A DNA stretch of 41,781 bases. Origin: a virus. The stretch is from IMG/VR virus record IMGVR_UViG_3300045988_102491, positions 1 to 41,781 of that record; one strand, given 5' to 3'. A model generated the notes under the pieces. The model was not told where the DNA came from. It ran no database searches and was given only the letters and a program-made list of their open reading frames with translations. This document shows positions 1 through 41,781 of the stretch, piece after piece; within the stretch, counting starts at the first letter, position 1, and each line of letters opens with the position of its first letter. A program made the position numbers and the translations under genes.

Positions 1-144
1 CGCGACCTTCTCCCGGTTGGCTTCATACCAGGCCTTCTGCTGAGCCGCGACCTTCTCCCGGTTGGCTTCATACCAGGCCTTCTGCTGAGCCGCGACCTTC
101 TCCCGGTTGGCTTCATACCAGGCCTTCTGCTGAGCCGCGACCTT
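1..144. repeat. 45-bp tandem repeat, 3 identical copies (1..135) plus a 9-nt partial copy
   Basis: Unit is cgcgaccttctcccggttggcttcataccaggccttctgctgagc at 1..45, 46..90 and 91..135. The same unit recurs at 41649..41781. It is coding on the minus strand (AQQKAWYEANREKVA per unit). Confidence 0.95.
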
Positions 145-291
145 GCGCTTCTGATTGTCCATAGAATCAAGAACAGCCATACGGTCAAACTCTCTCGACA
201 TGACCAGATCGTCGTTTGTTAGTTGGAAAGATGCCTCGATCTCCGCATCAGCAGCCGCCATTTCCGCGAGTTCTTCTTCCGTAAATGGCAT
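1..291 (-). CDS. N-terminal part of a 15-aa tandem-repeat protein; ORF runs off the left edge and resumes at 41781
   Basis: ATG at 291..289, one nt after the stop of the upstream gene. My translation is MPFTEEELAEMAAADAEIEASFQLTNDDLVMSREFDRMAVLDSMDNQKRKVA followed by 3 x AQQKAWYEANREKVA, open to base 1 (97 codons). It is absent from the ORF track because there is no in-window stop. Confidence 0.7.
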   Translation of the reverse strand, partial: MPFTEEELAEMAAADAEIEASFQLTNDDLVMSREFDRMAVLDSMDNQKRKVAAQQKAWYEANREKVAAQQKAWYEANREKVAAQQKAWYEANREKVA

Positions 292-292
292 A

Positions 293-502
293 TTAAATCA
301 ATCCTTTCCTTTTCTCATTCCAGTCGGCCAAAATGTCGACATATTCCGGCCAGCGTTCCGGCCGGATGGGGCGCTTGAATGGTGGTGTATGAAATACCAG
401 GACAAGCGCCTCACCGATGCGTGGATAATCTTTGGTGAAGTAGTGCTCCACCAGCTCACCAGCCCGGATGCGCCGCTTGATACGGTTATGGTACGGATAC
501 AA
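293..502 (-). CDS. Hypothetical early protein (69 aa)
   Basis: TTG start directly after the TAG stop of the upstream gene, with GGAGGA 7 nt upstream. It sits within a tightly packed minus-strand operon. No family recognised. Confidence 0.55.
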   Translation of the reverse strand: MYPYHNRIKRRIRAGELVEHYFTKDYPRIGEALVLVFHTPPFKRPIRPERWPEYVDILADWNEKRKGLI

Positions 503-766
503 CTAAATTCCTCCGATCTTCGCCCAGGTCTCCGGCTCCATCTTGGTAAGGGCCGCAATCCGCCGCATGGCGGAGAGAGGGATGATATCCGGATTCTTCC
601 TCCACCTTGACAGAGATGTGGTAGAAGCATTTAACAGGTCCGCTACATCTGACCATCTCAATCCTTTGTCTACCTTGAAGTGGTTAAGCGCCTGATTCAG
701 CGCCTTATTCCCGTCAGCGAGCTTGTACTCACGCCGCTGTTTGTCGTTCAATGCAACGCGGGACAT
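503..766 (-). CDS. Small helix-turn-helix DNA-binding protein
   Basis: 87 aa with an HTH-like segment (WSDVADLLNASTTSLSRWRKN). RBS GGAAGGAGGG precedes the ATG. Confidence 0.6.
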   Translation of the reverse strand: MSRVALNDKQRREYKLADGNKALNQALNHFKVDKGLRWSDVADLLNASTTSLSRWRKNPDIIPLSAMRRIAALTKMEPETWAKIGGI

Positions 767-769
767 TGG

Positions 770-1510
770 TCAGCCCTCCTTCCGGCGGAGCTCGGCGGGC
801 TCGATCCAGTTCTCCACGTAGGCCATGGCGGAGGGATAATCCGCCGGGCGGATATCGCGGTAGCTGGGGACGCCGAACCGGTTTTTGAGGTCCCGGTATA
901 GGGAGGCGAAAAACTTCGGCTTCTGCTCGTCCAGCGCCCAGGCGGGAATAACGGTGGCCGCACGGTCCAGAACCCGGCGGGAGACCGCCTTTTGAAGCTC
1001 CCGCTGCTGGCCGTGGTCAATGGTCATCTGGTTCTCCAGCTTGTCCTCCAGGACGTTCACCCGCTCGTCCAGCTCGAACATAGCCTGACTTTGGAGACGG
1101 AGCATCTCCATGGCGCTCCTAGGCTCTTTATGTACGGTTGGAAGAAATGCCGCGGCCAGAACGTCCTTTGCGCGGAGCTGGTACTGCTCCAGGCGGCCGG
1201 CGAGCTCGGGGTTGTCCGACTCCATGGTGGGCGTGATGCTGATCTTCGCCAGCCAAAGGGGGACAAAGTCCAGTTTGAGGCAAAGAGTCTCCTGGTTTCC
1301 GCCGCGGGTGGGGAGGACGATATTTCGTCCCCCTTTCGCAAGGACCTTATCGGACTGGATTTTGAGCCGCTCAGACTTCATTTGACCGACACTTAGCCCG
1401 AGGCCGTCGCACATCCAGCGGACACCAGCCCAAATCTGCCCCGATTCGTCGCGGGCCGCCATAAGCTCCGCGCCAAGAAAAGGAACGCGCTTGATCTCTA
1501 ATTCATTCAT
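770..1510 (-). CDS. Phage antirepressor-type protein (P22 AR N-terminal-like plus ORF6C-like C-terminus)
   Basis: The track ORF is 770..1645, but the start is placed at internal M46 (MNELEIKRVPFLGAELMAARDESGQIWAGVRWMCDGLGLS...) because GGAGG lies just upstream and the upstream gene ends at 1513. The sequence pattern matches my recollection of antirepressor N-terminal domains. Confidence 0.7.
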   Translation of the reverse strand: MNELEIKRVPFLGAELMAARDESGQIWAGVRWMCDGLGLSVGQMKSERLKIQSDKVLAKGGRNIVLPTRGGNQETLCLKLDFVPLWLAKISITPTMESDNPELAGRLEQYQLRAKDVLAAAFLPTVHKEPRSAMEMLRLQSQAMFELDERVNVLEDKLENQMTIDHGQQRELQKAVSRRVLDRAATVIPAWALDEQKPKFFASLYRDLKNRFGVPSYRDIRPADYPSAMAYVENWIEPAELRRKEG

Positions 1511-1512
1511 TG

Positions 1513-2316
1513 TTATACCTCCTGATTCACCGTGACGCCGTGCTTGACGCACATCTCTTTTACAATGGCGATGTAAATTTCGATCAGCTTGGGATCGTCC
1601 GCGATCACGTCCACCTTGCTGAGCTTGTCCCGCCGGGACTTGCACACGCCCTCGTCTGCCATCCGGCGGCGCTTGTTGGTCAGGCGGGTGTCCAGAGAGA
1701 CGCGGGCACGCTCGTCCACATAGCCGAAAACCTCGGAGTTGACCTCATGATAGGCCCCGCCGCCGCCCCGGGCCTGCGCCACCTTTGCCAGCAGACGGCG
1801 GCAGTCCTCACGCCAGCCGTTGGAGTTGAGAGCCACCACGTCCCGGATGTTGTCCACCTTCTGGTTTACCGCCTCAATGGCCCAGCTCTGCTCCTTCTGC
1901 TGGAGCTCCAGGTTAATGAGGGTTTGGAGGGTAGGGGAGAGTTCGTTCCAACTCGATGAGCTGCTTGTGCGGAAATACGAATTTACAAGCTGGCGCTGCA
2001 CAGACCAGGCCAGATCGTCAGTAAAGGATTTGACAAGCATCAGGTAGCCGGATTCGGTAATGAGGGTGATATCCGCATCCGGGTTAAATCCGTTCGGGAG
2101 GGTCTGTCCGAAAAACGGACGCACCTCAGAGCACTTGACTTTAAAGAAATCCTCGCCCTCGATGAAATGAGAGCGATTGTCATTGAACCGCTTTCGCGCT
2201 GTCCCGACCGGACGGCCGTGGACCAGGTCGATCTCTTTCAATGTAACGACCCGCTTGCCGGAATACTCTTTCAGCCGGAGTTCTGTGTTGTTGATGGTCA
2301 CATTAAGATCATTCAT
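1513..2316 (-). CDS. ORF6N/KilA-N-type antirepressor-like DNA-binding protein
   Basis: N-terminus (LRLKEYSGKRVVTLKEIDLVHGRPVGTARKRFNDNRSHFIEGEDFF) is typical of the ORF6N domain. RBS AAAGGAGG is present. Confidence 0.65.
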   Translation of the reverse strand: MNDLNVTINNTELRLKEYSGKRVVTLKEIDLVHGRPVGTARKRFNDNRSHFIEGEDFFKVKCSEVRPFFGQTLPNGFNPDADITLITESGYLMLVKSFTDDLAWSVQRQLVNSYFRTSSSSSWNELSPTLQTLINLELQQKEQSWAIEAVNQKVDNIRDVVALNSNGWREDCRRLLAKVAQARGGGGAYHEVNSEVFGYVDERARVSLDTRLTNKRRRMADEGVCKSRRDKLSKVDVIADDPKLIEIYIAIVKEMCVKHGVTVNQEV

Positions 2317-2512
2317 GGTTATCCTCCTTTAACAGCTCGTCCACGGTTACGCCGAAGTAATCGGCTACCTTTTTCACAATGTCCAGACGGGGGGAATAGA
2401 CACCCCATCCTCCGATGGTGCCGTTTCCAATACCAAGCGTCCGCTCGAGTGCGCAGATACTGATCTTGTTCTCCCGGCAAAGATGTTTGATGTTGTCCAG
2501 CAGCAAATTCAT
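2309..2512 (-). CDS. Cro-like XRE-family HTH regulator; first gene of the long minus-strand early operon
   Basis: 67 aa with HTH segment ISICALERTLGIGNGTIGGW. RBS GGAGG is present. It is divergent from the AT-rich lysogeny island. Confidence 0.75.
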   Translation of the reverse strand: MNLLLDNIKHLCRENKISICALERTLGIGNGTIGGWGVYSPRLDIVKKVADYFGVTVDELLKEDNHE

Positions 2513-2599
2513 TACCTCCGTTTAAAGTATTGAGTTTTTTTATGTTGTGATTTAGAATGAAACCTAAGAGAATATTGCAGAAAGAAGCGAGGGGATAGT

Positions 2600-3046
2600 A
2601 TGTTAAATTTTTTGATAAGACGATCCATAGATCAGTTATTAGAGCGAGCGTATGAATCGAATTTTTCCATATACAAAGCAGAAATCAAAAATATTTTGGA
2701 TAATGGGACCGGAAAGGTCAGTGAAGACGATCTGCTCTGTGAAATGATGAGAGCCAGAGAAGAATATCTTAACTCTATTTCGGAACAGATTTCGGGGGCT
2801 GTCTTTGCATCAGATCAAAAGGCATCGGCTCGATATCGAATAGCTATGATGTCGCCGGAAGTTGCCGGAGTTCACATTTTCGATGATGATATTAAGTATT
2901 CTGCCGGAATGGAATATTGCTTTTTGCACTATGCATTTATCGGAAAACCCGGGGAAATGAAAAACGCTATTAAACATAATCATATTTTTGCTAGTTACGT
3001 AGATAGAGCAATTAGCGAGCTTGAGGAAGAAGGGTATTCTCTTTAA
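2600..3046 (+). CDS. Hypothetical 148-aa protein in the AT-rich immunity island
   Basis: RBS GAGGGGA is present. GC is much lower than the phage backbone. No family recognised and no TM segment or HTH is obvious. Confidence 0.6.
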   Translation: MLNFLIRRSIDQLLERAYESNFSIYKAEIKNILDNGTGKVSEDDLLCEMMRAREEYLNSISEQISGAVFASDQKASARYRIAMMSPEVAGVHIFDDDIKYSAGMEYCFLHYAFIGKPGEMKNAIKHNHIFASYVDRAISELEEEGYSL

Positions 3047-3052
3047 GTGAAT
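3041..3052. promoter_or_regulatory. Third, distal copy of the operator-like motif
   Basis: CTTTAAGTGAAT sits at the overlapping 3' ends of the convergent genes 2600..3046 and 3043..3249, about 240 bp from the pair at 3284..3315. Confidence 0.4.
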
Positions 3053-3249
3053 TTTCTGCCAAAAAAAATAATGTCCATAGGACAATTGTAGATGTCGCAA
3101 AGTTGTTTGAACTGCTCTGCATTTGGGGCGGTTTTTCCGTTCTCCCAATTAGAAATAGTTCCAACATTAACATTTAAAATATTTGCGACTTCTCGTTGGC
3201 TCATTTTCATGTTAATGCGTGCTGCCTCTAAAGATATTTGATAGCTCAT
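3043..3249 (-). CDS. XRE-family HTH regulator (second Cro-like protein)
   Basis: 68 aa containing MSQREVANILNVNVGTISNWENGKTAP. RBS AGGAGG is present. It is served by a TTGACA-17-TACTAT promoter. Confidence 0.8.
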   Translation of the reverse strand: MSYQISLEAARINMKMSQREVANILNVNVGTISNWENGKTAPNAEQFKQLCDIYNCPMDIIFFGRKFT

Positions 3250-3272
3250 AGTTTAACCTCCTGTTTTTATAC

Positions 3273-3301
3273 ATAGTACCATTACTTTAAGTGAATGTCA
3301 A
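3273..3301 (-). promoter_or_regulatory. SigA-type promoter for the 3249..3043 regulator
   Basis: On the minus strand: TTGACA (3301..3296), a 17-nt spacer, then TACTAT (3278..3273). The spacer contains an operator copy. Confidence 0.65.
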
Positions 3302-3315
3302 CACTTAAAGTGAAT
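3284..3315. promoter_or_regulatory. Two operator-like 13-mers between back-to-back promoters
   Basis: ACTTTAAGTGAAT lies at 3284..3296 and ACTTAAAGTGAAT at 3303..3315. The second contains the 5-1-5 palindrome CACTT-A-AAGTG (3302..3312). Confidence 0.6.
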
Positions 3316-3330
3316 TTTTTCGCATTAGTA

Positions 3331-3359
3331 TTGAAACATTTTCGCTTTTGGCGTATAAT
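3331..3359 (+). promoter_or_regulatory. SigA-type promoter for the CI-like repressor gene
   Basis: TTGAAA (3331..3336), a 17-nt spacer, then TATAAT (3354..3359). AAGGAGG and the ATG at 3381 follow. Confidence 0.7.
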
Positions 3360-3380
3360 TCGCTTTAAGGAGGGGTGTAA

Positions 3381-3797
3381 ATGAATGAATACGATACAAA
3401 AAAGATCTTTTCAAAAAATCTTAGTAGAGTTCTTTCTGAAAATGGAATGACTCAGGCTGAGTTAGCATCTGAAATGGGTGTTGCGGCATCTTCTGTGTCT
3501 GCTTGGTGCAATGGAGATAAAATGCCTAGAATGGATAAAATAGAGTGGATTTCCAAAAAATTTAATATTTCAAAATCAGAATTATTAGAAGAAAACCTTA
3601 TGCAACTGGTTCCTCCAGAGCAGAGCACCAGGGGCATGACCGAAGAGGAGCGGGAAGCGTATTACCGGGGTCTGCATAAAAAACAGCCCCCCGAAATGAT
3701 CGGAGGGCTGACAGAGGAAGATATGGAAATACTAAAGAGGTTTCGGAACGCATCTCCAAAAAAGAAAGAAGCAATCAGGATGCTTTTAGAGGAGTAA
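3381..3797 (+). CDS. CI-like XRE-family repressor
   Basis: 138 aa with N-terminal HTH (MTQAELASEMGVAASSVSAWCNGDKMP) and a C-terminal extension. It is divergent from a Cro-like gene. Confidence 0.8.
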   Translation: MNEYDTKKIFSKNLSRVLSENGMTQAELASEMGVAASSVSAWCNGDKMPRMDKIEWISKKFNISKSELLEENLMQLVPPEQSTRGMTEEEREAYYRGLHKKQPPEMIGGLTEEDMEILKRFRNASPKKKEAIRMLLEE

Positions 3798-3801
3798 GTT
3801 C

Positions 3802-4131
3802 ATGTTTTTTAAAATAAAAACGGCGCTTGATGATTTTAATAAAAACGCATTAGAAAAATATAGCAAGAGTGAACTTTCAATATTGGCGATTTCGTTTTTT
3901 ACTTCTTTTATATGGAACCATTTTGATGCAAATATGGATTACCAATTCCCGTTCAATTGGATATGGTATCTTTTTGGGTTAATCGGAGGAACAATCATTG
4001 TTTTTGCTGTGTTTAATGGCATAAGATGCTTAATAGAAAATGAACGGGAAATAACCGTATTTTATTTGACAAAGGTATTAGCTGGATCGTGTTTTGCGAT
4101 ATGGATTTTTATGATTTTGGTTGGATGGTAA
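3802..4131 (+). CDS. Small multi-pass membrane protein (possible superinfection-exclusion or moron function)
   Basis: 109 aa with three hydrophobic segments (ILAISFFTSFIW, WYLFGLIGGTIIVFAVF, AGSCFAIWIFMILVGW). It is co-transcribed with the repressor. Confidence 0.6.
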   Translation: MFFKIKTALDDFNKNALEKYSKSELSILAISFFTSFIWNHFDANMDYQFPFNWIWYLFGLIGGTIIVFAVFNGIRCLIENEREITVFYLTKVLAGSCFAIWIFMILVGW

Positions 4132-4148
4132 GAGAGTATATATAATTT

Positions 4149-4181
4149 AAAAACCCGTTCCCATAACGGGATCGGGTTTTT
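4149..4181. terminator. Bidirectional intrinsic terminator
   Basis: aaaaacccgttccc-ataac-gggatcgggttttt: a stem with one mismatch, flanked by an A-run and a T-run. Confidence 0.7.
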
Positions 4182-4184
4182 AAA

Positions 4185-4346
4185 TCATAAATCACTATCC
4201 AAAATCTGAATGATAGATGCTCTCTTGATTGGATTATGTATCGCAGAAAGAAGCAATGCTTCTTCATCTGTGATTGTGGCGGTGGCCCGGAGGGCCGCAA
4301 TGACACATTTCTCTTCCTCAGTTAAAGTGATCTGTTCTGCTGTCAT
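4185..4346 (-). CDS. Small acidic hypothetical protein (53 aa)
   Basis: Start placed at internal M12 (MTAEQITLTEEEK...) because GGGAGGAGGG lies 7 nt upstream. Function unknown. Confidence 0.45.
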   Translation of the reverse strand: MTAEQITLTEEEKCVIAALRATATITDEEALLLSAIHNPIKRASIIQILDSDL

Positions 4347-4548
4347 GACAGCGCCCTCCTCCCGCGTGGCGGGGGTCAATTTCCGGTTATTACCAGAGTA
4401 GACCCATTATACCACGCTGTGACAAAATTAACAAATACTTTTTGCGTTATTTTTTGGATTAAAGCACTATGCACAACATAGCGCTCTTTCATTATAGAAC
4501 ATACGTTTGTTACTTGTCAAGATGTTTTTTGGAATGGAGGTGTCTTAG

Positions 4549-5580
4549 TTGAAAGTTCCGGTCGCAAAAAAGCTCCCGTCCGGCTCCTGGCGGTGTCAGG
4601 TCATGGTGGACGGGCGGAGGGTGTCCGTAACAGGTCGGACGGAGAAAGAGGCAATCGCGGAGGCCATGCAGATCAAGGCCGGTATGCAGGAGGCAAAGAA
4701 GAGGGAAAAGCGCGTCACGGTAGACGAGGCCATACAGGAATACATGGACGCGGGGAGCAACGTGCTTTCCCCGGCAACTCTGAGAGGGTATGACATCATG
4801 CGGAGGAATCGCTTCCAAAGCCTGATGAAGCGGGATGTAAGGACGTTGACGCGCCTGGACATCCAGAAGGCGGTGAACTATGAGGCCGGGAAGGTGGCCC
4901 CGAAAACTGTCATAAATGCTTGGGGGCTTTTGAGGCCTGTGCTGAAGGACTACGGAATGGTGTTTGAGGGGATCAAGCTGCCTCAAAAGATCAAGAAAAA
5001 GAAAACCTATCTGTCTATGGACGAGATTACAAGGCTGATCGACGCGGCGGTGGGGGATGACTGCGAAATCCAGATAGTAATGGCCGTCTGGCTTGGCCTG
5101 AGACGGTCGGAAATCATGGGGCTATGCTGGGACTGCGTGGACCTGGAGCGCGGTACAATCGAGATCAGGAGAGCCATGGTGCCTGATAAAGAAAATAAGT
5201 GGGTCATAAAAGAGGGAGCAAAGAACGAGAGCTCTCAAAGAACACTGAAATGCCCGGCCTATATCATGGACAAGCTGAAAGAGATCTATCACGGACAGAC
5301 GGGAAGAGTATTCCAGGGATCGCCGGAGACGCTGCGGAAGCATGTCCACCAGGTGTGCAAGCTGGCCGGGATACAGGATACTACAGTTCACGGCCTGCGG
5401 CATGCAAACGCGGCTGTCATGGTGGCTCTGAACGTGGTAGACAAATACGCTATGGCTCGGAACGGCTGGACATCTGACTATACTTTCAAACAGGTGTATG
5501 CGTATGTGTTCCCGGAGGGAGCGGAGGAAACGGACGATCTGGTAAATTCTTTCTTTGAGAGCCGGATAGCAGGAAAATAA
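4549..5580 (+). CDS. int: Tyrosine site-specific integrase
   Basis: 343 aa with a TTG start and GGAGGTG RBS. Catalytic-type motifs are WLGLRRSEIMGL, HGLRHANA and a C-terminal FKQVYAYV. An N-terminal SAM-like/arm-binding style region is present. Confidence 0.9.
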   Translation: MKVPVAKKLPSGSWRCQVMVDGRRVSVTGRTEKEAIAEAMQIKAGMQEAKKREKRVTVDEAIQEYMDAGSNVLSPATLRGYDIMRRNRFQSLMKRDVRTLTRLDIQKAVNYEAGKVAPKTVINAWGLLRPVLKDYGMVFEGIKLPQKIKKKKTYLSMDEITRLIDAAVGDDCEIQIVMAVWLGLRRSEIMGLCWDCVDLERGTIEIRRAMVPDKENKWVIKEGAKNESSQRTLKCPAYIMDKLKEIYHGQTGRVFQGSPETLRKHVHQVCKLAGIQDTTVHGLRHANAAVMVALNVVDKYAMARNGWTSDYTFKQVYAYVFPEGAEETDDLVNSFFESRIAGK

Positions 5581-5605
5581 AATTGCACACAAAAATGCAC
5601 ATGAA
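5578..5605. repeat. Left copy of (A)TTGCACA / ATGCACA repeats; candidate integrase arm-type sites
   Basis: aaaattgcacacaaaaatgcacatgaa. A related block, aaattgcacacggaattgcacatgaaaaa, lies at 5802..5830. Confidence 0.5.
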
Positions 5606-5655
5606 TTTATGAAAGTGATTGAAACACAATAGGTTAAAAGAGATTTTAGCGACAA

Positions 5656-5678
5656 TTCAAATCCCTCCTTCTGCGCCA
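5656..5678 (+). other. tRNA 3'-end fragment (T-loop, T-stem 3' strand, acceptor 3' strand, discriminator, CCA); candidate attP core
   Basis: ttcaaat-ccctc-cttctgc-g-cca. The preceding bases (gacaa) cannot form the T-stem and no matching 5' acceptor is present, so this is only the 3' portion of a tRNA. Confidence 0.6.
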
Positions 5679-5680
5679 AA

Positions 5681-5718
5681 CCCCGGAACCTTGTATTGCA
5701 AGGCTTCCGGGGTTTTTT
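5681..5718 (+). terminator. Intrinsic terminator immediately after the tRNA fragment
   Basis: A 13-bp interrupted stem (ccccggaaccttg / caagg-c-ttccgggg) followed by tttttt. Confidence 0.75.
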
Positions 5719-5801
5719 CTTACTCTCGCAATGGATACGAGCATCATATATAATGCGTTGCGTTCCAAATATAGGATGAATCAATCAAGATATGAAAAAT
5801 G

Positions 5802-5830
5802 AAATTGCACACGGAATTGCACATGAAAAA
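5802..5830. repeat. Right copy of ATTGCACA repeats; candidate arm-type sites
   Basis: aaattgcacacggaattgcacatgaaaaa holds two ATTGCACA copies 12 bp apart. Confidence 0.5.
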
Positions 5831-5856
5831 TCCCCCGTTTATGACGGGGGATTTTT
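5826..5856 (-). terminator. Intrinsic terminator after the 6753..5857 gene (bidirectional form)
   Basis: aaaaatcccccgt-ttatg-acgggggatttttt. It abuts the TGA stop at 5859..5857. Confidence 0.75.
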
Positions 5857-6753
5857 TCACTCTGCCCTGGTGATTGCTTTTGCCGCGTGAATGGCGTTGT
5901 CGGTCAGCTGCCGTTGCCATGCCCCCTGAGAAGGTGCCCACCGGAAACCGTGACTTTTGAGCGCCTGCTTTGTGTCGGCGTCTGGACAGTCGTCAAGGAC
6001 GATCTGGAGGCGGTTCAACTCGGCATTGATTACAACCTTTCCGCCGCCAAACTTCCAGCCTTCGGGAGCCGGGCTGTCCTGCCGCTTTTCCAGCTCTTCG
6101 ATTCGATCCCGAATGCGGCGGATATTGGCATTGTTGTTGGATAGCTGGTAGGACGGGTATCCGATGCGGCCGCAGAAGTCGGGGGAGCGGAGTTCCTTGA
6201 TATCGGAAGGGGAGTACCCCATCTCTGCAAGTTTGGCGTCCCCCTTTGCCTGGTCCTTCATGCGGATAGCGGAATTGGCTGCTTTCATTCGATTCTGGAG
6301 ACGTTCCAGGCTTTCCAGCTTCGCACGGAGCTTATTCAATGCGTTTGGATCGTCTCCGCTGATGCCTCCGGTGCCAACTGAACGGATTTTGTGGAGGATA
6401 CACTGAATCTCGTTCCATTCCTGCATGTTCCGGTCGGCTGCTGCGTTCTGGCGCTCTTTCTTCCGGACATTGAATCCGCTTCCGCCTGCAATCAGAATAG
6501 AGGGGCACATTGTGCCGATCCGGTTTGAATTGTTGATGTTGTCAGCAAGGCGGCGGGCGTAGGAGTCAAGAAGAGCGTCTATTTTATCATGATACATAGA
6601 ATCGACGCGGCGCTTCTGAGACTCTGCAATATCACAGGCCTTGTCAACCATGCGCTGATACTCTGCGGTTGCGCTGCCCTTCTTGTAGTCGCTCATGGAC
6701 ATCATGTCGTGAGACCGGCGGGCGAGTTCCTCGTTGATGCTGTAATACTTCAT
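5857..6753 (-). CDS. Hypothetical protein with C-terminal GFRW module (DUF3560-like?)
   Basis: Start placed at M26 (MKYYSINEEL) with AAAGGAGAAAG RBS. The C-terminus is LQIVLDDCPDADTKQALKSHGFRWAPSQGAWQRQ. The family name is from memory only. Confidence 0.5.
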   Translation of the reverse strand: MKYYSINEELARRSHDMMSMSDYKKGSATAEYQRMVDKACDIAESQKRRVDSMYHDKIDALLDSYARRLADNINNSNRIGTMCPSILIAGGSGFNVRKKERQNAAADRNMQEWNEIQCILHKIRSVGTGGISGDDPNALNKLRAKLESLERLQNRMKAANSAIRMKDQAKGDAKLAEMGYSPSDIKELRSPDFCGRIGYPSYQLSNNNANIRRIRDRIEELEKRQDSPAPEGWKFGGGKVVINAELNRLQIVLDDCPDADTKQALKSHGFRWAPSQGAWQRQLTDNAIHAAKAITRAE

Positions 6754-6817
6754 AGTTCTTTCTCCTTTTATCGTGGTTTTTGCCCTGCCATCATCAGGGC
6801 TTGGAGTGGTGTTCGGA

Positions 6818-7036
6818 TCAGTAAACAATCTTTACAGAAGAAGAAAACATGTTTTGACCGACTGGACCAAACACAGCGTATGCGGTTCCTGTTTGATAGT
6901 CATAAACGGCGGCGGCCTCTTCTTTTCCTACATAACATCCGGCGTCCGCCATGGCTTGGGACAACGTGTTAAAGTCCATTTTCTCGTCGGTTCCGCAGTC
7001 GTCGCTCCAGGTGACAACTTGGTATCTTCTTTGCAT
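6818..7036 (-). CDS. Hypothetical protein (72 aa)
   Basis: RBS GGAGG is present. It lies between the J-domain gene and the GFRW-module gene. Confidence 0.55.
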   Translation of the reverse strand: MQRRYQVVTWSDDCGTDEKMDFNTLSQAMADAGCYVGKEEAAAVYDYQTGTAYAVFGPVGQNMFSSSVKIVY

Positions 7037-7080
7037 TGTTATCCTCCATTGCCCTCGTGACCTCCGGGGCGGGCCGTTGA

Positions 7081-7941
7081 TTATGCGGTTTCGGTAATGG
7101 ATCTGAGGCCCTGCAAGTTGTCCTCAGTGTTCCGGTTGTACCAGCAGCCTTTTTTGCTGTGCCAGCGCCAACCGGCAGACTTCAATGCCGTGCGCACCTG
7201 CTCGGACGGCTTGCCGGGGAAATAGACCTCTACGCCGTTGAAATCCTGGTTGATCTCTACACGGATGGAACCGGTGCTTTCAGCGGGCTTCTTGCTGCTC
7301 TTCGGGGCCTCTACCTTCTTGGCCTTCCGGCTGACGGTGTAGGGCTTGTCCCATTTCCCGACGCCCAAACTATAATAGAAATTGACATCGAAATAGTCGA
7401 TCATGCTGTCGCAGTCGCTCCACCGGTAGGACTTGATGCAGTCGTTGACATCGATCATCACGGCGCGGGCCCAATCGGTCAGGATATCGTCACGCTCAAT
7501 GTAATAATAGTTGACATCGTGGCGGCTGCTGCCATCTTTCAGAGCCTCATAAGGGCCGGACACCATGGAGACAGAAATCTCGCTGCACATGCTTGCATAG
7601 TGGGTAGTAACGGAGAATTTGCAGTCAGGATAAGCCTTCTTGACATATGCGCGGATAGCGGCTGCAATGTCCTTTGTGCTGCGGCCCATCTCGTACCGGC
7701 TGCCCTTCCAGCCGTTGGAGGTGTAAAACTCGCTGCGGGTGCTTTCGGCGGTCTCGTGGGTGGGGGTCTCGGCCTTCTGGTTGTAAGCCAGCTTGTAGAC
7801 AGGGAAGAGGCGGTCGTACTCCGCGTTAATCTCCTGCATGGTGGCGGTGTCTCCGCCGACGTCCGGGTGGTGGATCATGGCCAGGTGGCGATAGGCCTTT
7901 TTCAGATCGTCCAGCGTTGCGATATTCTCAAAATACTTCAT
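7081..7941 (-). CDS. J-domain (DnaJ-like co-chaperone) protein with C-terminal GWRW module
   Basis: Start placed at M8 (MKYFENIATLDDLKKAYRHLAMIHHPDVGGD) with AGGAGG RBS. An HPD tripeptide sits in J-domain context. The C-terminus is VEVYFPGKPSEQVRTALKSAGWRWHSKKGCWYNR. Confidence 0.75.
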   Translation of the reverse strand: MKYFENIATLDDLKKAYRHLAMIHHPDVGGDTATMQEINAEYDRLFPVYKLAYNQKAETPTHETAESTRSEFYTSNGWKGSRYEMGRSTKDIAAAIRAYVKKAYPDCKFSVTTHYASMCSEISVSMVSGPYEALKDGSSRHDVNYYYIERDDILTDWARAVMIDVNDCIKSYRWSDCDSMIDYFDVNFYYSLGVGKWDKPYTVSRKAKKVEAPKSSKKPAESTGSIRVEINQDFNGVEVYFPGKPSEQVRTALKSAGWRWHSKKGCWYNRNTEDNLQGLRSITETA

Positions 7942-7992
7942 GGTGTTGTACCTCCTGGTCATGTGTCGTTGTCCCTTGCGGTGATTCTATGA

Positions 7993-8011
7993 TACACTGT
8001 TTAATAGTGTA
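7993..8011. promoter_or_regulatory. Palindrome TACACT-N7-AGTGTA in the divergent intergenic region
   Basis: tacactgtttaatagtgta, a perfect 6-bp-arm inverted repeat. Confidence 0.45.
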
Positions 8012-8061
8012 CGTCAATAAACAGTTTCAACAATAAGATCGATGGTGATTTGTGCAAGATA

Positions 8062-8080
8062 TACACTATGCAATAGTGCA
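8062..8080. promoter_or_regulatory. Second related palindrome (CACTAT-gca-ATAGTG)
   Basis: tacactatgcaatagtgca. It shares the TACACT...AGTG frame with 7993..8011. Confidence 0.45.
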
Positions 8081-8123
8081 ATATAAGGATACAATAAGAA
8101 TAAAGAATGGAGGGGGGAAAAGG

Positions 8124-8318
8124 ATGATAACTCAGGCCAAAAAGGAAGCGAATAAAGCGTGGGACAAGGCCAACATGACGAACCTTTGTTGTCGTGTACG
8201 CAAAGAGTACGCCGACCGGGTAAGAGCCTGCTGCGCAGCAAACGGGGACACGGTGAACTCGATTTTGAGGGAAGCACTGGACGCTTACCTGGAAGAGAAG
8301 GGAGAGGGTGGAAATTAA
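8124..8318 (+). CDS. Ribbon-helix-helix (Arc/CopG-like) DNA-binding protein
   Basis: Start placed at M25 (MITQAKKEANKAWDKANMTNLCCRVRKEYADRVRACCAANGDTVNSILREALDAYLEE) with GGAGGGGGG RBS. The beta-strand, helix, helix pattern is typical of RHH proteins. Confidence 0.55.
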   Translation: MITQAKKEANKAWDKANMTNLCCRVRKEYADRVRACCAANGDTVNSILREALDAYLEEKGEGGN

Positions 8319-8406
8319 AAAATCATAACTTTTTGAGGGACTTAAAAGGGACGACAATCACATAACGCAAAAGTAAAATTGACCAAAATAAAAAAATTTT
8401 CAAGTG

Positions 8407-8450
8407 CGGTATCTATTGCAACACAATGGATACCGGACTTTTTTATTTTT
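8407..8450 (+). terminator. Intrinsic terminator after the RHH gene
   Basis: cggtatc-t-attg / caat-g-gataccg stem (8407..8435) followed by cttttttatttttt. Confidence 0.7.
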
Positions 8451-8586
8451 TAAGTTTGTCACGTAACGCGGTTTTCCCTCGCACTACTACGATAGAAGCA
8501 GAAGATCACAGGTCAAGGCGCTTCCTGTTCTGCTTCAAATCCTCCCTTATCCCATCTCTATATCTCATTCTTCATCTCCAGAAAAA

Positions 8587-8628
8587 GAGGAGGGGGGCGG
8601 CGGGGGCGGCAAAATAGCCCCCCTCCTC
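8587..8628. other. Perfect 12-bp GC-rich inverted repeat with an 18-nt loop in the long non-coding tract before terS
   Basis: gaggaggggggc (8587..8598) pairs with gcccccctcctc (8617..8628). Confidence 0.8.
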
Positions 8629-8898
8629 CTCTCCCCACATGTCGCCCTTTGCCGCATGAGGCGGGAGGCGGCACCAGTCGAAAGACACAGGCCTGCGGCA
8701 AGCCTGCAAACAATCCGCAAAATACCCGGGGAGCCGGGTATATGTCGCGCGACCGTGTCGGCCTACCATGGGGCTCCGGGTGCGAAGCCTGGGTGCGGCA
8801 GTATCAAACCAGCCGTGCAGGTTTGTATGGGCGGGACTGAGGAGAACGGTGCTACTCTAGTTTTGAGGCGGCCATATAAAGGAAGGAGGCGGTCTGTT

Positions 8899-9414
8899 GT
8901 GGCGCTGACGGCGAAACAAGCGGCTTTTGTCAAAGAGTATCTGGTTGACCTGAACGCGACGCAGGCCGCTATCAGGGCGGGGTATAGCGAGAGATCGGCA
9001 TACAGCATAGGGCAAGAAAACCTGTGTAAACCTGAAATTCAGGCGGCGATACAGGAAGAGGTAAAAAAGCGAAGCGAAAGAACAGAGATCACTGCCGACA
9101 TGGTTCTGCGGGAATTTGCGAAACTTGCTTTTTTTGACCCCAGGAAGCTGTTTGACGAAAACGGAAACCCTAAAGACATATCTGATCTTGACGATAGCAC
9201 GGCAGCCGTAATTGCTGGGCTTGATGTGGTACAGGAGGTTGACCCGGACACAGGAGTAACCAGCTACACAAAGCGGTACAAATTGGCAAGCAAGCAGGCG
9301 GCGCTCGAAAGCCTTGGTAAGCACTTGGCAATGTTCACCGACAAGACCGAGAGCAAGGTTGACGGCGTGATGAAAATTGAGCTGTCCCCGGATCTGGAGG
9401 AGTTGGCGGAATGA
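8899..9414 (+). CDS. terS: Terminase small subunit
   Basis: LTAKQAAFVKEYLVDLNATQAAIRAGYSERSAYSIGQENLCKPEIQAAI is typical of Terminase_2-type TerS. The GTG at 8899 lies 9 nt after GGAAGGAGG. The track ORF opens at 8656 and an alternative ATG at 8827 lacks a good RBS. Confidence 0.8.
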   Translation: MALTAKQAAFVKEYLVDLNATQAAIRAGYSERSAYSIGQENLCKPEIQAAIQEEVKKRSERTEITADMVLREFAKLAFFDPRKLFDENGNPKDISDLDDSTAAVIAGLDVVQEVDPDTGVTSYTKRYKLASKQAALESLGKHLAMFTDKTESKVDGVMKIELSPDLEELAE

Positions 9415-10763
9415 CGATCCAGATTGCGCCGAACCAGAAACAGATTGAGTTCTTCCGGGCGAAAGCGCGGTTTGTGGCCTACGGCGGAGCCCGGGGCGGC
9501 GGCAAGAGCTGGTCAATCCGGCAGAAGGCCCGCTTGCTTGCGATCCGATGGGCAGGAATCAAAATACTGATTCTGCGCCACACTTTCCCCGAACTCCGGG
9601 AAAACCATATCTTGCCGCTAAAGCGGGAGCTATCCGGGATGGCAACATACCGTGAGAGCGACAAGGCGTTTACCTTTACAAATGGCTCCCGTATTGTGTT
9701 TGGATACTGCGCCACGGAGCACGATGTGGACCAGTACCAGGGGCAAGAGTACGACGTTATCTTTCTCGACGAGGCCACGCAGTTTACAGAGTATCAATAC
9801 ATTACGCTGGTGCCCTGTATCCGAGGCGTGAACGAGTTTCCCAAGCGCATGTATCTGACCTGTAACCCGGGCGGCGTGGGCCATGCCTGGGTTAAGCGGC
9901 TCTTTATCGACCGGGACTTTCACAGCGACGAGGACCCGGATGATTATATGTTTATCTCCGCCAAGGCAACGGACAACCCGGAGCTTATGCGGACAAACCC
10001 GGACTATATCAAGATGCTCAACAACCTTCCGCCTGGCCTGCGGGAGGCGTGGAGAGATGGCTCCTGGGATGTGTTTATCGGCCAGTACTTTACGGAGTGG
10101 GACAGAGAGGTCCATGTATGCGCCCCGTTTGAGATCCCTGACTGGTGGCGATGGTACATTACCATGGACTACGGCCTGGACATGCTGGCGGCCTACCTGA
10201 TTGCCGTTGACGATCATGGGCGGGCATATGTGGTACAAGAGGTATACGAGGGCCGGGACTGCGGGCAGGGAGCCGATGGCCTTATCATCAAGGACGCGGC
10301 AGAGCGAGTCAAGCAGCTTGCAGGCGGGCGAAATATCTATGAATATTTGGCACCGCCGGACCTATGGAACCGGCGGCAGGAGACCGGTAAGAGCGTGGCG
10401 GACATCTTTGCAGAGCACGGGGTATATCTGACCAAGACATCCAATGACCGCGTGGCCGGGTGGCTGGCGGTCAAAGAGTGGCTAAAGGTATACGAGGACG
10501 AGCAGGGAATACCAACGGCAAATCTGCGGATCTTTCCCAGGTGCTCCAATCTGATAAGATGCCTGCCACAGCTCCAGTACGACGAAAAGAGGCCGTCAGA
10601 CGTGGCAAACGAGCCGCACGAGCTGACACACGGACCGGACGCAATCCGGGGCTTTTGCGTGTACTGGACCACCAAGGGACAGCCGCCGAAGGCTCAGCCG
10701 AGGCCAAAGCTGACCGAAAAGTACAAACCGGTAAAGACAGGGAGGAGAAGGAATGTTCGGTAA
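9411..10763 (+). CDS. terL: Terminase large subunit
   Basis: 450 aa with Walker A-like YGGARGGGKS and a DE motif (VIFLDEATQF). It overlaps terS by 4 nt. Confidence 0.9.
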   Translation: MTIQIAPNQKQIEFFRAKARFVAYGGARGGGKSWSIRQKARLLAIRWAGIKILILRHTFPELRENHILPLKRELSGMATYRESDKAFTFTNGSRIVFGYCATEHDVDQYQGQEYDVIFLDEATQFTEYQYITLVPCIRGVNEFPKRMYLTCNPGGVGHAWVKRLFIDRDFHSDEDPDDYMFISAKATDNPELMRTNPDYIKMLNNLPPGLREAWRDGSWDVFIGQYFTEWDREVHVCAPFEIPDWWRWYITMDYGLDMLAAYLIAVDDHGRAYVVQEVYEGRDCGQGADGLIIKDAAERVKQLAGGRNIYEYLAPPDLWNRRQETGKSVADIFAEHGVYLTKTSNDRVAGWLAVKEWLKVYEDEQGIPTANLRIFPRCSNLIRCLPQLQYDEKRPSDVANEPHELTHGPDAIRGFCVYWTTKGQPPKAQPRPKLTEKYKPVKTGRRRNVR

Positions 10764-12687
10764 AAAACGGAAAAAGAAAGGGCAAGGCCGCTTTACCGGG
10801 TTCGACTACTCCACCCGGGAAATGAGAGAGCAGACGGTAAGCGAACTGTATGCCAAGGCGAAAAACGCCCGGGCGGCAGTCGAAAACCGATGGGTGCAGT
10901 ACAACGACTATTACAATTTCCTGCACAATGCCACGGCGGAGGTCCGGGAGGCGGTGGAGGAGAGCGGGATCTGCTGGGACCCTGCGGTGGTTCCTGACCC
11001 TTATATTCAGGTGGAGAGCCAGGTGGACCCGGTAGTGCCTGAGCCGGAGTTCCGGGGCCGGGACGATGACCAGGACAGCGTTAAGGCAAAGCAGAGAGAA
11101 TACGCCGTGAAGTTCGTCTGCCAAAATAACCGGCTGGACGATCTCAACACCAGCAATGAGCGCCGCCTGGTGAAGCTGGGGGACGCGTTCTGGAAGGTCT
11201 ATTGGGATGACCAGATGCCGTGCGGGGATCAGATGGGCGATATCCGGATCAGGGATGTACCGGTAGAGGCAATCTATGCGGACCCGACTGCCGGTTCTGA
11301 CGGTATCCAGGCCGGGCAGTTTGTCGATTATGTGTACCGCCTGCACAAGGTGGTATTTTGGCAGATGTACGGCGACGCGCTCAAAAGAGAGGGCCTCGAA
11401 CTGGAGGACGTGCTGGAGAGCGAGTATACCGTGCGCGGCGGTATCTTTGACATGGAGAGCACCATTGAGGAGTCCGACGACACGGTGCAGGTGATCGAGC
11501 ACTGGTTCCGCCATCCGGAGGACGAGGACGGAGCGGAGGCTGGAGACATCGGGTGCAGCATCCAGGCGGGCGGCCATGAAGTAAAGTACATCCCAAAGTA
11601 CTGGCAGCGCACCGGGCTGCAAAACAAGCGATTCCCATTTGTCCATTACTGGCGGGTGCGGAACGAGAACGGTTTTTATAACTGCTCCGAGATCCAGCCA
11701 ATCCTCCCGATGGTGGATGCGGCGGACCGGGAGCTTGCAAACGCGCTGCTCAATGACGCGTTTACCGCAAACGACATCATCTTGCAGGAGGAAAACGCCC
11801 TGGCAGACGGTGAGGAGATGACCAACACGCCGGGCGCGGTGGTCAAGACAAAGCCGAACGCCATTGGAAAGGTGGCCCGCCTGGGAGGGCTCCAGAGCGG
11901 GAAGAACAGCCTCCCAATGATTGAGTGGCTGCTCAGCCAGATCCAGCGCACCAACCGGAACTATGAGACCAACCAGGGCAAGGCCTCCGGCGTCAAGACG
12001 GCCACGGAGCTCTCCATGATGCGGGCCGACGTGGACAGCCAGATGGAGATTAAGAAGGCGGACCGAAACGGCGGTTTTGTCCGGCTCTATGAGCTGATTG
12101 ACTGGTCTGTGCTGGAGTTCTACGAGGACCAGCGGGAAATCTACATTGGAGCGAAAAAGCCGGATGAAAAGCCGGTTTCCTTTACACTGATAACCGACGC
12201 CTTTGACACCGGACGCCCGGCCATCACGGACCCGATCACCGGAGAAATGGTCCAGGAGTCCACGCATTACTGGCCCATGGTGGATGTCACGGTAAACGCC
12301 GGTGACGGTATCATCCGCAGCAAGGCGGCGACGCTCCAGGCCCTCCAGAATCTGGTTGGCGTACAGGTCACACAGGACAATTACAAGCTCATGTCCGCCA
12401 TGGTCGAGGTGCTGGACATCCCGCAGAAACAGGAGATCACGCAGGAGTGGCAAGACCGATTCAGCCCGGCGGTTCCGCCGGAAGTCATCCAGGCGTTGGG
12501 GCAGGACCCGCAGCTCCTCCAGTTGGTCACGCAGGCGGTCGCCGCAAAGCAGATGGCCCAGGGCGCACAGGGTATGCCCGGGGCTCCGATGCAGCAGGGC
12601 GTGGCGACTCAGATGCCGGGCGGCCTGCCGAGCTCCGCACAATTTGATTTGATGGGAGGCGGCGCGAGTGGTGTGCCCGCGATGTAA
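10753..12687 (+). CDS. Portal protein
   Basis: 644 aa, immediately after TerL, with GGGAGGAG RBS. Size and position are typical. It has a Q/G/M-rich C-terminal tail. Confidence 0.75.
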   Translation: MFGKKRKKKGQGRFTGFDYSTREMREQTVSELYAKAKNARAAVENRWVQYNDYYNFLHNATAEVREAVEESGICWDPAVVPDPYIQVESQVDPVVPEPEFRGRDDDQDSVKAKQREYAVKFVCQNNRLDDLNTSNERRLVKLGDAFWKVYWDDQMPCGDQMGDIRIRDVPVEAIYADPTAGSDGIQAGQFVDYVYRLHKVVFWQMYGDALKREGLELEDVLESEYTVRGGIFDMESTIEESDDTVQVIEHWFRHPEDEDGAEAGDIGCSIQAGGHEVKYIPKYWQRTGLQNKRFPFVHYWRVRNENGFYNCSEIQPILPMVDAADRELANALLNDAFTANDIILQEENALADGEEMTNTPGAVVKTKPNAIGKVARLGGLQSGKNSLPMIEWLLSQIQRTNRNYETNQGKASGVKTATELSMMRADVDSQMEIKKADRNGGFVRLYELIDWSVLEFYEDQREIYIGAKKPDEKPVSFTLITDAFDTGRPAITDPITGEMVQESTHYWPMVDVTVNAGDGIIRSKAATLQALQNLVGVQVTQDNYKLMSAMVEVLDIPQKQEITQEWQDRFSPAVPPEVIQALGQDPQLLQLVTQAVAAKQMAQGAQGMPGAPMQQGVATQMPGGLPSSAQFDLMGGGASGVPAM

Positions 12688-12790
12688 GATCGATGCCAAG
12701 GCGACGAGAGACAAAGAGGGGAAAACGGTGCTGACGTGCCGAAATCCCAAGTGTGAGTTCTACAAGCGAATCCTGAAAACTTTGAAATAG
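12668..12790 (+). CDS. Candidate 40-aa zinc-ribbon mini-protein overlapping the portal stop
   Basis: GTG lies 8 nt after GGGAGG. My translation is (M)VCPRCKIDAKATRDKEGKTVLTCRNPKCEFYKRILKTLK, with a CxxC...CxxxxC pattern. It is below the ORF-track size cutoff. Confidence 0.35.
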   Translation: MVCPRCKIDAKATRDKEGKTVLTCRNPKCEFYKRILKTLK

Positions 12791-12829
12791 AATCGCGGCC
12801 GGGGCGGATAACGGCGAAAGGAGCACAGC

Positions 12830-13648
12830 ATGGACGAGTTTGAAAACCAGGTGACCGAAGAGACCGAGCTGGACACCGCTGGTCGTGAGAGTGTCGTGGA
12901 CTCTCAGGAAGAAGATGCGGCCAACACCGAACAGGACCCCGGCGCAGGGGAGAATGCTGACCCCGCAAGTCAGCGCCAGGACGGCAAGCAGTCGCACCAG
13001 GACAACGCCGCTGCCAGGGCGGCACGCATCCGCGCGGAGCAGGAGACCGCAGCGCGGCTCCAGAAGCAGTATGACGAGGAAGTCGCTGGCATGGGGATCA
13101 TCAATCCCTACACCGGAAAGCCGTTCAGCGGCTTCAAGGACTTCCTGGAGTACGGCAAGCGATACCGCGAGGACAAGCTGGAGGAAGAGGCCAAGAAGCA
13201 GGGCAAGACCGTCGAGGAGCTGCGTGAGGAGGAGGAAAACAAGTCCTTCCTTGCCCGCAAGCGAAAAGAGGAGAAAGAGCGGCAGGAGGCCATGAAGGCG
13301 CTGGAACAGCAGAAAGCCTTTGTTGCCGCCGATCTGGACTCCTTTGTGAAAAAGTTCCCCGGCGTGGACCCCGGCAAGCTGGAACAGAACGCCAAGTTCC
13401 GGAAGTTCTCCAAGGGCCGCCTGTACAAGGAGCCCCTCTCGGAGATCTATCAGGACTATCTGGACGTGGTGGGCGACGCGGAGCGGTCCGCCGTGGAGAA
13501 GGCTGCGGCCAGATCTGCGAGGAGCACCGGCGGCGGCCAGAGCGGCGGGGGAGACCTGCTGACGGCAAAGCAGCGGGCGGAGCTGGAGGAATGGAATGCT
13601 GCCAACCCCTCCATGAAGATGACCGCGAAAGAATTTTTGAGTATGTGA
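12830..13648 (+). CDS. Scaffolding protein (putative)
   Basis: 272 aa, highly charged with coiled-coil character (EEEAKKQGKTVEELREEEENKSFLARKRKEEKERQEAMKALEQQK). It lies between the portal and capsid genes. Confidence 0.65.
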   Translation: MDEFENQVTEETELDTAGRESVVDSQEEDAANTEQDPGAGENADPASQRQDGKQSHQDNAAARAARIRAEQETAARLQKQYDEEVAGMGIINPYTGKPFSGFKDFLEYGKRYREDKLEEEAKKQGKTVEELREEEENKSFLARKRKEEKERQEAMKALEQQKAFVAADLDSFVKKFPGVDPGKLEQNAKFRKFSKGRLYKEPLSEIYQDYLDVVGDAERSAVEKAAARSARSTGGGQSGGGDLLTAKQRAELEEWNAANPSMKMTAKEFLSM

Positions 13649-13660
13649 AAGGAGTCATAT

Positions 13661-14299
13661 ATGCATCAGGTAATGGATGTTTCCGGCGCTGTCCTGCACT
13701 CTGAGCGGGAATACGACATTGCGGCGGATACTGCAATCAATGAGGGCCAGGTGGTAAAGCTGGTTGACGGCCTTGTGGTGGCTGCTGCGGCTGGCGAGAC
13801 CGGCGCGGTCCTGGGCATTTCCGCCGAGAGCCATCCCGGCACGGAGGACGCGCTCAATCCCCGGGCCAACGGAAAGAAGATCATCGTCAGGGATGCCCCC
13901 GGCGCCGTGCTTGCTTGCCCCGCCCCCGTCATTGCGGCGCTGACCGGCGGTAATGCCACCACCGTGAAGTTTACCGGCGCGGACGGTGTTGGCGCGGACG
14001 CCTTCAAGGGCGGCTATATTCGGGACAAGACCGGCCATTTGCGCCGGATCACCGGCTCCACCGACACCAGCGGCGCGATTGACCTCACCGTTGAGAGCGG
14101 CGCTGTGGTGGGAGAGGGTGAGACCTTTATCCTGTATCCCCCCATCGGTTTCTCCAAGGGTAATCTGTCCTCCGACGGCACCAAGATCGTCGTGACTGCG
14201 ACTGCCGAGCTGCCCCTGGCTGTGATTGGCCGGGACGAGACCACGAATGAGATTTGGCTGGTGGCCAAGAAGCACGCCCTCGGCCCCGTGACCGCGTAA
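13661..14299 (+). CDS. Capsid-associated protein (decoration/auxiliary head protein?)
   Basis: 212 aa, Ala/Gly/Val-rich, directly upstream of the major capsid gene, with AAAGGAG RBS. The function is inferred from position only. Confidence 0.4.
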   Translation: MHQVMDVSGAVLHSEREYDIAADTAINEGQVVKLVDGLVVAAAAGETGAVLGISAESHPGTEDALNPRANGKKIIVRDAPGAVLACPAPVIAALTGGNATTVKFTGADGVGADAFKGGYIRDKTGHLRRITGSTDTSGAIDLTVESGAVVGEGETFILYPPIGFSKGNLSSDGTKIVVTATAELPLAVIGRDETTNEIWLVAKKHALGPVTA

Positions 14300-14311
14300 G
14301 GAGGTATCAAT

Positions 14312-15274
14312 ATGGGCACGAACGTAAACTCCACCGCCTGGAAGGGCGATAACTATAAGTTTGTAGGCAAGGCCTTTGACTATGCCTACAAGAACCGTAT
14401 GAACAAGTTCCTCTCCATCATGGGCGAGGTCAACTCTAAGTCCATCGACTACGAGATGAACGGAACCGGCGGCTACGGTGAGCTGTCCCTGTACGATGGC
14501 TCCAACCTGAACATGGGAGAGCAGAAGCGCGGCTTCCGCACCATCATCACGCCCCAGGAATACCAGAAGTCCATCGCCGTCGGCTATAAGCAGGCCAAGG
14601 TGGACAAGCTGGGCGAGACCCGCAAGGTCGGCACCCGCCTGGGCGACTCCGCCGCCATGACCGTCTATCTGCGCTGCCTGCGGATGTTCGGCAACGCCTT
14701 CAACCCCAGATACCTGGGCGGCGACGGCCAGCCCTGGGCCAGCACCAAGCACCCTGTGGCCTCCAAGGCGGACCAGAATCGCCGCCGCATTCCCGATCCC
14801 GATTCCGGTACTTACTCCAACCTCATCACCGACGAGCTGAGCGTGGACGCCATCACCAAGGCCCAGTCCATGGCGGGCCGCTTCCTGACTCCTGACGGCC
14901 TGCCCTTCATGTGCGAGATGAACACCGTGCTGGTCTCCCCCGAGCTGGAGGCCACCGCAAAGAAGCTGTTCGGCGAGAACAACAAGCTGCGGCCCCTCCG
15001 CTACCAGGAGGACAACTCCAATGCGGCCAACCCCATCTATGAGGACATGACCTACATGGTGGTGGGCGGCGGCAACGACGGTTTCGGCGCGAAGCAGTGG
15101 GCGGTGTGTGACCGCACCCTCATGCAGGAGGTGTGCAACATCGTATACCTCACCCGGCCCCAGGTGATGAACACCGAGCTGGATAACCCGCTGATCGACC
15201 TGTACACCGCCTACGTGGACTTTGACACCGGCTGGGGCGACGCGCGGCCCATCATCTTCTCCAATCCCAAGTAA
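14312..15274 (+). CDS. Major capsid protein
   Basis: 320 aa with AAGGAGG RBS, followed by a strong terminator. Position and size are typical. It resembles Mu gpT-type / HK97-fold capsid proteins by eye. Confidence 0.75.
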   Translation: MGTNVNSTAWKGDNYKFVGKAFDYAYKNRMNKFLSIMGEVNSKSIDYEMNGTGGYGELSLYDGSNLNMGEQKRGFRTIITPQEYQKSIAVGYKQAKVDKLGETRKVGTRLGDSAAMTVYLRCLRMFGNAFNPRYLGGDGQPWASTKHPVASKADQNRRRIPDPDSGTYSNLITDELSVDAITKAQSMAGRFLTPDGLPFMCEMNTVLVSPELEATAKKLFGENNKLRPLRYQEDNSNAANPIYEDMTYMVVGGGNDGFGAKQWAVCDRTLMQEVCNIVYLTRPQVMNTELDNPLIDLYTAYVDFDTGWGDARPIIFSNPK

Positions 15275-15280
15275 TCCAAA

Positions 15281-15313
15281 GGGGCGGGCAAACGCCCGCC
15301 CCTATTTGTTTTT
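15281..15313 (+). terminator. Intrinsic terminator/attenuator after the capsid gene
   Basis: ggggcgggc-aaac-gcccgcccc followed by tatttgttttt. Confidence 0.8.
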
Positions 15314-15329
15314 GATTTGAGGTGACGCC

Positions 15330-15920
15330 ATGACACTGGGCGAAGGAAAGCGAAAGGCCCTTATGCTGATGGATGAATACTCCTCCAGCGGAGTCCTGAC
15401 CGTAGACGAGGACCTGGAGCTTAGAATGGCGGATTTTTTTGACCTTGCGCAAAAAAATATCGCTGCATACAAGAAAATCATACGGTCCTTTGTCCCAGAA
15501 AAGCCGGAGGCGGATGACTCCCCGACGTCTGGCCTGATCGCCTGTCCCGCTCCGGATAACTTTTCCCAGCCGTTCCGCGTTTGGCGTGACGGCAAAGTTA
15601 CCCGGGCCTATGCATGGACCGGAAAGGCAATCCTTCTTCCGGAGGATGTGATCGGGAGCGTCACCGTGGAGTATTTTGCCACACCGGCCACCATTCCGCA
15701 GGACGCTCCGGATGACTATGAATTTGAGGTTTCGGACGATGCGGCGGCCTGTATGCCGTACTTTGTGGCGGCACAGCAGCTGGTAGTGGACCTTGTAGTT
15801 GACTTCCGGCCATTGCTGGATCTCTATGACCGAATGGTTTCCTCTCTTGATTTGTCTCTCCCGAGCGGTGGTGGAGGCGTCCGGCAGTCCTTTTATTCCT
15901 GCGGTGGGAGGAAACGCTGA
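15330..15920 (+). CDS. Virion structural protein (head-tail adaptor/connector candidate)
   Basis: 196 aa, positioned after the capsid gene. No family recognised. Confidence 0.4.
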   Translation: MTLGEGKRKALMLMDEYSSSGVLTVDEDLELRMADFFDLAQKNIAAYKKIIRSFVPEKPEADDSPTSGLIACPAPDNFSQPFRVWRDGKVTRAYAWTGKAILLPEDVIGSVTVEYFATPATIPQDAPDDYEFEVSDDAAACMPYFVAAQQLVVDLVVDFRPLLDLYDRMVSSLDLSLPSGGGGVRQSFYSCGGRKR

Positions 15921-17797
15921 TGGCAAGACGATCTGGCGTGGGCATCATGACCACCACGTACAGCAAGTTCCGGGGCGTGGACTTCACCAATGACCCGTCC
16001 CTGGTGGAGCCGTACCGGTCTCCGCTGGCTATCAACATGCTGTCGGACAGCGGCGGGATGCCGGAAAAGCGACTTGGGTGGAGAACGCTCCAGACAGTAG
16101 AAAAGCCGGTGAATGGACTTTTCTCTGCTGTCATTAAGCAGAAAACGCACTTCATTGTACACGGTGGAACAAAGATTTATGAGTGGTTTGACGGACCGGA
16201 CGCCGGTGAGCCGAAGGTCCTGAAAGACGGCGTGACCAATGCAAAGTCTGTGGCGATCACCATGCAGGAAAAGCTCTGGATTCTCACCGGTGGAGAGTAC
16301 CTGGTGTACGACGGAGAGGCCGTCAAAAGCGTATCTGAGGACGCCTATGTACCTACAACCACTCTGGGCGCTGACCCGTCCGGAGCTGGCGGAACCATCT
16401 TTGAGAGCCCCAACCTAATCCAGCCGAAGCGAAAAAACGAGTTTATCCCGGACGGAGAGACGAAAGTATATCAGCTTGACAGCACGGATATTGACTCCGA
16501 TGCTGTCATGGCCACCGTTTGGGGGGAAGAGAAAAAAGAGGGGACGGACTTCACCGTAGACCGTGCAAAAGGCACGGTGACGTTCAACACCGCCCCGGAA
16601 AAGCCGTCCGTCGGCAAAGAGGGAGCTGTCATCATCACTTTCTCAAAAACAGTGGAGGATTATGCACAAAAGGTCTATAAGTGCCGTATCGTTACATCCT
16701 ACGGTGTCGGAACATCGGACCGTGTCGTGATCTCCGGCAACCCCGATTTCCCGAACCGAGATTGGACCAGCGGTCTGAATGACCCATCCTATTTTCCGGA
16801 CCTAGGCTATAACCTGGTTGGAATCGAGGCCACGGCCATCATGGGATACCACCGGATCGGGGAGTATCTTGCCGTCATCAAGGAGGACAACGGGCAGGAC
16901 TCCACCGTATTCATCCGCAGCGCCAGCCTGGACAGCGACGGAAATGCGGTTTTCAAGACCAGCCAGTCTATCGCTGGCGTCGGAGCGGTATCCATGGCCG
17001 GATTTGCAAGCATCCTGGATGAGCAGCTTTTCCTCTCCGGGACCGGCGTATATGCCATCACGTCCAGCTATCTGACGGCGGAGCAGATCGTGCAGAATCG
17101 ATCTTACTACATTGACCCGAAGCTCACGGCGGAGCCTGGTCTGGAAAGCGCACAGGCGGTGAGCTGGAACGGCTCCATGCTGGTGTCCGTAAACGGTCAT
17201 GTCTACATCATGGACGGCCGTCAGAACAAGAGCTATCGCCCGCAGAGCCAGGGCGATTTCGTGTACGAGTGCTACTACTGGGAGAACGTCCCGGCGGTCT
17301 GCTGGCTCAACTATAAGACAGGTGCAAGCGAGACACTGTATTTCGGAACGGATGACGGAAGGATTTGCAGATTCAATTCCGACATTGAAACCATGGAGCG
17401 CTATGCGGACGACGGTGCCGCTATCTTTGCCTGCTGGGCCACAAAGGCGGATGACGATGACGATGTTACCGTGCTGAAAACCATGATTAAAAAGGGGAAC
17501 AGCGTCACCATCAAGCCGTATCTCCGGTCCAGCGCAAAAATTTGCTTCCGAACAGAGCGGGACGCTGTGGACTGGCAGGCCACCTATGGAACCATGGATA
17601 TTTTCGACTGGGAGGATATCGACTTCTCCCGTTTTACCTTCAACGCCAACGACGCGCCGCAGGAGATCCTGTTCAATACAAAGGTGAAAAAATACAAACG
17701 GCTCCAGATCATCATCAAGAATGACGCTGTAAACGAGGGATTCGGCATATACGGCGTCACGAAGCACTATGTCAACGGAAACTTTGCGAAGAGATAG
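15920..17797 (+). CDS. Large virion structural protein (tail/nozzle candidate)
   Basis: 625 aa. The start overlaps the previous stop (TGATG), and an alternative start is M10 at 15947 (MTTTYSKFRGVDF). It has beta-rich sequence character. Confidence 0.5.
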   Translation: MARRSGVGIMTTTYSKFRGVDFTNDPSLVEPYRSPLAINMLSDSGGMPEKRLGWRTLQTVEKPVNGLFSAVIKQKTHFIVHGGTKIYEWFDGPDAGEPKVLKDGVTNAKSVAITMQEKLWILTGGEYLVYDGEAVKSVSEDAYVPTTTLGADPSGAGGTIFESPNLIQPKRKNEFIPDGETKVYQLDSTDIDSDAVMATVWGEEKKEGTDFTVDRAKGTVTFNTAPEKPSVGKEGAVIITFSKTVEDYAQKVYKCRIVTSYGVGTSDRVVISGNPDFPNRDWTSGLNDPSYFPDLGYNLVGIEATAIMGYHRIGEYLAVIKEDNGQDSTVFIRSASLDSDGNAVFKTSQSIAGVGAVSMAGFASILDEQLFLSGTGVYAITSSYLTAEQIVQNRSYYIDPKLTAEPGLESAQAVSWNGSMLVSVNGHVYIMDGRQNKSYRPQSQGDFVYECYYWENVPAVCWLNYKTGASETLYFGTDDGRICRFNSDIETMERYADDGAAIFACWATKADDDDDVTVLKTMIKKGNSVTIKPYLRSSAKICFRTERDAVDWQATYGTMDIFDWEDIDFSRFTFNANDAPQEILFNTKVKKYKRLQIIIKNDAVNEGFGIYGVTKHYVNGNFAKR

Positions 17798-17808
17798 GAG
17801 GCCACTGA

Positions 17809-19086
17809 ATGGCATTTGATCGAATTACCCTGGACGAGATTTCCCAAAATGGTGTGGTCTCCGCCCCTGATAAGCTGACCGGAACCGCTGCGGATAACAA
17901 GGCTATTTTCGATAAACTAATCAAGAATATTGTCGCCCGGGAGTTCAACAAGCTCTTGGACGATCTGGAGGCCGCAACGGGCGCTGCATCCATTGGGGCA
18001 GCTCCATTTGACGGCGTGGAAGGTAAGAACATTCAGGACCAGCTCAAAAATGTGCAGTCCAATGTTTCCACCTCTTTTGACGGCACGACGATCAACGGTC
18101 ATAAGATCCCTGGAACTGTGGTTATCACGAAAGGCGATGTCGGTCTCGGAAATGTTGACAACACCAGCGACATGGAAAAGCCGGTATCTTCTCCGCAGCG
18201 GAGCTATGTGGAGTCTGTGGCGAGAGACTTTATTCTAGGCCAGCTCCCGGTTCCGCTTCCTATCACACAGGGCGGCACGAACGCGGACACACCGCAGGAG
18301 GCGCTTGCAAACCTGGGGGCGGGGGTGCGGCCGAACCTGTTGGACAATGGGGATTTCCGCGCAGGGCATGTTGTGAACCAGCGAGGACAGACATCCATTA
18401 GCAAACCAGACATTTTGAACGACAGGTGGAGAATTTATAGGTATGCGTCAGGGACGGCAACATTAACAGACAATGGGATAAACCTGACCGGAGATTTTGA
18501 TTTCGGACAAACCATCGAAAGCGGCCGATTGCCAGATACACCAAATATTCCGGTCACGATATCCGCACTATTCGGTGATGGGACATTCGTATCGAAAACG
18601 TCAGTACTGAACAATAATGGGGAATTGGAAACAATCGCCGCCCCTGTAAGTTCCAATGTTCACTTGGCATTTATTCGGAATTGGAATGAGGGCGGGAAAA
18701 ACATCGATCTGTTGTTTTTCTGGATTTCAAATGGAAGCATCACCCCTGTTGCTGCAAAACTGGAAACGGGCTCGACCCAGACCCTCGCTTACCATAAAAG
18801 CGATGGAAAGTGGGAACTCCTCCCGCAGCCGGAGAGTGATTATGCGACGCAGCTTAGGAGGTGCAAACGGTACTATGAATCTTCCACGTCCTCTTGGACA
18901 ATTCCGGCCAACCTGACAATGATGGTCCCGTTTGAGGTGGAAAAAAGAATTGTACCAACCGTCACTATCGAAAATGTATCAGGTGGTAGCGCAATATTTG
19001 ATTATGTTGGGCCAGGATGTTTCCGGGTAATCAATCCATCCCAGCAGTCGCACGACTTCCGCTGGCAAGCGTCTGCGGAACTGTGA
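17809..19086 (+). CDS. Tail fibre / receptor-binding protein
   Basis: Motifs GDVGLGNVDNTSDMEKPVSSPQ and PITQGGTNADTPQEALANLGA are common in phage tail fibre proteins. Confidence 0.75.
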   Translation: MAFDRITLDEISQNGVVSAPDKLTGTAADNKAIFDKLIKNIVAREFNKLLDDLEAATGAASIGAAPFDGVEGKNIQDQLKNVQSNVSTSFDGTTINGHKIPGTVVITKGDVGLGNVDNTSDMEKPVSSPQRSYVESVARDFILGQLPVPLPITQGGTNADTPQEALANLGAGVRPNLLDNGDFRAGHVVNQRGQTSISKPDILNDRWRIYRYASGTATLTDNGINLTGDFDFGQTIESGRLPDTPNIPVTISALFGDGTFVSKTSVLNNNGELETIAAPVSSNVHLAFIRNWNEGGKNIDLLFFWISNGSITPVAAKLETGSTQTLAYHKSDGKWELLPQPESDYATQLRRCKRYYESSTSSWTIPANLTMMVPFEVEKRIVPTVTIENVSGGSAIFDYVGPGCFRVINPSQQSHDFRWQASAEL

Positions 19087-19094
19087 GGGGAAAT

Positions 19095-19436
19095 ATGAAT
19101 AAAAAAAACTACATCGTATACGCCCGCACAGACGGGCGGGATCGAATCCTTGAAGTCAATTCCAGCGCTTTTTTGACAGATGCGGCTGGCTGGACATCCA
19201 TTGACGAGGGGCTGGGAGACAAATACCACCACGCCCAGGGGCACTATTTCCACAAACCCCTATACACAGAGGACGGCATCCCCCGCTACAAACTGGAGGA
19301 TGGACGGGCTGTGGAGCGCACGGAGGCGGAAATCGAGGCCGACCGGGCGGCGGTCCCTCCGGCCCGGCCCTCTGCGCTGGAGCAGCTCCGGGCGGACGTT
19401 GATTTCCTGGCGATCATGCAGGGGGTGGAGTTATGA
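19095..19436 (+). CDS. Small tail-fibre-associated protein (XkdW-like position)
   Basis: Start placed at the internal ATG 19095 (MNKKNYIVYARTDGRDRILEV...). It sits between the fibre and XkdX-like genes. Confidence 0.45.
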   Translation: MNKKNYIVYARTDGRDRILEVNSSAFLTDAAGWTSIDEGLGDKYHHAQGHYFHKPLYTEDGIPRYKLEDGRAVERTEAEIEADRAAVPPARPSALEQLRADVDFLAIMQGVEL

Positions 19437-19567
19437 ATGTGGAAGAGCTGGCCCGGAAGTATTATCCCACGCTCTGGGACAAGCAGCGCATCGAGGCGCT
19501 GGTGGAGGCGGGGCGTCTGAGCCGGGAAGCGGCTGACACAATCATGGAAGGAGAGAAGAAAGAGTGA
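19433..19567 (+). CDS. xkdX: XkdX-family small phage protein
   Basis: My translation is MNVEELARKYYPTLWDKQRIEALVEAGRLSREAADTIMEGEKKE (44 aa). This matches the XkdX pattern (KYY..W....v...V..G.it.e....I). It shows ATGA-type overlaps with both neighbours and is below the ORF-track cutoff. Confidence 0.6.
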   Translation: MNVEELARKYYPTLWDKQRIEALVEAGRLSREAADTIMEGEKKE

Positions 19568-20910
19568 GCTATCGAATCGCGGAATATCCGCAGGACAAAT
19601 ACCACTTCCGGCTTTACGACAACGTGAAGCGGCTGACCTGGAAGCAGATCCAGGCGGAGCAGGGACCGGACTGCGTGGGCGTTGTCAACCTGGCCTATTT
19701 TGGCCTGACCAATTTCTCCCACCAGAGCGCCATCATGATCGGAGGAACCTGGGGACTCAAACCCAAATACCACGAGTACGGCATCTTGATCGACAAGGCG
19801 GGCCATCTCACGGTTGGCGCCGAGGACCAGGCCGGCTGCGACTACGCCATAGGCTGTCCGCCGGTGGACATCGGCGGCCGCCGGTACACTGACAAGGACG
19901 GCGGGCGCAACGGCTGGACATACACAGGTGTGAAGGAGGACGGCACGGTGGTAGTGCTGTTGTGCTCCAAAGACACGCCGGAGACCACGGACGCGCTTGA
20001 AGCTGTCCTCCGGGCACGTGGGTGCGTCCACATCCTGCGCTGGGACGGCTCCTGGAGCAGCCAGGGAACACTTGGGCCTGGGCTAAATGTAACGCCCAGC
20101 CAGAAACGGATCTGCCGGTCCTGGCTGCTGATTTTCAAGCGGGATGGAGTGGAGACGCCGCCCGAGGAAGAGGAGGAGAAACCTGTGAGCAAATACACCG
20201 TATGCCTGGACCCCGGCCACGGGCCGGACACCGTGAACGGCTCTCCGGACGGGACCTACAAGGAGCAGGAATTTTGTTGGGACATGTACAATCGTGTCTC
20301 CGCATTTCTGGATGGACAGGGTGTGCATACCATCTGTACACGCACCGAGGACACAAAGCCGAGCCTAACAGAGCGCGCCGGTGTGAGCAACCGGTCCGGG
20401 GCGACATGCTTTGTATCTCTCCATAGCAATGCGGCAGGGAATGGAGGCTGGTACGACGCCAACGGCCTGGAGATTTACACCTCCGCCGGTCCCATGACCG
20501 CACAGCGAAACATCCTGGCTACCGACCTTGTTAACGAATTCCATTCCTCCGGTGTTGTCCTCCGGTCTACACCCATTGTACACAAGCCTGACCTCACGGT
20601 GCTGGTAAAGACCGACGCCCCCGCTGTGCTTATCGAGTACGGATTCCACACCAACAAGGGGGACGTGGCCCTTTTGAAAGAGTCCGCGTACCGTGACCGT
20701 CTTGCGGAGGCAACCGCACGTGGTATTTGCAAATGGCTCGGCGTTTCGTGGAAAGATGAAAACCAGGACGAAAGTCAGACGCCTTGGTATGCAGAAGCGC
20801 AGGAGTGGGCGGTGAAAAACGGCATTTCGGACGGAACCAGACCGAACGATACCTGTACCCGGGCCGAGGTCTGGAGCATGCTGATGCGTCTGACTGACGC
20901 CGGAAAGTGA
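19564..20910 (+). CDS. Three-domain cell-wall hydrolase: phosphodiester-glycosidase-like (DUF2233/NAGPA-like) N-domain, Amidase_3, SLH-like C-terminal repeat
   Basis: GTG start. The N-domain reads VVNLAYFG...YAIGCPPV...VKEDGTVVVLLCS...LRWDGSWSSQG. The amidase region reads CLDPGHGPD...FVSLHSNAAG. The C-terminus reads WYAEAQEWAVKNGISDGTRPNDTCTRAEVWSMLMRL. Confidence 0.8.
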   Translation: MSYRIAEYPQDKYHFRLYDNVKRLTWKQIQAEQGPDCVGVVNLAYFGLTNFSHQSAIMIGGTWGLKPKYHEYGILIDKAGHLTVGAEDQAGCDYAIGCPPVDIGGRRYTDKDGGRNGWTYTGVKEDGTVVVLLCSKDTPETTDALEAVLRARGCVHILRWDGSWSSQGTLGPGLNVTPSQKRICRSWLLIFKRDGVETPPEEEEEKPVSKYTVCLDPGHGPDTVNGSPDGTYKEQEFCWDMYNRVSAFLDGQGVHTICTRTEDTKPSLTERAGVSNRSGATCFVSLHSNAAGNGGWYDANGLEIYTSAGPMTAQRNILATDLVNEFHSSGVVLRSTPIVHKPDLTVLVKTDAPAVLIEYGFHTNKGDVALLKESAYRDRLAEATARGICKWLGVSWKDENQDESQTPWYAEAQEWAVKNGISDGTRPNDTCTRAEVWSMLMRLTDAGK

Positions 20911-20917
20911 GGGGCTT

Positions 20918-22408
20918 ATGGCAAAAACCATTGAGGATTATCAGCGCGAATATCAGGAAGCGCGCAATCGCGGCGACGCAGCCGGGATGCAGGCGGCCAA
21001 TGATGGGGCAAACGCGATCCGGAAGTCTCAGGGGCAGTCCCCGCAGTATGCCACATCCGATATCAACAAGTACAAAAATAACTCCGGAACGAACAATGTG
21101 AGCGTTTCTTCCGGAAACACCTCTTCCGGAGGAGGAAAATCCTCCTCCAGCTCCGGCAGCTATCAGAACTACACCGGCGGAAACCAGGAGATGGATAACA
21201 AGCTTTCCTATTGGCAGAACAAATACCAGGAGGCCCGCCAGAACGGAGACTGGCAGGGTATGCAGAATGCCAATAATGAGGCCAACAAGATCCGCAATGA
21301 GTACGGATACGCAGCGCAGCACGCCATGGATGACATCAACAAGTACCGGCCCAGCGAAAGCGGATCCGGGTCTTGGGGGAGCGGATACTACAACCAGGGT
21401 TACATGAACAATATGAACAACTGGTATTCTCAGATACAGTCTGAGTTGGAGGCGGCACAGAAAGCTGCTGTTGAACAGGCGGTCGGACAGCTGGAGAGCC
21501 AAAAGTACGACATTGATCAGAGCTACGATGATCTCTACCGGCAGCTCTATATGGACCGGCGCCGGGCGGAAAAAAATCTTCCTCAGCAGCTTGCGGCCAT
21601 GGGAATCTCCGGCGGCATGACGGAGAGCGCGGCTCTTGGCATTCAAAACGACTATTCCAACGCACTCCAGCAGGGAGAGAGAGAAAAACTCAATACTCTG
21701 CGCGGCATTGACCAAGCTATTTCTGACGCCCGCTTGACCGGTGATATCGGTCTCGCCCAGCAAGCGGCGGAGCTTGCGATGAACCAGCTGAATACATACG
21801 CAGATACCATTGCCGCTATGCAGGCCCAGCAGAACTGGCAGAAGCAGTTCGACGCCTCAAACAGCCAGTGGCAGCAGCAGTTTGACACCGCAAATAAGCA
21901 GTGGCAGATGCAGTGGGACCGGCAGGGCGTTTTGGACCAGATCGCGCGGGACGATATCTCATACGACCGAAAGCTTTTTGCGGCCCAGTACCTCTATGAG
22001 AGCACCGGCGACTCCAGCGGCCTGAAAATGCTTGGCTACACGGACGCGCAGATCGCGGCGCTCCGCAACAGCTACGCCCAGGCTATGGCGCAAAAGACAC
22101 GAAGCTCCGGTGGTGGTGGAGTAGACGATGAAGGAACGCCTTACTTCGGGAAAAAGGATGACGAGGACACCGCTCAAGATAATGGAAGCTCCAGCCAAGA
22201 ATGGGCTGGGATTGATCTGAACAGCGTGACCGCGCTTGGATACGGCCCCATATCCCGCGCAGAGTTGGAGCGGCTGGTGGACAGTGGAGAAGTAGAGGCA
22301 TATCAGGACCCGGTGAGCGGTCTTATCAAAGTGAGACGGGGACAAAAGGAATCCACTCCAGGCATTTCGCAGGCGGGTAATTTCTTCAATCCTGGATTTT
22401 GGAGGTAA
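20918..22408 (+). CDS. Virion-associated hypothetical protein with internal 48-aa duplication and Q/N/S-rich linkers
   Basis: 496 aa. Repeats lie at aa 6-53 and 97-144 and share 25/48 identical residues by hand alignment. A coiled-coil-like central region is present. Confidence 0.6.
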   Translation: MAKTIEDYQREYQEARNRGDAAGMQAANDGANAIRKSQGQSPQYATSDINKYKNNSGTNNVSVSSGNTSSGGGKSSSSSGSYQNYTGGNQEMDNKLSYWQNKYQEARQNGDWQGMQNANNEANKIRNEYGYAAQHAMDDINKYRPSESGSGSWGSGYYNQGYMNNMNNWYSQIQSELEAAQKAAVEQAVGQLESQKYDIDQSYDDLYRQLYMDRRRAEKNLPQQLAAMGISGGMTESAALGIQNDYSNALQQGEREKLNTLRGIDQAISDARLTGDIGLAQQAAELAMNQLNTYADTIAAMQAQQNWQKQFDASNSQWQQQFDTANKQWQMQWDRQGVLDQIARDDISYDRKLFAAQYLYESTGDSSGLKMLGYTDAQIAALRNSYAQAMAQKTRSSGGGGVDDEGTPYFGKKDDEDTAQDNGSSSQEWAGIDLNSVTALGYGPISRAELERLVDSGEVEAYQDPVSGLIKVRRGQKESTPGISQAGNFFNPGFWR

Positions 22409-22410
22409 TC

Positions 22411-25400
22411 ATGTCAAAGCTTTATGCGCTCCAGGAAAGCGTGACTGGGCAGAAATTTCAGCAGAAGGAAGAGAAAAAACAGCCTCCCTCCTTTTACAGA
22501 CAGAAGAAACAAGAGAGCGTTGCCAATGCAGCTGCGCGGGCCTCCCGCCCAAAGACTCTTCCAACCGTGACCAGAGTCAACAAAGTGGATTTGCAGGACG
22601 AACGGGCCGCCCAGAACAGGGCCAGGGCAAGTACCGCCAACCAGCGTATGGCGAACCTGTCCGCGAAACAGTCCGGCCTTCTTCCGCTTGGCTCTGGAGA
22701 GCGCATGGAGGATGTAAACTCGGAGCTCTCCGCGCTTCGGCATGAGCAGGACCTTGTTTCGCAGTACAACAACGACTTGTCCTATCAGATCAAGCGTGGA
22801 CTCGGATACGGTACGGAGCGGGCCGGCGCCGCGCTTCTCGGCGCCGCAGAGGGTCTCACTGATATCATCGGAAGCGGATTCTATGCTGGGTTGTCCGGGC
22901 TTACCTCGCTCGGCGGCCTGGCGCCCAACCCTGTTTCGGAATGGGCTCTGGATCAGGGTCAGGCGTTTCTGGACAACAGTGTTACCAGAGACTGGGAGAA
23001 ATCCATCGAGGAGCGGTATAAACCTACCGAAGCAGAGCGGAAGGTCACCGGTATCGGTCAGTCCGTTGCTCAGATGCTTCCGGCTATCGGCGTGTCGAAG
23101 GCCGTTGGAGCCGCACAGGCCGCGCCGAAGGCCGTGAGCGCCGCAAAAGGCTTGCTGACTGGTGAACGGGTCGGACAGGCTCTATTCGGCCTTCAGGCTG
23201 CCGGAAACGCCGCCTCCCAGGCAAAGCAGGAAGGGGCAAACCTCGGACAGTCGGTTGCCTACGGCGCGGCGTCCGGTCTTACAGAGTCTTTGATCGAGCG
23301 GGTATCCGGCGGTATTCCCGGACTCGGTAAGGGTGCTCTGGACGATGTGGCGGCCCGTGTGGCGTCCAATCCGATTGTCCGCAATTCGTTGGACATTCTC
23401 GGAGAAGGCGGAGAGGAGGCCGTGTCCGCTGTTCTTGACCCGTATCTCCGCCGGGCCATGTACGACCCTGACGCCAAAAATGCCACGCCCCAGGAGATCG
23501 CAGAGGCAGCCGTCACCGGCGCGATTGCGGCCGGTGTTCTGAAAGGCGGGATCGAACTTCCGACCGCAGTCGGTGATACCGTGTCCAGAGTCAGAACTGT
23601 GCGCGATTCCGTCGGCACGAATCAGGATATCGCGGCTCGCGTCAATGCCAGTATCGCAGAGGGGAATGGACCGTTCCGTCCCTATGAACAGAATCGGACT
23701 GAATCTAAGACGGATCGAGTTCCTGGTGAGTACCGTGCGGAAACGCCTCAAAATGTAGAATATCCGACAGTGCCTATCATCAACCTTTCTATGCAGAATG
23801 TTGCAGATATGAATGGAGGAACTCTTCCTGCGAGTGGAAATGCGCTGCGGAAGCAGGCTATCTCCAGAGCTAGAAAGAATCTTGGTTTGGATGAAACTGG
23901 CACTATTTATATACCGGCAAGTAATGTGACCAGAAATGGGGAGGAATATATTCTCAAAATAACAAGATCTACTTTGAACAAAATGCTTTCTCCATCCAAT
24001 GGTGGCGTTGTGCAGCCGGAAAGCCTTGTTGTTTTGGACAATATTGATAGAATCGCCAACAATGGCGTGTACTTCAAAAGCGAAGGAGACCGAAAAGGAA
24101 GAGATCAGATCGCTGGATATGACCACCTAATGACCACGGTATATATTGATAACCAGCCATACACTGTGGATATGCGCGTCCGCGTTTATGATGAAAAAAC
24201 AGGCGGCGGCAACACGCTATACTACTTTACTCCAGAAGAAATTATCACTACAAAAAAAGTAGATGCAGACCTCCCTACGGGCACGCTGCACGAACGTACC
24301 ATGATTCAGGAGGCTGCACCTACTTCTATATCTACTATACCACAGAACGAAGTAGTTGGCAACTCCGACAATGGTTCTGTTATGGATGAAACTTCCGTGA
24401 ATCCGGAAAGCTCCGTCGGCGCTGCGTCCTATGGATTTGACCCTTACACCAACCTGCAAGGCCGGTATGGGACTATCCAGCCGGGCGAAAATCCGGCGCG
24501 TGTGGTCGATGTTCCCAGCCGGACAGAGGATCACAACAAGGTATCTCTGACCGCTCGTACCGTCATGGAGGCGGTGGCCACACCGGAAGCAGCGGTCCCG
24601 GTTATTGCACAGATGGTGGTTGACGGACGATTTTCCCACATTCCGGTATCCAACGCACAGCGGGCCGAAATGGCAGAAAACCGCATCCAAAAGACCGGAT
24701 ACCAGGACGCCCTTGCAAATTGGAGAGCGGATGTCCGTTCCGGCAAATCCTCCGCAGACATCACCGCTATGGGCGCTCAGCTGTACAATGCGGCGGTCAA
24801 TGCAGGGCGCACCGGCGAGGCCATGGACATTCTCTATGACTACACACAGGCCATCCGAGCGGGCGCACAGGCCACGCAGGCGGCCAGAATCCTGAAAACG
24901 CTGACTCCTTCCGGGCGGCTATACATGCTTCAAAAGGAGGTCAACAACCTCAACGACAAGCTCAGCGAAAAGCAGAAGAAAGCCGCCGGGAAGAAACAGA
25001 GCGTTTCCGCAGAGGATAATGTCCCGGTTGAACTCTGGATGCAGCGGGTAGGAGAGACCCTAGCCGACCGTCTGGCGTCCCGTGTAAACACTCCGAAGGA
25101 AACCGCCCGCACTGTGGCGCAGACCGTTCTTTCCGACCTCCAGCGATATGCAAACGAGACCGCGCCGAAGGCTCTTCCGACCGGAAAGAAGCGCACGGAG
25201 ATGGACCGCATCATGGACCTGTTCCAGAACCGCACCGCCTACGAAGAGGCGTGGCAGGCGGCAAAGGATACGCTTTCTGACCAGTTTGAGGACAACCCGG
25301 AGGCCCTTGCCGCTTTTGACGAGTGGCTGGACAGCTCTCTGGACTACACCAAACGACTGACCAAAGAGCTGACCAACCAGGACGCCATTGTTATTGACGA

Positions 25401-27840
25401 GTCTCTCGCGGACGCCTATTTGAGCGCACAGACCGATGCGGACCGGAAGGCAGCCTATGACCAGATCGTGCAGAGTATTGCAAATCAGATTCCGCCCACC
25501 TTTGCGGATAAGTGGAACGCCTGGAGATATATGTCCATGCTGGCAAACCCCCGGACCCATATCCGGAACATTGTTGGCAACCTTGGCTTTCAGCCGGTTC
25601 GAATCATAAAAGATGAATTGGCTGCGGCAATCGAGGGAGGTTGGGCTCTTACAGGACACGACATCGAACGAACCAAGGCGTTTATTGCAAATCCATCTCT
25701 TTATAAAGCTGCATGGAACGATTTCCTGAATGTAAAGGACTCTCTTTCTGGAAGCAAATACGGAGACGTGAGCAGCGAAATCAATGACCGCCGCCGCATT
25801 TTCAAGGCAAAGCCCCTGGAGCGTGTTCGGACAGGCAATTCCACTTTGCTGGAACTCGAAGATGTTGCTTTCAAGAGATTTACATACACGACCGCGCTCG
25901 CAAATTTCTTGCAGGCCAACGGCGTGACGGCGCAGCAGCTCTCCTCCGGTCAGATCGACACGAATCTTTTGGAGCGGGCCCGGGCCTATGCCGGTCAGCA
26001 GGCCTTGAAAGCAACCTATCAGGACCGGAACGCTGTTTCCGACAAAGTCGTTCAGCTGTCCAGAATGGCCGGACCGTTCGGAGAGGCAATCATGCCGTTC
26101 AAGCGAACCCCGGCCAATATCCTGGTTCGCGGCCTGGAGTACAGCCCTGCTGGTCTGGTGAAGTCCCTCACGGTTGACCTTGCAAAGGCAAAACAGGGTA
26201 AAATGACCGCGGCAGAAGTAATTGACAATGTGGCTGCTGGTCTAACTGGAACAGGACTTGTTGTTGCTGGAGTGATTACGTATTTGCTCGGATACGTGAC
26301 CGGCGGCGGTGGCGACGAGACGCAGGACGCGCTGGACGATCTGACCGGAAAGCAGAATTACGCTCTGAATCTCCCTGGCGGAGGCTCGATCACGCTGGAC
26401 TGGCTGGCCCCTGAGGCACTCCCGTTCTTCATGGGCGTCCGACTGGCCGAGTCCCTTGGAGAAGATGGCATAACCGGAGACGGAATGTTGTCTGTCCTTG
26501 GAGCCGTTGCGGAGCCGATGCTGCAAATGTCCATGCTCCAGTCCCTCAACGACTTGATCGACAGCGTGTCCTACGTGGACAGCGCCGGAAAAATTCCGGC
26601 CATCGCCGGGTCTGCACTGGTAAGCTACTTCTCCCAGGGCGTCCCGACTCTGTTCGGCCAGGTGGAGCGAAGCGCAGAGGATGTCCGTATGTCCACCTAT
26701 ACGGATAAGGGCAGCAAACTCCCGACGGATGTGCAGTATGCCCTTGGCCGGGCAAGCTCCCGCATCCCGGGCGCGGACTACCAGCAGATCCCCTATATCG
26801 ACGCATGGGGCAGGGAAGAGGAGAGCGGTGCACGCCCGCTGCGTATTTTCAACAACTTCCTCAACCCGGCCTATACCTCCACGGAAAACGTCACACCGGT
26901 GGACTCGGAGGCCCAGCGGCTCTATGACGCGCTGGGCGAGAGCGCCCGCATGGTTGTACCGAAGCGGGCGGAGAAATCCATCACTGTGGATGGAGAGACG
27001 GTCTATCTCGACGCGGATCAGTATGTGGAGTACGCCAAAAAGAAGGGCCAGACGGCCTATGATGTACTGAGCGCCATCATCCAGACGGACGCCTACCAGA
27101 ACATGAGTGACGCGGACAAGGTTTCCGTTTTCGAGGATGTCTACCAGTATGCAAACGACATCGGCAAGATGGCGGTCAGCAACTATAAACCGGAAGGCCT
27201 CACTGCAAAAATGCTCCAGACCGGCGTTTCTGCCGACAAGTACATGGTGTACTACCAGACGGCGGACGCCAACCGTGACGGGAATATTACACAGGGCGAA
27301 TCCGCAGCAGCCCTTCTACCAGTGGCCGGGCTCACGACGCAGGAGAAGGGGAAGATCTGGCAGAGTCAGAACAAGGACTGGAGCGCCGAGAAAAACCCGT
27401 TTACCGGATCGCTTGCAAACGCTGGAATTTCTCCCAACCTGGCAACCGAAATCATGAACCGGTACAGCGAGATCAATAGTGCTGCATACAGCGGAAGCTC
27501 CGTTTCCCGACAGAAGCAGACGGACCTCTCGAAATACCTGGATAGCCTCAACCTGAGCGAAAAGCAACGTGCTGTGGTGGATGATACCTATAAGTTCTAC
27601 ACCATGTTCCCAGCAAGCCCAATCCCGTACTCCGCCAACACCATGAGCGACGCCGCACAGGAGAAGTGGCCTATTGTACAGTCCTACGGAATGAGCGAAT
27701 CTGATTACCTGAAATATTACCCCATTGTATCCTCAAACGAGAAGGGGAAAACGAAGGAAACGAAGATTCGTGAACTGCAAGAGGCTGGCCTCTCTTACAA
27801 ACAAGCAAACGACTTCTGGAACATCGTGAAAAGCAAATAG
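22411..27840 (+). CDS. Giant (1809 aa) virion protein: tape-measure-like / ejection-type polyvalent protein
   Basis: Start placed at MSKLYALQES after GGAGG. It has an N-terminal Gly/Ala-rich segment (GAALLGAAEGLTDIIGSGFYAGLSGLTSLGG), a TM-like segment (AAGLTGTGLVVAGVITYLLGYV) and long helical regions. An EF-hand-type loop lies near the C-terminus. Confidence 0.7.
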   Translation: MSKLYALQESVTGQKFQQKEEKKQPPSFYRQKKQESVANAAARASRPKTLPTVTRVNKVDLQDERAAQNRARASTANQRMANLSAKQSGLLPLGSGERMEDVNSELSALRHEQDLVSQYNNDLSYQIKRGLGYGTERAGAALLGAAEGLTDIIGSGFYAGLSGLTSLGGLAPNPVSEWALDQGQAFLDNSVTRDWEKSIEERYKPTEAERKVTGIGQSVAQMLPAIGVSKAVGAAQAAPKAVSAAKGLLTGERVGQALFGLQAAGNAASQAKQEGANLGQSVAYGAASGLTESLIERVSGGIPGLGKGALDDVAARVASNPIVRNSLDILGEGGEEAVSAVLDPYLRRAMYDPDAKNATPQEIAEAAVTGAIAAGVLKGGIELPTAVGDTVSRVRTVRDSVGTNQDIAARVNASIAEGNGPFRPYEQNRTESKTDRVPGEYRAETPQNVEYPTVPIINLSMQNVADMNGGTLPASGNALRKQAISRARKNLGLDETGTIYIPASNVTRNGEEYILKITRSTLNKMLSPSNGGVVQPESLVVLDNIDRIANNGVYFKSEGDRKGRDQIAGYDHLMTTVYIDNQPYTVDMRVRVYDEKTGGGNTLYYFTPEEIITTKKVDADLPTGTLHERTMIQEAAPTSISTIPQNEVVGNSDNGSVMDETSVNPESSVGAASYGFDPYTNLQGRYGTIQPGENPARVVDVPSRTEDHNKVSLTARTVMEAVATPEAAVPVIAQMVVDGRFSHIPVSNAQRAEMAENRIQKTGYQDALANWRADVRSGKSSADITAMGAQLYNAAVNAGRTGEAMDILYDYTQAIRAGAQATQAARILKTLTPSGRLYMLQKEVNNLNDKLSEKQKKAAGKKQSVSAEDNVPVELWMQRVGETLADRLASRVNTPKETARTVAQTVLSDLQRYANETAPKALPTGKKRTEMDRIMDLFQNRTAYEEAWQAAKDTLSDQFEDNPEALAAFDEWLDSSLDYTKRLTKELTNQDAIVIDESLADAYLSAQTDADRKAAYDQIVQSIANQIPPTFADKWNAWRYMSMLANPRTHIRNIVGNLGFQPVRIIKDELAAAIEGGWALTGHDIERTKAFIANPSLYKAAWNDFLNVKDSLSGSKYGDVSSEINDRRRIFKAKPLERVRTGNSTLLELEDVAFKRFTYTTALANFLQANGVTAQQLSSGQIDTNLLERARAYAGQQALKATYQDRNAVSDKVVQLSRMAGPFGEAIMPFKRTPANILVRGLEYSPAGLVKSLTVDLAKAKQGKMTAAEVIDNVAAGLTGTGLVVAGVITYLLGYVTGGGGDETQDALDDLTGKQNYALNLPGGGSITLDWLAPEALPFFMGVRLAESLGEDGITGDGMLSVLGAVAEPMLQMSMLQSLNDLIDSVSYVDSAGKIPAIAGSALVSYFSQGVPTLFGQVERSAEDVRMSTYTDKGSKLPTDVQYALGRASSRIPGADYQQIPYIDAWGREEESGARPLRIFNNFLNPAYTSTENVTPVDSEAQRLYDALGESARMVVPKRAEKSITVDGETVYLDADQYVEYAKKKGQTAYDVLSAIIQTDAYQNMSDADKVSVFEDVYQYANDIGKMAVSNYKPEGLTAKMLQTGVSADKYMVYYQTADANRDGNITQGESAAALLPVAGLTTQEKGKIWQSQNKDWSAEKNPFTGSLANAGISPNLATEIMNRYSEINSAAYSGSSVSRQKQTDLSKYLDSLNLSEKQRAVVDDTYKFYTMFPASPIPYSANTMSDAAQEKWPIVQSYGMSESDYLKYYPIVSSNEKGKTKETKIRELQEAGLSYKQANDFWNIVKSK

Positions 27841-27849
27841 GAGGTACTT

Positions 27850-28116
27850 ATGGAAAATTTGGGTATTGCAAGCGTGGCGGCGATCACTGTGATCTGCTAT
27901 CTGGTCGGCCTCGGAGTAAAGCTGACCCCGTTTGACAACAACAACCTTATCCCCGTGGTATGCGGAACGGTTGGCGCACTTCTCGGTGCCCTTTGCCTGT
28001 ATCTCGGCGTCCCCGAGTTCCCGGCCACCGACATCGTGACCGCCATTGCGGTCGGCATTGTCTCTGGCCTGGCCGCAACCGGCGTCAATCAGGCCATTAA
28101 GCAGATGAAGGGTTGA
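27850..28116 (+). CDS. Holin (Hol44 / holin superfamily V-like)
   Basis: 88 aa with 2-3 TM segments and a C-terminal IVSGLAATGVNQAIKQMKG, typical of this holin family. Confidence 0.65.
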   Translation: MENLGIASVAAITVICYLVGLGVKLTPFDNNNLIPVVCGTVGALLGALCLYLGVPEFPATDIVTAIAVGIVSGLAATGVNQAIKQMKG

Positions 28117-28418
28117 TGCCTATGGACAGAGCTCCCGTTACATTGGAGACACTGGCTGTCCGGATGGCCGCCGTTGAGCAGGCAATCCAAAAAAACAGCG
28201 AGGACCATGGGAAAATCTATGCCAGGTTGGAACACGGAGAGCAGGGGCAGGCTGTGATCCAGACGAACCTCACAAATATCACGACCGTCTGCAATGAGAT
28301 AAAGGCGGACGTGAAAGACATCAAGGACAAGCCCGCAAAGCGCTATGACGGACTGGTCAATGCGGTCCTCCAATGGGCCGTGATTGCCCTTCTGAGCGCA
28401 AAGTCTTTCCTGGGGTGA
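28116..28418 (+). CDS. XhlA-like lysis-associated membrane protein
   Basis: The start ATG overlaps the holin stop (TGATG). It has N-terminal coiled-coil character (LAVRMAAVEQAIQKNSEDHGKIYARLE) and a C-terminal TM segment (AVLQWAVIALLSA). Confidence 0.5.
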   Translation: MPMDRAPVTLETLAVRMAAVEQAIQKNSEDHGKIYARLEHGEQGQAVIQTNLTNITTVCNEIKADVKDIKDKPAKRYDGLVNAVLQWAVIALLSAKSFLG

Positions 28419-28422
28419 TTGA

Positions 28423-28794
28423 ATGGAAAACGAAAAAGACACTGTTCTCTCCGTCCAGAACGAGGCACTTGGAGCGGCCGCTGAGCATATCAGAGGCCAG
28501 CGAAAAGCAAGAGCAGACTTGCGCGTACTTGCATACTGTCTGACGGCCATCCTGTGCGTCTCTCTAGTGTGTGGAACGGTGTGGGGGTGCTACTCCATAC
28601 ACGAACAGCAAAAGACCATCCTGGAGCAGCAGTACGCACTTAATATGCAGTACGCAAGTCTCATGGAATATGTGGCTGGTGCAGAAATTGAAACAACCAC
28701 AAACACGGCTTCTGCGGACGGCAGAGGGACTGCCGTGGCAGGAGATGGAAATACCACGGTAGTGGGAGGGGGTGACCTGAATGGCGACAGCTAA
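28423..28794 (+). CDS. Membrane-anchored hypothetical protein of the lysis cassette
   Basis: 123 aa with a single TM segment (LAYCLTAILCVSLVCGTVWGCY) and a Gly/Thr-rich tail. Confidence 0.5.
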   Translation: MENEKDTVLSVQNEALGAAAEHIRGQRKARADLRVLAYCLTAILCVSLVCGTVWGCYSIHEQQKTILEQQYALNMQYASLMEYVAGAEIETTTNTASADGRGTAVAGDGNTTVVGGGDLNGDS

Positions 28795-28894
28795 GAGCAC
28801 TAAGACGGTCGTGCGTGGTGGCGGTACCAATTCCACCAAAAGCGGAACAAAGCCTTGCCCCCGCTGCGGTGGAACCGGCAGAGTGAAGGGCTGA
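28781..28894 (+). CDS. Candidate 37-aa mini-protein with a CxxCxGxG motif
   Basis: GGGAGGGGG RBS is present. My translation is MATAKSTKTVVRGGGTNSTKSGTKPCPRCGGTGRVKG. It is below the ORF-track cutoff. Confidence 0.35.
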   Translation: MATAKSTKTVVRGGGTNSTKSGTKPCPRCGGTGRVKG

Positions 28895-28897
28895 TTT

Positions 28898-29155
28898 ATG
28901 GAAGAAGAGAAAGTGGTCCGGTTTCTTCGCTGCCCAGCTGCATCACTTGTTGATCTCGCTGTACAGATGGCAAACCTTACATGGAAAGAGGAGCTTGCCA
29001 TAGAACTGTGCGGTAGAAAAGCTATGACACAGGACCGGGCCGCTGAAAAGTCCGGTTATAGCGTGGACGCGATGCAAAAATGGTATCGATCCGGAATGAA
29101 AAAACTCTCTTCCGCCTGGGGCGGTCTCTGGTGGGTACAGAAACTTACAGAATAA
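28898..29155 (+). CDS. Small sigma-70 region-4-like / HTH regulator
   Basis: 85 aa. ELCGRKAMTQDRAAEKSGYSVDAMQKWYRSGMKKL resembles a region-4 HTH. Confidence 0.4.
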   Translation: MEEEKVVRFLRCPAASLVDLAVQMANLTWKEELAIELCGRKAMTQDRAAEKSGYSVDAMQKWYRSGMKKLSSAWGGLWWVQKLTE

Positions 29156-29183
29156 AAGCAGGGCCACACGGCCCTGCTTTTTT
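29154..29183 (+). terminator. Intrinsic terminator ending the late operon
   Basis: aaaagcagggcc-acac-ggccctgctttttt. Confidence 0.8.
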
Positions 29184-29261
29184 ACGGAAACAAAACGGAT
29201 ATGGTCGGTGTGGTTTTTTCCCGAAATCAGGTATCGTTGAATTACGGGGGACGCTCCAAAG

Positions 29262-29295
29262 AAAAGGGCCATGCGCGTCTACGCATGGCCTTTTT
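29262..29295 (+). terminator. Second hairpin plus T-run upstream of the moron gene (terminator or attenuator)
   Basis: ggccatgcg-cgtcta-cgcatggcc (29267..29290) followed by ttttt. Confidence 0.6.
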
Positions 29296-29329
29296 CTGTC
29301 TCTTGAATTCAAAAAAGGAGTGTGTACAC

Positions 29330-29833
29330 ATGGCTGAATTTGCAAGTAAAGGCGTTGCTGGTGCTGGCCTCGGTCTCGGCATTGCTGGTACCGCGCTCGG
29401 TCTGATGAACGGCGGCTTTGGCCTCCTGGGCGGCTGCAACAGCGGCTGGAACGGGGGAGGCTGTTGCTCTGAGAACACCCCGGTAAACCGCTATGAGCTC
29501 AACCTTTCTCAGGCGCTGGCCTCCAAGGACACTCGTATCGGTCTGCTGGAATCTCAGGTCTATGTCGATCAGAAGCTCACCGACGTGGTGAAGGACTATA
29601 CCGGTCAGATCAACGCTCTGGCTGCCGAGGTTCGCGCCAACAAGGACAACCAGACCGACATCAATCGGGAGCAGGCCGTCTACAATGGCGTCAACACTGC
29701 TACCATCAGCTGTCTGAAGGGGCAGATCGATTGCCTCATGGGTCTTACCAAACTGGTCGTGCCCAACGCCAGCGTCTGTCCCGGCTGGGGCAACGTTACT
29801 ATTGCCCCTGCCACGACTCCGGCCACTGCCTGA
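29330..29833 (+). CDS. Moron-like 167-aa protein: Gly-rich hydrophobic N-terminus, Cys cluster, coiled coil, Cys-containing C-terminus
   Basis: Start placed at M44 of the track ORF (MAEFASKGVAGAGLGLGIAGTALGLMNGGFGLLGGCNSGWNGGGCCSEN...) with AAAGGAG RBS. It is bracketed by hairpin terminators. Confidence 0.6.
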   Translation: MAEFASKGVAGAGLGLGIAGTALGLMNGGFGLLGGCNSGWNGGGCCSENTPVNRYELNLSQALASKDTRIGLLESQVYVDQKLTDVVKDYTGQINALAAEVRANKDNQTDINREQAVYNGVNTATISCLKGQIDCLMGLTKLVVPNASVCPGWGNVTIAPATTPATA

Positions 29834-29885
29834 AAGCCGGTTCAGCCGGTATCATTGACGGCTGAGAAACCGAAAAGGCGAACCA

Positions 29886-29916
29886 AAAAGGGGAGGGGGT
29901 AACTCCTCCCCCTTTT
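29886..29916 (+). terminator. Imperfect hairpin plus T-run after the moron gene
   Basis: aaaaggggaggggg-taac-tcctcccccttttg, with one bulge. Confidence 0.5.
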
Positions 29917-29935
29917 GCTTGAAAGGAGTATTTTT

Positions 29936-30280
29936 GTGGTAACTGTAAATCAAGTACAGGCCGGTGTAACACGGTTTATTGATACGGATATTCTCCCTCA
30001 CCTGACCGGCGTGAAAAAAATCGGTCTCGGCATCTACTCCGCCCTGGCGGCGCAGAATGTGACCGGCATGGTCATGAAATACAAAGACCATCCTGCGATT
30101 GAGGTTTTAAATGTGGTTGACAAGGAAGGGAACGTGGACATTGACCGCCTCTATCAGGCAGCGGCCCCGATGTTCGCAAACGGCGAACGGCACACGATCA
30201 CCATTCCCTTGGTCGGAGACATGACCGTAGACAAAACGGACCTGGAGAAACTGTACCGATACGTGAAGGAGGGCATATAG
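29936..30280 (+). CDS. Hypothetical protein (114 aa)
   Basis: GTG start 7 nt after AAGGAG. The track ORF opens at 29915. No family recognised. Confidence 0.5.
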   Translation: MVTVNQVQAGVTRFIDTDILPHLTGVKKIGLGIYSALAAQNVTGMVMKYKDHPAIEVLNVVDKEGNVDIDRLYQAAAPMFANGERHTITIPLVGDMTVDKTDLEKLYRYVKEGI

Positions 30281-30588
30281 TGAAAAAGATCGCAATGATC
30301 GTCGAGGACATCCGGGAGGAGCTCAGAGGTGCTGAGCACTACGCCAAGCTGGCGACTCAGTACAAAATGGATGACGTTGATCTTGCCGACGCATACGCCT
30401 CCATGGCCTCGCAGGAGCTCTCTCATGTTGACTCTCTGCACTCCCAGGTCGTGCGTGTCATCAAAAAGCACAGGGCAGAGGGGAATATCCCTCCGGCTGG
30501 CATGATGGAAGTCTGGAATTTCGAGCATGAGCGCATGGTTGACAGCGTCGCTAAAGTCAAGATGCTTCTAGAAATGTACAAGAAATAA
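30280..30588 (+). CDS. Hypothetical helical protein (ferritin-like four-helix-bundle character?)
   Basis: GTG start 6 nt after GAAGGAGGG. EELRGAEHYAKLA and SQELSHVDSLH resemble rubrerythrin/ferritin-like helices, but the call is weak. Confidence 0.4.
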   Translation: MKKIAMIVEDIREELRGAEHYAKLATQYKMDDVDLADAYASMASQELSHVDSLHSQVVRVIKKHRAEGNIPPAGMMEVWNFEHERMVDSVAKVKMLLEMYKK

Positions 30589-30591
30589 AAA

Positions 30592-30620
30592 AGAGGGGGA
30601 ATCAATCCCCCTCTTTTTCT
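30592..30620. terminator. Bidirectional terminator shared by the convergent late (+) and early (-) transcription units
   Basis: agaggggga-atcaa-tccccctct with a T-run on the plus strand and an A-run upstream. The sigma gene stop codon lies in the loop. Confidence 0.75.
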
Positions 30621-31078
30621 TTTTGCAGCTCTGCCCATGCTTTTTTTGCGATACGGTCTATGGTCCTCTTTGACACACCCAGCTTGTCCGCGATCTGCTC
30701 CTTTGTTTTGCCACGGAGAAGGGAGTGGAGGACTATGTACTCTCGGCTGCGCCTTGCAAAAGCCGACCGGATTCTCTTTTCCAAATCCTCTTTGCTGTCC
30801 GCCTCTTCCGTTTCTGCTTCTGCATAATCCTCTGTCAACTCTTCCTGTGGCTTTGGCTGCCTGCGTAGGTAATCGATGATATTGTGTCGGATGCAGGTAT
30901 TTGCCAACGGCTCAAACGGTCGGTTTCCGTCCCAACGCTGTGCAGCTTCCCAAAGACCGATCAGGCCGCTCTGGAGTGCGTCGTCATCCTCTGCGCAGTT
31001 TGGTGATACAGACCTTGCCACTCTGTCTACCAGCGGCCTGTATCGCTCTACCATGGAATCGCTTTCTGATTTCTTCAA
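30602..31078 (-). CDS. Sigma-70 family (ECF-like) RNA polymerase sigma factor
   Basis: 158 aa. Region 2-like sequence is LQSGLIGLWEAAQRWDGNRPFEPLANTCIRHNIIDYLRR. Region 4 HTH is GKTKEQIADKLGVSKRTIDRIAKKA. TTG start. Confidence 0.75.
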   Translation of the reverse strand: MKKSESDSMVERYRPLVDRVARSVSPNCAEDDDALQSGLIGLWEAAQRWDGNRPFEPLANTCIRHNIIDYLRRQPKPQEELTEDYAEAETEEADSKEDLEKRIRSAFARRSREYIVLHSLLRGKTKEQIADKLGVSKRTIDRIAKKAWAELQKEKEGD

Positions 31079-31082
31079 TCTC

Positions 31083-31339
31083 TCACCCAGCCCGGAACAT
31101 CGGGCACTTCTTTACATGATATGTGCCTATCTTCACATACACGTTTTTCTTTTCAATCCACCGACTGACCAAGATTTCGTCTTTTTTACGCTCCACCCAG
31201 GCACCGGCTGAAAGGACCGGCTCCATGGGCACCCCCTTGATCCGTCGGAGGATGGAACGGCATTGGCACATTGCCAGCAGATGGTTTCAGTGATTCGAAC
31301 AGGTTTTCCCACGCCCTTCCTCCTCCATTTCCACCGCAA
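31083..31339 (-). CDS. Cys-rich small protein encoded in two overlapping frames; candidate -1 frameshift at A_AAA_AAG (31187..31181)
   Basis: The zero frame is 31339 (or GTG 31312 after GGAGGAGG)..31133. The -1 frame is open 31271..31083. A fused product of about 85 aa would carry ICWQC, GCPW and KKCPMF cysteines. Confidence 0.4.
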
Positions 31340-31736
31340 AAGCCAGTCTGCAAAGTGCGTGGCTTAAATGATCGTTGCTCTCGTCTCCGGCCAGCCACGC
31401 AAAGATATGTGTCAGTGCTCTTCCTACGTGCTCCTTGGCCGGAATCAGCTTGTAGTTGTTCTCTGGATACCCGTGAACTTCTCCGGCCTCATATCGCACT
31501 CTGGACATTGCCAGCATAGCTCTCGGCGGAAGCCACTCGGACCGGTACGGCCTATGGTGCTGCTTTCCGCCGCTCTCATTTGTGGTGATGGCGGTTTCTT
31601 TTGCAAGGCCGGATGTTGTTTCCGATGGTTCCCACATAGACGGAATAGATAGTGTGCCATCTTTGTTTTTTCTCTGTACACATTCTGCGCATTTAAAAGT
31701 TCCATCGTTTGCGCAGTTTATACAATTCTTCTCCAA
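31287..31736 (-). CDS. Zinc-ribbon plus DUF5664 / dATP-dGTP diphosphohydrolase-N-terminal-like domain protein
   Basis: TTG start after AAGGAG. The N-terminus holds CINC...CAEC. The C-domain [78 protein letters not shown] fits that family as I recall it. Confidence 0.55.
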
Positions 31737-31872
31737 TTTACTAACTCCTTTGCAAGTTTGTTAGTTTCCGCCCTAATTCTGCAAAGTCATTTACAAAATG
31801 AGGGCGTTTTTGATGATGAGTCAGCGTTCGCCGTAACTGCAAAAGTCGTCCGGCTTAACTGGATAGTCCATG

Positions 31873-32247
31873 TCAGTCCTCCTCTGCTGGCTGGTGGAGT
31901 CTCTCGAAGTAAAACACAACCTTATGCGGTTTCGGCTCTACAAGGCCAAACCGAACAGCGTTTTTGTATGTCACGCTGTCCCGCATAAGAACATCTGGCA
32001 TGGCTTCCACCATTTTGCGGAAGCCTTCCAATGTGGATCGGCTCTTGTAATGGTTGCAGCTCCGGCAGGCCGGTAGCATATTGTCAAGAGTGTCGCTTCC
32101 TTTCTCGCTCCATCCGTTTATAGGAACAACATGGTCAACCTGCATATCTTCAAATCTAAGATCACATCCACAGTACGCACAACACCCTCCGGTTTTGCTG
32201 TAAATCTCCATGCGCTCGAGTCTCGATAGGCGTCTGCGTTCAGCCAT
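31873..32247 (-). CDS. HNH endonuclease
   Basis: CAYCGCDLRFEDMQVDHVVPINGWSEKGSDTLDNMLPACRSCNHYK is a classic HNH (CxxC...DH...N...CxxCN) motif. Confidence 0.85.
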   Translation of the reverse strand: MAERRRLSRLERMEIYSKTGGCCAYCGCDLRFEDMQVDHVVPINGWSEKGSDTLDNMLPACRSCNHYKSRSTLEGFRKMVEAMPDVLMRDSVTYKNAVRFGLVEPKPHKVVFYFERLHQPAEED

Positions 32248-32794
32248 TGTAATTCCCCCTCAACCGCTTCTCCAGCTCTGCCCAAGCTTCCGGAGTCATG
32301 GCACGCCCACACTTCGGGCAAAAATTGTCCTTGTGACCATACTGCGCGTCTTTGCTGTTGCATTCACACTTTGAGCACCGCGGCAGGGACCATTTGCTTT
32401 CAGGGTAAATCCACTCAGCCGTCCACACCTCCCGGTCGATGTTGGCGGGAGGGTAGGCGTAGGCAAGCCACCGTTTACCATACCCATAATCTTCTGGATG
32501 TTTTGACACAAACGGGTCAAGTATTTCCCAGTGAGGCTTAGGGCTATCTTCTTGCAGTCCAACGTGCCAATAAGGCTTCCCAACCACCTCCCGCAGTTGC
32601 TCCACCGTCAGCGGCTGCATTTTGCCAGCTTCGGCAAAATGTGCAGACCTCACCGCCTCCAGGCAGGTCTCCATTATCTCCAACTGCTCCTCCCAGTTCT
32701 CCGGGCCGCACCCGTTGATCTGAGGTGCCATCCGCAGGGACCGGATTTCCTCGGTCAGGTATTTTATGGCCTTCTCGCGCTTATCGCTCGTCAT
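32240..32794 (-). CDS. Hypothetical protein with C-terminal zinc ribbon
   Basis: Start placed at M33 (MTSDKREKAIKYL) after AAGGAGG. The C-terminus is PRCSKCECNSKDAQYGHKDNFCPKCG. Confidence 0.55.
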   Translation of the reverse strand: MTSDKREKAIKYLTEEIRSLRMAPQINGCGPENWEEQLEIMETCLEAVRSAHFAEAGKMQPLTVEQLREVVGKPYWHVGLQEDSPKPHWEILDPFVSKHPEDYGYGKRWLAYAYPPANIDREVWTAEWIYPESKWSLPRCSKCECNSKDAQYGHKDNFCPKCGRAMTPEAWAELEKRLRGNYNG

Positions 32795-33125
32795 GGTTGG
32801 CCTCCTTATCTCTGATAAACGGGCATGTTTTCCACCCCATTGGCGTAGTCGAAAAAACACAGGATTCTCCGGCACATCTTTTCCCATCAAACCCAGGGTT
32901 CCCGCACATCTTAGGCCAGTCAGGGTAAAACACCTTGTTCAGCCCCAAGAATGTGGACAGGTCAGGCCCGATCCGCTTCGGTCGTGTTAGGCGTCGGAAC
33001 AAATGTCGAATTCCGAGAGGGATTTCCTCTCGCTTCTGATACTCTTCGACTTCTCCGGTGTCGGTGTGGAGAACGGTGAACGCCGTCTTTTCTCCGTTGG
33101 TAAAATACCGCACATCAATGCTCAT
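32781..33125 (-). CDS. Hypothetical protein (114 aa)
   Basis: AAAGGAGA RBS is present. It overlaps both neighbours (11 and 14 nt). No family recognised. Confidence 0.5.
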   Translation of the reverse strand: MSIDVRYFTNGEKTAFTVLHTDTGEVEEYQKREEIPLGIRHLFRRLTRPKRIGPDLSTFLGLNKVFYPDWPKMCGNPGFDGKRCAGESCVFSTTPMGWKTCPFIRDKEANHDER

Positions 33126-33444
33126 TTTTCATGTCTCCTTTCTCATTTTCAAACTTCCTCGGCTCCCATCCGATCTTCAGCAGCGCAAGCTGATTCGGAG
33201 TCAGGACGGGGGCGCGGGTGTTCCAGTATTCGATTGCTTTCTTCTCTGTGAAATGAGCACACCCATACGCTCCACAGTAATGGTTCTGGCAGGACACCGC
33301 ATATATCGGTTTCCCTCCCGTGTGTAGTTCCTGTACATCCGGGATTCCGCCACACCTCCAGCACTCCAGCAGCACCCCAGCCGCCGTCAGCCTCTCCGCC
33401 GCCTCCCGGTCGCCCAGGAGGGCTAAAACTTTATCGTCAAGCAT
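33115..33444 (-). CDS. Lar-family restriction-alleviation-like protein
   Basis: LLECWRCGGIPDVQELHTGGKPIYAVSCQNHYCGAYGCAHFTEKKAIEYWNTRAP matches the Lar pattern (C..CG ... C...C ... eAi..WNtRa). Confidence 0.65.
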   Translation of the reverse strand: MLDDKVLALLGDREAAERLTAAGVLLECWRCGGIPDVQELHTGGKPIYAVSCQNHYCGAYGCAHFTEKKAIEYWNTRAPVLTPNQLALLKIGWEPRKFENEKGDMKNEH

Positions 33445-33886
33445 CAGACTCTACCTCCCATCTTATCTTCATTTGTGCCGGGCAAAGATCGACCTCCGGC
33501 CGTCTTTTTCCGGTCCATCTAAGCCCTCCTGCCTTTCCAACGCATTTCCACCCAGTAGCCTTCAAACTAGCACCGTTTTCCGAATCCAGAATGTAAGTCA
33601 CGAGTTTCTTGTATCCCATTGCCCTTGCCGCCCTCCACGCAGCAGCATACAGCATAGAGCAAGCGTTTCTGCTCCCGTCAGTACACAGACGGTTTACCTC
33701 CAGCGTCCATCCGTCGTCTAAGTTCCTCGAAACAGGGCGGCCGACGATTGCAACGCCGACTATTTTTTCTCCGTCCGTGCATCCAATCGAAAACTTGTGA
33801 CCCACAACCGGCTTGTGGTGGCGATGGTGTTGATCTACAAAAGCGTTCGCTTCTTTCAGCGTAATCGGGCAAATATCAAGTCCCAT
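33437..33886 (-). CDS. XF1762-family (GNAT-fold-like) protein
   Basis: ITLKEANAFVDQHHRHHKPVVGHKFSIG...VGVAIVGRPVSRNLDDGWTLEVNRLCTDGSRNACSMLYAAAWRAARAMGYKKLVTYIL matches my recollection of this phage-associated family. Confidence 0.6.
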   Translation of the reverse strand: MGLDICPITLKEANAFVDQHHRHHKPVVGHKFSIGCTDGEKIVGVAIVGRPVSRNLDDGWTLEVNRLCTDGSRNACSMLYAAAWRAARAMGYKKLVTYILDSENGASLKATGWKCVGKAGGLRWTGKRRPEVDLCPAQMKIRWEVESDA

Positions 33887-34721
33887 TGCTCCATACCTCC
33901 CCGAACATGTGGCTTACAATGGCCGGTCTCAGCCATTCCCGCTGGAATCTGGACCACTCTTTGTCAACCTTCCCTTTGGCGTCACGGTATAGCATGGCAT
34001 ACGGCATAAACCCGGCCTTGATCGTCTGCTCCATACGCTCCTGCGCCTTGTCAAACGTGTCCCCCTGATACCCAATCAGGCAGTAGCAGGAGGCCACATG
34101 ACTCTGCGCCGTTACTCCTGCGTCCCGCAGCATCTTCCCGGCCTCTACAAGCGGCTCATAGTCATCTGGCGTGTCATAGGCAAAATACATGCGCTGTGCC
34201 TTAACCTCACGCAGCAGGTCACAGTGCCACGGTTTGAGCTCCTTTGCCTCCAGCCCACCGGTAAACTTCGGGCGTACCGGCTGACGTTTCAGCATGTCGA
34301 ACACTTCCCGGATATGATCCTCGGAGCACTGGAGCAAGTTGTTGTCCAAGATGTCCCATCCGTCTTTGATCTCCAACTCCCGCAGCGGTCCCTCCCGGCG
34401 TGGCGCAAGGCAAAACCAGCACTTGTTGTTGCACCCACGACTCGTTAGGGTGTATCCCTTTTTGATATACCGACCAGGAATAAACTCTCCTTCTGCTGGA
34501 TCGTCGTAGGCAGGTCCTCCCAGCTTCACCGGCACACCGGCCATCATCCAATCCTCTGCCAGCTCTTCCGCCTTTGGACGGTCGTATGTAAACGTCACGG
34601 ACACATGCACCTCGTCGATCTCCGGAAGAAGGAGAAGAGGAGGCGGTCCGAAAAATACCATATCGTCATCCGGCGTTGCCTTTGTTTTTCTCGGAAACAC
34701 TCGCGCTATTTTATCTCCCAT
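33876..34721 (-). CDS. Radical SAM-type enzyme
   Basis: 281 aa. SRGCNNKCWFC gives CxxxCxxC at aa 97-104 (nt 34433..34410), preceded by an N-terminal domain of about 95 aa. Confidence 0.65.
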   Translation of the reverse strand: MGDKIARVFPRKTKATPDDDMVFFGPPPLLLLPEIDEVHVSVTFTYDRPKAEELAEDWMMAGVPVKLGGPAYDDPAEGEFIPGRYIKKGYTLTSRGCNNKCWFCLAPRREGPLRELEIKDGWDILDNNLLQCSEDHIREVFDMLKRQPVRPKFTGGLEAKELKPWHCDLLREVKAQRMYFAYDTPDDYEPLVEAGKMLRDAGVTAQSHVASCYCLIGYQGDTFDKAQERMEQTIKAGFMPYAMLYRDAKGKVDKEWSRFQREWLRPAIVSHMFGEVWSNGT

Positions 34722-34734
34722 CTAAATCAACCTC

Positions 34735-34887
34735 TCACGCATACTTCGTACCGAACTTCGCCTGAAACTCCCTGCACGGATCTTTCTTGCATGGCTTATT
34801 CGGGTGTGGGCAGTTGTAAATACAAAACACCGCCCAATCCTTCCGGATGATCCTACCGTCGTCTTTCGACTCCTGCTCTTTTTTCAT
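34735..34887 (-). CDS. Candidate 50-aa Cys-rich mini-protein
   Basis: ATGA overlap with the upstream stop. My translation is MKKEQESKDDGRIIRKDWAVFCIYNCPHPNKPCKKDPCREFQAKFGTKYA. It is below the ORF-track cutoff. Confidence 0.45.
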   Translation of the reverse strand: MKKEQESKDDGRIIRKDWAVFCIYNCPHPNKPCKKDPCREFQAKFGTKYA

Positions 34888-35039
34888 TTATTCTCCAATT
34901 CCTGGACGATTGCCTCCAGCAGCACCCGCCCCACGACGATCCGCTTCCCCGGAGGGTTGTCCTCCAAAATCTTCCGCAGCGTCATTATCAAGGCTTCGCG
35001 CCGCGGCTGCTCACCGAGTACCGGCCTGCCGTGTCTCAT
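34884..35039 (-). CDS. Candidate 51-aa mini-protein
   Basis: Start placed at the internal ATG 35039 (ATGA overlap with the upstream stop). The translation is MRHGRPVLGEQPRREALIMTLRKILEDNPPGKRIVVGRVLLEAIVQELENK. The longer track ORF (to 35333) lies out of frame over the better 35036..35398 gene. Confidence 0.4.
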   Translation of the reverse strand: MRHGRPVLGEQPRREALIMTLRKILEDNPPGKRIVVGRVLLEAIVQELENK

Positions 35040-35398
35040 AACTTCTTTCCTCGCGCCCCAAACTTTGCAGGGATCCCATTCCGCGCTCTCCATTTCTGAA
35101 TCACTCTGCGCTTGGTTCCGACACGCTTTGCTATCTCCTCGTCGGTCATGTCCTGACCGTATAACCACCTTGCCATGTTCATATCCCAGCCTACCGGGCG
35201 GCCCGTTTCCTCGTATCTCTTCTGCGGCTGTACTTCGCCCTCCGGCCGAGGCACGATGGACTTGACTGTACATTTCTCGCGCGGGCCGCAGATAGAACTC
35301 CTGCACTTTCCGTTGTGCGTGAGATAATCGCACTCATATCCTCCATAACCATAAGCCGACTCAACTGCATCAACACAGCCTTTGCACGGATGTTCCAT
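35036..35398 (-). CDS. Cys-rich N-domain plus C-terminal HTH protein
   Basis: Start placed at M8 (MEHPCKGCVDAVESAYGYGGYECDYLTHNGKCRSSICGPREKC...). The C-terminus is MTDEEIAKRVGTKRRVIQKWRARNGIP. Confidence 0.55.
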   Translation of the reverse strand: MEHPCKGCVDAVESAYGYGGYECDYLTHNGKCRSSICGPREKCTVKSIVPRPEGEVQPQKRYEETGRPVGWDMNMARWLYGQDMTDEEIAKRVGTKRRVIQKWRARNGIPAKFGARGKKL

Positions 35399-35412
35399 AT
35401 CAATCACTCCAT

Positions 35413-35922
35413 TCAGCAATCATAAACGAATGTATACCCATTGCGGAATCGGTCCTTTACCTTTCCGTAAAGATGCCTTTTTACGCAGGAAACACTAAAA
35501 AAGTTCTTTTCTGCGGCTTCTGTGATGGAACCGTAAAACCCAAGGACGACTCCGTATTTATCTACTTTTTTGACCGGCTTTCGGGCCATCTTCATGCTCC
35601 TTGGTATTTCAGAACGTTTGACGATCATCAGGTTATTTGCACCACAGTCGCCCGAAAATCCGTTCCGGTGGATGACCACCTCGCCCGGGCCTCTGGTTCG
35701 TATGAATCGCCCCTCCATGAGGCGTACAACCGCGATCCGTTTGAATCCATCCGGCCACACGGCCAGCTTGACCGAGAGCACAGTGGACGCTCTTCCTCCA
35801 CCGCCTTTGTAGAGCAGAGGGACTAGCGTTTTCCAGCCGGACTTTAGCTTGCGCTGCACTTCGCCTTCCTCGGAGATCCGGTATTCAAACCGGTATCCCT
35901 CAATGGGCTTCCACTTTGTCAT
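35413..35922 (-). CDS. Free-standing HNH homing-endonuclease-like protein (NUMOD4-like N-terminus, HNH_3-like core)
   Basis: Start placed at M23 (MTKWKPIEGYRFEYRISEEGEVQ). The core is VIHRNGFSGDCGANNLMIV. GC is lower than in the neighbouring genes. Confidence 0.65.
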   Translation of the reverse strand: MTKWKPIEGYRFEYRISEEGEVQRKLKSGWKTLVPLLYKGGGGRASTVLSVKLAVWPDGFKRIAVVRLMEGRFIRTRGPGEVVIHRNGFSGDCGANNLMIVKRSEIPRSMKMARKPVKKVDKYGVVLGFYGSITEAAEKNFFSVSCVKRHLYGKVKDRFRNGYTFVYDC

Positions 35923-36349
35923 TCTGGCTTCGCTCCTCTTTGGCCTCTGTGATCTCCACGCAAATCGATCCGCCGGTCCAAAACTCATGGGAGACCTTTC
36001 GGAACCACCTGGGCGAATCGTCCGGCAGGAGGTAGCCCTTCATGGCGTCGACGATTGCCTTCCCGATGGCCGCGTGGTTATCGATATCCAGGCCATCGTC
36101 CCACCGGAAAACCACGGAAACAGGACCGCTCACCAGGCCCCGACGAACCCTCGCTTTACGCATGGACAAAACGGTCAACTTGTGCAGATCGTCCGCATCT
36201 TCTTTGCGCTTCGCCCAGTGCTTTCCGGAGTAGTACGCATTGAGTCCAAATCTCCGGCAGAATGCGGTTTTCCCCCTTTTTGTGGGCGGATATGGGATGG
36301 TAAATCGGATCAATGTTCCAGCCTCCAATTCTTCTTTCCGCTCAGGCAA
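35900..36349 (-). CDS. rusA: RusA-family Holliday junction resolvase
   Basis: GLDIDNHAAIGKAIVDAMKGYLLPDDSPRW is typical of RusA. The track start is TTG 36349. An alternative TTG at 36313 overlaps the upstream stop (TTGA) and lies 8 nt after GGAGG. Confidence 0.7.
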   Translation of the reverse strand: MPERKEELEAGTLIRFTIPYPPTKRGKTAFCRRFGLNAYYSGKHWAKRKEDADDLHKLTVLSMRKARVRRGLVSGPVSVVFRWDDGLDIDNHAAIGKAIVDAMKGYLLPDDSPRWFRKVSHEFWTGGSICVEITEAKEERSQNDKVEAH

Positions 36350-37128
36350 ATATAGAAATTTTTGCTACGCTCATAGATCCGGCTGCCGACCGCCTCGTCG
36401 ATGGAAAGCAGGTCCTCAACACTCCGCTCGGTGCTGATGATCGTGATCTTTTTCGAGTCGTTATACCTGGCGTTCAGAATTTCGAACGCTAGGTTTACGT
36501 CACCGGTTGTTGGCTCCTGGCCCTTGCCGGTTTTGAACAGGTCGTCGATGTACAGACAGCGGACTTTTTTCAGCGGCTCCACGATCCTGCGGTATGACGC
36601 CTCGTCGTTCACCGCTGCCTTGGCCTGAACGGACATGTCCCTCCAGAGCGCGTAGCGCGTCTCTACGCCGTTTTTTATCAGACCCCCACACAGACATGTA
36701 CACAGGTGTGTTTTGCCCGTACCGGGCCGTCCAGAGGCTAACAGCCACCCTTGCGGCCTTGACATGAAGCGCAGGACCAATTCTTTCGCCTTTTGCTGCC
36801 ATGGCTCCTGCTCCTGCCAGTTGTCCAGCGTGTACCGGCGGAGCATGTCCTCCAGGCCGCTTTTCCGCATCCGCTCCTGGCTCCTCCGGATGGTCATACA
36901 GCGGCACTGAGCCAGGTAAGACCGGCCCTGATCGTCCACCCGGTGGAAGTACCCCCGGTTGAGACACTCCGGGCAGTCATAGCCATCCAGGCTCCCTGGA
37001 ACGCGGTTCAGGCTGTCCGCCCTCATGCGGGAAAGCTCAATCTGCGTCATCGATTGCAGATCTGGCCCTCCAGCCCTGGAAAGAGCCGTCTGCATTTGCT
37101 CCGGCAGCCGGAGCGTTTCCAGCGACAT
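36310..37128 (-). CDS. DnaC/IstB-like AAA+ helicase loader
   Basis: Walker A is SGRPGTGKTHL and Walker B is CLYIDDL. It has an N-terminal Cys-rich segment (CPECLNRGYF...CRC). GAGGAGGG RBS lies 8 nt before the ATG at 37128. Confidence 0.8.
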   Translation of the reverse strand: MSLETLRLPEQMQTALSRAGGPDLQSMTQIELSRMRADSLNRVPGSLDGYDCPECLNRGYFHRVDDQGRSYLAQCRCMTIRRSQERMRKSGLEDMLRRYTLDNWQEQEPWQQKAKELVLRFMSRPQGWLLASGRPGTGKTHLCTCLCGGLIKNGVETRYALWRDMSVQAKAAVNDEASYRRIVEPLKKVRCLYIDDLFKTGKGQEPTTGDVNLAFEILNARYNDSKKITIISTERSVEDLLSIDEAVGSRIYERSKNFYICLSGKKNWRLEH

Positions 37129-37789
37129 GTTTTTTACCCTCCTCGCGCTTCTTGTCCAGCTCGTCCCAGTCCGCCAAGCTCTTCACACCGGCGGCCAGCT
37201 TCGAGCGTAAAATCCCACGAATATATGCCCAGGTCGCTTTCTTCTCGTCCAGGGCGATGTCTATCGCTCTCATGCAGCAGGCGGCCCCCATCTGCGACAC
37301 GTAGCCCTTCAGCTCGTCAAGGCTCGTCTGAGAGGCCATAGGGTTCACCCGGTCGAGATAGTAAGCAAATACCTGCTTGTCGTTTGCTTCCTGATTTGCC
37401 GGAAAGGGGGTAGGGGGATAACATTCGTTCTCTATCTCTTTCTCTTTCTCCCCCTCGTTCTCTTTCTCGCTTACACTTTGCTCTCGCTTACGGTTTGCTA
37501 CCTGTTTGCTTTCAGTTTGCTTCCGGTTTGCTTGCGGTTTGCTTCCGGTTTGCTTGCTCTCTGCTCCACGTTTCCCGTTCTCTGCTTTCCGCCTGCTTGA
37601 ATCAAGAGTCGGCTTTATCAGCTCAAAGGCGATGGCAGCGGAGTCGGGAAGTTTATCCAGATCCGGCTCCGTGCCATACAGGGCATAATTGCAGATGGCG
37701 TCATATGCGTCGGCCCTGTCCGCCTTCTTCTTGATACGGGAAAGAGCAGAGGCAAAGGATTCATAAAAAGTGAATTGGCTTCTGCTCAT
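37037..37789 (-). CDS. DnaD-domain replication initiation protein (N-terminal phage replisome-organizer-like domain)
   Basis: Start placed at M13 (MSRSQFTFYESFASALSRI...). The C-domain is VFAYYLDRVNPMASQTSLDELKGYVSQMGAACCMRAIDIALDEKKATWAYIRGILRSKLAAGV. Its 3' end overlaps the DnaC-like gene by 92 nt. Confidence 0.7.
   Translation of the reverse strand: MSRSQFTFYESFASALSRIKKKADRADAYDAICNYALYGTEPDLDKLPDSAAIAFELIKPTLDSSRRKAENGKRGAESKQTGSKPQANRKQTESKQVANRKREQSVSEKENEGEKEKEIENECYPPTPFPANQEANDKQVFAYYLDRVNPMASQTSLDELKGYVSQMGAACCMRAIDIALDEKKATWAYIRGILRSKLAAGVKSLADWDELDKKREEGKKHVAGNAPAAGANADGSFQGWRARSAIDDAD
37491..37556. repeat. Six GTTTGCT iterons with exact 11-bp phasing inside the initiator gene; candidate replication origin
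   Basis: GTTTGCT starts at 37493, 37504, 37515, 37526, 37537 and 37548. A CT-rich tract (37430..37490) is adjacent. Confidence 0.55.
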
Positions 37790-37830
37790 GGTGTCTCCTT
37801 CCTGCCTTTTGTTATAGGGAGGCATAACCC

Positions 37831-38277
37831 TTAATTAAAAGGCAGTTCTCCATCGCTGTCAGAAAGGTCTGCAAACGAGTCAGACGGAGCGGAAGGGGGA
37901 GGGGAGTAGCTCCCGGGATATCCAGAAGAGGACGGCTGGCCGGTGTCTCCATCTCGCTTGGAATCTCCGAAATACACGCTCTCAGCGATCACCTCGGCGC
38001 TCCGGCGCTTGTTGCCGTCCTTGTCGGTCCAATCGCGCATCTGGAGAGAACCGACTACCACGACCATTCGACCCTTGGAAAAGAAACGGGAGACGAACTC
38101 CGCCGTGTTACGCCAGGCCACAACGTCAATAAAGTCGGTGGACTTCTCGCCGGTCTGCTTGTCTTTGAAATCCCGGTCTACTGCAATGGAGAAGGAGGCC
38201 ACAGCCGTTCCGGACTGTGTGTGGCGCAACTCTACGTCGCGGGTGAGTCGACCCATGAAAAAGCATTTATTCAGCAT
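37831..38277 (-). CDS. ssb: Single-stranded DNA-binding protein
   Basis: OB-fold N-terminus (FFMGRLTRDVELRHTQSGTAVASFSIAVDR), a Gly/Pro/Ser linker and an acidic tip DSDGELPFN. Confidence 0.9.
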   Translation of the reverse strand: MLNKCFFMGRLTRDVELRHTQSGTAVASFSIAVDRDFKDKQTGEKSTDFIDVVAWRNTAEFVSRFFSKGRMVVVVGSLQMRDWTDKDGNKRRSAEVIAESVYFGDSKRDGDTGQPSSSGYPGSYSPPPSAPSDSFADLSDSDGELPFN

Positions 38278-38918
38278 TTATTCAACCTCTCTTTTGGATT
38301 GGAGAAAATTTTATCTTCTGACCATCCGGATTTTGATCTGTACCTGATGCAACTTTTTGATATGCCTGTTTCCGCAGACCATTCTGATATGGTTTTTGTC
38401 TCACCGAGCACTGTCAGTAAGACGGTGTTTCTCCTGTTTTCTGATTGTTCCTGGTATGTAGCCCATCTGCAATTTTGCGGGCAGTAGTCACCGTCGTTAT
38501 CAATGCGGTCTATGGTCAGACATTCCTGGTAACCATTTTCTATGGCCCATTTATAGAACGATTCAAAATTTTTACGCCAGTCCTTACAAACGGAAATTCC
38601 GCGACCTCCGTAATTCTTGTATGCGACGTGGTTCATATTGTAACAACGGGCCTTCATACCGTCCCATATGTGGTATAGCCTTGTCCCAAACATTCCGTGC
38701 TTTTTGGTTATCTCTCTCAGATGTTCGGATGCAGTTTCTTTTCGAAGGCATCCACAGCTTCTTGTGTTACCGCTCTTTAATTCTCCATACCCAACCAGCA
38801 CTTCTTTCCCACAATCGCACCTACAAACCCAGAATGTTTTAGGCCCAGGAGTTGATTCGTGCCGTAAGGCGACAAGCCGCCCGAATCTTTGGCCCGTCAA
38901 ATCCTTTTTGTATGTCAA
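38271..38918 (-). CDS. Free-standing homing-endonuclease-like / AP2-type DNA-binding protein
   Basis: LTGQRFGRLVAL...WVCRCDCGKEVLVGYGELKSGNTRSCGC, then YKNYGGRGISVCKDWRKNFESFYKWAIENGY...IDRIDNDGDYCPQNCRW. It has lower GC than its neighbours, a TTG start and a weak RBS. Confidence 0.55.
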   Translation of the reverse strand: MTYKKDLTGQRFGRLVALRHESTPGPKTFWVCRCDCGKEVLVGYGELKSGNTRSCGCLRKETASEHLREITKKHGMFGTRLYHIWDGMKARCYNMNHVAYKNYGGRGISVCKDWRKNFESFYKWAIENGYQECLTIDRIDNDGDYCPQNCRWATYQEQSENRRNTVLLTVLGETKTISEWSAETGISKSCIRYRSKSGWSEDKIFSNPKERLNKC

Positions 38919-38926
38919 GCTCGTAT

Positions 38927-39607
38927 CTATGCGCCTCCGATAGCAACTTTCTTATCCTGGTGAGCATGCAGAAACACATATCTGCTGTGTGGCCCCATCT
39001 GCTGATAGAGCCAGTCCAGGGCCTGTTCCTGACTCAGGTGGTTGGCGGCGGCCCGGTACTCATAGGCATACTGCCCGGCCTCCAGCTTGGCCTTTGCGCG
39101 GGCCTCCAGTTCCTCTCTGGTGTGGTTTGCCTCGATCAGGTATAGGTCATAGTCCTTTGCCTCTACGCCGTCCAGCGTGGCTGTATCGGTGGCGTAGAAG
39201 AGGCGCTCCCTCCGACCGTGCTCCGGCGTAAATATCAGATGATACCCGCAGTTTGGTGCGTCGTGAACAAGCTGCTGGGGTCGTATAGAGAGCGAAGGGC
39301 CATACATCAGGAACGCGGGTATGTTGTGGTCATACACATCAATCACCCGCCTGTCCACACCTGCTTCCAGCAGAGGCTCGACCATCCATTCACAGCACCC
39401 CCAGCGGAGGGTGGGACGCTCCATGTGTAGCATCCGCGCCGTATGGGTCTTGAAGTGATCTCCGTGGGAGTGCGTAAGAAGCACCAGCTTAAGATCCTTC
39501 TTGACCGGCTCCAGCGCCTTATATGGCACTCCGCAGTCAATGAGGATGCTGTCATTGATGACCACGGCGTTCCCGGTGCTGCCGGTGGCGATGACGTTAA
39601 AGGTCAT
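38927..39607 (-). CDS. MBL-fold metallo-hydrolase
   Basis: LLTHSHGDHF carries the HxHxDH motif. The position in a recombination module is typical. Confidence 0.8.
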   Translation of the reverse strand: MTFNVIATGSTGNAVVINDSILIDCGVPYKALEPVKKDLKLVLLTHSHGDHFKTHTARMLHMERPTLRWGCCEWMVEPLLEAGVDRRVIDVYDHNIPAFLMYGPSLSIRPQQLVHDAPNCGYHLIFTPEHGRRERLFYATDTATLDGVEAKDYDLYLIEANHTREELEARAKAKLEAGQYAYEYRAAANHLSQEQALDWLYQQMGPHSRYVFLHAHQDKKVAIGGA

Positions 39608-40487
39608 TCAAGCTCACCTGCTCCTCTTCTCCCGGCTGGGCAGCGGTCTGGACTTCCTCGGGCGCGTGCTCCGGCTCTTGCTTCTCATGCTTTTCCGGTG
39701 CAGCCATGGACATATCGAAATACTGCTCCACACTGGCCGAGCCGTCCCGAATGGTGTTGTAGACGTTTTTGAGGCGAATAACGCTTTGCTGGGAAAAAGC
39801 CTCTTTCTTGCACCCGATATACGCTTCCAGCATCTCAACTGTCACGCCGTACTGCTCCTGGAAATTCTTCACGAGATGGCGGACCATATCCACAAGGGGC
39901 ATTTTCGCATTCCCGCTAAGGGTCACGTTGCACTGACCGACCGCGGCGTCAACCACATCCCCGGGGATTACAGAAAGGATACATGCACGTTCGCGGCGGG
40001 CCGCCTGATTGGCTACCATCTCATAGATGTCTCTGGAGTCGGTCAAAGGGTGCGCCCCCTTCTTGGTCTCCCGGATATGCTGGACTGTGAAAACCTTCGT
40101 CTCCCGGTAATTGGTCTCCAGATCCCAGCAATAGGCCATAACAGTGGACTCCTTTGCCGTCTGTTCCAAAACCTTGAATCCTGCGTCCACATTGCCCCAT
40201 CCTCTGGCGAGGGTACGGGCCAGATGGATGGACGGGCCGGTGATGACCTGCCCGCCGCGCGGATATTCGTACATGGCCTTTTCTGCAAGGCTCGTGCGCT
40301 GGCAGTCCCGGAGGATTCGGTTATAGGCCGCGACTTCATCGCGCGGAAATCGTTTTGCAGCGATCATAGCTACCTGGACTTCCTGGGCCTCCCGGCTGGC
40401 GGCAATTTCTGCGCCGATGGGACGGGCAACATTCTTCTGACCTTCAAACTCAGCGATAGCCGCTGTATTCTTTGCTTCGTTACTCAT
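39597..40487 (-). CDS. Putative recombination protein (single-strand annealing protein candidate)
   Basis: 296 aa lying between DUF1351-like and MBL genes with an acidic C-terminal tail. The function is inferred mainly from synteny. Confidence 0.4.
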   Translation of the reverse strand: MSNEAKNTAAIAEFEGQKNVARPIGAEIAASREAQEVQVAMIAAKRFPRDEVAAYNRILRDCQRTSLAEKAMYEYPRGGQVITGPSIHLARTLARGWGNVDAGFKVLEQTAKESTVMAYCWDLETNYRETKVFTVQHIRETKKGAHPLTDSRDIYEMVANQAARRERACILSVIPGDVVDAAVGQCNVTLSGNAKMPLVDMVRHLVKNFQEQYGVTVEMLEAYIGCKKEAFSQQSVIRLKNVYNTIRDGSASVEQYFDMSMAAPEKHEKQEPEHAPEEVQTAAQPGEEEQVSLNDL

Positions 40488-41319
40488 AACGGATGCCCTC
40501 CTGAATCAAAAATGCCTTCAATTTTTGGAGCTGCGGCTTCGTGGCCGAAACCGTAAAGGAACAGCGGTAGACCTTTTCCGCCGGCTTCTCCACGCGCTGG
40601 ACCGGCGGCTGGAGCACCGTAGGCGGTGCCACGGCCTCCACACGCTGGACGGCCTGCCGCTGGGCCTCCAGGGCGGCCTTGCGCTCCTCTGCGGCCTTTC
40701 GCTCGGCCTCAACGCGCTGGTGTCGGTCCTGCACGATCCCGATGGCCTGGGCCGCGTCCAGGCAGCGGCGGAACTCCACCATGATTTCCTCCGCGTCCTC
40801 CATGGAGGAGATGACCTCCACGCCACGGGCCACGCCGGTTACAAAGGCGGCGATCTGCTCCCGGAGCCTCTTGGGAGTCTTTGCCTTGGCGGAGGCCATA
40901 TCCACCAGGATACCGGCCCGCTCATATTCCAGCCATTCCACATGCTCCGCGGCGGCCAGCTCCGCGAAATACTCCCGCAGGCTGTCCTCACACGCGACTT
41001 TGATTCCAGTCTCAACACTCTGCACTTTATCGCGTAGTGCTGCATCCGCCTGCTTAAACGGCTCCGTAACGCACTCCTTGTATACAGCCTCGAAATGCTC
41101 CCACGGAGCAAGAGCATCTCTCTTTGCAGCCTTGCGCTGCTCTTCCAGGGCGCCAAAGACATTGTTTAGGTCAGCTCTCGTGGCTTTTACTGCGGTAAGT
41201 GTCTCAGGAGTGCAAACCATGGCCATAGCCTCTGATACTTTGGCTCGAATCTCGTCCTTAACGGATAGCAAGTGCTCCTCGATCACGGGGAGCTGCTTGA
41301 CTTGAATCAACTCACTCAT
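40480..41319 (-). CDS. DUF1351-like phage protein
   Basis: Start placed at M34 (MSELIQVKQLPVIEEHLLSVKDEIRAKV...) after AGGAGGA. The sequence style and synteny match DUF1351 as I recall it. Confidence 0.55.
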   Translation of the reverse strand: MSELIQVKQLPVIEEHLLSVKDEIRAKVSEAMAMVCTPETLTAVKATRADLNNVFGALEEQRKAAKRDALAPWEHFEAVYKECVTEPFKQADAALRDKVQSVETGIKVACEDSLREYFAELAAAEHVEWLEYERAGILVDMASAKAKTPKRLREQIAAFVTGVARGVEVISSMEDAEEIMVEFRRCLDAAQAIGIVQDRHQRVEAERKAAEERKAALEAQRQAVQRVEAVAPPTVLQPPVQRVEKPAEKVYRCSFTVSATKPQLQKLKAFLIQEGIRYE

Positions 41320-41443
41320 AAAAATCCTCCTGACATGCGGGGCACAGTTCCCGCTCTTCTCCATACAGTTCCGCTCCGCACTCCAGGCAGTAGTCCGCCG
41401 GAGGCTCCTGCTGAGCATCGCGGAGCGGATCGAGGCAAATCAC
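41312..41443 (-). CDS. Zinc-ribbon mini-protein (43 aa)
   Basis: GTG start overlaps the upstream stop (GTGA) and lies 8 nt after GGAGG. The sequence is ...YCLECGAELYGEERELCPACQEDFYE. The track ORF extends to 41494. Confidence 0.5.
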   Translation of the reverse strand: MICLDPLRDAQQEPPADYCLECGAELYGEERELCPACQEDFYE

Positions 41444-41562
41444 CGGAACACCTCCAGCGTCACCAGCACGATAAACAGGGTGTACAGTGCCCAAACCAGC
41501 GTGACGGCGGCAAGCACCTTTCCCTCGTAGGTCAGCAGTCCGCCTCTCTTTTTCTTCTTCAT
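41440..41562 (-). CDS. Candidate 40-aa single-TM mini-protein
   Basis: ATGA overlap with the repeat-protein stop. My translation is MKKKKRGGLLTYEGKVLAAVTLVWALYTLFIVLVTLEVFR. It is below the ORF-track cutoff. Confidence 0.45.
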   Translation of the reverse strand: MKKKKRGGLLTYEGKVLAAVTLVWALYTLFIVLVTLEVFR

Positions 41563-41781
41563 GCCTCAGCTCTCCTTCTTCTTAAATATTCACGCATGTA
41601 AGCGTTGTACTTCTCCCGGTTGGCTTCTCGGTAGGCCTTCTGCTGAGCCGCGACCTTCTCCCGGTTGGCTTCATACCAGGCCTTCTTCTGAGCCGCGACC
41701 TTCTCCCGGTTGGCTTCATACCAGGCCTTCTGCTGAGCCGCGACCTTCTCCCGGTTGGCTTCATACCAGGCCTTCTGCTGA
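41559..41781 (-). CDS. C-terminal part of the 15-aa tandem-repeat protein (5' end lies beyond the right window edge and continues from 291..1)
   Basis: The frame was read by hand: ...AQQKAWYEANREKVA AQKKAWYEANREKVA AQQKAYREANREKYNAYMREYLRRRRAEA, with TGA at 41561..41559. The track ORF 41582..41764 is in a different frame. Confidence 0.7.
   Translation of the reverse strand, partial: QQKAWYEANREKVAAQQKAWYEANREKVAAQKKAWYEANREKVAAQQKAYREANREKYNAYMREYLRRRRAEA
41604..41781. repeat. Right-end copies of the 45-bp tandem repeat (one degenerate, one single-substitution variant, one perfect, one perfect but cut 2 nt short)
   Basis: 41604..41648 is degenerate. 41649..41693 has cttctg in place of ctgctg. 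41694..41738 is perfect. 41739..41781 is perfect and is truncated by the window end. Confidence 0.95.

Follow-up and report, generated by a model that had tools for sequence, protein, structure and literature searches.

A J-domain/LPD29 protein in an attP-proximal accessory cassette of a temperate Oscillospiraceae phage, a candidate recruiter of host DnaK

What use might a temperate phage have for a J-domain protein encoded next to its attachment site, and to what would such a protein direct the host chaperone DnaK? The question is raised by a cassette on the minus strand of IMG/VR virus record IMGVR_UViG_3300045988_102491, of which a stretch of 41,781 nt was analysed as a whole (the window), and which an initial annotation had described as a three-gene operon whose first and last products share a C-terminal module. 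The locus proves to be an accessory cassette complete in itself, carried by a temperate gut phage of Oscillospiraceae and bounded by terminators at the attP-proximal end of the genome. Its domains are those of the polyvalent proteins that phages and plasmids use in establishment and counter-defence.

Layout and control of the cassette

The three ORFs are present on the minus strand where they had been placed (7941..7081, 7036..6818 and 6753..5857), each with a GGAGG-type ribosome-binding site upstream, and both peptide strings quoted in the initial annotation are found in their translations. The first encodes a 286-aa protein with Pfam matches to DnaJ and LPD29 and with the C-terminal module (C-module); the last encodes a 298-aa DUF3560-like protein (phrog_19458, with an identical public protein) that also ends in a C-module. 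Between them, the 72-aa ORF (6818..7036) has a good ribosome-binding site and belongs to no family: it is without match in Pfam, PHROG, NCBIfam and PADLOC and by tblastn against phage records, and its only homologue is in L134, a phage 99 % identical. As a conserved unit the three-gene operon does not survive, the 72-aa gene and the adjoining DUF3560 partner being confined to near-identical phages. A megablast of the locus against phage records gave no match.

A sigma-70-like promoter (7989..8017, minus strand; TTGACG-17-TATCAT, 10 of 12 positions as in the consensus) precedes the J start codon by about 48 nt, with its −35 at 8017–8012 and its −10 at 7994–7989. The intergenic region does contain two related palindromes, as had been noticed: TACACT-N7-AGTG occurs there twice and nowhere else in the 41.8-kb window, once between the −35 and −10 of this promoter (operator-like palindrome O1, 7993..8011, TACACT-N7-AGTGTA) and once upstream of the divergent gene (O2, 8062..8080, TACACT-N7-AGTGCA). 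The divergent ribbon–helix–helix (RHH) gene (8124..8318, plus strand), a putative repressor of the cassette, is itself real, with weak Pfam matches to RHH_1 and Antitox_RHH (17–18 bits, under the cut-off); ATG 8124 (giving 64 aa) is more likely to be its start than 8052, where the ORF opens, and in 17 of the 80 viral loci the J gene has an RHH homologue as a neighbour. At its other end the cassette is closed by an intrinsic terminator (5826..5856, minus strand) directly after the stop codon of the DUF3560-like ORF. The strength attributed to this terminator is borne out by RNA folding (−26.1 kcal/mol, z −7.2, none of 200 shuffles as stable); a simple terminator scan missed it because its A/U runs pair. 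A bidirectional terminator-like hairpin (8384..8458), with a 12-bp stem at 8407–8435 flanked by A and T runs, separates the RHH gene from the terminase genes.

The adjoining gene for a small DNA-binding regulator and the inverted repeat overlapping the cargo promoter, with O1 and O2 as putative operators, make up a layout of the Aca type. LPD29 genes have been reported from aca4 operons, and Aca14, an RHH regulator, binds inverted repeats overlapping a promoter −10 (bioRxiv 10.64898/2026.07.27.740549). As in acr–aca operons, the regulator gene stands by the cargo, one repeat lies over the −10/spacer and a second copy precedes the regulator gene; the cassette differs from them in that it has no known Acr and that its regulator is divergent, whereas the Aca regulator is the last gene of the operon. 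In the window phage the cassette has no known anti-defence genes next to it. We also considered a toxin–antitoxin or defence system and rejected it, given that PADLOC models of such systems matched the cassette with nothing better than E 0.036 and that the RHH matches to antitoxin-like models are weak and sub-threshold.

The attP core (5656..5680, plus strand) lies 146 bp from the cassette and reproduces the 3′ end of Oscillospiraceae tRNA-Ser(GCU), from the T-loop through CCA and with 2 further nt. Its proposed location beside the cassette is well founded: these 25 nt are identical to the tRNA-Ser(GCU) 3′ end of Pseudoflavonifractor, and the first 23 also to that of Flavonifractor and Intestinimonas. 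The 23-mer, which ARAGORN puts at the 3′ end of tRNA-Ser(GCU), matches at least 120 genome contigs, mostly of Oscillospiraceae, Ruminococcaceae and Flavonifractor; a 31-mer that included the downstream hairpin found no match.

Domains of the J protein and its partner

The first ORF begins, as claimed for it, with a J-domain (Pfam DnaJ, PF00226, 30.9 bits against a cut-off of 27.8, residues 8–43). Its HPD motif (H25-P26-D27) is invariant in 74 of 74 aligned homologues and in 80 of 80 viral loci, which points to purifying selection on the Hsp70-activating motif, and the loop reads HPD(V/R/K/N)GGD in 78 of the 80. Searched against the PDB with E up to 1, a profile of the family found 51 chains, virtually all from J-domain proteins (best E 2.3e-5); among them are E. 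coli DnaJ and SV40 T antigens. Identity to the E. coli DnaJ J-domain is 41 %, with KKAYRHLAM opposite RKAYKRLAM and KKAYRHLAMIHHPD of the phage J-domain aligned to RKAYKRLAMKYHPD of E. coli DnaJ. The predicted fold appears to be a core of helix II, HPD and helix III and not a clear four-helix bundle: in the AF2 model of the 286-aa protein (pLDDT 83) residues 1–9, the place of helix I, are non-helical and helix IV runs on from helix III. Since the model lacks helix I, we describe this as a minimal J-domain (residues 1–56, 7774..7941, minus strand; helix II at 10–24, HPD at 25–27, helix III at 32–56). With the full model, Foldseek against the PDB matched nothing but the J-domain, at a probability of 0.96 to one J-domain chain and with TM-scores that are low, the query being multi-domain. 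By its sequence the domain thus appears canonical and DnaK-facing, and an HPD-dependent engagement of DnaK is predicted.

The region that follows (residues ~60–205, 7327..7764, minus strand) is of alpha/beta type and had been likened, correctly, to a polyvalent-protein domain: Pfam LPD29 (PF18847) matches residues 88–173 at E 9e-14, its 52.4 bits exceeding the cut-off of 27. It has a conserved acidic motif, SDCDxMIDYFDVNF, and invariant residues R97, F109, S110, S171, D176, D178, D182, Y183 and F184; neither by sequence nor by fold did it match any PDB entry.

The DUF3560-like protein scores 22.1 bits for Pfam DUF3560 (PF12083), under the cut-off of 27.2, and probably belongs to the wider family: the identical public protein is named DUF3560 and has a precomputed PF12083 match, and plasmid proteins that score 141 bits for DUF3560 share 38–50 % identity with it. 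DUF3560 is itself a domain of unknown function, and a profile search of the DUF3560-like family against PDB sequences returned no analogue. More than 5,600 homologues were found, among them proteins on 425 plasmids, annotated DUF3560 or lying inside ArdC ORFs. The match to phrog_19458 (E 1e-132) brings with it the label ‘primase’, which we reject, no Toprim/DnaG, AEP or zinc-binding primase domain being found with Pfam, NCBIfam or a PDB profile search; nor is a nuclease domain detectable. The label goes back to an unverified automatic RAST annotation of phage FP_Toutatis.

The C-modules occupy residues 224–284 of the J protein (7090..7272, minus strand) and about 60 aa of the DUF3560-like protein (residues ~236–295, 5869–6048, minus strand); the former is modelled by AF2 as beta-hairpin, helix, beta-hairpin, helix (pLDDT 91), with the core motif LKxxG(W/F/Y)RWxxxxxxW. 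The similarity that had been seen between the two C-termini amounts to 30 % identity over 60 aa by BLASTP (E 5e-9) and holds under profile–profile alignment (hhalign probability 98.75 %, E 1.4e-16). The C-module is present in 8,600 representative proteins, often in two or three copies each, and occurs inside proteins with ArdC-N, metallopeptidase and DUF3560, inside methylase plus ParB proteins and inside LPD1 and LPD29 proteins; its fold is found also in phage helicases, a topoisomerase, and DUF3560, LPD29 and DUF5710 proteins. No Pfam model reaches its gathering score on the C-module. Similarity to DUF5710 (PF18974), itself a domain of unknown function that is fused to Rep_3 initiators, is sub-threshold (13 of 33 members, best E 5e-5; 12.8 bits for the module of the window J protein, against a cut-off of 26.5), and on these scores the C-module is probably a distant relative of DUF5710 and not a member. 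Comparison of the model with PDB folds (best E 0.13) and of the profile with PDB sequences yielded no analogue. A HARP/SMARCAL1-like fold, suggested by two low-ranked BFVD matches (to a HepA-related protein and to a 73-aa ‘SWI/SNF-related’ protein), has backing from neither the PDB fold search nor sequence profiles and is at most a lead. The C-module, found on helicases, topoisomerases, methylases, ParB, ArdC-type polyvalent proteins and short J-proteins, behaves as an independent, mobile domain of a targeting type, and we suggest that it acts like an adaptor common to both cassette proteins. A similarity to the NOT-box (CNOT3 ‘ALKKQSWRFHTKYMMWF’) is recurrent and sub-threshold.

Relatives in phages and on plasmids

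The view that J-domain proteins are uncommon in phages fails for the J+LPD29 architecture, which is common in metagenomic phages: no fewer than 530 protein clusters and 413 viral loci share it, and its core is intact in all 80 viral loci examined. Among the neighbours of the gene in 29 lineages (131 proteins) integrase alone recurs; the rest are mostly unannotated, with methylases and PBECR3 once each. The 295-aa gene that follows the J gene in L005, a candidate DUF3560 relative, proved not to be one.

In distant phages, proteins of 712–769 aa consist of J-LPD29, a linker, DUF3560 and a single C-module. These fusions imply joint action of the two proteins, for which one module is enough once they are joined, and they make the link between J-LPD29 and DUF3560 real in spite of an operon that is not conserved. 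The linker has no detectable relation to the C-module or to the 72-aa ORF, so that mere read-through from one gene of the cassette into the next does not account for the fusion.

Plasmids offer a second set of relatives. The N-terminus of the J protein matches 394 plasmid records, among which are short J+module proteins of 164–172 aa (for example WP_015060286.1 from Acinetobacter and WP_002368092.1 from Enterococcus), named ‘J domain-containing’ or ‘DnaJ domain-containing’. They resemble the phage protein in the J-domain (35–40 % identity) and in a C-module-like domain with an LKxxGxxWxxxKKxWY core, and differ from it in lacking LPD29; their genes are carried by conjugative or mobilisable plasmids. 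On an E. faecalis pCF10-like plasmid the J+module gene adjoins ssb and AcrIIA9, and on the Acinetobacter plasmid it lies just downstream of rep, beside par.

Polyvalent proteins, of which LPD29 is a defining domain, carry 2–15 domains, and solo LPD domains were predicted to assist early invasion; the J-domain occurs nowhere in that survey (Iyer, Burroughs, Anand, de Souza & Aravind, 2017, PMC5512222). The window protein unites several domains in one polypeptide (J, LPD29 and module, with DUF3560 added in the 712–769-aa relatives), and its three place it at the small end of the range, as a ‘mini-polyvalent’ protein. True polyvalent proteins hold DUF3560 and the C-module together with ArdC-N, MPTase metallopeptidase, methylases and DdrB-ParB; they are giant and delivered with the invading DNA, whereas the domains of the cassette are on small proteins. 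The J-LPD29 gene lies outside the late structural operon and in the opposite orientation, a weak argument against packaging in the virion.

Among phage J-domain proteins the first to be characterised was Rki (ORF057w) of the T4-like phage RB43, a DnaK-binding protein with a stabilising effect on sigma-32 (PMC3486835). It is like the window protein in being phage-encoded with an N-terminal J-domain and HPD, and it engages host DnaK; it differs in belonging to a lytic E. coli myovirus, in acting on sigma-32, in its unrelated C-terminal part, and in having no LPD29, module or plasmid relatives. The large and small T antigens of polyomaviruses share with the phage protein the short HPDxGGD loop (HPDKGGD in T antigens) and the fusion of an N-terminal J-domain to target-binding modules; they come from a eukaryotic virus without homology past the J-domain, and the likeness is one of mechanism only. 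T antigen employs Hsc70 to take apart host complexes.

Possible functions of the cassette

We favour, at a little under an even chance, the view that the locus is a regulated establishment or counter-defence cassette, which would bring host DnaK to a target set by the shared module. On entry or induction the sigma-70-like promoter would fire, and the 60-aa C-modules would dock the J-LPD29 and DUF3560 proteins on one common target; the likeliest candidates are DNA and a DNA-bound machine, on the element that is entering or replicating. At the docking site the N-terminal J-domain, by its HPD, would trigger ATP hydrolysis by host DnaK, which would clamp, remodel or remove a protein recognised by LPD29 or DUF3560, with the outcome that the element establishes itself or evades host interference. 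The RHH protein would meanwhile build up, bind both TACACT-N7-AGTG palindromes and shut the cassette off in an Aca-like manner. What we infer in this scheme is that DnaK is engaged, what it is directed to, when the cassette is expressed and what the phage gains by it.

We think it unlikely that the cassette is a moron for lysogenic conversion or superinfection exclusion, which the resident prophage would express and which would turn DnaK against incoming phages or plasmids or use it to alter host physiology. The prophage-end position that had been proposed is real here, with outward transcription, and relatives in L007 and L010 lie at prophage edges by host genes, and of 29 lineages no more than 4 have integrase close by (the neighbour ORFs gave four integrase-family matches); in other phages, however, the J-LPD29 gene is found within early regions or between late regulator and terminase genes. 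Terminators on both sides and a promoter of its own, together with that position, would fit lysogen expression as well as they fit establishment, but the adjoining repressor-like RHH gene and the operator in the promoter suggest transient and not constitutive expression. The GC content of the cassette (55 %, against 54 % for the genome) reveals no compositional anomaly, and its equality with that of the phage bespeaks a long-resident gene, a point for the moron; the same domain set, on the other hand, is typical of the entry regions of conjugative plasmids and of polyvalent proteins delivered with invading DNA.

A part in replication or DNA processing seems to us similarly doubtful. On that view DnaK would be drawn by the J-domain to a complex that replicates or recombines DNA, the module would attach to DNA or to components of the replisome, and DUF3560 would serve in DNA transactions. 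Both DnaK and DnaJ are required for the release of lambda P from DnaB and for the monomerisation of P1 and F Rep. Rep_3 initiators, helicases, a topoisomerase and a Pol III epsilon-like protein carry the module or its DUF5710 relative, and the plasmid genes by rep and par (Acinetobacter) and by ssb (Enterococcus) would agree with such a helper; the cassette is, however, a separate transcription unit more than 20 kb from the phage replication genes (DnaC-like loader at 36.3–37.1 kb), and the J-LPD29 gene is accessory, shifting its genome position among relatives. The PHROG label ‘primase’ would point the same way, but its origin in the FP_Toutatis annotation and the lack of any detectable primase, Toprim, AEP or nuclease domain tell against it.

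That the J-domain alone matters, for a global titration of DnaK or a manipulation of the heat-shock response with the other domains incidental, is very improbable, given that a strict fusion to LPD29 (80 of 80 loci) and a repeated association with the module point to a function aimed at a target, that similarity to Rki ends with the J-domain, and that heat-shock control in Clostridia is mainly by HrcA/GroEL and not by a DnaK–sigma-32 circuit; in its favour are the canonical J-domain here and the precedent of Rki (PMC3486835).

Beyond the favoured reading of this one cassette, we put forward, as a conjecture that we rate as rather improbable, that bacterial mobile elements widely establish themselves by hijacking host Hsp70, a strategy that has so far escaped notice. 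By analogy with polyomavirus T antigen, J-domains on a small DNA- or replisome-directed adaptor, the C-module, may make DnaK an ATP-driven engine by which host defence or nucleoid proteins on incoming DNA may be stripped off or unfolded. Alternatively, the J-domain could serve in cis as a refolding tag for effectors that enter unfolded, via the phage tail or a type IV secretion system. If such a hijack occurs, the same logic would extend over gut phages, Enterococcus pheromone plasmids and Acinetobacter resistance plasmids.

Should the J-domain be functional and the module a targeting device, the locus would join Hsp70 chaperone networks with the counter-defence arsenal of phages and plasmids, two fields scarcely in contact so far, and an HPD-to-QPD mutation would give a concrete handle on three large families (LPD29, DUF3560 and the 60-aa module). 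The plasmid versions are carried by conjugative plasmids of clinical relevance (NDM/OXA-type backbones in Acinetobacter, pheromone plasmids in Enterococcus), which are genetically tractable, so that an aid from DnaK recruitment to establishment in new hosts is directly testable. New here are the size of the J+LPD29 family, the mobility of the C-module, the J-LPD29/DUF3560 fusions and the plasmid J+module mini-proteins; in addition, the ‘primase’ annotation now spreading through the DUF3560-like family is corrected.

Proposed role and genomic setting

We tentatively read the locus as a regulated establishment or counter-defence cassette, which is the best-supported of the readings considered. 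A C-terminal domain of about 60 aa (the C-module), common to the J-LPD29 protein of ORF 7941..7081 (286 aa) and the DUF3560-like protein of ORF 6753..5857 (ORF3, 298 aa), would dock both proteins on one and the same target, which is probably associated with DNA; there the J-domain would fire host DnaK, and a divergently encoded ribbon-helix-helix (RHH) protein would limit cassette expression.

The window begins and ends with the same 88 bases (an exact direct repeat, 1-88 and 41694-41781, that is the overlap of a circular assembly), which makes it a complete phage genome, assembled as a circle, of about 41.7 kb; a protein identical to that of ORF 6753..5857 occurs on a public record (Caudoviricetes sp.). 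The plus strand carries an HTH repressor gene (3381-3797), a tyrosine integrase gene (4549-5580), the RHH gene (up to 8318) and the small and large terminase and structural genes (8656-27840), and the minus strand the cassette (7941..5857) and the replication genes (about 28-41 kb). Two consecutive anti-repressor ORFs of the Ant/Bro type (770-2316, minus strand), whose listed coordinates overlap, are close to the HTH repressor and mark the lysogeny switch. A protein encoded within the early/replication arm (33876-34721, minus strand) is like radical-SAM domain proteins (phrog_9298) and may have a DNA- or nucleotide-modification function.

Positions 5656-5680 are identical to the 3' end of Pseudoflavonifractor tRNA-Ser(GCU), and their first 23 bases also match that tRNA end in Flavonifractor and Intestinimonas; on these matches we assign 5656-5680 as the attP core and an Oscillospiraceae bacterium as the host. 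Directly after the core lies a hairpin with a T-run (5681-5718), which would end the integrase transcript and, once the phage has integrated, again provide the rebuilt tRNA-Ser gene with a terminator. With this core the cassette does lie at a prophage end, as the initial annotation had proposed, where after integration it would be the outermost transcription unit at one end, reading outward. That it is an exclusion moron expressed in the lysogen appears doubtful.

The C-module, its carriers and plasmid relatives

The similarity first noticed between the C termini of the two cassette proteins is real (BLASTP E 5e-9) and holds under profile-profile alignment (98.75% probability, E 1.4e-16), which had been named beforehand as the comparison able to refute it. 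Modelled alone, the C-module is a beta-hairpin/helix/beta-hairpin/helix unit (pLDDT 91), and a search of the PDB with this model gave no analogue. Among 1.84 billion representative proteins a profile search identified 8,600 carriers, of which 4,459 match at E <= 1e-10; carriers of 1,000-3,100 aa, often with 2-3 copies, are included. Their architectures include ArdC-N + MPTase-PolyVal + DUF2958 + DUF3560 + module, methyltransferase + module + DdrB-ParB, LPD1 + module and LPD29 + module; in BFVD the fold is also found in phage DUF3560 and LPD29 proteins, helicases, a topoisomerase, HepA-related and DUF5710 proteins. Pfam DUF5710 matches among C-module members are sub-threshold, and Rep_3 plasmid initiators occur fused to DUF5710. 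From these architectures, fold matches and the DUF5710 relation we therefore conclude that the C-module is an independent, mobile putative adaptor on DNA-transaction and counter-defence proteins of mobile elements. The core of the module in the J protein (7150-7215, minus strand; LKSAGWRWHSKKGCWY) resembles a segment of the eukaryotic CNOT3 NOT-box (ALKKQSWRFHTKYMMWF), and Pfam NOT2_3_5_C matches 17 of 33 module sequences, all below threshold; this likeness could be due to chance or to an ancient relationship.

DUF3560 + module proteins are present on 425 plasmids, among them 242 conjugative ones, and part of the matches sit within ORFs annotated ArdC. Additionally, the J-domain end of the J protein matches 394 plasmids (204 from Acinetobacter, 172 from Enterococcus), and in the examples examined the plasmid proteins have 164-172 aa, composed of a J-domain and a module-like domain with an LKxxGxxWxxxKKxWY core; similar 170-aa proteins are present in large phages. 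On an Acinetobacter plasmid the J + module gene is flanked by rep and par. A role for the cassette as a replication helper is nevertheless unlikely in our judgement, and establishment or counter-defence is the function we favour. In a pCF10-like plasmid of E. faecalis (NZ_CP119529.1) the J + module gene follows the coupling protein gene and belongs to a block (6001-11687) with ssb, thermonuclease, a RelB/YafQ toxin-antitoxin pair, PcfM, the anti-CRISPR AcrIIA9 and PcfJ; genes for establishment and anti-defence thus surround it, in a leading-region-like island.

The J-domain, LPD29 and fused forms

The protein of ORF 7941..7081 matches Pfam DnaJ above the cut-off (30.9 bits) and, in its centre, Pfam LPD29 (52.4 bits), so that the resemblance to a polyvalent-protein domain given in the initial annotation is confirmed. 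Against PDB sequences the family profile (74 homologues) finds J-domains only, including those of E. coli DnaJ and the SV40 T antigens. Helix II reads KKAYRHLAMIHHPD (RKAYKRLAMKYHPD in E. coli DnaJ), and the HPD motif is kept in all 74 homologues and in 80 of 80 viral loci, mostly as HPDxGGD, a short-loop form that the J-LPD29 family shares with the T antigens. The AF2 model (pLDDT 83) has helix II (10-24), the loop with HPD and an extended helix III (32-56) but lacks helix I; as modelled, the domain is thus a minimal J-domain. In the DnaK-DnaJ complex the contacts to DnaK are made by helix II, HPD and helix III, and by this analogy a DnaK-directed function of the minimal domain is plausible. 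That it serves to titrate DnaK globally is very improbable. The LPD29 region forms an alpha/beta domain and has an acidic motif whose residues S171, D176, D178, D182, Y183 and F184 are invariant; no analogue of the region was found among solved structures.

Viral loci recovered with the family profile (80 examined; at least 413 confirmed) all encode J + LPD29, and 39 of the 80 have the C-module within the same protein; an RHH homologue neighbours the J gene in 17, and 15 have the gene for the large terminase upstream, on the other strand. The precise arrangement of the three genes, with the 72-aa ORF (7036..6818 here), recurs only in one 99%-identical phage, and the operon is therefore not conserved as a unit. 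The initial annotation stands in its observations and in most of its reading. A functional link between the J-LPD29 and DUF3560-like proteins is nevertheless strongly suggested by gene fusion: one ORF of 712-769 aa, present in MT835477.1 and in four contigs from IMG/VR, joins J-LPD29 through a linker to a complete DUF3560-like region (32% identical to ORF3, E 4e-41) and a single module. The fused form has one module and the separate proteins have one each, as expected for a shared docking domain. PHROGs labels the DUF3560-like family 'primase', but no domain backs this name, and it ought not to be carried over into further annotations.

About 1.8 kb downstream of the fusion gene in MT835477.1 lies a TnpB/OrfB-type ORF of 382 aa (9925-11073; translation inspected), and in the IMG/VR loci a single neighbour of a J gene has a Cas12f1-like TNB domain. 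In two phage lineages the J-LPD29 gene is directly followed by a convergent ORF of about 2,100 aa (L137, 9006-15362, and L148, 9258-15470, both minus strand). In Bacillus phage SPR a module + LPD29 protein is flanked by a helicase-like gene and a Dam + DUF4942 methylase; in Faecalibacterium phage FP_Toutatis the DUF3560-like gene, preceded by that of a protein with a sub-threshold ArdC-N match, lies in an opposite-strand island between an antiterminator and the small terminase gene.

Published context and proposed control of the cassette

LPD29 was defined, and linked with LPD30, by Iyer et al. 2017 (PMC5512222), who predicted that solo LPDs help early invasion and nowhere mention a J-domain. 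Among phage J-proteins, only Rki of RB43 has been characterised (PMC3486835), and J-domains have been noted sporadically in jumbo phages. In the portion of the full-text literature covered here, where few papers mention LPD29, DUF3560 or DUF5710, no description of a J-LPD29 protein was found. Members of the family are widespread, and their DnaJ, LPD29 and DUF3560 domains already carry annotations in public databases; what this analysis adds is the definition of the C-module and of its reach, the fusion evidence, the plasmid J + module proteins and the Aca-like control. The cassette belongs with phage J-proteins and polyvalent-protein solo domains, and the experimental tractability of its family is good.

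A 2026 preprint (bioRxiv 10.64898/2026.07.27.740549) describes aca4 operons with LPD29 genes and an RHH regulator, Aca14, whose binding sites are inverted repeats that overlap the -10 of its own operon and of anti-defence operons nearby; the layout of inverted repeat and promoter is the same in our cassette, where RHH binding is putative. The three minus-strand ORFs, terminator and palindromes of the initial annotation were all confirmed, as was the divergent gene, whose Pfam RHH matches are sub-threshold. The ORFs are separated by 44 and 64 bp, have GGAGG-type ribosome-binding sites, and lie between one sigma-70-like promoter (TTGACG-17-TATCAT, 8017..7989) and one strong terminator (5826-5856; -26.1 kcal/mol, z -7.2). 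The pattern TACACT-N7-AGTG occurs in the whole genome only at 7993-8011, between the -35 and -10 boxes of the cassette promoter, and at 8062-8080, before the RHH gene, which probably starts at ATG 8124 with GGAGGGGGG as its ribosome-binding site. Between the RHH and small terminase genes a long bidirectional terminator-like hairpin (8384-8458; 12-bp stem 8407-8435, A and T runs at its flanks) insulates the cassette, which has a GC content of 55% (genome, 54%), from the late operon. Just upstream of the small-terminase ORF lies a perfect 12-nt G/C-rich inverted repeat (8587-8598, GAGGAGGGGGGC; 8617-8628, GCCCCCCTCCTC), which could be a regulatory or pac-related element.

Follow-up and report, generated by a model that had tools for sequence, protein, structure and literature searches.

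Two overlapping reading frames beside a phage sigma factor gene probably reflect a lineage-fixed one-base deletion in a Cys4 gene rather than a demonstrated programmed frameshift

Two small overlapping reading frames on the minus strand of a viral genome (the 41,781-nucleotide IMG/VR record IMGVR_UViG_3300045988_102491, analysed over its whole length and called the window below) meet at a dnaX-type A_AAA_AAG heptamer, and the original prediction was a candidate programmed −1 ribosomal frameshift joining them. Our analysis points to another origin of this layout: the split is probably a real one-base deletion, fixed in the window's lineage, in a four-cysteine (Cys4) gene that is otherwise a single open reading frame (ORF), and not a demonstrated programmed frameshift. 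The elements of the split gene are the following:

31133..31312, minus strand: zero-frame ORF with a GTG start after GGAGGAGG; 59 aa plus stop
31181..31187, minus strand: A_AAA_AAG heptamer in the X_XXY_YYZ phase of the zero frame (GTA AAA AAG ACG)
31083..31181, minus strand: −1-frame continuation; 32 codons plus TGA

Reading of the minus strand bore out both the position and the phase predicted for the heptamer (31187..31181), as well as a −1 frame that stays open to 31083, where it closes with the TGA at 31085..31083. The proposed start of the zero frame, a TTG at 31339 giving 68 aa, needed revision. Homologues P0001, P0002 and P0003 begin at the position of GTG 31312 (an ATG in L008), GGAGGAGG precedes this codon, and GTG 31312 is on this comparison most likely the start. 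With it, the zero-frame product comes to 59 aa and the fused product to 76 aa, instead of the roughly 85 aa first proposed. The zero frame encodes the N-terminal two-thirds of a Cys4 protein and then a non-homologous tail of 15 residues, while the −1-frame continuation encodes the C-terminal β-hairpin and the invariant Cys-Pro of the same family. Within the tail (31133..31180, minus strand), a Cys lies 20 residues past the PVPGW motif, a spacing within the range for the fourth Cys of short family members (17 residues in L028 and L074). This Cys is probably a coincidence, though the 59-aa product thereby keeps four Cys.

The case for a single ancestral gene comes from the homologues. Pfam and PHROGs scans of the fused and the zero-frame products matched no family. 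A search with the fused product in a collection of 5.8 billion proteins returned single-ORF proteins covering 84–100% of the query, and the proteins referred to in the text are these:

P0001: 86 aa, 88% identity to the fused product
P0002: 86 aa, 85% identity to the fused product
P0003: 76 aa, 67% identity to the fused product
P0004, P0006 and P0007: 75–130 aa, 47–52% identity to the fused product
P0005: the 62-aa −1-frame ORF as gene callers annotate it (DAF04447.1, MAG TPA Caudoviricetes sp.)

All of these except P0005 carry both halves in one frame. Back-translated pattern scans added 79 viral and 13 genome loci, giving about 100 loci in total from IMG/VR and GTDB genomes; the genome loci belong to Flavonifractor, Pseudoflavonifractor, Intestinibacillus, Christensenellaceae and Clostridiales MAGs. 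Every fetched locus outside the window clone and L100 is a single ORF with the pattern CWxC...C.WS...PV.GW...Y.V..CP, and a profile search placed at least 208 clusters in the family. Some members are fused at their N terminus to HTH_3, HTH_23, HTH_7, sigma-70 region 4 or GcrA-like domains.

An alignment of 87 sequences identified C12, C15, C28, W30, S31, G39, W40, C70 and P71 as invariant, and since C70 is among them, the fourth Cys falls in the −1-frame half. The full Cys4 pattern of about 70–80 aa is found only in the fused product, which has every invariant residue; the four-Cys arrangement foreseen for that product coincides with the family's invariant C12/C15/C28/C70. The fold of P0003, modelled confidently by AlphaFold2 with the same alignment (pLDDT 87.7), consists of two short helices and then a long β-hairpin, residues 41–53 and 56–69. 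The frame break lies at the start of the hairpin, and the zero-frame product would, on this model, lose it (residues 41–69).

Sequence and fold searches against known structures gave little to place the protein. The PDB sequence search and the fold search returned no informative match, and BFVD matches were family members only, such as A0A8S5MNM8 (“Regulatory protein”). A blastn search with the 1.1-kb region found no match in the collection of cultured and deposited phages, and tblastn against deposited phages yielded no more than two gut phage records, both unannotated and matching at about 40% identity. The Cys4 family is thus uncharacterised and large, stems from phages of gut Clostridia, and is without a Pfam, PHROG or PDB counterpart. 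Its members presumably bind zinc.

Two other sampled members of the family are disrupted as well. At L100:2464-2884 (Ruminococcus MAG CALCRR010000131.1), a homologue is independently split elsewhere in the gene, at GAC AAA AAA AAA CGG TAG, which contains an A9 run; a run of A8 would restore ...NAVPDKKNGRGCEWS... in one frame. This run is long enough for transcriptional slippage, with assembly error or mutation equally possible. P0103 (48 aa; 3 contigs) is a truncated member, MMTICWACANAVPDADGERGCSWSREGKPVEGWVAERRDIRIQPKRPG, without the C-terminal half present in the L093-like protein, and its truncation suggests sporadic disruption of the family in several lineages.

The surroundings of the split gene bear on its history and on its possible role. 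The window is a temperate siphovirus-like genome that encodes both terminase subunits, small and large, and the portal on its plus strand and also carries the genes listed here:

3381..3797, in the window: HTH regulator
4549..5580, in the window: integrase
31287..31736, minus strand: gene with a dATP/dGTP diphosphohydrolase N-terminal domain, upstream of the split gene
30602..31078, minus strand: sigma-70-family gene (regions 2 and 4), directly downstream of the split gene

An early/middle operon occupies the minus strand; its last genes are those for an HNH endonuclease, the dGTP diphosphohydrolase-like protein, the split Cys4 protein and the sigma factor, and it converges on a bidirectional terminator at about 30587..30619. 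The hairpin there is strong on both strands (13–14 bp), is flanked by A and T runs in the manner of an intrinsic terminator, and separates the plus-strand module, whose last ORF ends at 30588, from the minus-strand sigma gene. The diphosphohydrolase-like gene extends 26 nt into the split gene, covering its GTG start. If translated from TTG 31736, the diphosphohydrolase-like product includes a CxxC...CxxC segment near its N terminus; on sister contigs, gene callers chose a later start and hence a product of 116 aa. Downstream, the sigma gene begins with a TTG 4 nt past the −1-frame stop, as against 55 nt from the zero-frame stop. A terminase-based search for the host found only MAG relatives at no more than 72% identity (Oscillospiraceae, Eubacteriales, Ruminococcus), from which we infer a host in the Oscillospiraceae or a related group of Clostridia. 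The phage genome contains no tRNA genes.

The closest intact relatives were then compared with the window at the site of the break, where they read as follows:

L009 and L010 (closest intact relatives; 76 aa, same CPMFRAG end): GTA AGG AAG AGA AAA ATA TCT (V R K R K I S)
L006: GTC AGG AAA AGA AAA ATA
L007: GCC AAG AAG AAA AGA ATC
L008: GCA AGA AAA ACA AAG ATT

At the heptamer position, the closest intact relatives have A_AGG_AAG or C_AGG_AAG and A_AAA_AAG appears only in the window's lineage, where the heptamer is derived (AGG to AAA). In L009, the same downstream sigma gene (97.5% amino acid identity) follows an intact 76-aa gene, indicating that the order of zinc-finger gene and then sigma gene is ancestral and belonged to an intact gene; the dGTP diphosphohydrolase-like neighbour upstream is shared as well. 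The fused product matches P0003, L009 and L010 in length. The window lineage differs from the rest of the family in its split into two frames, and its linker reads KKTK/KKDE as opposed to RKRK in the closest relatives.

The sequence around the break suggests where the base was lost. Alignments place the one-base gap at GACGA-AATC, 6–9 nt 3′ of the heptamer, and two further elements can be delimited:

31174..31177, minus strand: site at which loss of a base is more parsimonious, ACG AAA (A)TC, A4 to A3
31152..31190, minus strand: hyper-divergent patch, 46–58% identical to every relative by sliding identity, containing the 1-nt gap

With an A4-to-A3 loss, the ancestral protein would read VKKTKILV, matching RKTKI in L008, RKRKI in L009 and KKTKI in L034 (AAA AAA ACT AAA ATT); the zero frame of the window is family-like through VKKTK, and the −1 frame takes over at ILVS. 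Relative to L009, the alignment counts 7 substitutions for this placement and 10 for an A7 loss at the heptamer. Nucleotide parsimony would thus favour the A4-to-A3 site over an A7-to-A6 loss, in a patch too divergent for a firm decision, and this divergence is what keeps the A7-to-A6 placement in play. If A7 did lose a base, the in-phase heptamer is automatic (xxA AAA AAA Gxx becoming xxA AAA AAG xxx). Under either placement, neither the presence nor the phase of the heptamer is independent evidence for recoding. The patch itself (35–40 nt) is flanked on its 5′ side by sequence 92–100% identical to L006 and on its 3′ side by sequence 83–100% identical to L010/L009, which marks it as a mosaic junction; it could have come from an unsampled donor by conversion, or be the product of a complex templated mutation.

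We next consider whether the break exists in nature at all. It lies in an A-rich tract with A6 and A3 runs, the type of sequence in which indel errors are common, and a homopolymer miscalled in an intact gene was an obvious concern. The window, however, shares its A6 run and two-frame layout with eight further contigs, assembled from independent metagenomes (among them L001-L005, L101 and L109); these stem from different studies and assemblers, and they include a GenBank WGS record as well as assemblies from ENA and Logan. The exact 62-aa ORF is present on L001-L005, five contigs of separate studies; a metagenome scan added L101, and a cluster member added L109. Random sequencing error is excluded by this agreement across contigs, and an intact copy of the window's allele is absent from the 5.8-billion-protein collection, leaving next to no probability for an artefact of sequencing or assembly. 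Exact-pattern scans for the lineage-specific 3′ sequence found no match in IMG/VR or in GTDB genomes and a single contig, L101, in JGI/GenBank metagenomes, and they retrieved neither an intact sister allele nor a host genome. The possibility raised along with the original prediction, that a homopolymer error or pseudogenisation had divided one gene, is therefore upheld as regards the single gene, whose homologues are single ORFs, and discarded as regards the error, given the agreement of eight other assemblies.

Over the region, the carriers are 96.5–99.6% identical to the window (the figure for L005 includes a run of Ns), and their flanks differ from it by up to 2.6% (L002). SNPs among the nine carriers cluster in mosaic blocks, and only two fall in the gene, which gives no power for a selection test. 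The one at 31089 leaves the −1-frame protein unchanged; the one at 31172 (T>G, in L109) leaves the zero-frame protein unchanged and replaces L by V in the −1 frame. Past the lesion there is no decay in the form of stops or loss of invariant residues, with the −1 frame open to its native stop. Persistence in nine assemblies with diverged flanks fits a retained function more comfortably than a strongly deleterious lesion.

Such persistence raises the question of whether shifting at the heptamer has itself been selected, with A_AAA_AAG and a 3′ hairpin yielding a useful amount of the 76-aa protein. The level of shifting may then tune the zinc-finger protein against the sigma factor, or provide translational coupling into the sigma gene. 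Several features speak for selected corrective or programmed frameshifting: an efficient heptamer that is in phase, specific to the lineage and no more than two codons from the lesion; an intact −1 frame with all invariant residues; an allele found in nine independent assemblies with no intact sister; and a −1 stop that brings ribosomes to 4 nt before the sigma start. Corrective shifting on indels is, moreover, a recognised class of recoding (PMC5009743). We nevertheless consider this explanation unlikely, and its stronger form, in which the phage depends on recently evolved corrective −1 shifting and the derived heptamer and hairpin set both the dose of the zinc finger and its coupling to the sigma gene, less likely still. 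One objection is the want of phylogenetic depth, as all carriers amount to one clone. The alignment of homologues, named in advance as the refuting test, showed that the diverged members (about 100 loci, at least 208 clusters) are single ORFs in which neither the slippery site nor the two-frame layout is conserved.

The heptamer carries less weight than its match to dnaX suggests. The window contains 20 copies of AAAAAAG where shuffles predict 6.6, and A_AAA_AAG is in phase in at least four other genes, with instances on the plus strand in the HTH regulator (3398, 3758), the integrase (4566) and the small terminase (9063). None of those other in-phase heptamers leads into a meaningful −1 ORF, the −1 frames closing after 6–73 codons. 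By itself, the heptamer is not beyond chance, and the two-frame layout is meaningful because both halves are homologous to one protein family. Efficiency would also depend on the host: high efficiency of A_AAA_AAG needs a single tRNA-Lys, with the UUU anticodon, to read both AAA and AAG. Only about half of bacteria have a single tRNA-Lys (PMC5009743), and the probable Oscillospiraceae host may or may not be among them.

Candidate stimulators around the heptamer were the following:

31191..31194, minus strand: GGAG, 3 nt 5′ of the heptamer, part of the coding sequence of the invariant PVPGWS
31148..31174, minus strand: predicted stem-loop (4 bp, internal loop, 6 bp; −8.8 kcal/mol), starting 6 nt 3′ of the heptamer

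The GGAG is indeed where it had been reported, 3 nt upstream of the heptamer (31194..31191). Shine-Dalgarno (SD)-like elements that stimulate −1 shifting are spaced at 9–14 nt, however, and a distance of 3 nt is the +1 spacing (PMC5009743). In the 9–14 nt range there is no such 5′ stimulator; the closest sequence is a weak GGG 8–11 nt upstream, within the invariant PGW codons. The stem-loop is the better candidate at first glance, with the canonical 6-nt spacing and a z of about −3.2 against local shuffles. Set against this, it is weak, lies at the 19th percentile of 34-nt segments genome-wide, is ordinary for this genome, and is lowered to −6.8 by the SNP at 31172 in L109. The corresponding hairpins of intact relatives reach −5.3 to −7.3 kcal/mol, and for this reason the stem-loop is probably not an evolved stimulator. 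An Rfam scan at a permissive E-value found no frameshift element at the site, its weak matches all lying in the terminator (about 30590-30620). Unstimulated heptamers in E. coli reach at most about 10 times the 0.055% background (PMC4066793). Transcriptional slippage in bacteria is described on runs of about 9 A or T (PMC5009743), longer than the A6 run here. With weak stimulators, and with homologues that keep neither slippery site nor layout, the programmed dnaX-type frameshift initially proposed is unlikely.

Alternatively, the two halves could be made as separate, cooperating polypeptides, the N-terminal piece from GTG 31312 and the C-terminal piece from a −1-frame ATG at about 31227 or from ATG 31271. 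Gene callers do annotate the 62-aa −1-frame ORF (DAF04447.1) with ATG 31271 as its start, and the internal ATG, within CCATGG, is preceded at 5 nt by the SD-like string AAGGGGG. Both ATGs and the SD-like string are, however, forced by zero-frame coding (CQCAN, GSRGCPW) and present in intact relatives, and so provide no evidence of adaptation. The first 30 residues of the 62-aa ORF are out of frame and have no homologues, and the zinc site would have to form from two chains. Production as two polypeptides is, on balance, quite improbable.

Taken together, these observations are most easily reconciled by a one-base deletion that would have struck an A-rich, Lys/Arg-coding tract inside the hyper-divergent patch, at a recombination (mosaic) junction. 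Standard translation would then give the 59-aa product without the β-hairpin and the fourth invariant Cys, and a protein lacking both is probably inactive. The A_AAA_AAG would be a by-product of the A-rich tract, either the remnant of an A7 run or a sequence that chance put two codons ahead of an A4-to-A3 deletion. Slippage to −1 by a small share of ribosomes may yield a protein that is full-length or near-native, with KKDE for KKTK, a difference of two linker residues. We expect this slippage to be low-level, incidental and leaky suppression, and not an evolved, regulated frameshift. The phage would appear to tolerate a hypomorphic or dispensable gene.

Compared with known systems, the site resembles the −1 frameshifting cassette of E. 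coli dnaX in its identical in-phase heptamer, its stem-loop about 6 nt downstream and its G-rich SD-like string upstream. It departs from that cassette in other respects: the dnaX SD-like element lies about 10 nt upstream (9–14 nt), whereas GGAG here is 3 nt away; the hairpin is weak and occurs outside the frameshifted lineage too; homologues do not share the layout; and the dnaX shift truncates and creates a second functional product, whereas here the shift is needed for the only family-like product. A second likeness is to corrective frameshifting, as in the G-run mutants of the herpesvirus thymidine kinase (Atkins et al. 2016, PMC5009743), in that an indel lies in a homopolymer-rich tract of a viral gene. 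As in that class, the non-shifted product is probably useless, and a slippery sequence at or near the lesion could restore a little product. In contrast to that class, the indel here is not known to bring a selective advantage, and the presumed slippage level is taken from unstimulated heptamers in E. coli. The split gene also resembles the lineage-specific fs-genes of GeneTack (PMC3711429), with homologues that are single ORFs, a split confined to one clone, a lesion in an A-rich tract and a second, independent split of the family in the A9 run of L100. It is unlike ordinary fs-genes in its undecayed downstream frame, its geographically widespread allele and the position of the lesion in a hyper-divergent mosaic patch.

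For annotation, these results mean that the deposited 62-aa out-of-frame ORF (DAF04447.1) is not the meaningful unit, which is a frameshift-split 76-aa Cys4 gene. More generally, an indel in A-rich sequence can by itself leave an in-phase dnaX heptamer where two frames meet, and where conservation is lacking such a heptamer should not be taken for programmed frameshifting. The frameshift is an ordinary kind of event. The family that it interrupts is large, unnamed and confidently folding; HTH or sigma region 4 domains are attached to some of its members, and its genes often neighbour sigma or packaging genes. A link to transcription control is plausible in view of the sigma-factor neighbour and the HTH and sigma region 4 fusions; judged from such sequence contexts, this uncharacterised family is a candidate for definition as a new family whose role is related to transcription, and a model of it may be worth building. 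The split allele, as a widespread natural hypomorph or knock-out, could help to test what the Cys4 family does, and the family together with its natural split allele may prove more useful than the frameshift itself.

What the first reader, a model, noticed from the sequence alone, without database searches (positions are those of the whole stretch)
33115..34721. Translationally coupled radical-SAM / XF1762-type GNAT-like / Lar-like trio: candidate uncharacterised nucleic-acid modification or anti-restriction module
**Seen in the sequence**
- Three consecutive minus-strand ORFs overlap one another, by 11 nt (33876..33886) and by 8 nt (33437..33444).
- The next gene downstream overlaps by another 11 nt, so the block looks like a single coupled translation unit.
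- The first ORF carries CNNKCWFC (CxxxCxxC, nt 34433..34410) after an N-terminal domain of about 95 aa.
- The second ORF has the HHRHH...GRPV...EVNRLC...SMLY pattern that I associate with the XF1762 family.
- The third ORF has the Lar-like C..CG...C...C...AIEYWNTRA pattern.

**Established knowledge**
- CxxxCxxC is the canonical radical-SAM cluster motif.
- Lar-family proteins alleviate restriction.
- XF1762-family proteins have no assigned function as far as I know.

**Inference**
- A radical-SAM enzyme paired with an acyltransferase-fold protein and an anti-restriction factor, inside a phage early operon, suggests a covalent modification system acting on phage DNA, or on a host nucleic acid or defence target.
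- None of the partner genes of the known phage 7-deazaguanine pathway (FolE, QueC, QueD, DpdA) are visible here, so this would not be that pathway.
Basis: partly seen in the sequence, partly recalled or inferred. Interest (0 to 1): 0.72.

Follow-up and report, generated by a model that had tools for sequence, protein, structure and literature searches.

The report
Swappable phage DNA-modification genes, not a trio
The three overlapping genes are real, but they are independently swappable cassettes in a gut phage's accessory region; the middle one is a short relative of the phage Mu DNA-modifying enzyme Mom, and it turns up next to radical-SAM genes often enough to be worth testing, though it does not depend on them.

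Summary
Observation confirmed. Three minus-strand ORFs overlap by 11, 8 and 11 nt and carry the stated motifs.

Identities:
- 33876..34721 is a divergent member of the uncharacterised mobile-element radical-SAM family phrog_9298. Its Cys triad is invariant and its fold is radical-SAM.
- 33437..33886 is a solid XF1762-family protein (227 bits). It is a short Mom-like GNAT; its best PDB match is Mu Mom (8BV8).
- 33115..33444 is a sub-threshold Lar-like zinc-ribbon protein.

The trio is not a module. Relatives whose rSAM is 99%, 97% and 94% identical lack XF1762, which is an exact 444-nt single-gene indel. XF1762 proteins about 90% identical occur with no rSAM nearby. Lar co-occurs with neither family outside the closest relatives. 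Overlaps of 7–11 nt are the norm across the whole operon.

One nuance remains. Profile searches show XF1762 immediately next to a radical-SAM-superfamily gene (phrog_9298 type or DUF5131) in 33 loci, about 14 lineages, in both gene orders. In one prophage sample this was 20 of 80 loci. From the rSAM side there is no enrichment, and the rSAMs' commonest neighbours are DNA methyltransferases.

XF1762 is fused to C5 and N6 DNA methyltransferases, never to an rSAM. Mom is now known to act alone, using Gly-tRNA.

Best reading: independent DNA-modification / anti-restriction cassettes. A facultative GNAT + rSAM pathway stays possible (about 0.2–0.25).

The parts
33876..34721 (-). Radical-SAM enzyme ('rSAM-A', 281 aa). 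It is a divergent member of phage/ICE family phrog_9298, with an N-terminal Rossmann/flavodoxin-like domain (about residues 1-90) followed by a partial TIM-barrel core.
   Evidence: PHROG 9298 E 2e-19. Pfam Radical_SAM scores 24.6 bits, below the gathering cutoff of 29.5. C97/C101/C104 are invariant in 26 homologues. The AF2 model has pLDDT 79; Foldseek PDB top hit is RimO 4jc0 (E 4.5e-4), followed by other rSAMs. The BFVD top hit is a phage COG1032 Fe-S oxidoreductase (E 6.9e-5).
34410..34433 (-). CNNKCWFC, the CxxxCxxC [4Fe-4S]/SAM cluster loop (residues 97-104).
   Evidence: Sequence. The motif is invariant across homologues and conserved in the wider phrog_9298 alignment A4.
33437..33886 (-). 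XF1762-family protein (149 aa), a short Mom-like GNAT. It is a single-gene cassette absent from the nearest relatives.
   Evidence: NCBIfam NF045478 227 bits. Pfam Mom 29.1 bits against a cutoff of 27.1. phrog_1384 E 9.6e-44, the same PHROG as Mu Mom. Foldseek top hit is 8BV8 Mom, E 8.5e-6, TM 0.61. hhalign against the Mom family gives E 3.8e-4 with H21/R66/S77 aligned to H58/R111/S124.
33446..33889 (.). 444-nt segment that is present in the window but missing from relative L005. It corresponds exactly to the XF1762 gene.
   Evidence: blastn colinearity: window 35928..33890 aligns to L005 1180..3217 at 94% identity, then window 33445 resumes at L005 3220. Junction alignment.
33115..33444 (-). 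Lar-like zinc-ribbon protein (109 aa).
   Evidence: Pfam Lar_restr_allev 26.3 bits, below the cutoff of 28.6. TIGR03655 26 bits, below 39.6. phrog_599 E 7.5e-8. A diverged copy follows the rSAM directly in L005 and L165.
32781..33125 (-). 114-aa ORF of unknown function. It is a second window-specific cassette (window-only segment about 32799..33148).
   Evidence: No Pfam, PHROG, NCBIfam or PADLOC hit. Absent from L005. A homologue occurs near XF1762, without any rSAM, in L099.
32240..32890 (-). phrog_25732 protein of unknown function. The gene callers used a 184-aa version with a later start.
31873..32247 (-). HNH endonuclease.
   Evidence: Pfam HNH 40.8 bits.
31287..31736 (-). Protein with a dATP/dGTP diphosphohydrolase N-terminal domain and an N-terminal Cys-rich segment.
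   Evidence: PF18909 45.2 bits.
30602..31078 (-). Sigma-factor-like late regulator, the last gene of the operon.
   Evidence: phrog_351 E 2.4e-16.
30587..30619 (.). Strong bidirectional intrinsic terminator between the convergent early and structural operons.
   Evidence: stem of 13-14 pairs followed by T-runs on both strands.
35900..38277 (-). Upstream replication module (SSB, DnaD-like, DnaC-like, RusA-like). It places the island in the early/replication-side operon.

Best explanation
The three ORFs are independent single-gene cassettes. They sit in the hypervariable accessory island between the replication module and the late sigma factor of a temperate phage of gut Clostridia (Oscillospiraceae / Lachnospiraceae type).

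Across related phages, prophages and conjugative elements, this island collects nucleic-acid-modification and anti-restriction genes. These include orphan C5 and N6 DNA methyltransferases, PAPS-reductase-like proteins, phrog_9298 radical-SAM enzymes, DUF5131, XF1762 GNATs, Lar-like proteins and HNH nucleases. The genes are exchanged one at a time.

Each gene carries the ribosome-binding site of the next gene in its own 3' end. Tight overlaps therefore arise automatically and do not indicate a shared function.

- **XF1762 (inferred).** It most likely acts alone, as Mu Mom does, transferring an acyl or aminoacyl group from a host donor (aminoacyl-tRNA or acyl-CoA) onto phage DNA to blunt restriction. 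It lacks Mom's essential HTH-like insertion, so its target, donor and product may differ from Mom's.
- **The radical-SAM enzyme (inferred).** It works without XF1762 in the closest relatives and performs an unknown radical reaction. Given its consistent position beside DNA methyltransferases on phages and ICEs, this is probably also connected with DNA or nucleotide modification, or with establishment in a new host.
- **The Lar-like protein.** It is a small zinc-ribbon protein of unproven function.

Shown here: the gene identities, the folds, the cassette indels, the co-occurrence counts and the fusions. Inferred: every biochemical activity.
For: **Cassette independence**
- L005 (rSAM 97% identical) is colinear with the window at 94% nucleotide identity, except for exact gene-sized gaps at 33446..33889 (XF1762) and about 32799..33148 (the 114-aa ORF).
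- L580 (99%), L165 (94%) and L166 (89%) also lack XF1762.
- The window's XF1762 is 90% identical to XF1762 proteins with no rSAM within 5 kb.
- XF1762 lies within 5-10 kb in only 4 of 160 rSAM-A-anchored loci, and is never adjacent there.
- Lar-like genes are almost never found near either family.
- RBS-like GGGAGGTA elements sit at both cassette junctions.
- Overlaps occur operon-wide.

**Island composition**
- Immediate neighbours of rSAM-B (n=158): C5 MTase 25, N6/N4 MTase 23, ICE genes 34.
- Immediate neighbours of rSAM-A (n=159): PAPS reductase 18, DUF3849 12, C5 MTase 8.

**XF1762 and DNA**
- It shares a Pfam family and a PHROG with Mu Mom, and 8BV8 is its top fold match.
- The catalytic R111 and S124 equivalents are invariant.
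- It occurs as in-frame fusions to a C5 DNA methylase (L426, L432, L390, P0361) and to a D12 N6 methylase (P0503), and with polyvalent-protein domains (P0386, P0383). No rSAM fusion was seen.
- Mom acts as a single enzyme with Gly-tRNA(Gly) (PMC13219725).
Against: - XF1762 is immediately adjacent (gap 400 nt or less) to a radical-SAM-superfamily gene in 33 surveyed loci. These fall into about 14 lineages, occur in both gene orders, and involve unrelated rSAM subgroups (phrog_9298 type and DUF5131), plus the window's own pair.
- In one prophage sample, 20 of 80 XF1762 genes have such a neighbour, against 2 of 82 loci with any rSAM within 10 kb in a neutral-anchor set (Fisher p = 5e-9).
- Half of all co-present pairs are adjacent (33 of 68). 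This is more than a simple shared-island model predicts.
- No activity of any of the three proteins has been tested.
- The surveys see only the 80 best loci per query and only 5-10 kb on each side.
Confidence: 0.6

Rival explanations
1. Facultative two-enzyme DNA hypermodification. XF1762 installs an acyl or aminoacyl group (for example glycyl from Gly-tRNA) on a DNA base. The neighbouring radical-SAM enzyme then remodels the adduct by isomerisation, C-C bond formation or methylation. This parallels phage M6, where gp51 adds glycine and the rSAM gp53 isomerises it. Alternatively the pair behaves like a split Elp3 (rSAM + GNAT). XF1762 alone would give a simpler mark, and the rSAM would upgrade it.
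For: - 33 adjacent XF1762 / rSAM-superfamily pairs in about 14 lineages, in both orders, involving three unrelated rSAM lineages: rSAM-A in the window, rSAM-B and DUF5131.
- The rSAM-B junctions are tight, with gaps of -76 to +9 nt.
- 20 of 80 prophage XF1762 genes have such a neighbour.
- L426 and L432 show the arrangement MTase-XF1762 fusion followed directly by rSAM-B.
- There is a precedent for an rSAM remodelling a glycine adduct on DNA (PMC8989533).
- DUF5131 sits in the same RadicalSAM.org megacluster (Megacluster-5) as spore photoproduct lyase (PMC9477430), and M6 gp53 is described as SPL-like (PMC8989533).
Against: - Near-identical orthologues of both genes exist without the partner.
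- From the rSAM side, XF1762 is not enriched: 12 of 160 and 4 of 160 against a neutral 4 of 82, p = 0.59 and 0.45.
- In viral contigs only 4 of 80 XF1762 genes have an adjacent rSAM.
- The rSAMs' commonest neighbours are DNA methyltransferases, not XF1762.
- No XF1762-rSAM fusion was found among the ten longest of the top 150 representatives, which were the only ones scanned; 4025 representatives were hit in all. Fusions to methyltransferases were found.
- The window rSAM shows no specific similarity to Elp3 (Foldseek ranks 30 and 47, E about 0.06) or to M6 gp53 (only the 12-residue cluster loop aligns).
- Mom needs no partner (PMC13219725).
Confidence: 0.24
2. Obligate three-gene module. The radical-SAM enzyme, the XF1762 GNAT and the Lar-like protein would be translationally coupled because they act together on one substrate.
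For: The three genes overlap. The same order recurs on about 10 contigs, but these are the same phage sampled repeatedly.
Against: - None of 320 partner-anchored genome and viral loci contains all three genes.
- Lar-like genes are seen near the rSAM only in the closest relatives (L005, L165) and near XF1762 in 2 of 160 loci.
- XF1762 is a clean indel between the rSAM and Lar genes.
- Overlaps are operon-wide.
Confidence: 0.03
3. XF1762 does not act on DNA at all. It would be a GNAT acting on tRNA, protein or a small molecule, as toxin-type GNATs or generic acetyltransferases do. The Mom resemblance would then be only a shared fold.
For: - Direct XF1762-to-Mom sequence similarity is weak: the XF1762 profile built here scores Mu Mom at only 5-6 bits, and hhalign probability is 36%.
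- XF1762 lacks Mom's essential HTH-like insertion, and probably the R151 and Y159 equivalents.
- Generic aminoglycoside and Rim-type acetyltransferases score almost as well in Foldseek.
- Some records annotate the protein simply as 'acetyltransferase'.
Against: - There are in-frame fusions to C5 and N6 DNA methyltransferases and to polyvalent-protein domains.
- DNA methyltransferases are frequent neighbours.
- Mom is the single best structural match.
- The Mom-specific motifs E-x-N-R and R-N-x-x-S are conserved.
Confidence: 0.12

Closest known systems
Phage Mu Mom (Pfam PF25680, PDB 8BV8): a GNAT that transfers glycine from Gly-tRNA(Gly) to N6 of adenine in dsDNA, giving 6-NcmdA after rearrangement (PMC13219725)
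   Same: GNAT fold, and Mom is the best PDB match. Same PHROG, and the Pfam Mom gathering score is passed marginally. The N-terminal catalytic half is conserved, including equivalents of H58, E108/N110/R111, R120/N121 and S124. It is phage-borne and located among anti-restriction genes.
   Different: 149 aa against 241 aa. It lacks Mom's N-terminal 38 residues and the HTH-like insertion (about 175-209) that is essential for momylation. Y59 is replaced by an invariant Arg. R151 and Y159 have no clear equivalents. There is no Com-like translational control gene. It has a conserved basic C-terminal tail (WTGKRRPEVDL..K..W) of its own. Its activity is untested.
phrog_9298 radical-SAM proteins (e.g. 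Clostridium phage phiCT453B gp19), an uncharacterised phage/ICE family
   Same: Same architecture: an N-terminal Rossmann-like domain followed by an (S/T)RGCxxxCxxC core. Core residues are conserved (alignment A4). HMM hit E 2e-19. Same genomic niche beside DNA methyltransferases.
   Different: Only 23-29% identical to typical members. The N-terminal domain is shorter. It forms its own large clade (4845 hits) that reaches Bacteroidota, Synergistota and other phyla.
Phage M6 gp51/gp53 thymidine hypermodification: an amino-acid:DNA transferase plus the radical-SAM N-alpha-GlyT isomerase, the first validated DNA-modifying rSAM (PMC8989533)
   Same: The logic of one enzyme adding an amino-acid-type group to a DNA base and a neighbouring rSAM remodelling it.
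   Different: gp53 is SPL-like, 480 aa, with two clusters. hhalign aligns only the 12-residue cluster loop. The window has no 5-hmdU pathway genes (kinase, aGPT-Pplase, PLP enzyme).
Elp3 (a radical-SAM domain and a GNAT/KAT domain in one polypeptide; acetyl-CoA radical chemistry giving cm5U on tRNA)
   Same: An rSAM followed by a GNAT, in the same order as in the window. Karambelkar et al. (PMC7261163) once proposed an Elp3-like trans-rSAM mechanism for Mom.
   Different: Here the two are separate, independently inherited genes. Elp3 is only a weak fold match (ranks 30 and 47, E about 0.06). The Elp3-like model for Mom has been superseded (PMC13219725).
Methylthiotransferases (RimO/MiaB) and B12-binding-domain radical-SAM enzymes (COG1032)
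   Same: Best fold matches are RimO 4jc0 (E 4.5e-4) and a phage COG1032 protein (E 6.9e-5). They share an N-terminal flavodoxin/Rossmann-like domain ahead of the barrel.
   Different: The N-terminal domain has no conserved Cys, so there is no auxiliary cluster. There is no TRAM domain. No cobalamin-binding signature could be assessed. The protein is much shorter (281 aa).
Lar (Rac prophage restriction-alleviation protein; Pfam PF14354 / TIGR03655)
   Same: The Cys-rich zinc-ribbon-like domain aligns over the whole 58-residue model. Hit to phrog_599.
   Different: Scores are below both curated cut-offs. There are extra N- and C-terminal segments. Restriction alleviation has, to my knowledge, been shown only for Rac Lar.

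Membership tests
Radical SAM superfamily | Conserved CxxxCxxC triad that ligates the SAM-binding [4Fe-4S] cluster | tested here: met
   C97/C101/C104 are invariant in 26 homologues at 67-99% identity and conserved across alignment A4, which includes phrog_9298 proteins.
Radical SAM superfamily | Partial (beta/alpha)6 TIM-barrel fold | tested here: met
   AF2 model with pLDDT 79. Foldseek PDB hits include RimO, lysine 2,3-aminomutase, HemN, BioB, LipA, EpeE and Elp3 at probability 0.9-1.0. The E-values are modest (best 4.5e-4).
Radical SAM superfamily | Pfam PF04055 gathering score | tested here: not met
   24.6 bits, below 29.5. Only the cluster-loop region (residues 93-120) aligns. Many homologues carry a precomputed PF04055 hit.
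phrog_9298 (phage/ICE radical SAM) | Profile match and shared two-domain architecture | tested here: met
   E 2e-19, 71 bits over residues 87-265. Typical members score 260-488 bits, so this protein is a divergent branch.
Methylthiotransferase (RimO/MiaB) | Three N-terminal Cys residues for the auxiliary cluster, and a C-terminal TRAM domain | tested here: not met
   No invariant Cys in residues 1-96. The protein ends at residue 281 with helices and has no TRAM domain.
Elp3-like rSAM+GNAT | Specific similarity of the rSAM to the Elp3 rSAM domain, and obligate linkage to the GNAT | tested here: not met
   Elp3 appears at Foldseek ranks 30 and 47, E about 0.06. The rSAM is inherited without the GNAT in relatives at 99%, 97% and 94% identity.
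XF1762 family (NCBIfam NF045478) | Equivalog HMM score above the cutoff | tested here: met
   227.1 bits against a cutoff of 50, covering model positions 2-143 of 143.
Mom family (PF25680) | Pfam gathering score | tested here: met
   29.1 bits against 27.1, which is marginal. Only profile positions 3-130 of 202 are covered.
Mom family (PF25680) | Catalytically essential R111 and S124 (Mu numbering, 241-aa form) | tested here: met
   hhalign of profile A2 against Mom profile A5 aligns R66 with R111 and S77 with S124. Both are invariant in the XF1762 alignments.
Mom family (PF25680) | Essential R151, and Y159 (important for activity; the canonical GNAT tyrosine) | tested here: inconclusive
   The profile alignment stops at Mom residue 136. 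My manual alignment puts invariant E103 and L108 at those positions, but that alignment is low-confidence.
Mom family (PF25680) | HTH-like insertion (about residues 175-209), essential for momylation | tested here: not met
   XF1762 is 149 aa. It covers phrog_1384 positions 20-155 of 245, against 7-218 for Mu Mom. The AF2 model shows no helix-turn-helix after residue 110. Foldseek aligns only 130 columns.
Mom family (PF25680) | Gly-tRNA-dependent formation of 6-NcmdA in dsDNA | not testable with these tools
   Requires nucleoside LC-MS/MS or an in-vitro assay.
Lar restriction-alleviation family (PF14354 / TIGR03655) | Curated HMM cutoffs | tested here: not met
   26.3 bits, below 28.6 (Pfam). 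26.0 bits, below 39.6 (NCBIfam). phrog_599 E 7.5e-8.
Conserved three-gene module (rSAM + XF1762 + Lar) | Co-occurrence of the three families beyond close relatives | tested here: not met
   None of the partner-anchored loci contains all three genes.
Conserved gene pair (XF1762 + radical-SAM-superfamily enzyme) | Non-random adjacency and enrichment | tested here: inconclusive
   33 adjacent pairs in about 14 lineages. From the XF1762 side: 30 of 80 against 2 of 82, p = 5e-9. From the rSAM side: 12 of 160 against 4 of 82, p = 0.59. The baseline set is taxonomically narrow.
Phage 7-deazaguanine pathway | QueE-type rSAM together with FolE/QueC/QueD/DpdA partners | tested here: not met
   No such families were hit among the ORFs scanned (most ORFs of 100 aa or more). 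The rSAM's cluster loop is at residue 97 after an extra domain.

The most novel reading that the evidence does not exclude
XF1762-type short Mom-like GNATs and neighbouring radical-SAM-superfamily enzymes (phrog_9298 type or DUF5131) could form a facultative two-step DNA hypermodification pathway in phages and ICEs of gut Clostridia. The GNAT would load an acyl or aminoacyl group from a host carrier onto a DNA base. The radical enzyme would then convert it into a chemically distinct, restriction-resistant adduct. The pairing would have been assembled repeatedly from different rSAM lineages, and the window's rSAM-A/XF1762 pair would be a recent instance.
Probability: 0.2. Interest if true: 0.8.

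Novelty: new variant of a known kind. Interest (0 to 1): 0.45.

Why it matters
Mom was, until 2026, a decades-old puzzle, and it is now the founding member of a class of GNATs that use charged tRNA to modify DNA.

XF1762 is a very large sister family: 4025 representatives at 50% clustering, and at least 8000 clusters at 90%. It is abundant in human-gut prophages. It keeps Mom's catalytic Arg and Ser but lacks the DNA-binding insertion, and it is found fused to DNA methyltransferases. Working out what it puts on DNA would extend the new Mom chemistry to a major group of gut phages, and could reveal a new base modification.

The phrog_9298 radical-SAM family is similarly abundant on phages and ICEs, sits next to orphan methyltransferases, and has no known function. 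Only one DNA-modifying rSAM has been validated so far.

The recurrent XF1762-rSAM juxtaposition gives a concrete, cheap experiment: express XF1762 with and without the rSAM and analyse the nucleosides.

For genome annotation, the practical lesson is that overlapping start and stop codons in phage early operons are not evidence of a functional module.

Tried and rejected
1. **Single-sequence searches gave a misleading first answer.** phmmer searches for co-occurrence suggested almost no rSAM near XF1762. Profile HMMs later revealed a second rSAM family, so the early conclusion of no association at all was too strong and was revised.
2. **Elp3-like split enzyme.** This was attractive because PMC7261163 proposed a trans-acting rSAM for Mom. 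I rejected it as the leading model. Mom's mechanism is now solved without radicals (PMC13219725), Elp3 is only a weak fold match, and the two genes are inherited separately.
3. **Relationship to M6 gp53.** Only the cluster loop aligns.
4. **Methylthiotransferase assignment from the RimO fold hit.** The protein has no auxiliary-cluster cysteines and no TRAM domain.
5. **Sequence search of the PDB with both profiles.** Nothing significant.
6. **PADLOC defence models.** No hits.
7. **Megablast of the region against GenBank phages.** No match.
8. **Neutral anchors for a baseline.**
   - The DnaC-like query returned only 2 viral loci.
   - The RusA-like query returned only 7 genome loci.
   - Only the RusA viral set (n=82) was usable. 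It is dominated by one phage lineage from one gut dataset, so the enrichment statistics remain soft.
It was re-run with alignment A3.
10. **Rosetta-stone search for an rSAM-XF1762 fusion.** None was found among the long representatives. Fusions were to methyltransferases, polyvalent-protein domains and recombinase fragments.

Full report
**1. The observation**

The window carries, on the minus strand, ORFs at 33876..34721 (281 aa), 33437..33886 (149 aa) and 33115..33444 (109 aa). They overlap by 11 and 8 nt. The next ORF, 32781..33125, overlaps by a further 11 nt. The motif CNNKCWFC is residues 97-104 (nt 34433..34410). The HHRHH / GRPV / EVNRLC / SMLY and C..CG...C...C...AIEYWNTRA patterns are all present.

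Overlaps of 7-11 nt are, however, the rule along this whole minus-strand operon. At least five other junctions between 31.8 and 41.4 kb show them. They are therefore not a specific property of these three genes.

**2. Context**

The window is a temperate tailed phage or prophage.
- Lysogeny module: integrase at 4549..5580, a CI-like repressor at 3381..3797 and anti-repressors.
- Plus-strand structural genes: TerS, TerL, portal, head, tail and endolysin.
- Minus-strand operon: it runs through a metal-dependent hydrolase, an HNH nuclease, SSB, DnaD-like, DnaC-like and RusA-like genes. It then passes through the accessory genes under study to a sigma-factor-like gene, and ends at a strong bidirectional terminator at 30587..30619.

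The same phage, with the identical gene order, is present on about ten contigs of roughly 40 kb from different gut samples. Relatives of both main genes lie in prophages of Oscillospiraceae, Lachnospiraceae and other Clostridia. GenBank phages have no nucleotide-level match.

**3. What each gene is**

*(a) The radical-SAM gene, 33876..34721*
- It matches Pfam Radical_SAM only at the cluster loop and below threshold (24.6 against 29.5 bits). It matches phrog_9298 'radical SAM domain protein' at E 2e-19.
- It has 4845 database homologues. C97/C101/C104 are invariant in a 26-sequence alignment.
- An AlphaFold model (pLDDT 79) shows an N-terminal beta-alpha domain followed by a beta/alpha barrel.
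- Foldseek finds the methylthiotransferase RimO first (E 4.5e-4), then other radical-SAM enzymes. In the viral library the first hit is a phage COG1032 Fe-S oxidoreductase (E 6.9e-5).
- It lacks the N-terminal cysteines and the TRAM domain of methylthiotransferases.
- Elp3 appears only at ranks 30 and 47 (E about 0.06).
- I call this clade rSAM-A. Typical phrog_9298 proteins, which I call rSAM-B (for example phiCT453B gp19), are 23-29% identical to it. They share its architecture and core residues.

*(b) The XF1762 gene, 33437..33886*
- It is a full-length XF1762-family protein (NCBIfam 227 bits).
- Pfam places it, just above threshold, in the Mom family (29.1 against 27.1 bits). It belongs to phrog_1384, which is also the PHROG of Mu Mom itself.
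- An AlphaFold model (pLDDT 66 overall; the core is good and the C-terminal 37 residues are poor) finds the crystal structure of Mu Mom, 8BV8, as the top PDB match. The values are E 8.5e-6, TM 0.61 and rmsd 3.1 A over 130 columns, ahead of generic GNATs.
- A profile-profile alignment with a 21-member Mom alignment (E 3.8e-4) gives these equivalences:
  - H21 with H58.
  - E63/N65/R66 with E108/N110/R111.
  - R73/N74 with R120/N121.
  - S77 with S124.
- R111 and S124 are two of the three residues shown to be essential in Mom (PMC13219725). Both equivalents are invariant in XF1762.
- XF1762 is only 149 aa. It stops aligning before Mom's R151/Y159 region, and it has no counterpart of the HTH-like insertion (about 175-209) whose deletion abolishes momylation (PMC13219725).
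- It is therefore a sister family of Mom, not a Mom orthologue.

*(c) The Lar-like gene, 33115..33444*
- It has a Lar-like Cys-rich domain but scores below both curated thresholds.

**4. Is the trio a module? No.**

- The closest relative in IMG/VR, L005 (rSAM 97% identical), is colinear with the window at 94% nucleotide identity down to window position 33890. It resumes at 33445, so exactly the XF1762 gene is missing. A second gene-sized gap removes the 114-aa ORF.
- Relatives at 99% (L580), 94% (L165) and 89% (L166) rSAM identity also lack XF1762.
- At the junctions, an RBS-like GGGGAGGTATGGA precedes the XF1762 start. The XF1762 cassette ends with its own GGGAGGTAGAG just before the Lar start. 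Each cassette thus carries the ribosome-binding site of whatever follows it. This explains the uniform overlaps and suggests recombination at these short conserved junctions.
- Among 160 loci anchored on rSAM-A (80 viral, 80 genomic; 54-97% identity), XF1762 lies within 5-10 kb in four and is adjacent in none.
- The window's XF1762 is 90% identical to XF1762 proteins with no rSAM within 5 kb.
- Lar-like genes accompany the rSAM only in the closest relatives. They accompany XF1762 in 2 of 160 loci.

**5. A complication that I did not expect**

When I replaced single-sequence searches with profile HMMs, a different picture emerged from the XF1762 side.

| Anchor set | Flank | Result |
|---|---|---|
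| XF1762, 80 prophage loci | 10 kb | 20 have rSAM-B within range; 10 immediately adjacent |
| XF1762, same 80 prophage loci | 10 kb | 10 have DUF5131 immediately adjacent (PF07505, 149 bits) |
| XF1762, 80 viral loci | 5 kb | 7 have any rSAM; 4 adjacent |
| rSAM-B, 160 loci | 10 kb | 12 have XF1762; 8 directly adjacent (gap -76 to +9 nt), in both orders |

DUF5131 is a CxxxCxxC family that RadicalSAM.org lists as a radical-SAM subgroup, next to spore photoproduct lyase (PMC9477430).

Across all partner-anchored loci there are 68 co-present pairs. Of these, 33 are adjacent, falling into about 14 lineages at 70% rSAM identity, plus the window.

- **For a link.** Three unrelated rSAM lineages are involved, both gene orders occur, and adjacency is strongly over-represented among co-present pairs. 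Comparing 30 of 80 with 2 of 82 in a neutral (RusA-anchored) set gives p = 5e-9.
- **Against a link.** From the rSAM side, XF1762 is no commoner than in the neutral set (12 of 160 and 4 of 160 against 4 of 82; p = 0.59 and 0.45). rSAM-adjacent XF1762 proteins usually have relatives 84-98% identical with no rSAM nearby. The neutral set is dominated by one phage lineage, so the baselines are unreliable.

**6. What the neighbourhoods and fusions say**

The commonest immediate neighbours are listed below.

| Anchor | Commonest immediate neighbours |
|---|---|
| rSAM-B (n=158) | C5 DNA methylase 25; N6/N4 methylase 23; TraG/VirB4-like ATPase 21; M23+NlpC/P60 hydrolase 13 (the last two are conjugative-element genes) |
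| rSAM-A (n=159) | PAPS-reductase-like 18; DUF3849 12; C5 methylase 8; DUF5131 5 |

XF1762 also lies among methyltransferases, as in Burkholderia phage phi1026b.

XF1762 occurs as an in-frame C-terminal fusion to a C5 DNA methylase in L426, L432, L390 and P0361. An exhaustive search of 1.84 billion representatives found 4025 XF1762 relatives. I scanned the ten longest of the top 150. Their fusion partners were a C5 methylase, a D12 N6-adenine methylase (P0503), YodL+LPD28 and DUF4316 polyvalent-protein domains, and recombinase fragments. None was fused to an rSAM.

This ties XF1762 to DNA modification and anti-restriction. The whole region looks like a DNA-modification / establishment island shared by phages and ICEs.

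**7. Mechanism**

The acetyl-CoA/iron radical model for Mom, which explicitly looked for a trans-acting rSAM (PMC7261163), has been superseded. Mom alone transfers glycine from Gly-tRNA(Gly) to N6-adenine of dsDNA, and the adduct then rearranges on the base (PMC13219725).

By analogy (inference), XF1762 most likely acts alone as an acyl- or aminoacyl-transferase on DNA. It may have a different target or donor, because it lacks Mom's DNA-gripping insertion and has its own conserved basic C-terminal tail.

The rSAM's chemistry is unknown. The only validated DNA-modifying rSAM is M6 gp53, which isomerises a glycine adduct on thymine (PMC8989533). It is not related to rSAM-A or rSAM-B beyond the cluster loop. 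It does show, though, that the sequence 'amino-acid adduct, then radical remodelling' exists in phages. That is the basis of the rival hypothesis, to which I give about 0.24.

**8. Verdict**

What remains interesting:
- A huge, uncharacterised, Mom-related GNAT family in gut phages, with methyltransferase fusions.
- An equally large uncharacterised rSAM family borne on mobile elements.
- A recurrent but facultative juxtaposition of the two. I could not find it described anywhere: a search for 'XF1762' returned no papers, and the Mom papers do not discuss such neighbours.

The sampling limits the strength of the statistics. Each query returned only its best 80 loci, flanks were 5-10 kb, ORFs were taken stop-to-stop, and the neutral baseline was narrow.

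Noticed in passing
L426:7971-10001, L432:4443-6548, L390:7090-9195 (L390 is the same contig as L289); proteins P0361, P0503: The XF1762/Mom-like domain occurs as an in-frame C-terminal fusion to a C5 cytosine DNA methyltransferase (about 700 aa). In another lineage it is an N-terminal fusion to a D12-class N6-adenine methyltransferase. Two of the C5 fusions (L426, L432) are followed directly by a phrog_9298 rSAM gene; in L390 the gap is 698 nt.
   Followed up: yes
e.g. L272:6441-7223; also L111, L114, L131, L253, L274, L293: DUF5131 (PF07505) is a CxxxCxxC protein that RadicalSAM.org classes in the radical-SAM superfamily. It is the commonest immediate downstream neighbour of XF1762 in prophages (10 of 80), typically about 160-380 nt away.
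   Followed up: partly
L381:7539-10001, L401:1-2856, L220:1152-2333: phrog_9298-type rSAM genes are often flanked by conjugative-element genes (TraG/VirB4-like ATPase, M23+NlpC/P60 cell-wall hydrolase, DUF3849). The family therefore lives on ICEs as well as on phages.
   Followed up: partly
window 33887..33902 and 33445..33460 (minus strand): Both boundaries of the XF1762 cassette carry an RBS-like GGGAGGTA element 8-10 nt before the next ATG. This could serve as microhomology for single-gene exchange between phages.
   Followed up: partly
window 31287..31736 (-): A 149-aa protein with an N-terminal Cys-rich segment and a dATP/dGTP diphosphohydrolase N-terminal domain (PF18909). To my knowledge, this domain is known from dNTP-pool-editing enzymes of phages with modified purines. 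I did not search for a PurZ-like partner.
   Followed up: no
window 7081..7962 (-): A protein that combines a DnaJ domain with LPD29 (a large-polyvalent-protein-associated domain). It lies between the lysogeny module and the terminase genes.
   Followed up: no
window 30587..30619: A perfect 13-14 bp G+C-rich hairpin with T-runs on both strands. It is a bidirectional terminator separating the convergent early and structural operons.
   Followed up: no
window 2001..4000: G+C drops to 0.40, against about 0.55 elsewhere, over the repressor/anti-repressor region.
   Followed up: no
window 22399..27840 (+): A very long ORF (1813 aa) in the tail region. It was not analysed.
   Followed up: no
L286, L299, L322, L323 (Acutalibacter intestini); L259 and L262 (one contig, CAZIQF010000008.1): Single genomes carry several XF1762 copies. 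One species representative has four loci, and one contig has two copies about 20 kb apart. This suggests multiple prophages or elements, each bringing its own copy.
   Followed up: no
window 38271..38918, 35413..35988, 31873..32247 (all -): The early operon contains three separate HNH/NUMOD4-type endonuclease genes.
   Followed up: no
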